Positions 1-64,000 of a DNA stretch of 64,000 bases are shown here, piece by piece. The number at the start of each line of letters is the position of its first letter. Position 1 is the stretch's first letter. Both the position numbers and the translations under genes were made by a program. Source of the DNA: Euglena gracilis (taxonomy: Eukaryota). The stretch is taken from the NCBI GenBank assembly GCA_039621445.1, contig CP154954.1, positions 23,944,954-24,008,953 of the forward strand. The letters run 5' to 3'. The notes under the pieces are model-generated. The model was given only the letters and a program-made list of their open reading frames with translations, did no database searches and was not told the origin of the DNA.

Positions 1-2812
1 TGACTAAGCGCAAGCCTGATCACGAAGCAGTGGCATCCCCAGACTTCAATGCTCAAAGAATTTGTAAGAGCGAAGCCCGGGGGGGCCTCCAGCAGGGGCT
101 GCTCCGGCTCGGGGATGGGGGCGGACGGGTCTGTCAGCCGCCCGTGGTGGACAGCCCGGGCGTCCTGCTGGGCAGATTGCGGGGCGGCGGTCGCGGCGGC
201 GGCGACCAGCCGGGTGGTGGCGGGGCCGCGGGCGGGGAGGGTGGGCGACCGCTGGGGGTGGACGGGCGGGTGAGGGGACCGGTGGGCGGAAGCAATTGGC
301 AACAAGTTGCAAGCCATCAGAGGACAGGTGAGGGAGCGAGTGCAGAAGGTACGGGTTTGGTGTGTACCTTTCCAGGGGACCAGGGGCGTGACTGGTCAAC
401 TGGAATCAGCAACTGTTCACCGGCATGACTTTTGAGGAGGCTGTTCTGAATCTGAGAAGGGCAGATTTCAACACCTTCCCAAACTGCTCCTGGAAAAATC
501 AGTATTCAGGAAAGCAGCTGACGATGCTTGTGGCAAATATTTTTGTTTAGATTCAAACAAGAATGCTGATGCGAGAGGTTTTCAGAGGGTGTCAGCGCCA
601 AGAGCACTGAAATCCTTGACTTTGAAGAATGAACCCTTGTGTAGAGACAGTTCTTTAAAAGGGTAACAGAAAAAAATGCACAGCGCTCCACTTGGTGCCA
701 GAAACGAGCACTCATTTTTGAGAAATAGCCAAATGTGACAAGGGACAGCTCTGTTGAAAGATCCAGCACTTTCCTTTCAAATCTCTCCAGAGCTGTTGGA
801 GGAGATGGAAAAACCACCTCCTCGGAGGGAAAATTGTTGAAATGCGACATGGTTTGTGTCTTCAAAAATTGTATATCAAAGCAGCGTCTGACCAACGTTT
901 CCACAGAATTATCAAAAATGCACAGCCAAAAGTGGCATATTCTTACAAGAAATACAAAATATAATGCACGGCTTGGTTCTGCCAGCCCCTGGATGCGCTT
1001 AATGTGGGGGGAAATAATACATTTCTTCGAGGTCCCTAAAGACTCCCAGAGGTTCAGCCGGCTGGCAGGAAAAAGGTGCTGGGTGGAACCCACCCCCTGG
1101 GGGGGGACCCAAATGGTACAAAACTGGACAGAGCACAACTGTCCAGCTGTCCAAAATGTGAAGGCAAACACCCAAAATCCCTCAGAACACTTTTTGTCGA
1201 AAAAGGAGCAGTCCACAACTGCTATTTTTTTCGGATGGTTTGGGGGGGGGGTACATTGAAAAAAAAAATTAAAAAAGCATTCGCCACCAAATTGCTTTTT
1301 GGAAAAGCGTTAAGCCAATCCATGAATGGTTTTGGGCAGGGAGGGGGAAAAATATCAGTCCATTGACGTTGCAGGTTCAGGTGAGAAATGGACTGGAATG
1401 AAACGCATACATGGCGGGGATGGCGGAGACAAAAGCAGCCGCCCACCCAGTTCGTGCAGTGTGGACTTCTGTTGCATAGCCTCTGCGAACGCTGTGCAGC
1501 CACAGCTTGAGATCCGGTGACCCTCCAGGGACAAGCTATGTAGTTGGCGACTGAGACCAGGGGGACCCACCAGGGTCCAAAAATTTAAAAAGGCGACCCA
1601 GCCCGCGGTGAGTTAAAACGCACATCCTGAGCCCCGTGCTTGAACAACAGTGTGCAAAACGTGCGGGGCACCATTGGGCCAAGCTGGCGCTAGCAGCAAG
1701 TCCTAAACCACCTGTACAATGGGAGCCATCGTTGCCCACATTAATGCGCCCCTCCGAGCTGCAGCTCAGCTGCCGAGACTTCAGCACGGCACCAACCCCC
1801 AAGGGGGCGCGCCTGCCTGCCCAATTAGAAACCCTTTCCAAACCCGAAACAAGAAGGTGAGACAGACCCTTCCCCCGGACAGTGAGGGGCACCCCTGCGC
1901 TGTCTCCAAGAGGGCAGCACAGCTGACAGCGCAGTCATGCCCACGCCCGTCTTTGGGGAGGGCCGGGGCCGGCAGGGCTGGCTGGGCCCGGACCGCCTCG
2001 ATGAGCCGCGGACCCCCGCCGCGGGACGGGACCCGGCCAGGCAGTGGCCGCCGGCTGTTCCCCGGCCCCGTGTCGGGCCCACACCGTCGCCGTGTGGGAG
2101 GGGGGGCTCCGGATCTGCGTGCCAAGCGACTGCCGGACAATGGACGGCCCGCCATGCGAGCGGAAACCGCGGCCGGAAGTGCAAAAACGTGGACACCGGG
2201 AGGGGGACAATGCCGGGCAAAACAACCGGCTCGCAGGCTTGAAATGTACCCTGGGTCTGGGTTGTGGTGCCCTGAGGAAAGACAGCCGACAAGCGAATGA
2301 CCAGAATCAGGGAATTCCCTTGATGTGGCCCAGGGGAACTGGCTCTGGGGCAAAAGTCTCCACCACTCCAAAGACCTTTAAGCGCACTCTAAAGGCGTTT
2401 TCATTTTATGTGCAGTTTGTTGTATGTTTTGTGCGTTCTTGTGCTGCTTTGTGCACACTCTTGCCACACCAAAGCCAAACCAAACGAAAATTATGCAACA
2501 GAAAAAAATCAACAATATGAAATGAAAAGTAAACCACAAATAAACCTGCGAAGTATCTTTGTGTGAATTTCAAAGAAGCGTCATAGAAAGATTGCAAAAA
2601 AAACTGCAAGAAAACCTTTGTACCAAAATACATGGGAATGCACACAGCAATCCAATGTGGGAAGGGTGAATGGCAGGGAGCAAGAAGAGGCCAGGGAGCG
2701 TGCTGGAGAAGTCGGGCCGCAGGTCGGGGATGGCGATGCAGAGCCGGGACGGCAGGGCCGGGCTGGACGGGGAGCGGCGGTCGAGGAGGCGGCCGCCCGA
2801 CATGCTTTGCAT
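1..2812 (-). CDS. Probable RNI-like leucine-rich repeat protein, multi-exon, runs off the left edge; exon boundaries not resolved
   Basis: Minus-strand peptide LHSLSLEGHRISSCGCTAFAEAMQQKSTLHEL (~1450-1545) fits the RNI-like LRR consensus LxxLxLxxNxIxxxGxxxLAxALxxNxxLxxL. A degenerate repeat lies at ~1900-2010. A candidate first exon MQSMSGG.. starts at 2812, right after a pyrimidine-rich AG acceptor (ttctcag|ccATG). A GC-rich exon-like frame occupies ~45-275. Confidence 0.45.
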
Positions 2813-4839
2813 GGCTGAGAACGGATCGGCGGAGGGAATGAGGGGAGAGCAAGCATTCCGCTTTCTGAGAGTAAAAAAAAACTCCCAAGAAGAGCAACCC
2901 CAGGAAAACCAACTGAATGGTTGTTTCTAATCAAAGAAGTTTTGACCGACCCCCAAAGGGGTCACTTCCATTCTTCCAAAAAACCAGTCAGTCACTGACC
3001 CCCCTCAGGACTCTGGAATCCAAAGGAAATTCAACCACAAATGGGGCCGAAACCAAACAAATTCCGCCACCTTTAGCGCCAGGTCACTTTGGTAATTTTT
3101 GCCGACCCGGGGGGGGTTTGAACCAAAAACCAGTCAATCACTCTGAAAGAAACCAGTCATTCGCCAGGGGGGAGATGATTGCATGTTTCTGACCCAATGA
3201 GTGTACTCTGAGTCACAGAGATATCCCACACGGAAAGATATCGGAAGCCTTCGGGAAAATGGAAGGGACATGGGGGGAGGATGTGGGAAATTGCGTGGAA
3301 ATTCAGTTCAAAATCCAAATGTTCTAAGGGAGTTGAAATAGAAATTGTCCCATTTTGTGGATTTTATCCTTGGCAGAGAAAAGATGAATGAAACTTTCAT
3401 CCCTTTCCCTTGGTGGGAAAATTTTTTTTCGAAGATGCAAAAAATCGCTGGAGTCCTCAGGAGCTGAGTGACGGAAATTAATTGACGTGGACATTTGACT
3501 TCCTTCTGCAAGCTTGGTAAGCTGTGGCAGAACTAACTCCCAACAAGTCGAGGCAGAACCCCTTCCGGACTTACGACCCAACATGTTTCCTCTTCTTCCA
3601 AGCATCTTTGACGCACATGGGCACATGCACATGGGCACATGCACAGGGGAACTTGCACATGGGCAGGTGGAAGCAGCAGCAACCCCATGAGAATTGTGCC
3701 CGGTGTCTGCTGCAGTGGGCCAGCGGGCAGGCAGACAACCGCGGCCGCAACGACCTTGCCGCCGGGGCGGGGCGGCGGCCGGGAGTCACACGGCGGCGCA
3801 CGTGCACGCGACGGCCAGCAGAGCGGCGGCCCACACCGTCGGCCGCCGCAGCTGGGGCCGCTGCCGCCGGACCCAAAACCAAAAGCCGAGGGCCGTGGTT
3901 TGGATGGCGAGCCGGCGCAGCCACCGCCACTGTGCTTTGGGCTGCGGCGGAGCGCAGCGAGGGAGGGTGCAGCAGATGAGGAGCGAAGTGGCACGTATGT
4001 GAATGTGTGGTGCTCTCCCGGAAGGCTGTTCCCTGAGTCCCTCCCTCCCGTCGCACGTCCCGGGGAGTTTCTGAAAGCAAAATTCCCTTCCAGAGCCCCC
4101 AACCCCACGCAAAGCACGGCGCAGTTCCCCGGAGGGCGGAGGACAGGGGCAGACCTGTTGCGGGACTACTCCCACGCCGGAGGAGGCGGGTCCGGTAGTC
4201 CGCCGCCCGCCGGCGGGGGTGGCGTGCGGCTTGGGCTTGCCCACGGCCCAGTCCGCGCTGCGGAGCACCTCCACCGCCACCGGCTGGCCCGGGGGGGGGG
4301 GGTCAGTGGATGTGTGATGCACAGGGAGGTCCTGGAAGCGGTTGGGGACCGGGGGGGGGGGGGTTCTTAAGCACACAAAAAAGCCTTTTACCTCTTAGCA
4401 CATTCAATCAAAATACAAGGGAAAAAACACAGCTGGAAAAAAGGCAATATTTTGGCAAAACCAGATCGACTTTGGGGGGGCGGGGGGATTTCTGGCATTC
4501 TTTTGGACCATCACCAACCCACCCAACCATCAAAAAATGCGCGTTCAACTTCTTGAATGTTCGGTTCCATTTGAGCCCCGAATCGGCCGTTGCTCAGTAC
4601 TCTGGCCTGACGGCAAGGGGTGGTGCTTGGCGGAATTGTGTCCCTCAAGGACCGCTGCTGCTGCTGCTGCTGCTGACGGGGGAGGGTCTTTGGTGGTCGG
4701 TGGTCGTCCTTGCTTGTGGTCCAGCTTTGGAGAATTCTTCTCTGGGTTTACTCGGGAGAAGGAAGGACCATTGACCGCTGCCGCCGTGGATTGCTCTGCT
4801 GCGAGAAGCCTGGCCACGGGTCCTCCCGGGCCAGGCCGT

Positions 4840-7637
4840 GGCGCGGTGCCAGCCGCGCGGAGCGACGACCTCCACGGCAGCGATGGCGGCAGGCGCCTCC
4901 CGGGACGCGGGCGGTCCGATGGGGGTCAGAGGGGCGGGGGAGGAGGGGGGGCCTGGGGGTGGTCGCCGCCCAGCTTGTTGAAGGAGGAGATGGAGACGTC
5001 GATAGCGATGAGGGTGTCGTTGCAAAACCTGCAGCGGGGGCAGAGCAGGTCGCAGCCCTCCTTTGCCAAAGGTTGGAGCCCCCACAGAAACTTGTCTGGA
5101 GGCGACACAGACCGACCGATTGCGGGGATGGGAGTGGTGTGTTTAATACTTTCTGGCGTTTCACGCAGGAACACAGGAGATGGTGTCTGATTTTGGAATC
5201 GGTCTCGATGGGGGAAGCGGCTGCAATCCTGGTCTGAGAATTAACACGAGGCTTGCCTGGATTGGCCGAGCCGGAGCTTTCCTGGGCTCCACCGTCTTGA
5301 TCGGCTTCAGGCTGGAGTGCCTTCCAAGCCCTTTGGCACCTTGTCCTGTGTTCACCTCACAAGAGGGGGGGAATCAGATTTTGCCGAATTCCAGACGAAG
5401 GTCACAGATTTTTCAAAAAAATCTTGAAACAGTTGCACTCGAAAACCTGGGGGGACCAGGGGGTTTTTGGGGGGTCTCAGTGGTGCAAAATACCCAGGCG
5501 TGAGGCAACGTCGTCTGAAAGGAGGGGTGCACCTGCCAATGGTCCCCGAATACTGGATGGTGTGGCCCACGACCAGGCGGTCGATGGGTTGGCCGGCCCT
5601 CTGGGAATATTCCCGAATGACCTCCATCAACTGGCGGCACTCCCCTCCCTCCGCTTGGCGGATGAGGAGCCAGGCGATGATGTCTCTGTCCTCACCCCAG
5701 GCTTCAAACAGGGGTTTTTTTTAAGACCGGGGGGGAAGGGGGTCCCCCCCACCCACCCAACCCCTGGGGGGGGCACCCCCGGGGGGGGGGGGGTCCCAGG
5801 GGACCCAACCCACTTTTCCCCGAAAATGGCCAAAAAGCGTGAAAAAAATGCTAAAAATAGCACTGTTTTTAAAAATTCTCGGAAGCGCCAAAAAGTATAC
5901 CCACCCCCCCTCTGGGGGGGGGGGACCCACCCACCCTACCCCCCCTGGGGGGTCCAAGGCTAAAAAGAAAAACCCTGGTTTCAAAATTGGCCGTGAAAAT
6001 GGTGCTGTTTATTGTGCTGCACGGAGAATGCTGCCGTTGGAAGGCGTGAGACGAAAACGTCCGTGAGACGGTGAGACGGGGCACGCTGTTGCTATTCTGG
6101 CAGAGACATCGTTGGGACCACGAGGGCCCGTCATCGGCCAGCACGAGGTGGTGCCAGCGTTCCAGGCTGACCTGCCGGCGAACCTGTGGGGATGGGCGGG
6201 AAGGCGAGAAACGCGAAGGTGAACAGTGGAACGTTGTCCCAACCGTCCCCATTCTGCCCGTTGTGCAACCCAGACAGAAGCCTGGGTCATGCTGCTTGGG
6301 CAGCTGGACGTGGAACGCATGCAAACAGTGCTTGGGTAAAGCAGCCAAGGACTGAGACTGAGGAGAGGAGAGCTCAGAGTTTTCCAGCTCAGAGACAGGA
6401 AAAATTGGTTTGGATGGAAAAAAACTTCCCCTGGCTGCCTGGATGGAACGGAGCCCAGCTGGGGGTTGAACCGGGTCCAAAAACTGCCAATTATGAAGAA
6501 AAAAAATTCAACTTTTTGACCCTAAATTTGTCCTGGCCGCCCAAATCCACCCATTTTGGCCCATTTTAGAACCTCCGAAAGCCAAGAATCTGTCACCTTC
6601 CAACCGCCCTTCGGGCTGGAAACAAAAAAAAACTTATCGATGGGGGCGGAGGCGGTTCGATGCCGGAAAAAGGCTGCTGGGTGTCTGGACCCCCCCCCAG
6701 GGGGATGGGGTGCCCTCGGGCTTTTCCTATTCTTACCAACCACAGGGGTCTGATGCAATCAGCCGCAAAGCACGCAAACGCACACACACACACACACACA
6801 TGCACGGAAGCACACGCATGCACACACAATCCATACGCACCTCGTCATTCAGCTCTGAGATCGAAGATTTGGCCAGCGTGGGTGTACCGCCAGGGATGAA
6901 TATCGATGGGAGGGGATGGCACGAATTCAGGGGGTGCCCCAAACACCTGGATGCAACCCTGGGCGACCCCTGCATGCACAAAGAGGGAGCGCCCCAGGAG
7001 GGTGATGGAGTCCAGCTGCCGCACCCAGCGATATGGCCCCCTCTCCCCGAAGGCCTCCAGCCTGCCCTGCACGCCGCCGAAGGAGTCGACCTCCCCTGCC
7101 AGGCAGAGGCACGGCCGCCCGGCCTCCCCGCCGCCTCTGGAATGGGTGACACAGCACCTTCATGACACACCATGGAATGCAATTATTATTATTTCAAATT
7201 TATTTATTTTTATTATTTATTGTCTCTCAATGATTATTGGTATTATTAATGATTAATGATTAATGATTATTATTATTATTTATTGATTTTTAATTGTTCT
7301 ATTTTTAATTAATTTCAATCATTAAATCATAATATAATGATTATTATATTATATTCCTTGGCAATGGCCTTGGTCTCTGGATGGCAGGCACCACACACCA
7401 TTGGAACCATTTGCACACTCGCAGCACTGAATCTCTTTCCAAATTTCTTCTCTCTGCACCTCATAAAGCATCATTTCAACCAAAACAGCGAGCCACTCCC
7501 CACACCTTCGAGAAAAAGATGCAACACATGTGAATGGGCCTCCATATGGTCCACTGGCAAAAGCAAATATTCATGGTAATGTAATTGTCGCTTAGTATTT
7601 GATGCGGCCGCCAATGGCAACAAGAGCTGCAGTGAGT

Positions 7638-7676
<39 letters not shown>

Positions 7677-8990
7677 TCCAACGACCTCGCAAACCTTTGT
7701 GGGTGTACTTGGTGCGGCCCTTGAATGCCATGATCTCATGGTTGCCCAACAGCTGAATAAGGGCTCCTCCGGCTGCCGTCGCTTGCCGCGCCATCTTCTT
7801 CAAAAGGTCCAGTAACTGATGACGGCAGGCAATCCGTCGTCACAGTCGTCACAGTCGTGACGAAGCAAGAGCCATGGTATAAAATACATCTGCATGAACG
7901 GATCAATCGAGGGAACGTGGGGAAACGATCACAGAAAACTTTGCTGTGGCAGAGCGTTTCCCTGCACTTCTGCTGGGAACAGGGCGTTGCTCGAAGACCT
8001 TACCCAAGGTGGTCCAGCTCAGGGGCTGGAAAAATTGGGCTGGCTGTAAAAAAAAAAAGGCTGCTGGCTGACCCCCGACTGATCCCCAGCTGGAACTGGG
8101 CCAGACTGGGGTCAGGGGATTTCTTAAGGACCCCCCCAGGGGGGGTTCCAGCCTCCGGCTGGCAAAAGTGGCTGGACCCCCCCCGGGGGTGGGGGGGAGG
8201 GGGGGTCTGGGGCTGGAGGGGCTGGGCTGGGCTGGGTCGATGAAAAACAAAAAATTTTAAAACATTTTTGTCTTCTTGACATTTTGATGGACCTAGATCA
8301 AGGCTGGGGGCTGTGATGGAGGAAGCTGTGATGAGGGGGAAAAAAATGCAGGGATAGGTGTGCTGGGCAGCCCAGTTGGCTCGGACAGCCCAGCCAGCCT
8401 GCGGCTGGCTGGCCCGGCCTCTGGCCGGGCTGGACCCAACTTTACTTCACTCGACCCCCCGGGGGCTCCCAGCCCAAATTTGGGCTACTGGCTGGATGTG
8501 AGCTGCTGGCTGGCTGGACACCCCCCCCTGGGGGATGGGGTCCCCTCTGGCTTAAGGAATCCCCTGTTAGGGGTCGAACCGGGTCCAAAAACCAAAACTG
8601 CAAAAATGCCCAAAAAAAAGCCAATTGTGCAACAAAAAAATACATTTTTTTGCCCAAAATCTGGTCAGCCTTCTTCGAAAGCAAAAAAAATACAACTTCG
8701 GTCAACATTGTCCTTTGGTGTCGAAGGAACTTTTCCGTGCACAGCGACATGGCGGGTGGGGGGGGACAGGTGGACCAGAGCAACCGGCAAGGGACCACAC
8801 CTGGCGTGAGTCCGGGCCGCGGTCCACCACGTCCCCGGTCTGCACCAGCACCGCCCGGCCCCCCCGCCAGTTCCCCTTCGCGTCGGTCAGGTTGCACAGG
8901 CGGAGGCAGCGCAGGGCGTTGCGGAGGTCGCCGTGGAGGTCGCCGATGGCAAAGAGCCGCCCGCCGGGGACGAGCGGCGCCGACGAGGAG
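4840..8990 (-). CDS. Shewanella-like protein phosphatase (SLP/Shelph; calcineurin-like metallophosphoesterase), spliced
   Basis: Exons joined by hand: ~8990-8801, 7815-7695, 7095-6965, 6885-6841, 6183-6114, 5671-5533, 5028-4959, 4884-?. They give in-frame motifs AIGDLHGD, QTGDVVDRG, LLGNHE, LFVHAG, ISELNDEVR, DGPSWSR, LVVGHTIQ and IAIDVSIS. The N- and C-terminal exons are unresolved. Confidence 0.9.
4885..4958 (-). other. Probable nonconventional intron (74 nt) in the SLP gene
   Basis: Junctions are CAC|CCCCAGGC...GCCTGCCGCC|ATC, with CAG at +4, CTG at -8 and CAGGC/GCCTG pairing. The join is in frame (GGDH-IAAVEVV). Confidence 0.6.
5672..6113 (-). other. Nonconventional intron (442 nt) in the SLP gene, with a nested MITE
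   Basis: Junctions are TCCC|AACGATGTCTCTG...CAGAGACATCATCGCCT|GG. There is no GT/AG, both junctions are Y|R, and a perfect 10-bp inverted repeat sits near the ends. Removal creates the Arg of GPSWSR. Confidence 0.75.
5709..5977. mobile_element. hAT-like MITE inside a nonconventional intron
   Basis: CAGGG..CCCTG termini; flanks GCTTCAAA/GTTTCAAA (7/8 match, 8-bp TSD); similar in structure to 25871-26143. Confidence 0.7.
6886..6964 (-). other. Euglenid nonconventional intron (79 nt) in the SLP gene
   Basis: Junctions are GTC|GCCCAGGGTTG...CATCCCTGGCGGT|ACA: Y|R at both ends, CAG at +4..+6, CTG at -8..-6, CCAGGG/CCCTGG pairing. Removal restores FVHAGV-TPTLAKSSISELNDE. Confidence 0.88.
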
Positions 8991-10214
8991 GGCAGGCGGC
9001 GGGGGCAGGCCCCGAACGGACGTTGTTTGCAGGAACCGGCAAAAAGTCCAGCCCAGGGCTGTGGGGGGGGGCATGGGGCCTTGGCAGACAATCGGTTTGC
9101 AAGTGGGTAACTTTCGTTAACTTAAGAGGGTTGTTGTAACCACCCTTGGCAGCGTGGGGAGGCCGATACTTCGCTGGGCTGTACCCCTTTGGATGCTGCA
9201 AAAAAAATCAATCAAGACAGGAGAGGCCTGGGAAGAGGATCAGGACAAGGGCTGCAAACAAAGTGCTCATGTGGAAGCATCCATGCCTTCAAGCAAAAGA
9301 CAAACAGTGAGGTGGCTTCCTTTTGGAATTCTTGGAGGTTGAATGCATCGTCGCAGTTCAGGCAAAAGTGGACGCAGTCACTTGTTGACGCTTGCAAAAT
9401 GGGATAGGGGAAAAGCAGCTGACAAAAAACACAAAAAAAAACTACAACACAGCAGAGTTGCGATGTGCGATCAGAACTCCTCAACCCTTGCGAGGTGCCC
9501 ACTCCAGACACGTGGTATTTTGGTGGCGTTGTTGGGATTTGTCGGGATTTGTCGGGTTTTGTCGGGTTTGGAACACTGGAAGTGGGTCCCAGCCATAGAA
9601 TTTTGGAAGCATTTTTTTTTCTGAGTCGAATGAGGTGTGTTGAACACAATGTGGTTCCTATGGAGTGTGGGCGTTGCATTGGCAGCATTGAATCCTTTCC
9701 ATACCGCCACCCACCTTTCCAACAACCATAGACATTTGTCTCGGACCATGTTGATAGCTGTTGATACAGCCAAGGTTCACCTTGGACAATGGGAGGGTCC
9801 TGGGCAAAACACAGGAGTGGGATTTTCTTGTTCAGACATATTGGAAGCCACCTCCAGGCACAAGGTATTGTGTTGTCTTTGTCAGGGATTGCCAGGAATT
9901 GCCAGGAACATCCTGCTTTGATCCTCTTTGCAAATAATTGTTTGGATTGCATACCACGTCTCCTCCATTGCCCAAGGACAACTGATGTTTGTCTATGATG
10001 GGGAGGGTGTTTGAAAAAGGTGGACAACATAATGATGGCAAGAAATTTATAATAATTGAACATTTCTAACGCATGGCCTTTGGGGGGGGAAGACCCATAT
10101 CACACTTTTTTATTTTTAGGTCCTTTATTTTTTATTATTAATTACTTCTGAAAACATCATATTTTATGGAACCTGTCTTCACATCATCTCAACTACAGAC
10201 AAACATCCTCTCCC

Positions 10215-10530
10215 CAGGGCGGTCCTTAAGCAAATTTAAAAAAAAAATCCGCTGTCCCAGCACACCCAGTGAAAAATATACAGGAAAACAGGCAAAAATT
10301 TTGGCATTTCTCAGCGAGAACAGGTCGACATCAGGGAAAAAATTGATTCCTGGTACCCTTGGACCATCGTCCATCCACCCAAGTCATCAAAAACTGTGTT
10401 TTCTGACTGTTTAATTTTTGCCCCCGTTCAAGTCCCAGTCTGGCCCTTAGCCGGCCCTTTGGCCGAAAGGGGGGGAGGTCCTTAAGGGAATAAAAAAAAA
10501 AAACTTTCCTGTCCCTTAAGGACCGCCCTG
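10215..10530. mobile_element. hAT-like MITE, family with TIR CAGGGCGGTCCTTAAG (copy 1)
   Basis: Perfect 16-bp TIR; flanks CCTCTCCC/CCTCTCCT; homologous to 27026-27333. Confidence 0.85.
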
Positions 10531-12413
10531 CCTCTCCTGCAGCCTAAAATTTCCCAACTTTCTTGCTGAAACCGCGCTTCTTCCTTCAATGTTTCCTTCA
10601 TTGAGTCAAAAATTCTGGTCTTTCAACACAATAAATATTGGTTGCATCTTCAACATCACAGCTGTGGATGATCTTGTCAACATATAAACATCTGATGCAC
10701 AGAGATAAAATTGAAGGAAAAAACGAGACCTGGTAAATAGTTTCCTGCGAATAATCAGTTTATTAATTAATTATAAAATAATTAATAATTAATTTATGTT
10801 CACCGGCAAGAAGCTTCTTTGAACCAAACAACAAAGAAAACTGCTCTATTTTAGAACAATCTATGAAGACAAAAAAAGCATGAACAAAGAACAGCAACGA
10901 AATTAAGGAAAATCATTAACAACCAATCATAATATTCCTTTTGGTCCAGTTTTGTCCACAATTTATTTTTGCAAAAAAAAGGATGTCCGGATTTGTTTGT
11001 TTGTCAGGATTTGACGGAAACCACGCCTCTGGGGGACCAGAAAGAGTTAACCTGCCCCCAAATAACCTGGCGGGGTCCTTGCTCCTGGCGGGGGCCGAAT
11101 AAATTGGCGGGGGGGGAAGATGGTTCCCGTAACTTGGAACCCCCCTTTTTGGGCAAAATTCCTTTATGGCACTGAAAAAGGGGCCCAAATAACCTGGCGG
11201 GGGGGGGGGCAGGGCCAAAAGTTGGTTCCAATAACCTGGCACCCCGCCAGGTTATGGGGGGGGGGGGGTTGTCGGGATTTGTCGGGGTTTGTCGCTAGAG
11301 GTTCTGCCCAGTGCTGAGCAAGAACTCCATTCTGGAGCAAATATTCTTTGTGGCTTTCCAAATGAACAATCACCCCGTGTATGAGCTGTATTGTGTGTAT
11401 GTGTATTTTTTTTGAAGTTTGGTGACCCAGGGGGAGGGGGTGGGGGTGGGGGTCCAGGCCAAGAGGGGGTGGGTCTGGACCCCCCCCTCCCGGTCCTGAA
11501 AAGTATTGTGTGAGACACAATGTCTTCATACATCCGGGCTGCTCCCGGATGCCATATGCCAACCCCTTTCTGCCTTGTTGCCTGAATCCTTTGACTGGCG
11601 TAGCTGCGTGTTGAACGCCACTCGCCCCGGCATAACTCCCATTCCTACGGAAGACTGGCAATGTGTGGTGTCTGCCGGTGGTTTACTGCAGAATGCAGTA
11701 AACCGCGGACAAGAGGGGTCTGTAGTGCATGTCTGCAGTCAACACATGCGGAACTGAGCACACTAAGCACAGCCCGAAGTGTAAGCACGGAGGGAATGGA
11801 ACATTGATGCGAACCAGGCTGAATTTGACCAACTCTGGGGGAGGGGTCGCGGGTGTCATGGAGTTCCTGGGCAGGCAGACACCACCCCACCCCTCAGGTT
11901 TCGACACAATACGTATGAGGGCAGGTGGGGGGTGAGTCGGACCCCCCCCCTCTGGTCCAGCAGAGGGGGAACATACCCCCCATCAAAACAGTGGCACGGT
12001 CTGGGTGACCGAAAATTTTGCCCCTCCAAAACGGCCAAAAGTACCAGGGCACCGCAACCTAAACCCCGTACGCCCTCCTTATATCGAACCCTGATCCCCC
12101 CGGGGCATCAGTGCCTGTGTGGTTGTCGGCCAAAAGCTGCCCAAAAATGTGCTGTTCTGGGCTTCCGGCGCCTTAGTTACTGGAAGTGCTTTGAATGAGT
12201 GCCCAACCCGGGTGGGGTGGGATCTGGGTTTACCCAGGCAGGTACCGGGGGGGGGGGGTCGGTCTCGCCTTGAAATTCAGCCTGATGCAAACTTGGTGTT
12301 TGCCCTGACACATGCAAGCACAGTGCAGCGTGGTGGTGAGGGGGTCAGACACACACATGCGGCCACTGTGCAGAGGGGCGTCGACTGGCCTTCACTGAAC
12401 GGAAACCCCCCGC

Positions 12414-26506
<14,093 letters not shown>

Positions 26507-27025
26507 CTGCAAAGATGAAGCAGAAGAAACCCAAAAACTCAAATTCCACACGTTTTATAAACACTTGACAACGTTTGCAGCAACGACACAGTTCAAAGTT
26601 TTGCCTTCTCTGGCAAAAAAAGGCTGCTGGAAATACCAAATGCCCCAGGAATTCAACCCACGTTCTGTGGGGTACTCAAAGCTATCTTTTGGGCAATTTG
26701 GTTTGCGGATTGAAGAGAACTGTTAAAAGAACCAAACCAAAAACAACATCCCAATCCCATGGAGATTTGGGCCCGACCCAGGTGTCTGGTGGGAGAATAT
26801 TTTTGGGAACCACCATCAGTTCTCTGACTCCCTTCGCAGCCAACACACTCTATTCGCAGCCAACTTCAACTGCCACAGGGGGCTGCAAGAAATTAAAAAA
26901 AAAAACCAAACAGGTTGGTCGTTCATCCCGCCTAGAACATTACCTGGTGCTGGCAGCTGTCAAACAGAAAATGTGGCGGATAGGGGGTTTCGTGTAATTC
27001 TGGGTGTGTTCTCATTTCCCAGGTG

Positions 27026-27333
27026 CAGGGCGGTCCTTAAGCAAATAATAATAATAAAAACTCCGCTGTCCCAGCACACTCAATGAAAATATAAAAGAAA
27101 ATGGGTAAATAAATTTGGCATCCTTCGGTGAGAACAGGTCGACATCAGGGGAAAAAAACTGGTTCTTGGCATCCTTGGACCATCGCCCATCCACCCAAAT
27201 CATCATTTGGACTTTTTAATTTTGGACCCCGTTCAAATCCCAGTCCGGCCCTTGGTCGGTCCTTTGGCTGAAAGGGAGGCGGTCCTTAAGAAAATAAAAG
27301 AAAAAACTTTCCTGTCCCTTAAGGACCGCCCTG
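27026..27333. mobile_element. hAT-like MITE, family CAGGGCGGTCCTTAAG (copy 2)
   Basis: Same TIR and internal sequence as 10215-10530; flanks CCCAGGTG/CCCAGGGG. Confidence 0.85.
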
Positions 27334-30300
27334 CCCAGGGGTCATCCCGTGGGGGATTCACAACTCCTTGCCGTGCTTTGGAGGGTCAAAAGCATCAAGG
27401 TCCGGCCTTTTCTGGGTTTCAACCGGCAGTTCAAAACCCTGTCCCTAAAATGAAACTTGTGTCCCTTCGCACAGTGCAAAGGAATAGAAAAGGCTGCAGG
27501 TGCCTAAGAACATGGTTGGGCCAGAGCAGGCTGAATTTGAACTAGCTTCTGGTCCACCGAATTCAGGACAGAACCGGCATTGCTCCATCTGCATGACGGC
27601 GGCGGCTCCGTCCAAAATAAGAAGGGTGACCAAAATGTCAGAAAAACAGCCAGAAAACTTTTGTTGAAATCCGCATCTGATTCTGCAAGCACATAGCGCA
27701 GTCAAATGGGCCGTTGCATGCAACAGATTAGAAATTTCAAATTTTCTGAAATTTTTGGCTCTGTGGGGTTCTGAAAGAGGCAAAATTTTGGGGCAGATTG
27801 ACAGATCGGCAGGTTCCGGGGCGTACTGCAGATCAAATCAGGAACTGGCAAGTAATTTTTGTAACTCTATGTCAGGAAGGACCCACCCGCCGGCTTGCCC
27901 AAAGCCCAGCGTGGAGGGGGGGTCTTGCTTTAAGTGGGCAAGGAGAATAGGTCAGGAAGATGTAAGCGTTCCAAGGTACCACGTTTTCAACTGTATGAAC
28001 CAATAGAAATCCCTTTAAAAGGGCTTTTGCTCAACGACAAATATTAATTGACCCCCCCCCATTTGTCCCCCCCCCTAAGTGGCCAGAGCGAGCCCAGGTG
28101 GCCAACTAGGGGGGGCGGTACTCATTTCAAAAGAAAATGTCTTATGACGAGGCTTTTTAGGGGGTAAGAGTTGGATCTGCTGCGCAGATAAAAGCTATGA
28201 AACAAGCAGCAGGAAATTTCTATTAGAACTAGCTCAATTTGCAGAATTAGAAGCTTTTTCACAATTTGCGTCAGGGGTTTTGCGACCATGAAGGCCGCCC
28301 CGGGTGTCCAATTACAGGGCGTCCCCCCAAATTGTGCACCCCCCAATTGGCCGGGGGGGGGATGGGCAATGGGCCAAAATAGAGGGGGTCGCGTAAAACA
28401 ATATGCAAAACCCCAAAATTCGGTTGTTCTCCGACAATATGTTTCCGACTCTGAAAAACCAAGAGATATCATGAAGAAAGAGCTTCCAATCTATGCGCGA
28501 TGTGACACAAAATGCAAAAACTATTCAGAAGACAAAATTGCGGGAAAAAAACACTAAACTTAAGTACTGCAACGCATTGTGTTTCCCACTGGCAGGCAGG
28601 AGCAGCATATACCCCTTGAAAAGTGTTTTTGATCATATGACTTCATTCAACATAAAACTGGAACAGCAGCTGTAACGATGTAACTTAGGCTTCACCAGTC
28701 CTACACTAGCGTCCTGGCCCAATGTGTCAAAATTTTTGCCCAGCACCTTCAAATTTTTTGCCCAGCGCCTTCAAAAAATTTGCCCGGGGGTCGCATAAAT
28801 TTTTGCACTGCACTGCACTACACTGCACTGTACTGCGTCCCAAAAAAGTATATGAACTTGTTCAGGATAAAAAATTCACTCCGTCATTATATTTTGCTGA
28901 AAATCAATCAAAAAAAGCCTCGCATTGTATCAATGGAAAAAGATCCATTCCGGTGGGAGTTTCAAAGTGCAACTGTGCAAAAACACCCGATCCGAGTGCA
29001 GAAATTTTCGGAACGGAGGCAAATAATTTGGGGATAAGGTGGAAACATTTTTGAGATAAAATGCAAATAAATGTGTGGAACTTGCAAACTTTTTTGAAAT
29101 AAAGTGCAAAAAAAATTGACCAAAAGTGCAAAAATGTATGGTGTGCAGTGCGAAGCAGTCGGTATTTAGGTGTAAATTAATGGTTAAATCCCAGAACCAC
29201 CAAAAGAATGATAATCCTACAGGTAATAACCTCACATCAGAATGCAACACTAAAAATTCTAGTTTTAGTGTTTTAGTGTTCTAACACACATGTTGGGATC
29301 ATCAGATGGCCCCTTGCGAAAAGCTTTCAATCCAGGTGAGGTGTGACATAAATCTGAGCAACCCGTGAAAATCCGAAATTAAGAAAATTGAAACCGCTAA
29401 ACAAAGTAGTTCTGGGCACCACATTTTTGATTGTTCAAAATCAATGGATCGGTTGTCTAAACAAAAAGAGATACAATCACAATCAAGGGAATTTGGGAAA
29501 CATCAAAAAAGTAGCGGAAAAATTCACCAGTCTGAAAATGATTTGCTGGACCATTAACAAAAGTTTAGTGTTCCGATTCTGTCCCTGATTTCGAAATTCA
29601 AGCTGAAATATCGAGGGGGTAGGGGTAACGCCGGTATGCACCTAGAATCAGAGCTGGTGAGGAGTTTGGAGAGACGAGGAATTAGGGAGGAGTTTATTGA
29701 AAATAAAAATGTTTCTAAAAATTATTAATTTTTTTATAAAAACAAAAACCATGAAACATTTTTGAAAATAAAAATTACTGGGCATCACCATCTCCTCATG
29801 TCCCAAAATACCTCGCCGGGGGGATCGACAAGGAACTAATGAAAAAAAGCCAGCAAGTTTTTTGAATGATTATTCCATTTCAACGCCTTCTTGGATGTCT
29901 TTTGGGCAATTTTCGTCAAATATACGTTTTTGATGTCAAATTTGCACCTTATTTTGTGCTTCTTTTTCCAGGATGCTTTTTTGGAGCATGATTAATTTCT
30001 GCCACCTCAGGGGTGTGGAGCCAAAACCAGTTAGTCTCTCCGAAAAACCAGTCAGTGGGGGGCAGACACAATTTGAGCAACGTGGTATGCCATGGCATTG
30101 GAAAAAAAAATTTGGCCAACACTGCTTGCTTTTGAGCCATTTGGATGTGAGCAAAATCACCAACCTACACAACTTTTACCAAGGGGGGTCACTTCCGCTT
30201 TTCCAAAAATCGGTCACTCACTTTTTTTTTCGGAAAACCAGTCAGGCACCCCCCGATGGGGGGGGAGGGTCGGCCCACTCTGAAATCCAAAGAAAAAACG

Positions 30301-33039
30301 TGAAAATTTGAAAACCCGAAACCGTGAAATGATGGCAAAAAAAACTTTCCGTACCTCCTACTTTTCCTAAAAGTGTGCGGGGTTCACTTGGTAGTGGGTT
30401 TTTTGCCAACCTCCCCCCTGCACCTCAAAAAATATTTTCACCCTGTCCCCAATGGTGGGGAAGCAATGGTGGGGTCTTGACACAGCCTCGGCAAAGCTGG
30501 AAATTAAAAAAAAAGCATGTTTTACTTCTTAGGAATTATTTGAGGGAATTTCTTAAGCACCCCCCAGGCTCCAAGCCGGCTGGCTGGAAAAAGGTGCTGG
30601 TTGGAATCCCTTGGGGGGGGGGGGGAGGTGCCAGGCTGGCACCCGAAACAGGCAAAGAGGCCCAAATCCAGCTAGGGTGGAATTTTCAGCCAAATTTTTG
30701 AGGTGAAAAATCAAAAAAATCCGGGGGGGTCAGCAGAGCTGCTGGCTGGAAGAAAAACACACACACACACACACAAAGGAGCTGGCCCCTGCGGGGCAGG
30801 GTCCAGCTTAAAAAATTCCCCTCGTCGTCGGGTCAAGTGGTCAAATGCAACCTCCTCACAAGCTTGGTTGTTGTTCCCAAAAACTCTCCCCTCCCCACCT
30901 CCCCTTGGAAAACCCCTGCGCCAAATGCTTCACTTTGACAAACCTTCCGGGGGGCTGGGTGAGAGCTGAGAAACTTTGGGAGCCAAGCGCATCAACCTGG
31001 ATTGAAGCGAGCGGAAATGGGCGTTTTCCAATATTTCAATGTTTAGCACCCAAGAATCCGCTTCAGCACTTTTGCCCATCCTCTCACTGTGGCTGGTGCT
31101 TCCCAATATCAATGAGGAATGCAGCCCCGCCTAAATATTTCCCTCTGTGTTTTACAATTTTCTCTCTGTAGGGCAGAAGAATTGGACATTGTGGGGGAAA
31201 ATCGAGTTTTTGAACATGGTCTAAGTGTTTTTATGGGAAGAAAAGCATTGGCACACCTCCCATGAATAACGTTGCATGTCAGAATCACCACCAAACTCTC
31301 TGCACAGAAATTACAAACCCGCTTTTCCACTCATGGCAGTGAATGCCCCAGACAGTGAAACCCATCAAAAAGGGTTAATCTCCTTTCCCTCTCTCTCTCT
31401 CTCCCTCTGGTTTGCCACAGACAATGAAGCAATTTCAAGTCTTTTCAGGGATTGGAAACTCTCCACCCATATCACCCCCATATGCCATAGTTGATAATGC
31501 AGATCAATGCGATACAGGCAGGTCCCAGGGGGTTTGGAACCCCCCCCATTGCGTTGTCCCCACAGTTGAGAACCCGTCATGCCCTCTTACAAGGCATTTT
31601 TCCTTAAAATGAGAAAAAGGAAAGCCACCTGCTCTGGTATTTGCCTCCTTGGGGGGGGGGGATGAGTCATGTCAATTGATTCTTTGTGCAGAGGATTGGT
31701 TGGGATGATTGACAAGATAAAACAAAGAAATGTGGAACACAATACTTCCAAATAGCATGAGGGCAACCGCAACGTCTCGATCATCGTATTTGGCTTGATG
31801 GAAGTGTTGGGTTGCATGCAAGGCATTGCAACAAAGTGAAAGATCAAATCGTCCATGGTTGCCCCCCCCAAAAAACCTAATCCGACAACTTCAAAAGAAA
31901 AAACAGCTGAATCCCCCCTCCGAGCAGCTGAGAAGTGGACTTAAACCCCCCTCCAAATAAAAGCCCCCCCCCCCCAATGACAAACCCCCCAAATAGAAGC
32001 CTCCCTCGGGTTTCCAAATAACATATCCCAATCCAATCCAAATCCAAATAATAATCCAAATCCAATCCAAATCCAAATCCAAATAATCCAAATAATAAAT
32101 AATAATAACCCAATCCGAATAACGCCCCCCCCCCCCCAGGCAGCCGCACTCATTCAAGGCGTTGGCAAACTGCAAGTACACAAAAGCAACATGGATTCGG
32201 GGTTTTGCCATAGTCTTAGCAACCTTTGGTTTCTTGAACCGTTTGGTGAGAGGGTTGGGACAGAGGACTCTTGGCACATAAAAAATAGGTATTTCCACAT
32301 CTCAAAAGGAGTCCAAAAAAAACCGAAGCGCCGAAATTTGCCTTTTTTGGGCCACACAAGGGTGCCCAATTAGAAGCCCCCGCTCGGGTTTTCCGCAGAC
32401 TGACCGAATACCAGCCCCGTTAGAAGCCCCAGGGGCTTTTAATTGGGGGGTTAACGTGACCCCCCCCCTATATGTCACCCCCCCCCTAATTGTCGGCAGG
32501 GGGGGCGACAATTAGGGGGGGGGTGCCCATCCTATGCACATGTAGGGTAAATTGAGTAACCCCCCCTAAATGTCACCCCCCCCTAATTGTCGCCAAGGGG
32601 GGTCAAAAGACTTCCTGGGGGGTGCCATATAGAGGGGGGGGGGGGTCACGTTAGTCTATAAAGGCTTGGCTTTAAGCCAACTCCTTTGAAACACCTGAAA
32701 AGCAACAGGGAACATGCTCCCATGCATTCCAATCTTCCTAACCTGCGCATGGCAATTATGGCTCAAAAATGGCAACACCTTGAGGATGGTTGCATCCCCG
32801 TGGGCCACATCCCACGCCAAACTCTCCAGTGGGTGTAAGAAAAAAACGGAAAAAACAAAAGACAAATTCAATAACAGGTGACTGTGTGAATTGAAAAAAG
32901 CAAAAAAAAAAAAGGCAAAGAAAAAAGCAGTTCCTTCTTCTCCAGAGTAATTAGTAATTACCCATCCTAGATGGGTCAGAACTGAAACACACTTCCACCG
33001 TTCCACTTGTTGTATATCAACTATGACCATGCTCACAAT

Positions 33040-33324
33040 GGAGACTAGGTGCGCTGTTAACCAAAGACCCTTGTTCCCCCTCCCCCTCCAATGCCGCGGC
33101 GCCCCCCTCGGACCCCTCCCCCTCCCGAAAATAGCCCAAAACCATTGTACTGATTTTTTCAACATTTTTTCCTCCAAAATCGCCATCCCGACCTGAAAAA
33201 TTGCGAAAAAGTGTCTTTTTTCAAAAAAAGCCAAAATTTGGCAAAAGTGCCACGTGTGACGCCTTGGCTAGACACCCCTCAAAACGGCGCGCGCCGCAGC
33301 GCACCCCCCCCCTGCCCAGTCTCC
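33040..33324. mobile_element. Short diverged member of the GGAGGCTAGGC TIR family
   Basis: AAT|GGAGACTAGG...CCCAGTCTCC|AAT, 3-bp TSD. A further right end of the family sits at 34050. Confidence 0.55.
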
Positions 33325-36300
33325 AATGACATATACATATACATTGGTGAGTTTTTTTAATTGACAAGAATTGTGGCAGCTTCACAATTTCTTCTCACCC
33401 CTCATTCAAAATTGGAAAATATTGCTTGTAATTACGCATTTGTGGTCAATTTTTTTACCTTGATAAATTCACCCAAATAATGAACATCCCATTGACCTCC
33501 TCAGGCCAGCCATCAGCTGTGTGCTCCCCCGAATTGAAAATGAGAAATTCTCTCTTGATTGGTAGGGGGATTCCCGGATCCCCCCCCCCATCCAGATGCA
33601 TTTTGCTGGATCATCTCTGCTGGCCGAAGGTCCAACTGAACTGCCCAGGAGCCCCCCCCCCCCCGCCCCCCTCCCGTGCGGCCCCTGTGCGGCCGCTCGC
33701 GCGACCGCTCACCCCCCCCTCGACCCCTCCCCACTGTGCCTAGTTTCCCCAAGAAAAAAAATGCCCGAAAAAAATTGCGACTTTTTTGAGTCCCAAAAAT
33801 GGCCAAAAATGACCATTTTCGGACATAAAATGGCAAATTTGGGGGCTGCACACGATGGGCCAAGCCCAAAAAGCACTTTTTTTTAATCGAAAATGGCCCC
33901 AAAAATGGCCAAAATAACCACTTTTTAAACCCAAAAATCACCAATTTTGGATGCGCGCCGCCCGCGCGGCCGCCCTCAGCCCCCCCCCCCCCGCACGGCT
34001 GCCAGCGCGGCCGCTCGCCCCCCCTTCAACCCCCATTGTGCCTAGCCTCCAATGCAGGTCATTGCTGCAACGACGCTTACCCTCACCCCCCCAAAGTGTC
34101 CCCAGGGGGGGGGGGAGAAACTGCACATGGGCCAGTCAAAAACTGCACTGCAAAAAACTGCAAAAAAAAAACTGCAAAACAACCTGCAAAAAACTGCACT
34201 TCAACAAAAAAAAAAAATGACAATAAACAAGCTGAAATGGTGTGCATATGCAAAACAACGTAAATTGCGGCCACATGATCACGCCCCAATTCACCGAACT
34301 TTTCTTTGCGCAGCTTTGGAACTGATGGCGACAAAAATGGAAGCAGTCAATCAAGGTACACTGTACATGGTTTTTCATGCACTGAAATGCAAGTCATGTG
34401 TTTGGATGCCGGTTCACACCGGTTTTCCTGCACCAAAAATTGTACCGACCTGCCCACAAAGATGCCAAACAATTTCCTTTATAAATATGGAAAAAAATGC
34501 ACATAAACCCGAACACAGCAATTTTGGTTGGGGAGAAATTGTGCCCTTATCACCGAAGCAATCTGTTTTTTTTGGAATGGTGGCTACAACAATCGCTGTT
34601 GTATTAAGAGGCAAAGCAATTGGCAAGACAGTTGGAGGCAAGACAACCGATGGGATAACTCAACTCATGAACAGATGATGCTTTCTCTTGAGAAACCCCC
34701 TTCAAACATGTGATCCAGCGTAATGAGGTGCAGAGCACCAAAAAATAAACACCTCAGGTTTTCTCAAAACTAGATCAAAAAAAACTGCAAAAAAACTGCA
34801 CGTGTGCAGCTTTTTCAGAAAAAAAAAAAAGCTGCAAAAAACTGCAAAAAAAAACCCGCAAAAACCCCAAAACGTGAAAACTGCAAAAACTGCACGGTGC
34901 ATATTCCCCCCCCCTGGTGTCCCCCTCAGAGTTTCCAAATTTTTTTAAAGTGGCCACTTCCTTTTTGGCGCCGAAACCCAAAACTTTAGTCCCCCCCCCA
35001 CAGTGTCCCCTCCCCTAGAGTCAGCGGTGTCGGAACAATTTTTTCCCGGGGGGGCGAAGAACCGACAAAATTTGGAGCACATCCTTTTTTTCCCCGGCGC
35101 GAAGCGCCGAGGAAAATTTTTTTCATGGCACAACAAAATGTACTTTTTTCTGTCCCCCTGGCCCCGAAGGGGCCGAGACGCTAACGCCTTTTTTGAAGTC
35201 CAATGCTCCAAAAACTTGAGCTAGAAAGCGAAATCATGGGTAGAACCCCTTTGGAAACCTCCCAACTCAAGCCACCTGTCGACTTCACAACCTGGGGGGG
35301 GTGAAGAAGCCATTTTTTTTCACTTTGCGCAAAATCATTTTTTTCGTTGACCCGAAGAGTTTCCCCCAAACTCGGCTAGTCAAGAAAATGGAGGGAGGGG
35401 GACATATGGGGATATCAGTTTGTATTCAAACAGCCAAGGTGAAAGTGGTTTGTGGGGTCCCAAAAAACAAAAAGCACCAAAGGCGGGGAAAAAAAGTCGG
35501 TTTGTGGCCAAAAGCCAAACCGGACGCCAGGTTTTGGACAGAACCGGCGTTCCTGACGCCAGGTTTTAGGACAGAACCGGCGTCCGGAAAACCCGTGGGG
35601 GGGACGCCGGTTCTGTCCTGAACCGAGCGTCTCAAACGCCGGTTTAAACATCAAGAAGTGCCGTGGGTTTTTTTCAAGGATTTTTATTTCGGCCGCCTTT
35701 GGCGGCCGAGACGGTAATGGATTTTGCAATTTCATTACAAAAATGTGCTTTTAACTGGCAAGGTGGCTGCCGAAGGCAGCCGAGACTTAAACACACCCTT
35801 TAAATTTAAGCAATTGTATGAATAGAACTATATATATTTTCATTAGTGATCTGTTGTGGATGATGTCACACATTTCTGCATGGACCACGCAGTAACATTT
35901 GCAACACCGAAGGTGACGGGAGATTCCTTTTGCCCTTAAATTTCTGATGTTTTTGCACTTTGAACCATTGAACATGGCATTACAAAGAAAAATATCACAT
36001 TCATGCTGCAAAAAAAAAATTTATTTCCAAAAACCCGGGGGGGCGGCTGCCCCCCCCCCCGACCCCCCCTTGTGACACCTATGCCTAGAGTGGCCGTTTT
36101 GGGGTTCCGTGCGGCCTGGAGGGTGGCCACTTTGAGGGGGGGGGGGTGAGGGTAATTGCAATCCTGGGCCAGAACACAGGAGAGAAATCGTGCTTTGTTT
36201 TTCGAGTCACTTACCCTAACCCCCCCCTCTTAACGAGCGCCCCCTCCCCTAAATGAGCCTTTTGGCTCCGGAAAATTTTTTTTCGTTGCTTCTCTCATTT

Positions 36301-37134
36301 AGATGAGGGGTTTTGGTAACCCCACCCCTAAATGAACCTTTTGGGGGTCCGGGACCGACATAAGGAGGCTCGTTTAGAGGGGGGGTTAGGGCACCATGCT
36401 CCTCCCCATATAAGACCAAAATGGGGACACGGGGGGGGGACGCGGGGGGACACCCTCCAATGCAGAAATCAATCATTGCGGACGTCTTTTCCCTAAAAAC
36501 CTTTCATTACCAGACAGTTAAGAGATAGGGGGTGTACGGGTCGCGGGGGGGGGTCGCTGGGGGTCGCGAGGGGGGGGGGTCGCCGGGGGAACGTGGCAGT
36601 TTTGACGGGTCACGTGTGACCAGTGTGACCTCACATACAACGTCACACGTGACCTATTTTTAGAACGTTTGGGTCCAAAAATAGGAATTTGTTATGACAA
36701 TTAGGAATTTATCACACATGTTTGGCAATTTTGATTCCTAATTTGGGTGCCAATTCCTAATTTGGTGCCATTTTTGGCTCCTACTTGGATGCGGAAACCC
36801 TCCATGTGGGGGTTGCGGGGGGAGGGGGTCGCGGGGGGTACACCCCCATACAGGAGATCAGGCGGTAACTTTCGGGATTTTTGACCCCCCCCCCCTAGGT
36901 GAAGTTCACCGTTTGAAAGTTCACCAGGATCCCGGACCCTCACCCCTCTGCCTAACCCAACGGTGAACTTTGCTGGTGAAGTTCACCATTGGAGCACTTT
37001 TTTGGCCAAAAACTGGCCAAAAATGACATTTTGGACAAGTTTCAAATGTACACTGACTGGGTTTATGGGATAAATGGTTCTGGAAATGGAAATGATAACC
37101 CATACCCACTTTCTTGTTTCTGAAATGTTAACCA

Positions 37135-40100
37135 GGTTTTGAATAATGCTGAGCTCTTAATAAGCGCGCCCCCACCCCTTCATTGACCGGGTTTTGAATA
37201 GTGCTAAGCTCTTCATATACGCGCCCCCACGCCTTCATTGACCTTGATAAGCGCGCTCCCACCCCTCCATTGACCAGGTTTTGAATAGTGCTGAGCTCTT
37301 AATAAGCGCGCACCCACCCCAACATCGTTTCGGGCAAAAAAAATTTTTTCGATTTTTTTTGACTTTTTTGACCCGGGTTTGACCCAAAGTCAATGGGTCG
37401 GCGGCCCAAAACGGGGCGCTGGCGGGTCGAAAAACGCTCGTTTTCGGCTCAAAAACAGTTTTTCCGGGTCCGTGAGGCCGAAAAACATCGTTTCGGGCAA
37501 AAAAAAATTTCGATTTTTTTCGACTTTTTTGACCCGGTTTTGACCCGAAGTCAATGGGTCGGCGGCCCAAAACGGGGCGCTGGCGGGTCGAAAAACACTC
37601 GTTTTCGGCTCAAAAACAGTTTTTCCGGGTCCGGGAGGCCTAAAAACATCGTTTCGGGCAAAAAAAAATTTTCGATTTTTTTCGACTTTTTTTGACCCGG
37701 TTTTGACCCGAAGTCAATGGGTCGGCGGCCCAAAACGGGGCGCTGGCGGGTCGAAAAACGCTCGTTTTCGGCTCAAAAACAGTTTTTCCGGGTCCGGGAG
37801 GCCGAAAAACATCGTTTCGGGCAAAAAAATTTTTTTCGATTTTTTTCGACTTTTTTGACCCGGTTTTGACCCGAAGTCAATGGGTCGGCGGCCCAAAACG
37901 GGGCGCTGGCGGGTCGAAAAACGCTCGTTTTCGGCTCAAAAACAGGTTTTCCGGGTCCGGGAGGCCGAAAAACATCGTTTCGGGCAAAAAAAATTTTTTC
38001 GATTTTTTTGGACTTTTTTGACCCGGTTTTGACCCGAAGTCAATGGGTCGGCCGCCCAAAACGGGGCGCTGGCGGGTCGAAAAACGCTCGTTTTCGGCTC
38101 AAAAACAGTTTTTCCGGGTCCGGGAGGCCAAAAAACATCGTTTCGGGCAAAAAAAATTTTTGATTTTTTTCGACTTTTTTGGCCGAAAACGACAAAGTCG
38201 AACAATGGAAAAAATGTACAAAATTGCCTAAAATGGCCTAAATTGGCCGAAAAACGCCCGTATCTCGGGCTACGCGGGGAGTTGTGGGGAAACCATAATC
38301 CCAGTACATAGAGCGTCCCAGGGGCTTCAATTTAGGTCTCTGGACATTTCCTTTGATTTTGCATCATTTTCGAGAAATTTTGAAAACATTGGTTTTTTGA
38401 CCCCCGCACCCCCCGAAAACGGCTAAGTCGAACAGTGGGAAAAGTGTACAAAACGGCCATCTGGGCTAAAAACGGCCGTATCTCGGGCCAGGCGGAGAGT
38501 TGCGGGGAAATCAAAATACCAGTAGATGGGGCGTTCCAAGGGCTTCAAATTAGGTCTCCGGACATTTCCTTTGATTTTGCTTCATTTTGGAGATATTTTG
38601 AAAATTGACATTTTTTTGGCCGAAATGGCAGAGTCCAAAGGGGGGGGGGGCTTATCCAGGGGGGGCGGGTAAATCCCACCCAGTTTGGACCCCTTCGCGC
38701 GTGAATAACTCGGGCCTGGCGGGGAGTTGGGGGTCAACTCCGGGTGCTTCGGAAACTAGGAATCCAGTCGCTCGCGACTGAAAAAAAACAATCCGGGAAC
38801 CGGGCCGGGATCATGGTGATAATCCGTCGGTTCCCGAGGTGGCCCCGCCCCGGGGGGGGGGGGGGGGGGGGGGGGGTCGAGGGGGGGGGTGTCGCCGGGG
38901 CGGTGCGTAAGATTCGATCTTACCTAAAGGGAATAAGAGCTCAGCGACCAGGTTTTGTTGACTAGTGTGAGCTCTTTATAAGCGCGCCCCCACCCTCATT
39001 GAACCCCGGAAAGGAGGAAAGGAGGAAGCAAAGGAGGCCCGAAAAGGAAACGACCGGACATAGGATCCGGAAAGCCGAAGGAAGAGGGAAAGAGAAGGAA
39101 GAAAGGAGGACCATTCCAACGGCACAAGCTGAGGAAAGGACGGTAAACGGAAGGAAGGAGAAAAGGGAAGGGCAAAAGTGGAGGGCAAAGTCGGGCAAAG
39201 GAGTAAAGAAGGAGCGCAAAGGAGCGGAAAGGAGAGAAAGGAGGAAAGGAGGAAAGGAAGGAAGAAGAGAGGACTCAAGGAAGGAGGAAATAGAGGAGGG
39301 AATCGAGAGGAAGAGGCAAGTGAGGAAAGGAGGAAAGCGGAGAGGTCAAAGGACGGCATACAAGGAAGGAGACAGGAGGGCAAGGAGGAAAGGGAACGCT
39401 CATTTTCGATTTTTTTCGACTTTTTTGACCCAAAGTCAATGGGTCGGCCGCCCAAAACGGGGCGCTGGCGGGTCGAAAAACGCTCGTTTTCGGCTCAAAA
39501 ACAGTTTTTCCGGGTCCGGGAGGCCAAAAAACATCGTTTCGGGCAAAAAAAATTTTTGATTTTTTTCGACTTTTTTGGCCGAAAACGACAAAGTCGAACA
39601 ATGGAAAAAATGTACAAAATTGCCTAAAATGGCCTAAATTGGCCGAAAAACGCCCGTATCTCGGGCTACGCGGGGAGTTGTGGGAAACCATAATCCCAGT
39701 ACATAGAGCGTCCCAGGGGCTTCAATTTAGGTCTCTGGACATTTCCTTTGATTTTGCATCATTTTCGAGAAATTTTGAAAACATTGGTTTTTTGACCCCC
39801 GCACCCCCCGAAAACGGCTAAGTCGAACAGTGGGAAAAGTGTACAAAACGGCCATCTGGGCTAAAAACGGCCGTATCTCGGGCCAGGCGGAGAGTTGCGG
39901 GGAAATCAAAATACCAGTAGATGGGGCGTTCCAAGGGCTTCAAATTAGGTCTCCGGACATTTCCTTTGATTTTGCTTCATTTTGGAGATATTTTGAAAAT
40001 TGACATTTTTTTGGCCGAAATGGCAGAGTCCAAAGGGGGTGGGCCTTATCCAGGGGGTGTGGGTAAATCCTACCCAGTTTGGACCCCTTCGCGCGTGAAT

Positions 40101-42190
40101 AACTCGGGCCTGGCGGGGAGTTTGGGGTCAACTCCGGGTGATTCGGCAACTAAGGAATGCGGGCGGTTGCGAGTGAAAAAAAAAATCGGGAAACCGCGCC
40201 GGGATCATGGTGATGATCAGTCGGTTCCCGAGGTGGACCCGACCCGGGGGGGGGGGGGCGGGGGGAGGGGGGTCGAGGGGGGGTTTCGCCGGTTGGTACG
40301 CTTCGCTCTTACCATAAAGGGATAAGAGGGCTCAGCGAATTTTTCCGGGTCCGGCGGCAAAAAAAATCGTCGGGCAAAAAATATTTTTTTTCGATTTTTT
40401 TCGACTTTTTGACCCGTGTTTGACCAAAGTCAATGGGTCAAAAAGGCCCAAGACGGGCGCTGGCGGGCGAAGACCGCTCGTTTTTCGGCTCAAACAAAAG
40501 TTTTTCCAGGTCCGTGATGCCAAAAAACCTCGTTTCGGGCAAAAAATTTTTTTTTTTCGATTTTTTCGACTGTTGGACCCGGTTTTGACCCAAAGTCAAT
40601 GGTTGGGCGGCCAAAACGGGGGCGCTGGCGGGTCGAAAAAAAACGCTCGTTTCGGCTCAAAAAACAAGGTTTTTTCGGGTCCGGGAGGCCAAAAAACATC
40701 GTTTCGGTCAAAAAATTTTTTTTTTCGATTTTTTCGACTTTTTAAACGCTCATTTTCGATTTTTTTCGACTTTTTTGACCCAAAGTCAATGGGTTGGCGG
40801 CCCAAAACGGGGCGCTGGCGGGTCGAAAAACGCTCGTTTTCGGCTCAAAAACAGTTTTTCCGGGTCCGGGAGGCCAAAAAACATCGTTTCGGGCAAAAAA
40901 ATTTTTTTCGATTTTTTTCGACTTTTTTGACCCGGGTTTGACCCAAAGTCAATGGGTTGGCGGCCCAAAACGGGGCGCTGGCGGGTCGAAAAACGCTCGT
41001 TTTCGGCTCAAAAGCAGTTTTTCCGGGTCCGGGAGGCCAAAAAACATCGTTTCGGACAAAAAAAAATTTTTCGATTTTTTTCGACTTTTTTGACCCGGGT
41101 TTGACCCGAAGTCAATGGGTCGGCGGCCCAAAACAGGGCGCTGGCGGGTCGAAAAACGCTCGTTTTCGGCTCAAAAGCAGTTTTTCCGGGTCCGGGAGGC
41201 CAAAAAACATCGTTTCAGACAAAAAAAATTTTTTCGATTTTTTTCGACTTTTTTGACCAGGGTTTGACCCAAAGTCAATGGGTCGGCGGCCCAAAACGGG
41301 GCGCTGGCGGGTCGAAAAACGCTCGTTTTCGGCTCAAAAGCAGTTTTTCCGGGTCCGGGAGGCCAAAAAACATCGTTTCGGGCAAAAAAAATTTTTCGAT
41401 TTTTTTCGACTTTTTTGACGCGGGTTTGACCCAAAATCAATGGGTTGGCGGCCCAAAACGGGGCGCTGGCGGGTCGAAAAACGCTCGTTTTCGGCTCAAA
41501 AGCAGTTTTTCCGTCCGGGAGGCCAAACAAAAAACATCGTTTCGGACAAAAAAAAATTTCGATTTTTTTCGACTTTTTTGACCCGGGTTTGACCCAAAGT
41601 CAATGGGTCGGCGGCCCAAAACGGGGCGCTGGCGGGTCGAAAAACGCTCGTTTTCGGCTCAAAACGGTTTTTCTGGGTCCGGGAGGCCAAAAAACATCGT
41701 TTCGGGCAAAAAAAATTCGATTTTTTTGACTTTTTTGGCCGAAAACGGCTAAGTCGGACAGTGGAAAAAGTGTACAAAATGGCCCAAATTGGACGAAAAA
41801 TGGCCGTATCTCGGGCTGGGCGGGGAGCTGCGGGGAAACCAAAATCCCAGTAGATGGAGCGTTCCAAGGGCTTCAATTTAGGTTTCCGGACATTTCCTTT
41901 GATTTGGCTTCATTTTGGAGATATTTTGAAAATTGACATTTTTTGGCCGAAATGGCAGAATCCAAAGGGGGGGCTTAAAAAGGGGGGGCGGGCCGATCCT
42001 ACCCAATTTGGACCCCTTCGCGCGTGAATAACTCGGGCCTGGCGGGGAGTTGGGGGTCAAACCCAGGTGATTCGGAAACTAGAAATCCAGTCGCTCGCAA
42101 ATGAAAAAAAAATCCGGGAACCGGGACGGATCATGGTGATAATCCGTCCGTTCTCCAGGTGGCCCCGACCCGGGGGGGGGGGGGGGGGGG

Positions 42191-42224
<34 letters not shown>

Positions 42225-43050
42225 TCGCCAGGGGTAAGCTTCGCTCTTACCCATAAAGGGATAAGAGCTCAGCGACCCCCCCCCATATAGTCCGGCCCGC
42301 TCGGAGCTCTTTTGACTGAAATTCAGGGATTTGTGCCCGAAACGGGAGCCCAAAAAACACTCATTTTTGGCTCAAAAAAAAACACCTTTTCCGGGTCCGG
42401 GAGGCATGGGTTTGGGCAAAAAAAATTTCGAAATTTTCAACTTTTTTGACCCGGTTTTGACCCTAAATCCGTTGGTTTCGGACCCAAACCGGGGGGGCTG
42501 GGGAGTCGAAGGACGTTGGGTTTGGGCTGGAAAACACTTTTGTCCGGGAGGCAATGTTTCTGCGGGAGGCCAAAAAACATCGCTTCCGGCAAAAAAAACT
42601 TTTCGATTTTTTCCGACTTAATTCACCCAAAAATGACCCTAAGTCAATGCGTTGGCAGCCCAAAACGGGGCGCTGGCAGGTCGAAAAACGCTCATTTTCA
42701 GCTCAAAAACAGTTTTTCCGGGTCCGGGAGGCCAAAAAAAATCGTTTCGGGCAAAAAAGTTTTTTCGATTTGTTTTTGACTTTTTTGGCCCAAAAACGGC
42801 CAAGTCGGACAGTCGAAAAAGTGTATAAAATGGCCTAAATTGGCCGAAAAAAAAACGGCCGTATCTCGGGCTAGGCGGGGAGTTGCGGGGAAATCAAAAT
42901 ACCAGTAGATAGAGCATTCCAAGGGCTTCAAATTAGGTCTCCGGACATTTTCTTTAATTTTGCATCGTTTTCGAGAAATTTTGAAAACATTGATTTTTTG
43001 GCCCCCACCCTCGAAAACGTCGGACAGTGGGAAAAATGTACAAAGTGGCC
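37135..43050. repeat. Higher-order tandem array: 163-bp satellite blocks alternating with a ~0.5-0.75 kb spacer
   Basis: The 163-bp period is visible at 37551/37714/37877 and 40786/40949/41112. Spacer copies lie at ~38180-38945, 39577-40330, 41740-42270 and 42790-43050 (partial). A ~56-bp repeat occurs at 37135-37320 and ~38950. Confidence 0.93.
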
Positions 43051-43250
43051 ATCAAGGCCATCATGGGTCATGATGGGCATCCAGGGTCATGATGGCATCA
43101 TGGGTGATGATGGGCGTCATGGGTCAATGATGGGCGTCATGGGTCAATGATGGGCGTCATGGGTCAATGATGGGCATCAGGGGTCATGATGGTCAACGAT
43201 GGGCATCGTGGGTCATGATGCATCAAATGGGCATGATGGGCATCATGGGT
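43050..43250. repeat. Degenerate GATGGGC/GTCAT minisatellite
   Basis: Directly visible. Confidence 0.8.
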
Positions 43251-43734
43251 TCTTGGAAAATTGCACTACCATCCAGCCGCCCTCCGGGCGGCAATATATT
43301 TTTTTGTTCCATACAAAATGGCCCCGAGGACTCTTTTTTCGCAATATTCGTTTGATATCCCAAAACACAAAAGGCAACACCGTCTTGCTGCCCATTGGCA
43401 GCTTGAAACCTTTCAAATTGTGATGGTGTCAAAATGTCAAATTGGCATGATGTCAAAAAAATTGACACGTTTTTTTTTGTCACGTTCAATGCCTTCTTTC
43501 AAAAAAGTGCTACCGTCTCGCCGCCCTTTGGGCGGCAGAAAGGAAACAACACATACAAACAACATTGGTAACAGGGGTTTTTTCAGTCGTGGACCCCGGG
43601 GGGGGGGGTGCATAGTGGGCATTTTTTGTTCTTTTTAAAAACAAAACAACATGTTTTTTTAAAAAAAACATCAAAAAAAACAAAAGGAAATTTTCATTGA
43701 AAAAACTCGTTATGAAACTCCCAAACCATACTTT

Positions 43735-45352
43735 GGAGGCTAGGCGCGCCGCTCGGGGGGTCCGGGACCCCCCCCCCCTGCGCGGCCGCCCGCGCGGCCG
43801 CTCGCCCCCCCTGGACCCCCCCCCTCCCCCACTGTGCCTAGCATAGCCAAGAAAAAAATTTTGTGAAAAAATCGCGACTTTTTTGAGGCCCAAAAATGAC
43901 CAAAAATGACCATTTTCGGACATAAACATTTTCGGGCAAAGAACTTTTTTGGTCAAAAATGGCCCAAAAATGGCAAAAAATGACCACTTTTTGGACTCAA
44001 AAATCACCGATTTTAGGATGCTCGCCGCCCGCGCGGCCGCCCTCGGACCCCCCTCCCTCCCCCTCCCCCCCGCGTGGCCGCCCGCGCGGCCGCTCGCCCC
44101 CCCCTCAGCCATAGGTGCCGGATCAATTTTTTCTCGGGGGGGGGGCGAACATTCCATGGAAAGTCAACTTCTTGCATCCATTCTGCCGCCCGAAGGGCGG
44201 CAAGATAATGGACGTTCGGCGGTCCCCCCCCCCCTTGGGGGTCGGACCCCCTCGGCACGGCAAAATGGGTGCCCCCCCCCTGGTCGGCCGACCCCCTCGG
44301 CACGGCATGCCGAACCATGACACAAATACGACCACGTGCTATGCTCCAGAAAGGCAGCATTCATAGCTGGGTCATATACCACTTGACCATCTGACCGATG
44401 AAAATTTACTCCTTAACCATTGACGAAGCACATTGACTCACAACAGATGACAAATGATCCCGGTACTTGCATTTTGGGTCAGTTCTGGGCCAAAAATCTC
44501 GAAAAACCTCGAATTTTTTTTTTGCCCAAAACCATGGGCCATTTTTTTGGCCTCCCGGACCCAGAAAAAGTGTTTTCGCGCCGAAAAAGAGTGTTTTTCG
44601 ACCCCCGGCCCCCCGTTTTGGGCCCGAAACCCTTGTGTTTTGGGTCAGTTTTGTGCCAAAAAAACTCGAAAAAACTCGAATTTTTTTTTGCCCAAAACCA
44701 TGACCATGACCCCACCCCCCCCTCACCGGCTTTGTCACCCCTGAGTCCATCGTAGGGAGTCACCGGCTTTGTCCTGAGTCCGGACAAGGGGGGTGGGGGG
44801 TCCAAAAATGAACTGAACTAGACTACCTAGCCCCCATTTTGGTCCCAGGTGGGTGGGGTAAATTTTCGACCGCTGTGGCCAAGCTTGGGCCACATTGGGA
44901 AAAGCGTAGGACCTAATGCACATCTGCAAAATGCAGGGTCTGATTTTGCGCTGAAAATGGGGGGAGAAATTATCATTGGCCAAGAAAAATTGTCTCGTGT
45001 GATACGGTGTGAAACCTGTGCCTAGGACACAGGTTTCGGTGCAAAAACTGCTTCTTGGGGGTAGTTTGTGTACAAAAACCCATTGTGGCTGCCCGAAGGG
45101 CAGCGAGACGGTAACGGGTTGCGTTGAAAGAAAAGTGTGAAAATGGGCAGAAATAAACACCTTTGCAAAAAAGTTGACAGACTTTTGGGGGTTTCAATTT
45201 AAAAACAATTCTAGGATCCATAAAGAGTTCCAACCAGATGTGGAAAAAAAATTTCACCCAAAATCTCGGAAGGGGGGGGGGGGCGGCCGCCCCCCCGACC
45301 CCCCCTTGTGGCACCCCTGCCCTCAGCCCCCCCCCCGCTCTGCCTAGCCTCG
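43735..45352. mobile_element. Non-autonomous TIR element (GGAGGCTAGGC family)
   Basis: TTT|GGAGGCTAGGC...GCCTAGCCTCG|TTT, 3-bp TSD. The 5' end is shared with 47805-49375. It contains an inverted, diverged 163-bp satellite fragment at ~44480-44700. Confidence 0.75.
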
Positions 45353-45858
45353 TTTGAATCCTACTAAGTTCAAAAACATCCAAAAATGCAACAAAATGGA
45401 ATTTTATGACTTTTTTCATTTGTTGTGCAAGGAAATTTTTGGCAGAAATTACCCAAAAGTTGCCAAAAATCATTGAAAATGTGCATTCAAAAAATTTTCC
45501 ATGCAAAACCCACTGGGCGTTTTTTTTTGTTTTTTTTAAAAAAAAAACATTGTTAGAATTAAAAAAAAAACAAAAAACAACGTCAAAAAAAAACAGGCCC
45601 ACTATGGGTGGGTGGGTCCCACTGAGCCCCCGCCCCCCCCCCCCCGGGGTCACCCCAGGGGGAGTGGGATGTACTTTTCGGCGCCGAGGGCGCCGAAAAT
45701 ATTTGAAAAAGTGCTATGTTCGGAATTCTTCTGTTTATGGCCGGCGCTAACTTCGCTTCTGGCCCAGCATCTCGCCCCCCCCCAAGAAAAAATTGTTTCT
45801 ACACCGCTGTTTGTCACTACTTTTTGGACAGCCACTTAGAGATGAGAGCCCTCCTGCG

Positions 45859-46299
45859 TAGGGAGATTAGGCAGTAGACTTTGGTCATTTTGACCCCCTC
45901 CCCCCCCCCTATGGTGAAGTTCACCGTTTGAAAGTTCACCGGGGGGGGCCCGGACCCCCACCCCCCCCCCTCTGCCTAACCCATCGGTGAACTTCACCGG
46001 TGAAGTTCACCAAGAGAGCACTTTTTTGGCCAAAATGGCCCAAAATGGCATTTTGGGCAAGTTTTCGGAAATTTCGATAAAATTCCATGAAGCATCAACC
46101 TCAAAATGACCATTTTGAGAGGAAAGGAGCAAAATTTTACCCATGAAAATTTCACCCCCAACCATCAAAACGGTGAAGTTCACCGGTGAACTTCACCGGT
46201 GAACTTCACCGCCGAAAGTACCCCCCCCGGTGAATGTTCACCGGTGAACTTCACCGGGGGGGGGGGCACAGCCCCCCCCCACCCCTGCCTAACCTCCTA
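45859..46299. repeat. Element with arrays of the palindrome GGTGAA(G/C)TTCACC and terminal inverted repeats; partial second copy at ~36850-37040
   Basis: Ends TAGGGAGATTAGGCAG / CTGCCTAACCTCCTA; about 8 palindrome copies; no TSD seen. Confidence 0.6.
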
Positions 46300-47433
46300 G
46301 GATCTCGGTACTTGGGCACTCACAACATAGCTGGTGTTTTTTTTTGTTTTTTTAAAAAAAACGTTTTTTTTTGTTTTTTATTAAAAAAAAAACAGGCAAA
46401 AAAAAACGGCAAAAAAAACAAAGGGGAAAATGATGGTCCAAATTTTGCCTTTGATCGCAAGGGTGAACCAATCTTAGCTCAAATGACTTGAAAACCAATA
46501 CTTTTGGAGGTCTTCAACAAGAATGGTCAAAATAGGGCATTTTTCTGCCATTTTGGGATGTTTCAACTTGAAACATCCCAAATTTGGTGTCTTTCTCTGC
46601 CTGAGGATGCCTCTCTCTGCCTGCCTGAGGATGGGCAAAAAAAAAGCTAAAATTAAAGGCAAAAAATTTTTTTACCCTGGACCCTCAATGGCGTTTTTTT
46701 TTGTTTTTTTTAAAAAAAACATGTTTTTTAAAATTTTTTTAATTTTTTAAGTGCCAGCTATGAAATTTCATGATTGTGTGGTGCAGTGGGAGCGACTCAC
46801 AATTTAAAGATGTCGCGGACACAATGGGGACACCACCGGACTGGATTTGGAACACAAATATCCCCTGGACAAACGCCAGACTGCCAACCGGGAGGGGGGG
46901 ACCAAGCCCGAAAGAATCAAAACAGAAAAAAAAAATTATTGTGAGTTCCGCTGCGCTGAACACCCGTCCTCGGATTGTGGTTGGGCTGCCAAACTGTGCG
47001 CAATCCACCGCCTGAGTGGACATTGACGCCCCCTGCCAACAAGCAGCAGACGCAAATTAGCTGGAATTGGAACAATATCCACTGGCAAGAGTAGCCAGCC
47101 TGTCTGAGATGTGCGCTATGAACTACATCCATTCCTTGAAATCTGGAAATTGTGCCGCCCAAGGGTTGCCTAGAAACTCGACACACTTGGGCAAGAGGTC
47201 GCTGAAGGATGTATACCCTCCCCTCCAAAGCAAGCCTGCAAGAAACTCGACAACAATTTTGGCAAGATCGCATGAAAGCCCAGAGATACAAAGAACTGGA
47301 AGCAAACTGGCAGCTACCGAGATTTGTGTCACAAGACCTTACAGTCTGTCAACCCAGGGGCCTGGCTAAATTGTCGCCCTTCCCAAGCGCTTGGAACCCA
47401 GATGGAACATGTTGACCATCGCCTAGCACTCCA

Positions 47434-47709
47434 GTTAGCATTGGGTATCTTTCGAAAGATTGGGAAAATATGTTTCATTTCAGAAATTTTCCGGAAATAT
47501 TTCGGAAATTTTCGAAAAATGAAATATATTGCCTTCATTTTTGCAACCATGAAGGATACACCAGGACCTCGCCATGGTTTTCCTATTCAAGTAGGTTGAC
47601 GGGAAGGGTCCATATTTCAAATCTTTCAACGAGGGGAAAATATATTTCTGAAATTTCATGAAGTATTTCAAGTGAAGTATTTCAACATTTCTTTCGCCGC
47701 AATGCTAAC
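47434..47709. mobile_element. 276-bp AT-rich MITE
   Basis: TIR GTTAGCATTG/CAATGCTAAC, TSD TCCA; excision restores the host reading frame. Confidence 0.85.
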
Positions 47710-47804
47710 TCCAGTGGTGGCTCGGGCTCCCACTGCTCAACCCCAACGAGGTGGGGAGCACTTGTGCCCAATGTGCAGCCTGCTTGGATGCATGGGGAGA
47801 CCAT

Positions 47805-49375
47805 GGAGGCTCGGCGCGCCGCTCGGGGGGGTCCGGGACCCCCCCCCCCGCGCGGCCCCTGCGCGGCCGCTCGCCCCCCCCCTCGGACCCCCCCTCCCCC
47901 CACTGTGCCTAGCATAGCCAAGAAAAAGGCATTTTTTTGAGCAAAAAAAATGGCCCAAAAATGGCCAAAAATGACCACTTTTTGGACCCGAAAATGGGCC
48001 GCGCGCCGCCCGCGCGGCCGCCCTCGCAGGGGTGTAGAAGTAATTTTTTCTCGGGGGCGAGATCCTTGACAAGGCCCAATACAACATTGTTGTTGTTTTT
48101 TGCCGCCCGAAGGGCGGCGAGACGGTAGCGCTTTTTGGCATTGAATGTGACAAAAAACGTGGCAATTTTTGGCACAAATCCATCACAATTTGGAAGCTTT
48201 CAAGCCCAACGCAAGGGAAGGTGATGAACAAAAAAAAAAAAGAGTTGCCGCCCGAAGGGCGGCTGGACGGTAATGCATTTTCCCAAAAAGGTTCCCCAAA
48301 AAGAGCAAAACTTGTCAAAAAAAAAGCCTTGCTTTCAATTTTGAAAAAAAAGCCAAGTCAACATACATGTGTTTCTTGTTACCACCTGAAGGGCGGCGAA
48401 AAGGCAGTGGAAAAATTCACAAACAACAACCCAAATTGAAAAAAGAAAGGTTTCCGCCCCCTCCGACCCATGAGTTCTGGACTTGTTTTGCAGGGGTGTG
48501 GAAGTAATTTTTTCTCGGGGGGGGGAGATCCTTGACAAATGCCTAATGTAACCATTGTTTTTTTTTTCGCCGCCCGAAGGGCGGCAAGACAGCAGCGCTT
48601 TTTTGAAAGATGGCATTGAATGTGACACAAAATGTGGCAATTTTTGACATCATGGCACAATCCACCACAATTTCGACATAAGCCGCCCAACGGGCGGCAG
48701 GAGACGGTGATGCCTTTTGTGTTTTGAGATTTCAAAAAAAGGGATTTCAAAAGGAGTGCAAAATGCGGAAAAAGAGACGGTAATGAGAGTTCCCTCCCAA
48801 AACCCGCCCCCTCCGAGCTGTTTTGCATGGAACAAAAAAAAACGTATTGCCGCCCGAAGGGCGGCTGGACGGTAATGCATTTTCCCCAAAGGCTTCCCCC
48901 CAAAAAAGCCAAATTTGCAACAGAAATGGTGTGCTGTTTAAAATTTCGAATTTCGAGGCCAAGTCAAGGTGTATGTGTTTCCTGTTGCCGCCCGAAGGGC
49001 GGCGAGACGGCAGCGAGATACTCACAAACAATTGAAAAAAGAAGAATTTCGCCCTCCGACCCATGAGTTTTGGACTTGTTTGGCCGCCCGAAGGGCGGCG
49101 AGACGGTAGTGACCTCCAACAGCAATAACACCAAAAGGTTCAATGAAAGTTGAGCTTTTAATGTAATAAATTGAAAAGGCACAAAGAATGTGGTGAGAAA
49201 ATCACACACTTTTCAAAAAAAATTCTTTCTTTCCAAAATCTCGGGGGGGCGGCCGCCCCCCCCCCCCCCGACCCCCCACTTCTACACCTATGCGCCCTCG
49301 GCCCCCCCCCCCCCGCGCGGCTGCCCGCGCGGCCGCTCCCCCCCCCTCAGCCCCCCCCCACTGTGCCTAGCCTCC
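47805..49375. mobile_element. Non-autonomous TIR element (GGAGGCTAGGC family) with repeated GCCGCCC-GAA-GGGCGGC hairpins
   Basis: CAT|GGAGGCTCGGC...GCCTAGCCTCC|CAT; excision restores GDHAVTC. Confidence 0.88.
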
Positions 49376-49899
49376 CATGCAGTCACCTGCAAGGCCAATG
49401 GTCTAACCCAACGCCACACCATACTCCAGGACTAGCTACTTGCCACAGCACGAGAGGCTGGTATTACCTCCTCTAAAGAAGCCCAACTACCTCCTGATGG
49501 CTCCCGACCTGGTGACGTGCTCTTTCACACCTGGCGGGGTGGACCACCCTTGGCTATTCATCTTACTATTGTGCACCCATTACGACCTTCTGAACCCCGC
49601 CCCTCACCAGACTCTGTCAAGAAAATGTTACTACGTGAAGAACAAGCAAACTCAACAAATATGCGGTGGCATGTGAGAAAGTCCAATGGGACTTCAAAGC
49701 ACTAGTTTCATGAAATTTGGTTTGTATAGTCAAGCCTGTTAGGGAAAAAAAGTCCACAAGAATATTCCTGGAAAGAATCCCAAAGTGGTGGCAAAGTCAT
49801 TTTTTCCTTGTCTTGTGCGCCGTGTTGACCAAATGGTGAGCCATAATCTCAATCTCATCTGGAGTGGTTTGCTTTGTTGTGGTCGGCTGCACCGTTTGC

Positions 49900-50920
49900 C
49901 AACAGCAGGCTTTGTGTTTGCCCTTTTTGTTTCATTTTTTCCCTCGTGCAGATTTTCAACTCAACAACAGTTGTGTTCTTCCCCCGCTCCGCTTCAAAGG
50001 AGCAAGCGTGGCTTTTCGGAAGCGTGACACCATTCGCCGCCTGGTGGGCAAGGCCTTGCTCCACACTGGTGCCGCCAAGGATCAAGTGAGCAAGCTGAGT
50101 CCCCTGCAAGTGGGTGTCGGGGTTTCCCATCACAGCCTGGCAGGCAAGCTTACAGGGTACGGCACCTGGTTTCGCTCGGACTCCCGGAATCAGGAGCCGG
50201 TAGGTCCTTCCGCGACCGTCAAGGATTGCGCTGGTGGTACCACGGGGAGCTGTTGCCGTGGTCCATTTTGGCACTCTTGCTCCTGCCGTGGGGTGATTGC
50301 ACAAAATTCTCCTTGGCTCTGTGGCCCAAAACCATGAATTTCGGCAATCGCTGAGCGTACCCGGGACTCTAGTCCGTCAATGACCATGATTTGTTCAGCT
50401 GCAGATGCCCCGGGGTCCCCGTTCAAATGGGGAAAGGGCATGATGGCCTGGAGCAGGCGAGAAAAGCGGCGCCGAGAGCACTGGGAACCAAGATCCGCAG
50501 AGTGGTTGTTCCATTTGAGGCGAGCAAGAGCTTTGCGAGGCTGAGACCATGGGGAGTTGGTACGCCGTGGCGAGGGGGTCCGAATAGGGGGGGGGAGGGG
50601 GGAAATGGCCGGAAAATGGCGTGGCGAGGGGGTCTCGGATGGGGGGGGGGTGTACCATGGTTGCACAATGAAAAATGTGTTGGGTGGCGTGGAGAGGGGG
50701 TCCGGCTAGGGGGGGGGGAGGGGGGGTAAAGGCGTGGCGAGGCCCTCGGAGAGGGGGGGGAGGGGTGTACCAACCCCCCCATTTGGACGCCCTCCTGCTG
50801 GGGGCAGGATTTTGTGGGGCCTGGGTTGCTTTCCATGTCGGCACAACTGGCAAAGTGTTTGCCCCTTCCAAAGCGGCGGGGGGTGGTGTCGTAAACGAGC
50901 AGCAGGGGGGTTGTGCCATA
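49900..50920 (-). pseudogene. Decayed coding remnant with a 2A-like motif; host of the Gypsy insertion, continues at 60101-~60230
   Basis: The frame reads through the empty target site: ..LKDRKNTQYG|TTPLLLVYDTTPRRFGRGKHFASCADMESNPGPTK. Confidence 0.55.
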
Positions 50921-51247
50921 TGTAACTTTTCTCCTTGAACTGGAACTTCTCCAAACAACTTGATTGTTCGAGAACTTGAAATCTCCTACCTCTTGTTATA
51001 TTCTTGTCCAAGGTAAAGCCGCAGGCAAAGCACGTAATGTGCACTGCCAAACACGAAGAAACCACAGAACCAAAACTGTGAAGAGGAGGTGAGAGGAATG
51101 TACAATTACAGTAGCGAAACTGTCCGCGAAGCAGTTGATAGTGAAATCCTCAGCAGCAGGGAGCGGCCAAGGAGGAGACATCGCAAAGCGACGCCTGGGT
51201 AAGGGAAAAGTGATCTGTCCACTGGTAAATCAGGCTACGGCGTTACA
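50921..51247 (-). repeat. 3' LTR (327 bp)
   Basis: Near-identical to 59772-60100, with a few substitutions and one short variable tract. Confidence 0.97.
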
Positions 51248-51260
51248 ATCTCCCCCTCGC
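51248..51260 (-). promoter_or_regulatory. Polypurine tract
   Basis: GCGAGGGGGAGAT abutting the 3' LTR. Confidence 0.85.
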
Positions 51261-51468
51261 AAACAGGCAGGGCAGGTTTGCGACAAACGACGCGTTTCTC
51301 AATGGGTTGCCTACTGAAATTCAGCATCCTCAGCAGAGACTTTGGGTCTGGATTGGGGTCAAAGATCAGAAAACCTTGAAGGTACTCACCTCAGGCTTCC
51401 ATGGGTTCCTACTGGATCCTCTTACGGAAAAGCCAGGCAGGCACTCAAAGTTGAAGAGTGTGGTTTGC

Positions 51469-53147
51469 TCACTCATCAGAGAAGCAAAACAGGGTGGCCA
51501 TGCGGACAGGAATTCGGGAGGCAAGGTCTTGAGCGTTTTTCAGCGGGACATTCAAACTCTTGGACTCGCAATAATCCACAAAAGCTTTGGTCAGACAACC
51601 ATCATTGTGGATGAACGCTTTGATTGGTTCCCAAGTTGCGTCTTGGAGACCATAGCCTTTCCACACAGTCAGGAACCTCCAACCTTGTTTGTACTTATGC
51701 GTCTGGATGGATTCAACTTCAAAAAATCCATCTTCTTCAGTGTTGGGTTCCTCAGGTGGGACTTCAGGTTGGTTTGCCTCATCCCGAACGGAAATTTCTA
51801 CTTCGTCTTCATTGTCGCTCAGTTCTTCAGGCTGGTTTGGAAAATGCTTCAGGAACTCGAAAGCGACTTCAACTTCACCTCCCAGTTTCAGGGACGCTCT
51901 CAGAGAAACGGTGGAGTGCTTGACTTGGATGATTCGGAAAGGACCAAACCATTGGGATCCCAGCTTTGCAGTTGGCCATTGGGGAAACCGGTTGCGATGG
52001 ACCAGGACATAGTCATTGACTTGATAGACAGCGGTTGACCTTCCACGGTTGTTTCTCTGAAGCGCCTTTTCTCTGAGAGCTTTCAGCCGTTGGACAGCGG
52101 ACTCTTGAAGAGAAATTTGGTTGGTGATCCAGGTTTGGACATTCGGGTTGGCATCAGGCTCAGGGACAAGGTCAGGTTGCCAGGCGGGTCGACCGAAGAA
52201 AAGTTCAGCGGGGCACAGTTGGGTTGATGAGTGAACTTGGTTGTTCATTATCCAGGGGAACAAGGCGAATCCAGTCCTTTGATTTTTGGCTTGCCATCAA
52301 ACACCGCATGTTTTGTACGAAACCCCGATTCATCCTTTCGCACAAACCATTGTTCTCAGGCCTTCGGGCGGTTGAGAAATTTACTTTCACTTTCATGGCC
52401 TTCAGGGCGGATTGCCAAAATCCTCTTTCTGAAACGAAACGCACATCGTTGTCACTGAATATCTCTTTGGGGCGACCGAACTTCTGAATCCACTCTCTGA
52501 ACACAAGTTCCAGAACACCTTCGGCATCGATCCGTTTGCGGCAGGGGATGAACTGGGCAAAACGGGACAAACCACAGACAATTGTCAAAATGTAGTCCTT
52601 GCCAGCATATTCATCCATCGAGATGAAATCAAAATACAAAATTTCATTCACCATCGAAGGGATCGGCAATGCACCAACTAATCCTCGGTCTTTGGCTGAG
52701 TTTGGTTTTGCTTCAGCACAGATTCTGCAAGACAAAATGGTTTTCCGAACTTCTTCCATTAGGTCTTTCAGAGTCAAGTCAACGTGGAAATTGCTTTTCA
52801 GGAACCAGGTTGTCCTTTCGATTCCAGGATGTCCATTGATCGTGTGGCACCAGACAATTGTGTCAGGCAATTTTCCTTTCGGCAGAACAAGCTTCTTTTC
52901 ATTCCACAATTTGTTCTCGTCGCGGTAAAACATGGTTCCGTCAATCAGGGTTGCACTGTGAGGTTGGATTCTCCCCCAAACTGGTGCATACTCCTCTTGA
53001 TAGTCCTGGGCGCAAAGGTCCTTCATTTGTTCCAAAGCCTCCATTCTGAGATCAAGTTGGATGTCCATTCTTTGGAAAGCTTGGCGAGCCAGGTCCTCAC
53101 TGTCAGCTTGGAAAAGTTCACAAAAATTGTCACGGGAGAGCATATCA
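51469..53147 (-). pseudogene. Integrase (HHCC, DDE, GPY/F) plus chromodomain, frameshifted near 52260
   Basis: HTINGH..CRIC; YFDFI..FSDND..GLCERMN; WFGPFRI; FEVESIQTH..FLTVWKGYG..DATWEP. Confidence 0.93.
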
Positions 53148-53152
53148 CAGAG

Positions 53153-54578
53153 GGGGCGGACGGACGGACGGACGGACGGCTGGTGAAAATTGTGAAGGTC
53201 CGGACGGACGGCTGGCCTTGTGGGCTTGGTCCAGACGGCTGAAGAAAATTCAAAAGGTCCAGCTAGCCGGCCGGCCGGCTGGCCGGCTGGCCGGCTAGCC
53301 GGCTGGCCGGCTAGCCGGCCAGGTCTTTGGAAGCGCAGGCGATGAAAAAACGCGAACAACACGGATTCCTATTTCATTACCTTTTGTCACACAGTGTCCG
53401 CAACCTCCTGGAGATGCCATCTGGTTCCCCGCAATTGATACCTACATATCCAGTATTTTTTGCCGAGCCTGTTTCACCACCGCTTTGCTTACCACGTACC
53501 AGTTTCTGGTTTTGCTGTCCATTGTCCATTGGTGTACCCATGCCATGCTGGAGCATTACTTTTTGCTTTTACTGGAGCATTGCAAGTAACTGCTGGGCCC
53601 CAGCAGCCCCTCACAAGCCCACCAGCAGTTCTAATTGCCACAGCTGTTTGTTTTACGTATCCAGTGTCGTGTTTTGCCCTCTGCAAATCTGGAAAAGGGA
53701 TGGTGGCACATCTGCTGGAATCACCTACCCCCTTCCACCAAAACTTTGGGCCCCCCAGAACACCCCCAGTCATTGGGGGATGTGCACCCAATGCCCATTT
53801 CACGTATGGGTTCGCCCAGGGGTTTCCCCCAGATTTGGGACCCTCCAATTCTGGGATGGGTGTGACCTTGCCCCAAACCCGTTTCAGTGGCAGATGCCCC
53901 CCCTTGTGGGACAAGGCTGTCAGAAAATTAACTGCCACACTCCTGCCCCCCCTGCAGGGAAACATGGTTTTGGCACCCCCCTGTGCCCCAACCCCGGGTA
54001 TGTTGACGACCAACCGACACATTGCAGAATGTGGCCCCGTCACCACTGTGGAGCTGAATAAGCATCTGAATATCATTTGGTAGAGATGGGCAAGGGCAGA
54101 AGATAAATGGCACTTGTCAATACATCGTCAGTGTAGTTCAGCGGTCAAAGTGCTAGGCGACGTCTCTGAAGACACGGGTTCGAATCCCGGGCGCCGCGGG
54201 CGAATTTACGTTTTCACTGGGGCGGGAAGAATAATTTTCATAAAAGTACGCGGACGAGAATGGTATCGCCCCCCGTGGTGTAGCGGTCGTGTGGTTAGCG
54301 TGTGATTGGTAGGTCGCGGGTTCAAATCCCGCCGGGGGGCAGTTTTGTGCTTTTCTTGTGTTTTTCCTGATTTGACACCACGAGGAGAGGGACGCCGTTA
54401 CTGCTTTTCAGGGAGAAGGATTTTTTTTTGTTTCCGGCCGGCTGGCCAGACAGACATTGGTCCGGCTGGACGGACGGCTGGCGAAAAAATCGAAGGTCCG
54501 GACGGACGGCTGGGCGTCCAGCAAACGTCCGGCTGAAGACGTCCGGACGGCTCGGACGGACGGACGGCCAGCCGCCCC
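53153..54578. mobile_element. 1426-bp non-autonomous insertion at the end of RNase H
   Basis: 5-bp TSD CAGAG, short TIR GGGGCGG/CCGCCCC, (ACGG)n and (GGCC/GGCT) subterminal repeats. Excision restores KNEL-CDMLSR. Confidence 0.88.
54268..54341 (+). ncRNA. tRNA-like Pol III cassette (pseudo-tRNA); a second, more degenerate one lies at ~54127-54198
   Basis: Acceptor stem GCCCCCC/GGGGGGC, T-arm GCGGG-TTCAAAT-CCCGC and A-box-like TGGTGTAGCGG. The D and anticodon stems do not pair well. Confidence 0.6.
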
Positions 54579-56257
54579 CAGAGTTCATTCTTGGCACCAG
54601 GGATGTGATGGATGTGGAGTCGGAACTGGGACAGGAAAACCCACCAGCGTTTCAGTCGGGCATTTTCAGGAGGGTTCCCGCGAACAAAGTACGACACGGC
54701 AGCTTGGTCACACAGCCAGACAATAGGCAGGTGTGAGAGGATTCGGCGTTGGGACGCAATTCCCAACACCCCACCCAGCAATTCTTGTTCGTAGGTAGCG
54801 TAATTCTGGCGTGCGGGGGACCATTTCCAATTGAAATGACCGAGCGGTACGAGAACTTCGCTTTCAGTGTGGGTGTGTTTCAGGGTTCCATCACGGTTGA
54901 CTCCGGTCACAGCACCAAATGACTCAGTTTTGTCTTTGCTCAACTTTTGCCATTGGTAGAGGCTTGCACCGCCACCAACATCAGAGGCATCAGTGACAAT
55001 CAGAATTTCTCCATCACTGTTGGGGACTCCCAAATTTCTGACATCGGCAAGTTTGGCTTTCAAGGTCTCAAAAGCAGATTGATGTTCATCGGTCCATTTG
55101 AACGGAACACCCTTTTTGGTCAGGTCAGTCAGAATGGCTGATGTGAAAGAGAACCTTAGGATGTGGCAGCGATAGAAGTTGAGGGCTCCGAGAAAACGTT
55201 GAAGGGACTTGAGATCTTTCACTTGGACACGCTGCAAAGCCTCAATATTCTTTGTTGAGGGTTTCCACCAGCCATTTTCCAGTTGATATCCGAAGTACTC
55301 CAGACTTTGTTTCATGAACTCACGCTTGCTACGTTTGATTCTGAGGTGATCTTGTCGGGCGACTTCGAAAAACTCTCTCAAAATCTCATGGTGCTGTTCC
55401 AACGTGTGGGTTCCAATTCCAACATCATCAAAGAAGGCGGCAACCACACATCCTTGCTCCAGGAGTTCCTTGGCTTTGGGTCTGCGTCGAAAATCATCGA
55501 TGACTTTGTTCATTAGCTCTTGGAATACTCCAGGGGCATTGCTCAAACCAAAAGGCATCACCCTCCATTTGTACACGCGTCCATTTGGCAAAATAAAGGC
55601 AGTCAACTCCTGGGCTCGGAGAGTCAACTCCACCTGCCAAAATCCAGAGCGCATGTCCAGTTTTGACTTGAAACGCAGGGCGGCCAGGCCTTCAACAGTG
55701 GCTTCAAGGTCCGGCAGAAAACCAACGTGGGGTACATTTTTGCCATTCAGCTTGCTGTAATCACCAACAAGCCGTTTGGTTTTCGCAATTTTGGTTTCTT
55801 TGCCTTTGTCCTTCTCCACCAGGAATGAGCGAGAACAGAATCTTGGAAAATCTGAACCCTTGAATTCTTCCACCAATCCAGAGCTGACAAGTTCCTCAAC
55901 CTGTCTTTCCATCTCCAAAACATCAGGCTTCGGCATGGGAAAGCATTTCTCACGAACAGTCGAACCTTGAAATTCAGGTTTTAGCTCCAGATCCATGGAT
56001 ACCAGTTTCTTGCAGGTACCAGGGGGTGGCAATTCTCCAAAAACATCGGAAAATTCTTGTAGGATCGATTTGATTGTGGGCTCTGCGTCCAGCTTTTCCA
56101 ATTCTTGATTGAACTCGCCATGCAAAATGTGCGATTCCTTCCACTGCTTTTGGGTTGCTTGCATTTGAAGATGTGTGTGCTCCTTTGGGTTGAACAGGGA
56201 TGCAATTTGTTGGAAATCACTTCGGCAGGCGGGAAACGGGGAAGAAGGTTTGGCCAC
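54579..56257 (-). pseudogene. Reverse transcriptase and RNase H
   Basis: KLDMRSGFWQ, MPFGLSNAPGVFQ, AFFDDV, LQRFLGALNFY, VTDASDVG, NYATYEQELL, LCDQ, HIPGAKN. Confidence 0.96.
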
Positions 56258-56617
56258 TCTCCCCCATTGGCGAATTGTCGAACAACGGTTGAAACATCTT
56301 GGAGCAATTCGGAAATCTGAAAAATTTGTGAGTCCACTTCACGGGTCAGTTCAGCCATGAACAAGTCCAAATCCCAGGTTGAATCAAGCTCAAAATCGTC
56401 TTTCAGGGAAATTGGCGAGAGTTCAGGCAGTTTGGGCTCACAGGGCTTTGATGGTGTGCAGGGAACAGGCGGTTTTGGCTCTTGGGCATCAACTTCCACA
56501 AAGACCTCCTTTGGTTTGTGAATGGCTTTCAGGTCAGACAAACCAAGATTTTTTCATCTGCGATGGAGGTGTGCCAAAAGTCTTGGGTCAAGCTCAGACA
56601 CACGAATTCGGGTGCCG

Positions 56618-56860
56618 TTTGGCCCTGTCCATCCCAATTTTGGTCAATGTCTTTTCCAGTTTGGACCACGGCGGATTTGCCCACAGAAACTCAGACTCAT
56701 TGGCCATCAATTTTGACCAGTCATATTTCCATGCGCTGCTTTCCTTTGAACAGTGGAGCAATTCATGGGCATTGCCTTGTGAAGCAAACAGGTCCACTCG
56801 GATTTTGGTTGGTTCAATTCCAAGATCATTCGCAAAGTGGGTAGCAACTGATAGCTTTCA
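56618..56860 (-). pseudogene. Dam-like N6-adenine DNA methyltransferase module, C-terminally deleted
   Basis: ESYQL..(frameshift)..VDLFASQGNAH..CSKESSAWKYDW..FLWANPPWSKLEKTLTKI, containing the DLFAS and NPPW motifs. Confidence 0.8.
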
Positions 56861-56899
56861 GTGGCAAACATTCGATACATGGAGTAAATGTGTCCTTTT

Positions 56900-57226
56900 T
56901 CCTCACGCAAGGGAATTGCCTCATCACCAATGACGAGACGGGCAGGACGAAACAGGATTCCAGAAACTTTGGGGTGGTTCAGGAAATCCATACCAAGAAC
57001 AGCATCGAACGTGGTTGTGTTCAGGACAAGCAGCTTTTGGTGAAAGTCGTTGTTCCCCAGATGCAGGGTGGTTTCAGCAACACCTTCCGAATACACAACA
57101 GTTCCATCGCCCATCTTGACAGGGACTGCCTTTTCTCTTTGGACAAGAAGCCCTTGGGAGAAACGGGTTGAAATGGCAGACGTGGTGGCCCCGGTATCAA
57201 GAACAGCCGACACATTTCTTCCACCA
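56900..57226 (-). pseudogene. Retropepsin-like aspartic protease
   Basis: AVLDTGA..FDAVLGMDFL; same frame as gag. Confidence 0.93.
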
Positions 57227-57409
57227 GAAACCGTGTTTGGGCCGATTTTAAGACTTTAAAAGTCTTAAATCTTCGCCCAAAACACGGTTTCAAACAAGAA
57301 CAGTGTTTTGGGCCAAGGTTTTAGGGGGGCCAGGGGCGACCGCGGCGCCTTCGGCGCCGCGGTCCCCGCCCCTGGGCTCCCCCTAACTCTTGGCCCAAAC
57401 ACAGTTCTT
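57227..57409. mobile_element. 183-bp TIR insertion at the gag/protease junction
   Basis: Inverted ends AACCGTGTTTGGGCC/GGCCCAAACACAGTT. Removal gives in-frame NIVS-GGRNVSAVLDTGA. The TSD is unclear. Confidence 0.65.
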
Positions 57410-58581
57410 GACACAATGTTGGTTTCCAAATACAACGTGGTGCTTGGTTTTCCCAGATATGAAATGGATTCGAATTTGCGCTTCTTTCCAGGGTCTTCCC
57501 GAGAATTGGGGGGCGAATTGGCAGGCAAGTTTGACTGTGTGGCAGGACGGGGCGGCTGAGGCGATGATTGATTCAGACGCTTCTTGTCCTCACGTTTTTT
57601 CGTCCAACAGGCATCCTCATAATGGCCGACACGCTTGCAGTATTTGCAGGTTATTTTCGCCTTGAAATTTGGCTCGTTGCTGCGGTCTGCGGGGGGTCCA
57701 CGGCCAGAGGGTTTGTGTTGGTTGAAACCTTTGCCTTTGCCTTTGCCCTTGGACTTGCCTTTGCCAGGGTTGGTCGAACTTGGCTCATCACTTTCCCCAA
57801 TTAAGTGGATTTTGGCAGACTCCTCACCACCGAAGGCTTTGGCTTGGGATTACAGAAAACGTTCCAGGGCATCGTCGGTGACTTTCTTTCGCCAAAATTC
57901 TTTCACGGAATCAAAGGTCGAACATTTGTCACGGTTGTGTTCATCAGCTCTCATGTCTTTCCATTGCAGGGGGTGAATTTTGGACACAAGCATTAGAAGC
58001 TTTTCTTGCTCACCCAGGGCATCAGGGGACATCCGGGACAAAATGTCAGACATTTCCACAAACAAGGCTTCAAGCTCACCGGGGGAAGGTTCTTTTGACA
58101 ATTGGGGAAGCTTGGAAAGTTGGGCTCGGAGCAAAATGTCATTTTCAACCTTCGGGTAAACTTGCATCAGACGGGCGACAAATTCAGAAAGTTCATCCAC
58201 TTCTTCGGCAAGCCGTTCGACGACTCTCAAAACTTTGGGGGTTGAGGCGGCGATGGCCCAATCAAGTTGAATGCTGTCGGGCTGGTTTTCCACTCCGGTG
58301 AGGCGCATCCATCGTGAAAATGAGCGAAGCCAATATTCTGCATCCGAACCGTCAAACTTTGGTAATTCCAGTCCAGGCACACGAGACACAAGACCAGGCT
58401 TTCGTTCAGTGTCGGAGGTGTCAGCAGACTTTCTGGTGATCAGTTTTGGAGGTCGGGGGGCGAAGGGTGACTGGGTAGTTGAGTGTTGCGAAACATGTGG
58501 GCTGCTTAATTCAAGTCCGGCGAGGCGGGCTTCAAGCTCAACAATTTTCTGTGCAAACGACTCTTCACCAGCGTCAGACAT
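57410..58581 (-). pseudogene. gag with CCHC zinc knuckle and an in-frame TAA at 57850-57852
   Basis: ELPKFDGSDAEYWL; reading past the stop gives CKYCKRVGHYEDAC. Confidence 0.9.
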
Positions 58582-59757
58582 TTTTTCCGTTTTGGTTCAA
58601 TCACTTTCTGAGTTGCAGGGTTGATAAACAGGTTGGGCAAACGGTCGCTCAAAATCGAGGTTTTGTTGCACTCAAAATCGGATATTCTGCACTCAAAATC
58701 AGAATGGGCTGCACTCAAAATCAAGGACAGACAGCCACTCAAAATATGGGGGGGGGGCAGGCTGGCAGGTTGGAAATGCAAACAGACTTCGTTGAAACTG
58801 GGTATCAAACTGTCCAAACAAGTTGCACAACAAATTCAGAGTTGAGCAAACAAACAAGGTTGATAACCACACCTGCAGAACAAAACCTCCAAGCAGACTT
58901 TGTAATGTTTGGGTTGAAAAGTTCAGAAACAAACTGACAACCAACTTTGGTGCAAAGAACTTTGGCAAACAAGTTGGCAAACAGACTTGCAGAAATTTGT
59001 CAACAATTCTGATCAAACAATCTGGCAGACAGACTTCCAAAACAGAATCCCAAATCAGACTTGCCGACAATCTGTCAACCAACTGCTTGCCAAAACAGCG
59101 GTTGTCACTCAAAATCCTGGGGGTTGGTTGGTCAATGGGGGGATTTTGGCAAGCAGCTGGTCCAGGGGGGGCTGGTTGGCACTCAAAATCCATTTGTGTT
59201 GGTGTGGCAATCTTCCAAACAAACTTCCAACAATCAAACAGCAAACAATCAAACCAACAAACTTCAAGTTTTCTGTCAGACAGACTTCCAAAGTCCAGAA
59301 ACACAGTTTCAAACAAACAAACTTGCAAGAAACAAGGGCTTGGAGAGAGATGTTGTGAACAAATGTCCAAATTGAATTGTCACAGTTTTGGCTTTGCAAT
59401 TCAGAACTGCAGATTGAACAGTCCAAACAACCTTGCAAACAGAAGTGGTCAATGCAAATGCCAAAATCAATTTCAGAATCTGAATTCCAAAATCTCTCTC
59501 CAACAATCTTTCTGGGGGGGTCGCAATGTAACACACTGTCGCTATGTACAACAGTGTAACAGTGAAGTACAGCAAACGTTCTACCTCCTCCGGCGACTCT
59601 GCACCCAGAACTTGTTGTCCTCAAACTTGAAAACTTGAAAGATAAGGCCCCAGTGGCCACAGCAAATGCCAAAACCAGCTTCAGCCAAAACTGCTCTGTA
59701 CGAAGTCGAGATTCCCCAGCAGCTGACGACTGTCGACAGCACGTAGGATCGTAGTAC

Positions 59758-59770
59758 TCCTCTGCTACCA
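59758..59770 (-). promoter_or_regulatory. Primer-binding site complementary to the tRNA-iMet 3' end
   Basis: TGGTAGCAGAGGA, one base from the 5' LTR. Confidence 0.85.
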
Positions 59771-59771
59771 A

Positions 59772-60100
59772 TGTAACTTTTCTCCTTGAACTGGAACTTC
59801 TGTAAAAAAAAATTGATTGTTCGAGAACTTGAAATCTCCTACCTCTTGTTATATTCTTGTCCAAGGTAAAGCCGCAAGCAAAGCACGTAATGTGCACTGC
59901 CAAACACGAAGAAACCACAGAACCAAAACTGTGAAGAGGAGGTGAGAGGAATGTACAATTACAGTAGCGAAACTGTCCGCGAAGCAGTTGATAGTGAAAT
60001 CCTCAGCAGCAGGGAGCGGCCAAGGAGGAGACATCGCAAAGCGACGCCTGTGTAAGGGAAAAGTGATCTGTCCACTGGTAAATCAGGCCACGGCGTTACA
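59772..60100 (-). repeat. 5' LTR (329 bp)
   Basis: TG..CA ends; matches 50921-51247. Confidence 0.97.
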
Positions 60101-60231
60101 CCATATTGTGTATTCTTCCGGTCCTTCAAAGTGGCATTCGGCTGGTCAGATTGCTGTCCGCTATGGCCTTCCAACTGAGAAACATGTTCTGAGGATTTAG
60201 GAGAGAGGGGGGTTGCGTCCAACAGGATGGG

Positions 60232-60809
60232 GCCAATTGGGGCCAGATTTTCTGGAAATGTCTGGGGGGCTGGGTCCAGCAGGCTGGGGTAAACTGGGGC
60301 CGGACGTTTCGGCCAGAAGTTTTTGAAATATGAGGGGGGGATGGGTCAAGAAGGCTGGGGCAAAATGGGGCCAGCGGTTTTGGAAATGTCTGGGCGGCTG
60401 GGTCCAGCAGGCTGGGGCTGTGGCCTGAAAAGGCCCACAAAGCACCATTATTAAGTGCAACTTTCTCTCTCTGTTGCTTTTTCTTTTGCTTTTGCTTTAC
60501 AGTCAGTCTGGAAGTCTTGTTGCAATTTTGATTGCAAGTCCCCAAAACTGGTCCCCATTCATTCCAATCTGATGGGGGTGCCTCAAACTGCTGGACCCAG
60601 CCCCCCAGGCATTTCCAAAATGTGTGGCCCCATTTTGCCCCAACCTGCCGGACCCGGCCCCCCAGACATTTCCAAAACTTCTGGCCCATTTTGACCCAGC
60701 CTGCTGGACCCAGCAGCCCAGACATTTCCAAAATTGCTGGCCCCATTTTGTCCCGGCCTGATGGACCCATCCCCCCCCTCATATTTCAAAAACTTCTGGC
60801 CCCATTGGC
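60232..60809. mobile_element. Foldback-like element: inverted arms built of ~60-bp subrepeats
   Basis: Repeats of ..GGAAATGTCTGGGGGGCTGGGTCCAGCAG.. on the left are mirrored by CTGCTGGACCCAGC..CAGACATTTCC on the right, around a spacer. Confidence 0.7.
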
Positions 60810-60969
60810 ACGTGCTGCTGAAAAGTTGATAAACCAAGGAATACGTGTGCCGTGGAGATTGCTCAGTGCAACTTTGAGTCTTGGGTCGCAACTGCCAGTG
60901 AAAAAAACGAAAGAAATCAGCCAGACCAGGCCTACGTCAGAATCAATTAGGAATTTCGGGGGTTTATTT

Positions 60970-60995
60970 ACTTTCTGAGTGTCTATTTTTTTTCG
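60970..60995 (+). other. Genomic copy of the 26-nt Euglena spliced leader, fused to an ORF 5' UTR
   Basis: ACTTTCTGAGTGTCTATTTTTTTTCG matches the Euglena gracilis SL as I recall it. It is followed by TCTGCATAATCACC-ATG, not by a GT donor. Confidence 0.92.
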
Positions 60996-61009
60996 TCTGC
61001 ATAATCACC

Positions 61010-64000
61010 ATGGCTGTAAAGGGGCCGGATGGCCCTCCAGAAGACCCCAAGACTCAAGACAATACACCCCTTGTCAACCAAGCTGCTACCACAACCAACC
61101 CTTCAAGTACACCTACTGTTGCAGTGGACACCGGACAGTTGGAGCTGCTGGCCAAGATGTTGTTGCCGCTGTTGGTGCCGGTGCTAACCACTGCTGTGGC
61201 ACAACGACTCACTACCGCCCTGTACATAGTGACAGAGAAAGTCAAGACAGCAGCTCACAAAGAAGGAAGAGGACATGGCAAGAGAGGGAAGAGCATGAAG
61301 AGTACCTACAGAGAAGGTTTGGAAGAGATTACAAGCCCCCATGGCAGAGAGGTCGACCCAGTTATCATATATCTCAACAGAGTTCTCCACAGCCCCAGCT
61401 CCATCAGCAAGTGAGTCTGGGGCCCCCCTGTACAGCAAGCCCATCAGTGGGCATTCCACAGTCAGGCCCATCAGTGAGCATTCCAATGAACAGCCCATTC
61501 CAATGCCCACCAGTTGGTAGAAGTCAAGTATGTCCATCTGTCACATCAATCATACAAATGTACATTCCATCACAGACCAACCTTTGGGGTGAACCCCTGC
61601 AATCTCAGCAACCACTGCAATCAAACTGGAGCAGAGAAGATGACCAGAGGAAGAATTGGACCAGAGAAGAAGAGCAGAGAAGGAGAGAGGCTGAACTCTT
61701 CAGAAGCCTCAGAGCCTTTCTCAGCACAGGCCAGAGTACACAAGTCCCCCCCCTCCCAACACCATTACACAACCCTGGCCTGCCACCATCACCCTTAATC
61801 CCAGATGTGGTACTGGCATCACCATCAGCCTTCCAATGTAGTTTTCTGCCTGCAGCTTTCCCTTTTGTCTCACAAAGTCCCCCCCAAAGAGGGGACAACT
61901 CAACACAATACCTTCACCCAGTAAAACAAGTGGATCAAGAATTTCATCCCAAGGCAACTCCAAATCAAAAGCAGTCAGCAAAACAACCCCCCCCACCCAA
62001 AAGAGGAGGATCATCAACCCCAGCCAAATGCAACCCCAAAAAATCTCAGCACCAGCCCCCCAATATCAGCCCCCCCTGCAAGAGGGGGGGGGCCAGGCCC
62101 ACCATTTCGCATTTTTAAAAATCCAACAAAACCCACCATGTTTGATGGCACACAGTGGGCCAAACTGGGCACAGTGATCCTGCAGGAGGAACCCAGCCCC
62201 TTTCAATGGCAAGACCCCCCCCAGGCAACTGATTTACCAGCCTCCCCACCCAACACCCCCCTGGAAGGGGTCCCAGTTTGGGAAACACCAGAGTTTCGGA
62301 CCCTCAGGAAAGAATTTTTTTGGAGAAGGCGCATGAGACAGCAAGCAGGAGGCATTTTATTTCACGAGAAGGTCGCCAGAAAACTGGCAAACATTCAGGA
62401 AAAGTGGGTCGACATTGGCAGAACAGTGGACATTCGGCAGTCACAAAAAATGGTGCACACTGACATGAAACTCACGTTGCCACTGGCAGCGCCAAAAGTT
62501 GTGCAATCGCCCCCCCCACCAAAAAAGAACCTCACCCTGGAACGGATCAGAATCGCCCAAATTCTTCATCAATACCGACCAGAGGAACAACGTGAGGAGG
62601 GACTGGACATGTCGCACATAAAAAACGTACGCCGAGCTATCGCACAAAAAATCAAACAAAAAGTGCCAGCAGCAGAAGCAGTCCGCCCCCCGAGGACAAA
62701 GAAGAGGCTGACACCCTCCCGAGAACCAACCCTGCCCATTGCCTGGCGATACTGCCCAAGAATTTGGCTGATGGATGACATGCCCAGACCGTTACAGTTT
62801 GCGTGTGAGGTTGGATTGGCTGATCGTCTTTCCCCGTCCGTGTGGACCACCAGCGATCTTGATGACTCAAATGACTCCCTGTCGGACTATTATTCTTGTG
62901 CTGCCACAAAAAATTTCCACATGGCAGAAACAGTTGGCACCATACACCTCTGCACTGCATGCCCACACGGGGGGAAGAAGCCGGAAGACGCATATCTGAA
63001 GACGGGGCGAGGTGATTCCCTGACAACAATGGGTGATGTGGAAACCAATCCAGGCCCGCTGACGGCATTTAATGGACCCTGTGGTGAAGTCATGGATCTA
63101 TTGGACCAACTTGTTGCCATGAACATGACTGATTTCTTTCGGATCAAGGCTAAAATACCACTGCGGCAAGGCCCCGATGGCTCCTCCCGTTCACTTCTTC
63201 CCAAAGCTACATACTGGCTGAAATGCACTTTGTGTGACATTGAAACCATCACTGCCTCGGCAGGTTGGTGCCTGCACCACAGGGAAACCTGCCCTGTTTT
63301 TTCAGCCACAGTATATCCATCTACTGAGACAGCAAAAGTACACTCCGTAACAAGCCGAGGATACCCCCAAGAACAAGGTCGGGAAAGGTTTTCAGAAGGA
63401 CACCAGCCGAATGGAAGGGGGGAACGAATCACCACCCATGGTGACGTCCAAACACAACCAGGGCCCATCTACTTCCGTCTGGCCACCATGGAAAGACCGA
63501 CAATCCCTATCTCCAGGGGACTTCAAGAAAATTTCATTCGGCACAGACTGCTGGCGAGCCTTCAAGAGGTGGATGCAGAACTTCAAACTTTCCGAGACAC
63601 CTTCCCTTCCGATGTCCTTGTTGAGGACGCTACCGTCTATGAGCTCACCGAATGTTGGGAAGTTTTGAGAGGAGTTCTGTTTGTGCTCATAGGGCTATGG
63701 CCACATCGACCACCACGTCACGACTCCCCATCGAGTGTGCATGCCATTATGTGGTTGCTGACCTGTTTATGGTCCGAAGTATGCAACATCGGCGAGGCCT
63801 TTCACTTCTACCTGCCCCCTATTCACCTAATGGCACTACCCAACGTTCTCCGGCCGAGAGGCACTTTCCCCAGAGTACCTCCAACGGAGCCCTCCTCGTC
63901 CGACCTCTGCCCATTGAATGTACACACCGTTGATATCCTGGACATCATGGCCTTGTTACGTCCGACAAGATCAGTAGTTTCAGTTGACCGTCACATCCGG
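61010..64000 (+). CDS. Long intronless polyprotein-like ORF with two 2A-like motifs; probable retroelement 5' part, runs off the right edge
   Basis: ATG at 61010, with inferred compensating frameshifts near ~61230-61260 and in the poly-C at ~61990. The frame is stop-free from 61925 to 64000 (missing from the ORF track because it has no stop). It contains GRGDSLTTMGDVETNPGP (63005-63058), CTLC-x13-H-x3-C and GRGERITTHGDVQTQPGP (63413-63466). Confidence 0.75.

Follow-up and report, generated by a model that had tools for sequence, protein, structure and literature searches.

How does a complete spliced leader (SL) come to stand in genomic DNA directly in front of an open reading frame, and what kind of sequence does it head? 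Within the 64,000 nucleotides of Euglena gracilis DNA analysed here (the window), the exact 26-nt E. gracilis SL, ACTTTCTGAGTGTCTATTTTTTTTCG, is present without a mismatch on the + strand at positions 60970-60995. Neither strand of the 64 kb has another match, even with up to 3 mismatches allowed (0 of 100 shuffled sequences gave a match), and the 16-nt 3' half of the SL occurs a single time in the window. An identical 26-nt string is quoted as the E. gracilis SL in PMC6242988. The SL is directly preceded by ...GGGGGTTTATTT; an inverted repeat of satellite-like character (60203-60780) makes up the upstream flank and adjoins the SL junction. Downstream, the SL is followed by TC and not GT, so that a splice donor is absent, and a 14-nt leader, TCTGCATAATCACC (60996-61009, + strand), leads from it to the ATG of a first open reading frame, ORF1, at 61010 (context CACCATGG). 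The preliminary description of this DNA had reported a complete SL 14 nt before an ATG and without a GT donor, and the sequence match bears this out. The locus has the form of an SL-tagged retrocopy, in which a complete SL passes at the splice junction into mRNA-like sequence and no donor follows.

The same description took the SL to head a single coding stretch of about 3 kb. Instead, the stretch consists of three frame segments: the frame of the ATG runs into a stop at 61412-61414, 60979-62118 is open in a second frame, and a third stays open from 61925 to the end of the window, with an ATG at 62138. The first two segments together form ORF1 (61010-62118, + strand), as judged from the open frames and contig depth, and copies with GCTG after 61213 have an ORF1 of about 370 aa. 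In the window copy these 4 nt are missing, ORF1 is frame-broken, and 61216-62118 is read in the other frame. We compared this position in two sequencing runs, X1 and X2, classed as DNA by a software guess ("DNA?"), in an RNA-type run, X15, and in a metatranscriptome, X19, which is RNA on record. The depth of GCTG-bearing contigs relative to total depth at 61213 is 17312.5/70163.8 in X1 and 7173/14283.6 in X2, and reaches the total in X15 (7.64/7.64) and X19 (5.12/5.12), the contigs of both of which carry the GCTG that restores ORF1. Because about 75% of the depth in X1 and about 50% in X2 lacks GCTG, as the window copy does, much of the family has a broken ORF1.

The ORF1 stop TAA (62116-62118) is separated by a 19-nt spacer, CCACCATG (62119-62137, + strand), from the ATG of ORF2, and an RNA-type contig spans this region (62105-62559). 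ORF2 (62138-64000, + strand) is still open at the end of the window after 620 aa and is presumably the N-terminal part of a polyprotein. Two ORFs on one strand, the first intact in copies with GCTG, and a short spacer between them are the layout of a non-LTR (LINE-like) element. The idea that ORF1 and ORF2 are one frame split by a homopolymer error was rejected, as no contig in either DNA-type run has a deletion in 61925-62118; a C insertion after 61986, present in 919.6 of 8979.4 depth, would not fuse the two frames. Of the differences from other copies that were listed (n=40, with 131 more beyond these), 27 fall in coding sequence, 12 in the flank upstream and 1 in the spacer; the coding differences comprise 10 synonymous and 17 nonsynonymous changes, too few to judge purifying selection.

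The claim that the element is intron-free agrees with the RNA data. RNA-type contigs are colinear with the DNA in pieces (60996-61232, 61182-61663, 61367-61597, 62105-62559 and 62383-64000), and none of the listed joints (n=12) comes from an RNA run. This cover is partial, with depth in 24 of 30 bins in X15 and in 12 of 30 in X19. The upstream flank has zero depth in RNA-type runs and is covered in DNA-type runs.

To see how far the element extends beyond this single copy, one can follow the depth of contigs along the DNA. Summed contig depth in X1 is 1269.2 in the bin 60828-60941, 90876 in the bin 60942-61055, which holds the SL, and then 40919-106111 per bin to 64000; the corresponding values in X2 are 424.9, 56370.5 and 9338-39344. 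Because depth thus rises about 36- to 130-fold at the SL in the two DNA-type runs and stays high through 64000, we regard the sequence as a very high-copy repeat with its 5' edge at the SL, an edge located only to a 114-nt bin that also gathers SL sequence from elsewhere in the genome. At that resolution, it behaves as a dispersed repeat with a defined 5' end, of the kind that non-LTR elements form, and the SL supplies its first bases. The upstream flank, at 36-130x lower depth than the element, is not common to most copies, which disfavours an insertion into SL genes. The contigs placed on the 3.4 kb number 2502 in X1 and 1857 in X2, of which 1149 and 929, respectively, are at least 99% alike. 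Counting runs that contain half or more of the sampled words, 14 DNA-type runs from 11 studies show very high depth over the element body. Summed depth cannot be read as a copy number; tens of thousands of copies is an order-of-magnitude guess, which takes about 2 Gb of reads against an assembly of 2.37 Gb and supposes that the reads come from E. gracilis. The remaining 60.9 kb of the window hold no other copy of 60970-64000 detectable by blastn or tblastx, and protein scans of metagenome, viral and genome contig sets found no relative. Two metagenome-contig loci that matched the SL-leader junction were rejected as chance matches because they consist of AT-rich sequence unrelated to the element.

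The junction between SL and leader recurs in a second subfamily. DNA-type contigs (6 in X1, 12 in X2) carry the SL followed by TCTGCATA and then a related but different start, ...ATGTCGGACAAATGCAAAGCCCC, and one RNA-type contig from X15 has a similar form of SL plus TCTGCATA. Since this second subfamily also joins the SL to a leader, being headed by the SL is a trait of the family. In two DNA-type contigs, one SL is joined to a second, which follows T-rich bases resembling those before 60970. The joints listed (n=12) include no truncated relic of the SL (60995 joined back to 60980).

In ORF2, a canonical 2A sequence, DVETNPGP, lies at 63035-63058 and conforms to the motif D[VI]ExNPG|P, and a second 2A-like sequence, DVQTQPGP, at 63443-63466 deviates from the motif at the E and N positions. 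The string NPGP is rare here, with 2 occurrences among the 89,579 residues that the window yields in six-frame ORFs of at least 40 aa; both are preceded by GRG, and the other one is on the minus strand near 50.8 kb. Each of the two sites in ORF2 stands behind a Cys/His module. A degenerate module 1, recognised by BLASTP against the module of a relative (P0011) and as an HMM domain 2, is followed by GRGDSLTTMGDVETNPGP, which contains the first 2A core (62888-63058, + strand). Module 2, supported by alignment, hhalign and phmmer, is followed by GRGERITTHGDVQTQPGP with the 2A-like sequence (63059-63466, + strand); it has CxxC at 63224-63235 and H..C at 63275-63292, and its alignment with relatives shows an invariant series of GRG, C, C, H, C and GRG. 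An AlphaFold2 model of the 2A-module-2A stretch has a mean pLDDT of 61.0 and a pTM of 0.41 and is confident only in a core of about residues 36-110 (a helix, three strands and two helices). None of the 343 Foldseek matches of this model in the PDB reached E <= 0.001. According to PMC3708506, the N-terminal part of ORF2 is where 2A sequences are known in non-LTR elements. Of the "2A polyprotein" placed at the SL by the preliminary description, the 2A therefore stands, in ORF2, whereas the frame beginning 14 nt past the SL belongs to ORF1 and is not the 2A-bearing one.

The relatives of this stretch connect it to reverse transcriptases (RT). An exhaustive phmmer search with ORF2 returned six proteins (P0001-P0006): P0001 is a 94% identical copy of ORF2 and the only homologous protein of near length, with none of greater length, and P0002-P0006 match only the 2A-module-2A stretch, with 31-39% identity. 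P0002 runs on into a C2H2 finger and RVT_1, and RVT_1 is present in all 12 of its longer relatives (P0007-P0018). Among these 12, at least one strict D[VI]ExNPGP occurs in 8 and a CxxC..GDHxxxC endonuclease motif in 6, and an NPPF Dam-like motif occurs in 8/12 of the relatives that bear the restriction-like endonuclease (RLE). In other organisms, then, the unit of Cys/His module and 2A forms the N-terminus of polyproteins with RT and RLE, and ORF2 shares with such multi-2A polyproteins the succession of a CxxC..H..C module and GRG..2A. Comparison of ORF2 with the P0007-P0018 profile gave an hhalign probability of 92.7 (E 4.4e-7), and the nearest PDB entries to that profile are R2 proteins (9nl3_A, E 3.4e-23; 9dou_A, E 5.4e-23), LINE-1 ORF2 reaching about 1e-11.

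This likeness of ORF2 to RT-bearing proteins is confined to about 125-160 aa. For the remainder of ORF2 and for the whole of ORF1, Pfam, phmmer, ESM Atlas and profile comparison gave no relatives. ORF1 and the visible 620 aa of ORF2 gave no significant Pfam match, so that ORF1 has no known domain and neither an apurinic-type endonuclease (APE) nor an RLE domain was found in visible ORF2, which likewise contains no Dam-like NPPF domain, C2H2 finger or RT. In the ESM Atlas, the best score for ORF2 was 0.77 and ORF1 had no usable match, and sequence searches of the PDB with ORF2 and with P0007 gave no match. Nearer to hand, the P0007-P0018 profile matches two relics in the window, one of the endonuclease part at 47276-49702 (best piece E 3.9e-11) and one with an RT motif at 49840-50334 (E 3.4e-8). 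The CRE-like endonuclease relic that had been proposed at 46.8-49.7 kb is thus real as an RLE relic, and because these relics lie at 47.3-50.3 kb, the RLE/RT family lives in the Euglena genome. A Ty3/gypsy element occupies 50921-60100.

We consider it probable that 60970-64000 represents the 5' portion of a non-LTR retrotransposon whose copies derive from SL-trans-spliced RNA. This was one of two readings offered at the outset, and it fits the high-copy edge at the SL, the SL-leader junction of the second subfamily and the RT-linked 2A module. The best explanation for the element is that it belongs, as a single copy among many, to a young and very abundant retrotransposon family of E. gracilis or a close relative; judged from its sequence likeness, the family most likely belongs to the RLE-carrying, R2/CRE-like group of non-LTR elements. 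We infer that the family possesses RT and endonuclease, that the 2A is active and that trans-splicing was the source of the SL. Under this reading, the element transcript would be matured like host mRNAs, with the SL trans-spliced just upstream of the leader. ORF1 and ORF2 would be translated, and the ribosome would skip a peptide bond at DVETNPGP (StopGo), freeing an N-terminal product of about 307 aa and a separate downstream Cys/His module with the remaining polyprotein. The RT and endonuclease, presumed to lie beyond 64000, would copy the complete RNA, SL included, into DNA at a nicked target, so that every full-length DNA copy would begin with the 26 bases of the SL. A copy headed by the SL has lost its splice acceptor, which counts against this explanation. 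So does the window itself, which ends within ORF2 and shows no RT, endonuclease, 3' tail or target-site duplication for this copy.

In another history, which needs no splice acceptor, the SL would derive from an SL-RNA gene. An element of the CRE/SLACS/NeSL type would have entered such a gene at its exon-intron border, been co-transcribed from the gene's promoter and made the SL its own. The SL would since have travelled with every full-length copy, with no need of trans-splicing, and may even serve as an internal promoter element. We regard this history as improbable, although several observations suit it. The SL-gene-specific elements CRE, SLACS, CZAR and NeSL-1 belong to the RLE group, and the relatives of the Cys/His module carry an RLE of R2-like kind. 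CRE, NeSL and R2 are all placed among the REL-endo clades in PMC3708506. The two contigs with an SL-SL joint, with their T-rich bases, would also be in keeping with capture. However, this SL is complete and stops precisely at the splice junction, like that of a trans-spliced mRNA, whereas the SL-gene elements known so far interrupt it. The flank, given its 36-130x lower depth, is absent from most copies, and Rfam detected no 5S rRNA gene or other RNA family near the SL, its sole match in the 64 kb being a tRNA at 54269. The same evidence (no 5S or RNA family nearby, a whole SL fused to a leader, a flank of much lower depth) disfavours the other reading in the preliminary description, insertion targeted to SL genes, and the visible upstream side gives no indication of a fixed site in SL-RNA genes like that of CRE, SLACS, CZAR and NeSL.

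More doubtful still is a family of non-autonomous retrocopies, in which a trans-spliced mRNA, from a degenerate element or a 2A gene of host or viral derivation, has no RT of its own and was amplified in trans. RT is absent from the 3 kb, ORF1 is broken in half or more of the DNA depth, and possible sources of RT are close by, in the Ty3/gypsy element and the RLE/RT relics. Yet ORF2 remains open at the window end after 620 aa, the 2A-module unit elsewhere precedes RT within one polyprotein, two ORFs and a short spacer are the layout of an autonomous LINE, and protein homology searches found no intron-bearing parent or cellular relative. That an SL-bearing transcript entered the genomic contig through a cDNA or assembly chimera is very improbable, even in a highly repetitive genome and next to a satellite-like inverted repeat, given SL-leader junction contigs in two DNA-type runs from different studies, the depth of the body in 14 such runs, and a flank seen in DNA-type but not in RNA-type runs.

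Returning to the reading as a retrotransposon copied from trans-spliced RNA, we can compare the element with known systems. The DinoSL retrogenes of dinoflagellates are intron-less copies that begin with a DNA-encoded SL, which PMC6050394, PMC5585692 and PMC3942190 take as the mark of a reverse-transcribed, trans-spliced mRNA. The Euglena element has the same feature. In dinoflagellates, DinoSL is borne by host genes that were copied in trans, and truncated relic SLs are often stacked there, whereas the Euglena bearer looks like a retrotransposon itself, with very high copy number and one complete SL. In Schistosoma mansoni, PMC5832876 notes 32 genes with an internal SL, of which 6 are transposable or retrotransposable elements, and suggests "trans-spliced retro-transcribed elements", with assembly chimeras raised as an alternative; there, it is a passing remark without family structure or copy-number evidence. 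The literature listings searched contained no paper on SL-tagged retrocopies in Euglena.

The elements CRE1/2, SLACS, CZAR and NeSL-1 are euglenozoan or nematode, RLE-bearing and SL-linked, and the RT relatives of the Euglena module are also of RLE type. These elements have a fixed insertion site inside SL-RNA genes and keep SL-gene flanks, whereas the Euglena SL is whole, leader-fused and outside an SL/5S repeat, with a flank that most copies do not share. R2 proteins (9nl3, 9dou, 8gh6) are the nearest solved RTs to the P0007-P0018 profile and share with it an N-terminal zinc finger, RT and C-terminal CCHC plus RLE, a link that runs through the relatives and not through the window's own sequence. 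R2 itself targets 28S rDNA and is not known to have a 2A or an ORF1. Like the 2A-bearing APE-type LINEs described in PMC3708506 (L1Tc, Ingi, CR1 and Rex1 among others), the Euglena element has a D[VI]ExNPGP StopGo site in N-terminal ORF2p. Unlike them, it gives no APE Pfam match in the 313 aa past the first 2A within the window, it has two tandem GRG...2A units in ORF2, each behind a Cys/His module, and its relatives carry an RLE.

For Euglena, the family may bear on the composition of the genome. PMC11252322 gives a genome of 2.37 Gb with 58.84% repeats and 32.7% unclassified repeats, and PMC6366073 reports very frequent 31-mers in the draft genome; the SL-headed family may account for part of both. 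It is perhaps already contained in the repeat libraries of the genome paper or in the element lists of the Dam-retrotransposon preprint (10.64898/2026.05.21.726589). A bolder proposal, which we think unlikely, is that the hard-wired SL is the obligatory 5' terminus of a LINE-like family among the most abundant repeats of the 2.4-Gb genome, and that it functions in the next generation, for instance as a landing site for renewed trans-splicing or as an SL-RNA-like internal promoter element, giving the element its own expression without a conventional promoter, while the 2A-released Cys/His chain replaces processing by a protease. LINE-like elements must carry, or newly find, a means of transcription after each jump. 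The family suggests another solution under trans-splicing, in which the RNA of the element is capped by the host SL and copied whole. The 2A-flanked Cys/His units tie the element to the poorly described RT and RLE polyproteins with several 2A sites, and the SL, as a built-in tag of full-length retroposition, would make the history of retroposition in Euglena directly readable.

The 26 bases ACTTTCTGAGTGTCTATTTTTTTTCG at 60970-60995 (+) are identical to the published spliced leader (SL) of Euglena gracilis (PMC6242988, accessible text), and the SL primer of PMC5654406 is the same string with two extra 5' bases. The match is unique in the window on both strands, even at up to three mismatches (0 of 100 shuffles matched), and the 16-nt 3' half of the SL is likewise a single occurrence. 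Between the SL and an ATG at 61010 (context CACCATGG) lies TCTGCATAATCACC, as the preliminary description of a complete SL without a GT donor upstream of an ATG had it. Because GT is absent at the junction and the leader is followed by an ATG, this arrangement resembles the junction of a trans-spliced mRNA, unlike an SL-RNA gene.

Parts of the stretch from the SL to the window end at 64000 are contained in 20 public runs, and at least half of its sampled words were found in 14 DNA-type runs (type guessed by the tool) from 11 studies and one coded organism. We aligned contigs of two DNA-type runs (X1 and X2), an RNA-type run (X15) and a metatranscriptome (X19) to 60600-64000 at a likeness of at least 88%. 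Summed contig depth is 1269.2 in X1 and 424.9 in X2 on the flank (60828-60941), 90876 and 56370.5 in the bin holding the SL (60942-61055), and 40919-106111 and 9338-39344 in every later bin to 64000. The flank is repetitive too, at a depth 36-130 times below that of the element, and the element is a very high-copy repeat with an edge at the SL, resolved to a 114-nt bin. The aligned contigs number 2502 in X1 and 1857 in X2, and the many that are at least 99% alike (1149 and 929, respectively) point to recent amplification. Summed depth is not copy number, but set against the roughly 2 Gb of sequence read from X1 and the 2.37-Gb assembly of Euglena gracilis (PMC11252322, accessible text) it suggests tens of thousands of copies, if the run organism is this species. 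Such a number would fit the more than 80,000 31-mers each present over 10,000 times in the draft genome, as stated in the accessible text of PMC6366073.

The SL at the start is a trait of the element family, and the family is transcribed. Six DNA-type contigs in X1 and 12 in X2 match the SL and TCTGCATA and continue into a related but different start, TCATGTCGGACAAATGCAAAGCCCC..., and a further variant of the SL-headed start is found in X15. Depth in X15 is 730 in the SL bin, 1-8 over the element body and 0 on the flank, as expected for an RNA library of an organism with SL trans-splicing. Contigs of X15 and X19 are colinear with the element body, including the junction between its two reading frames (62105-62559), and a GTGAGT at 61411 does not act as a donor in these contigs, since 61367-61597 and 61182-61663 are continuous. 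None of the 12 listed joints is present in X15 or X19, and no truncated relic SL is among them. In two DNA-type contigs, 4-7 other bases (TGAGTAT or AAAA) link the SL end (to 60994 or 60999) to another SL, and the T-rich bases ahead of the latter are those found in the window (region 60963-60999), indicating that tandem SLs exist in the genome.

A coding stretch of about 3 kb had been proposed to run from the SL; coding does continue to the window end, not in a single frame but in three frame segments. The frame of the ATG at 61010 stops at 61412-61414, a second frame is stop-free over 60979-62118, and a third, with an ATG at 62138 (CCACCATG), runs without a stop from 61925 onwards to the edge of the window. 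The first break is explained by GCTG after 61213, which is absent in the window copy and present in other copies in public runs, where it joins the first two frames into an ORF1 of about 370 aa. Its depth relative to total depth at this place is 17312.5 of 70163.8 in X1, 7173 of 14283.6 in X2, 7.64 of 7.64 in X15 and 5.12 of 5.12 in X19, the last two figures representing one GCTG-carrying contig each. The presence or absence of GCTG at 61213/61214 is a polymorphism dividing the family, and copies with a broken ORF1 like that of the window make up about 75% (X1) and 50% (X2) of DNA depth. We rejected an error as the source of the second frame change, because a deletion in 61925-62118 is found in no aligned contig; ORF1 therefore ends at the TAA at 62116-62118 and ORF2 begins 19 nt later.

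ORF2, of which 620 aa are visible in the window, contains GRGDSLTTMGDVETNPGP, with a first 2A core at 63035-63058, and 136 aa further GRGERITTHGDVQTQPGP (63443-63466), in which the E and the N of the motif are replaced. NPGP occurs twice in 89,579 residues of six-frame ORFs of at least 40 aa across the window, each time preceded by GRG. Pfam gave no match to ORF1 or ORF2, and phmmer, run exhaustively over 1.84 billion representatives, returned six proteins matching ORF2 (P0001-P0006). P0001, a copy at 94% identity, has NPGL for NPGP and a frameshifted end; P0002-P0006 show 31-39% identity confined to query residues 357-515, the stretch spanning both 2A sites and the Cys/His module between them. 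The invariants of that alignment (GRG, PG, C, C, H, C, GRG) define a unit GRGxxxxxxGD[VI]ExNPGP, about 110 aa with CxxC-x14-H-x3-C, and GRG...2A, and ORF2 before its first 2A aligns with the same module in a degenerate form.

Downstream of this unit P0002, whose sequence is truncated, carries a C2H2 finger and RVT_1 (E 1.2e-4), and RVT_1 is present in all 12 of its longer relatives (P0007-P0018, 1337-2226 aa). Regular expressions find at least one strict 2A in 8 of these 12, NPPF in 8, and in 6 the CxxC...GDHxxxC zinc knuckle that lies ahead of a restriction-like endonuclease (RLE); a Dam domain is precomputed for 4 of the 12, and our own scan of five of them found it in four. Against solved structures, a profile of the 13 polyproteins with reverse transcriptase (RT) is closest to R2 proteins (3.4e-23 and 5.4e-23), with LINE-1 ORF2 next at about 1e-11. 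ORF2 matches this profile over residues 288-443 only (probability 92.7, E 4.4e-7) and finds P0007 (4e-8) and P0011 (9e-6) by BLASTP. From these alignments, ORF2 and the R2-like multi-2A polyproteins have one N-terminal unit in common, with nothing else of ORF2 placed. P0002-P0018, drawn from public data of ENA, JGI and Logan, form a family of long polyproteins that unite a Dam-like NPPF domain, Cys/His modules flanked by 2A sites (one to four), a C2H2 finger, an RT of the R2-like type and an RLE at the C-terminus (P0015 has an N-terminal SLBP RNA-binding domain as well), and there may be overlap between them and the DAM-retrotransposons of preprint 10.64898/2026.05.21.726589, judging from its accessible part.

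When the window was translated in six frames and searched with the HMM of this profile, where ORF2 itself scores E 3.3e-12, the endonuclease relic proposed at 46.8-49.7 kb was borne out as RLE-type. Profile positions 1326-1495 match at 47276-47596, 47709-47909, 49175-49432 and 49436-49702 (+; best piece E 3.9e-11). This relic (47276-49702) is the C-terminal zinc knuckle and RLE of an R2-like element, broken by roughly 1.27 kb (47910-49174) and by a shorter insertion near 47445-47705, and a key D is substituted (in AIHLTIV). An isolated RT motif fragment, DTIRRLVGKALL...LQVGVGV (49840-50334, +; profile 899-932, E 3.4e-8), follows the endonuclease and so is out of order, suggesting a second, rearranged or truncated copy. 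The HMM also matches a 2A-like GRG...DMESNPGP fragment at 50426-50995 (-). Elements of the module-bearing polyprotein kind thus live in the Euglena genome.

Directly upstream of the element lies a complete-looking Ty3/gypsy element (50921-60100, -) with RVT_1 and RNase H (54401-56338, -), integrase (52208-53368, -), LTRs of 327 nt (50921-51247) and 329 nt (59772-60100) that begin with TG, end with CA and are 97.3% identical, and a 5-bp target duplication CCATA (50916-50920 and 60101-60105). It splits a minus-strand fragment with 2A-like GRGKHFASCADMESNPGP (50426-50920 and 60101-60300), whose frame is continuous once the gypsy element and one CCATA are removed, so that gypsy inserted into a pre-existing 2A-bearing element. 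Within it, on the opposite strand between the pol ORFs, is a tRNA-Thr(TGT)-like sequence (54268-54341, +), at 29.1 bits against an Rfam cutoff of 29 and also found by ARAGORN. Between gypsy and SL, 60203-60780 is satellite-like, and its units of roughly 80-107 nt, in direct and inverted orientation, are 79-90% complementary; it is a genomic repeat (X1 depth 1200-2600) differing from most copies at many listed places. Elsewhere the window holds several blocks of 163-bp tandem repeats (37200-42920, 60-97% alike) with 1.39-kb higher-order duplicates (38287-38586 = 39682-39981), long (GT)n-rich microsatellite blocks (14990-15650, 23610-24720) and a (CAGA)n block (25460-25690).

The simplest account is that the element is a non-LTR retrotransposon whose RNA would receive the host SL by trans-splicing and would then be copied by reverse transcription up to the extreme 5' end. 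The SL-headed copy has lost the splice acceptor, a loss for which this reading does not account. It is possible that the family is non-autonomous, given that at least half of DNA depth has a broken ORF1 and that no RT is visible within the window. Insertion in an SL gene, as by the SL-targeting site-specific element suggested earlier, is disfavoured by the whole SL, by a flank that depth indicates is unshared, and by the lack of SL or 5S context (near the SL, Rfam detects neither 5S rRNA nor any other RNA family, its sole match in the window being the tRNA at 54269-54340), although such an insertion may be the historical origin of the SL in the element.

DNA-encoded SLs are established as marks of retroposition in dinoflagellate retrogenes (PMC6050394, PMC5585692, PMC3942190), SL-marked retroposition was raised in passing for Schistosoma retrotransposons (PMC5832876), and APE-type LINEs are known to carry a 2A in the N-terminal region of ORF2p (PMC3708506), all according to the accessible text of these papers. 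SL-headed retroelements of Euglena are not described in the openly available main texts searched, and the SL is unmentioned in the accessible text of the Euglena genome papers checked for the term. What appears to be new is a very abundant, apparently self-coding element whose regular 5' end is the SL, and, within such an SL-headed element, what would be tandem Cys/His units with predicted 2A release.

Follow-up and report, generated by a model that had tools for sequence, protein, structure and literature searches.

A zinc-finger module between a canonical and a degenerate 2A site in ORF2 of a high-copy retroposed element of Euglena gracilis

Introduction

Toward the end of the 64,000-nucleotide stretch of the Euglena gracilis genome analyzed here (contig CP154954.1, positions 23,944,954 to 24,008,953; hereafter the window), two motifs resembling the T2A peptide flank a small putative zinc finger, and the question raised by this locus is what such an arrangement makes and to what kind of gene it belongs. 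T2A of Thosea asigna virus, known from the context of a viral capsid polyprotein, starts with GRG and carries the core G-D-V-E-x-N-P-G-P. From the letters of the DNA, it had originally been predicted that ribosomal skipping at such motifs divides one reading frame into several proteins. Both motifs do lie in a single frame of ORF2, 136 codons apart and identical at 12 of their 18 residues (Table 1). The reading favored here, to which a probability of about 0.6 is given, is that the finger and its two flanking sites make up a single cassette within ORF2 of a very abundant, transcribed and retroposed Euglena element.

Table 1. Positions of the features discussed in the text, numbered from the first letter of the window.
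Feature	Position	Strand	Remarks
Euglena spliced-leader sequence in genomic DNA	60972..60995	+	Marks the 5' end of the element; start may be 60970
ORF1	61010..62118	+	About 370 codons in RNA contigs; P/Q-rich basic protein; frameshifted near 61213 in this copy
ORF2	62138..64000	+	Open at window end; at least 621 codons; begins 19 nt past the ORF1 stop
2A site 1, GRGDSLTTMGDVETNPGP	63005..63058	+	Residues 290-307; canonical D-V-E-x-N-P-G-P; separation predicted between G306 and P307
Zinc-finger module	63059..63412	+	Invariant G-P (345-346); ligands C363, C366, H381, C385
Ligand codon C363	63224..63226	+	
Ligand codon C366	63233..63235	+	
Ligand codon H381	63278..63280	+	
Ligand codon C385	63290..63292	+	
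Site 2, GRGERITTHGDVQTQPGP	63413..63466	+	Residues 426-443; degenerate 2A copy; E to Q and N to Q
Third site of the 2A expression	50816..50869	-	
R2-like family fragments (RT and endonuclease)	47276..50334		

A High-Copy Element Headed by a Spliced Leader

The supposition that the host uses spliced leaders (SL) was borne out at the very start of the locus, where an exact 24-nt match to the Euglena leader, the sole one in the window and absent from shuffled sequences, stands 14 nt upstream of ORF1, the first ORF; the same letters occur in an E. gracilis SL-specific primer, as given in the consulted part of its description (PMC5654406). Because the genomic copy starts with the organism's own leader, it was reverse-transcribed from a mature, trans-spliced mRNA. 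Many contigs of runs X15 and X16 are common over 60970-61003 and diverge afterwards, a sequencing adapter directly precedes position 60967 in contigs of these runs, and the depth of the leader bin reaches 794 (X15) and 1470 (X16) against single digits in the other bins. Insertion into an SL-RNA gene, after the fashion of CRE or SLACS, was ruled out, as the leader is joined to the UTR and an Rfam search found neither a 5S nor an SL-RNA gene near it.

In DNA run X1, 2354 contigs fall on the 3.1 kb of the element and summed word depth amounts to 35,000-105,000 in all 30 bins. RNA-type runs cover 27 (X15), 15 (X16) and 13 (metatranscriptome X19) of the 30 bins, with 61732-62043 uncovered in all three and the cassette itself covered by RNA-library contigs at 95-99+% identity (X16 records 21 and 22; X19 record 27). 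Repeated, dispersed copies and a leader encoded in DNA, which is a sign of mRNA reverse transcription, mark a retroposed element of very high copy number rather than a gene of the usual cellular kind. The copy in the window is called decaying on account of its ORF1: the ATG at 61010 stands in frame 2, which stops at 61412, and frame 1 is open from 60976 to the TAA at 62116-62118. A GCTG insertion after 61213, found in all three RNA-type runs, joins both frames; since it occurs in 0 contigs of X1, most genomic copies may share the defect. No Pfam match above noise and no family were detected for ORF1. From the RNA contigs and their frames, the mRNA appears to carry two ORFs, contrary to the earlier idea of one ORF per message.

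Among 1.84 billion representative proteins, the sole close relative of ORF2 is P0002, which is 94% identical over residues 66-489 (26 of 424 residues differ) and is frameshifted after residue 489. Apart from this protein, neither relatives nor families of residues 1-289 and 444-621 were detected by Pfam, phmmer or profiles, and blastp of ORF1 and of the ends of ORF2 against the 29 other proteins collected gave nothing below E 0.26. An ESM Atlas search with residues 444-621 returned no usable match, P0001 matched none of the longer proteins, and metagenome scans with P0001 and P0009 as queries yielded no related loci. Signs of purifying selection between the copies are weak: 13 of the 33 ORF2 variants listed are synonymous and 20 nonsynonymous, with 24% synonymous expected (p = 0.035; p = 0.16 at 30% expected, and 77 further variant places lie outside the count of 33).

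A Cassette Shared with R2-like Polyproteins

The six-frame scan of the window with the regular expression suggested in the original prediction returned three sites, and none in 100 block shuffles; the strict DVExNPGP pattern has a single occurrence in the DNA of the window and none in 100 dinucleotide shuffles. A profile from which the window row was left out spans residues 290-443 over their full length, at 92.3 bits, and the finger core deprived of both 2A motifs retains 48.2 bits, against 12.1 bits for the best of 2000 shuffles. Chance origin of the motifs and the cassette was rejected on the shuffles of DNA pattern, regular expression and profile.

A phmmer search of the same 1.84 billion representatives found seven proteins, six of which match only residues ~286-444 (32-39% identity; E 1e-8 to 5e-4). 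The cassette profile gave 27 matches, eight of them with a precomputed RVT_1 domain; among these bearers of a reverse transcriptase (RT) are P0011, P0013, P0018, P0019 and P0025, which align over 65-100% of the cassette. The relatives are polyproteins of 1273-1849 amino acids with two to four canonical 2A sites, a Dam-like domain, an RT and an R2-like C-terminus, and a domain scan of five of them found RVT_1 at E 1e-12 to 9e-15 and a Dam-like piece in four. When a profile of eight full-length relatives was compared with solved structures, the R2 proteins 9nl3_A and 9dou_A came out best, over two stretches (E 1.2e-16), and LINE-1 ORF2p reached E 2e-4; P0011 alone matched none of the PDB sequences.

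Eight R2-like polyproteins (P0011, P0013, P0018, P0019, P0020, P0023, P0025 and P0030) share with the window, at 26-37% identity, the succession of a 2A, about 55 residues, C-x(1-2)-C-x14-H-x3-C and a 2A, the 2A being of the same type GRGxxLLxCGD(V/I)ExNPGP. A regular expression for C-x(1-2)-C-x(10-18)-H-x(3-4)-C placed 47-58 residues past a 2A finds 15 instances in 13 of 30 proteins; other matches to the finger lie further downstream (two) or in fragments without a detected 2A (two). Judging from these alignments, the 2A sites and the finger are one unit that is kept in distant relatives, with a canonical site on either side of the finger. In P0002, site 1 ends in NPGL, the final P being replaced by L; copies, therefore, do lose this site. 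The order of the cassettes varies between relatives, from which it follows that they move between contexts.

Outside the cassette, the profile of the relatives' pre-RT part scores 1.7 bits or less against the parts of ORF2, and with the full-length profile A3 the cassette is the sole six-frame match within 60900-64000. A likeness by eye between residues ~450-520 and the relatives' pre-RT motif was abandoned, since the profiles find nothing there.

A Canonical and a Degenerate 2A Site

Site 1 agrees with the class A 2A consensus (GDVETNPGP, 63032-63058), as had been proposed, with GGC (63053-63055) and CCG (63056-63058) at the G/P junction and ORF2 open for 314 codons beyond. In the alignments it falls on canonical 2A sites of the relatives, and it has in common with T2A the GRG start, the core and the length, with one leucine upstream instead of two. 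It probably skips. The tract upstream of the core reads SLTTM at site 1 and RITTH at site 2, compared with SLLSC or SLLTC in most relatives, so that site 1 has one leucine where most relatives have two. According to a preprint, leucine positions are intolerant to change in P2A and F2A (bioRxiv 10.64898/2026.09.24.754024), and the efficiency of skipping at site 1 may be low given its single-leucine tract.

Site 2, which reads GDVQTQPGP, falls outside class A and is filed as a degenerate copy because its E and N are both replaced. It aligns with a canonical downstream 2A in each relative of alignment A2 that reaches that far. The earlier suspicion that site 2 is leaky or dead agrees with mutagenesis of P2A and F2A in which, as far as the excerpted results go, any substitution of D12, E14 or N16 abolished activity, E14H excepted (bioRxiv 10.64898/2026.09.24.754024). 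By this analogy site 2 is probably dead, and the finger would therefore stay fused to the downstream protein. The division of ORF2 into several proteins is thus probable at site 1 only, and the release of the finger is not expected.

Two departures from this assignment appear equally improbable. Euglena ribosomes might tolerate D-V-Q-x-Q-P-G-P, so that both sites would act and free a 136-residue finger protein (P307-G442). P0002 carries the identical degenerate site 2, which therefore predates its divergence from the window copy, and G-D-V and P-G-P are kept in both; moreover, non-canonical "class X" peptides are described as highly active in the same partially consulted preprint (bioRxiv 10.64898/2026.09.24.754024). 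Against such tolerance stand the mutagenesis results, both critical residues being changed here, and retrotransposon 2A-like sequences mutated at E that were inactive when assayed, in the part of that study consulted (PMC3708506). Among the 29 other proteins, NPGP is kept at almost all sites and Q precedes P-G-P only in P0002. Alternatively, neither site would skip, both being relics of a dead repeat family whose frame is open only because its copies are young, a reading that would suit the broken ORF1 of the window, the NPGL and frameshift of P0002, the scant sign of selection and the weakened hydrophobic tract at site 1. It sits poorly with the retention of every G-D-V-E-x-N-P-G-P residue at site 1, with the RNA-library contigs over the cassette and with an ORF2 open over its known length.

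Under the preferred assignment of one active site, the nascent chain ending in DVETNPG would block the peptide bond to Pro307 during translation of ORF2, a 306-residue N-terminal product would be released and the ribosome would restart at Pro307 (StopGo). Site 2, deprived of Glu and Asn, would probably no longer skip and the module would remain attached to the downstream protein as its N-terminal domain; in the relatives, it would be freed as a protein of about 100-150 residues.

The Zinc-Finger Module

A finger is present between the motifs, as predicted, with the spacing C363-x2-C366-x14-H381-x3-C385 and not with x13, which lands on the variable H380. H381 is the invariant ligand of the family alignments (H92 of A1 and A2), whereas at residue 380 nearly all DNA copies have Y (63275 C>T, depth 13695/13757 in X1) and P0002 has D. 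In an AlphaFold model, the core consists of a helix, three strands and a second helix with pLDDT above 90; in module numbering, C363 and C366 fall at strands 69-74 and 80-83, and helix 87-95 contains H381 and C385. In a comparison with solved folds for likeness to a beta-beta-alpha finger of the U1C/matrin or C2H2 kind, which would have its CxxC in a hairpin and two ligands in the next helix, Foldseek returned no match to this model at E <= 0.001; the best VIA score, Z 4.0 with spliceosomal and TUT zinc fingers and dsRBDs, is below the noise level of the tool, and Pfam C2H2 matches, in the relative P0006 only, are sub-threshold. A gag-type or retroviral CCHC zinc knuckle (C-x2-C-x4-H-x4-C) was rejected given the x14/x3 spacing and the lack of a Pfam zf-CCHC match. 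Most likely, this zinc finger binds nucleic acid and would serve the ribonucleoprotein of the element.

Nature of the Element

On sequence grounds, the most likely identity of the element is the 5' portion of a non-LTR retrotransposon of the R2-like group, i.e., of the restriction-like-endonuclease type, with an RT expected beyond the window end; members of this group carry an RT and, at the C-terminus, a CCHC motif and a PD-(D/E)xK endonuclease. Pfam and the profiles of relatives found no RT signal in 60900-64000, and the window, which does not reach the 3' end of the element, ends 178 codons past site 2; this absence says little, because the cassettes of the relatives precede their RT by ~400 residues or more. 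Two ORFs separated by 19 nt form a LINE-like layout, and R2-like fragments occur elsewhere in the same window.

The lack of relatives other than P0002 for ORF1 and ORF2 residues 1-289 means that the element could be a different entity sharing only the cassette, either a retroposed gene family or a non-autonomous element copied in trans by other reverse transcriptases, with a cassette captured from an R2-like element. Such an origin, which we hold unlikely but the most serious competitor, would account for the missing RT, for the want of resemblance of ORF1 and both flanks of the cassette (444-621 included) to RT-bearing proteins, for an ORF1 frameshift in most DNA copies, as expected when defective copies are amplified in trans, and for the mobility implied by differing cassette orders. 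The LINE-like layout, the R2-like fragments nearby and the uninformative length of sequence past site 2 weigh on the other side. Far less credible is an endogenous fragment of a 2A-using RNA-virus polyprotein: 2A sites are commonest in RNA viruses, according to the partial sources consulted, and the weak match P0027 shows several 2A sites in a virus-like layout, but the 5' end bears a host spliced leader, the copy number is extreme, and all long relatives whose alignment covers the cassette wholly or for the most part encode an RT and not an RdRp. Pfam found no viral domain in the element and a scan of viral contigs no match.

Starting from the R2-like reading, a broader and frankly speculative proposal can be made, namely that R2-like retrotransposons of SL-using protists would build their proteome from exchangeable 2A-bounded cassettes, including a zinc-finger RNA-binding module, a Dam-like methyltransferase and an SLBP-like domain, with the zinc finger as a StopGo-made, ORF1p-like chaperone. 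The order of cassettes would then differ between lineages because each is released as its own protein. The Euglena member, copied from SL-capped mRNA, would have come to rank among the commonest repeats in the genome, and its loss of one 2A site would be the beginning of a fusion of the module with the downstream protein.

Relation to Known Systems

R2 carries N-terminal zinc fingers that precede the RT and, to our knowledge, neither 2A sites nor a Dam-like domain. The R2-like relatives have a single ORF with two to four canonical sites, a Dam-like domain (NPPF), sometimes an SLBP-type RNA-binding domain, an RT and an R2-like C-terminus; the window differs in its degenerate site 2 and separate upstream ORF1, and neither a Dam-like domain nor an RT is seen in it. 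Trypanosoma and Euglena belong to the same phylum, Euglenozoa. L1Tc/Ingi of Trypanosoma and APE-type elements likewise carry a class A 2A in the N-terminal part of ORF2 (Heras 2006, as cited; Odon 2013); according to the consulted part of the study, there is one 2A near the N-terminus and mostly a single ORF, and mutated, inactive 2A-like copies are common in APE-type non-LTR retrotransposons (PMC3708506). The window departs from them by its R2-like relatives, by 2A sites that bracket a finger 290 residues into ORF2 and by the presence of ORF1.

Retrotransposon 2A sites, trypanosomes included, are thus known, and surveys, in the parts consulted, count hundreds of RT-associated 2A contigs. A literature search returned no paper pairing Euglena with NPGP, and the main texts of three 2A surveys (PMC12338488, PMC13405545 and bioRxiv 10.64898/2026.09.24.754024), whose supplementary tables may list such sequences, mention neither Euglena nor zinc. 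It therefore appears new that Euglena hosts a retroelement 2A, that a folded finger is regularly bracketed by two 2A sites in both Euglena and R2-like elements, and that a very abundant repeat encodes a spliced-leader cap at its 5' end. If confirmed, the element would provide a natural case of a cellular mobile element with protein cassettes delimited by 2A sites, a naturally decayed 2A that can be compared mechanistically with the intact one beside it in the same context, and a marker family for the annotation of the repeat-rich Euglena genome.

CRE, SLACS and NeSL are LINEs with a restriction-like endonuclease that interrupt SL-RNA genes in SL-using organisms. The window differs from them in that a complete leader is joined directly to the 5' UTR without the SL-RNA intron, as in the end of a retroposed mRNA. 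A DNA-encoded spliced leader at the 5' end of a mature-mRNA copy is likewise described, in the part of the report consulted, for dinoflagellate retrogenes (PMC12014239), which are cellular genes of another phylum, whereas here the leader heads a very high-copy Euglena element.

A Conserved 2A-Zinc Finger-2A Cassette in ORF2

The pair of T2A-like StopGo motifs originally noted near the end of the window was borne out: sites 1 and 2 lie 136 codons apart in the common frame of ORF2, whose product is P0001, and share 12 of 18 residues. As a DNA pattern, DVExNPGP had a single match in the window and no match in 100 shuffles, and the regular expression proposed for a genome scan, run on the window in six frames, returned three sites (0 in 100 shuffles). 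All residues of G-D-V-E-x-N-P-G-P are intact at site 1, the upstream tract of which contains one Leu vs. two in relatives, whereas site 2 carries the substitutions E to Q and N to Q.

Features located in the window, with positions in nucleotides
Feature	Position	Strand	Remark
R2-like endonuclease pieces	47276-47909, 49436-49702	+	R2-like family shared with cassette relatives
R2-like RT piece	49840-50334	+	R2-like family shared with cassette relatives
Third 2A GRGKHFASCADMESNPGP	50816-50869	-	ORF continues upstream at 60101-60222 (-)
Complete Ty3/gypsy chromovirus-like LTR retrotransposon	50920-60100	-	LTRs 330 bp, 97.3% alike; TSD CCATA
Euglena gracilis spliced leader, exact copy	60972-60995	+	14 nt upstream of ATG 61010
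ORF2	62138..64000	+	At least 621 residues (P0001), open at window end
2A site 1 GRGDSLTTMGDVETNPGP	63005-63058	+	In ORF2, residues 290-307
2A site 2 GRGERITTHGDVQTQPGP	63413-63466	+	In ORF2, residues 426-443

A zinc finger is indeed present between the motifs, with the spacing C363-x2-C366-x14-H381-x3-C385 and not the x13 first read, which falls on the non-conserved H380. Nearly every DNA copy has Y at the latter position, and the database relative P0002 has D; H381 is an invariant ligand across family alignments. In the 12-row family alignment, the invariant columns are one Pro (P346 of the window) and the four ligands, and the Gly preceding P346 is nearly invariant. The core of the AlphaFold model (pLDDT above 90) comprises a helix, three strands and a helix, with CxxC located in the hairpin and HxxxC in a helix. 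Comparison of this model with solved folds gave no clear match: the top Foldseek matches were dsRBDs (E about 1), and the top VIA score (Z 4.0) involved U1C/matrin-type and TUT zinc fingers and dsRBDs. From these matches, an RNA-binding role of the modeled finger is a lead, not a finding.

HMMER searches over 1.84 billion representative proteins returned seven relatives of ORF2. P0002 shares 94% identity with it over residues 66-489, and the other six match only residues about 286-444 (32-39% identity). All six share one layout, GRGxxLLxCGD(V/I)ExNPGP, ~55 residues, C-x(1-2)-C-x14-H-x3-C and a further 2A. With the window's row left out, the family profile matched ORF2 end to end over residues 290-443 (92.3 bits), and the core stripped of both 2A motifs still scored 48.2 bits, vs. 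12.1 for the top of 2000 shuffles, so that the homology is independent of these short motifs. On sequence grounds, the two 2A-like motifs and the finger are one conserved cassette.

Carriers of the Cassette and Predicted Skipping

Of the longer proteins searched with a profile, 27 matched, the long ones being polyproteins of 1273-1849 aa with two to four canonical 2A sites each. Among five long relatives scanned, RVT_1 was found in all (E 1e-12 to 9e-15) and a Dam-like domain with NPPF in four; some long relatives also have an SLBP-type RNA-binding domain, with which P0018 starts at its N-terminus (Pfam E 2e-13), and their C-terminal region contains CCHC plus RPAD...D.T. The top solved matches of a profile from eight long relatives were R2 retrotransposon proteins (E 1.2e-16), with LINE-1 ORF2p far behind (E 2e-4). 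The relatives P0011, P0013, P0018, and P0019 differ in how their 2A-bounded zinc-finger and Dam-like cassettes are ordered, which would suit units each released through skipping.

The StopGo mechanism is established (PMC3708506). At site 1, the ribosome would let go of the nascent chain after G306 and then continue translation from P307. The original proposal that ribosomal skipping divides this ORF into several proteins is thus plausible for site 1, where the motif is intact, but site 2 is expected not to skip, given the Q in place of both E and N. Deep mutational scanning of P2A and F2A found all substitutions at the E and N positions inactive except E14H (bioRxiv 10.64898/2026.09.24.754024), and retrotransposon sequences mutated at E were inactive (PMC3708506). 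In view of this published loss of activity, the finger is expected to be fused to the downstream protein, probably a reverse transcriptase as judged from relatives. In this lineage the finger would therefore stay attached to that protein; in relatives it would be freed as a separate protein. The efficiency of skipping at site 1, with its single upstream Leu, is uncertain.

The 2A-flanked finger is real, and this kind of 2A use is already known from retrotransposons: the ORFs of trypanosome L1Tc and Ingi and of many APE-type elements carry 2A sites N-terminally (PMC3708506), and recent surveys report RT-associated 2A contigs in the hundreds. No paper was found with both "Euglena" and "NPGP," "Euglen" or "zinc" were absent from the main texts of three 2A surveys (supplements may bear on both points), and 2A is unmentioned in a preprint on Dam-bearing retrotransposons. 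In searchable texts, from which supplements may differ, three features are apparently undescribed: Euglena as host, a zinc-finger cassette bracketed by 2A sites, and the tie of this cassette to Dam-carrying R2-like elements.

An Abundant Retroposed Element

The locus is a mobile element, not a cellular gene. Its encoded spliced leader has letters identical to those in the SL-specific primer given in PMC5654406 and is directly fused to the 5′ UTR, without the SL-RNA intron; an Rfam search around it found no 5S or SL gene nearby. Such a DNA-encoded leader joined to a 5′ UTR marks a copy of mature mRNA. Many contigs in two RNA-type runs are common over 60970-61003 and divergent thereafter, sequencing adapter adjoins 60967 in RNA-type runs, and leader bin depth reached 794 and 1470 in the same two runs, with single digits elsewhere.

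The element is extremely abundant. In DNA run X1, 2354 contigs matched 3.1 kb of it (1133 at 99% identity or more, 790 at 95-99%, and 431 at 90-95%), and the summed word depth, which is not a copy number, was 35,000-105,000 across 30/30 bins. At least half of the words were present in each of fourteen DNA-type runs from the same organism. RNA-type contigs covered 27/30 bins in X15 and 15/30 in X16, and X19, a true metatranscriptome, covered 13/30, the cassette among them.

In RNA contigs, GCTG after 61213 links ATG 61010 (frame 2) with the frame open to TAA 62116-62118, giving an ORF1 of about 370 codons that ends 19 nt before the start of ORF2. This insertion was present in 3/3 RNA-type runs and absent from the window copy and all X1 DNA contigs there (0 of 52,455 depth); either the expressed copies may be a rare intact subfamily, or the runs may come from different strains. 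Decay of copies is indicated by P0002, in which the final P of site 1 is replaced by L and a frameshift lies beyond residue 489. Among 33 listed ORF2 variants (77 further variant places lie outside this list), 13 were synonymous (p = 0.035 for an expected 24%, p = 0.16 for 30%), weak evidence for constraint. For ORF1 and ORF2 residues 1-289 and 444-621, no relatives or families were found except P0002.

Two GT..AG joints were observed in X16 inside ORF1, at 61314-61379 (64 nt skipped, which would change the reading frame) and 61527-61576 (48 nt skipped, a form also seen in one X1 DNA contig). They may be small introns, some copies having been retroposed from spliced RNA.

Other Elements in the Window

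The R2-like pieces (47276-50334) are out of protein order, which implies that two or more copies, truncated or nested, are represented. The ORF of the third 2A is interrupted by the LTR retrotransposon and continues past the insertion; downstream of this 2A, as in R2-like relatives, are a Pro-rich stretch and a C-x-x-x-x-C piece, the latter broken. The LTR retrotransposon contains gag (57850-58581), RT/RNase H, integrase and a chromodomain, and its weak Dam-like piece (56597-56857; Pfam E 5.7e-5, under the cut-off) fits the Euglena "DAM-LTR" elements (bioRxiv 10.64898/2026.05.21.726589). On its opposite strand lies a borderline tRNA-like match (54269-54340, +; 29.1 bits vs. a gathering score of 29). 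Two inverted arms of short tandem units (60203-60418 and 60580-60810, 76-92% alike) lie in the interval that separates the minus-strand 2A element from the plus-strand element's spliced leader.
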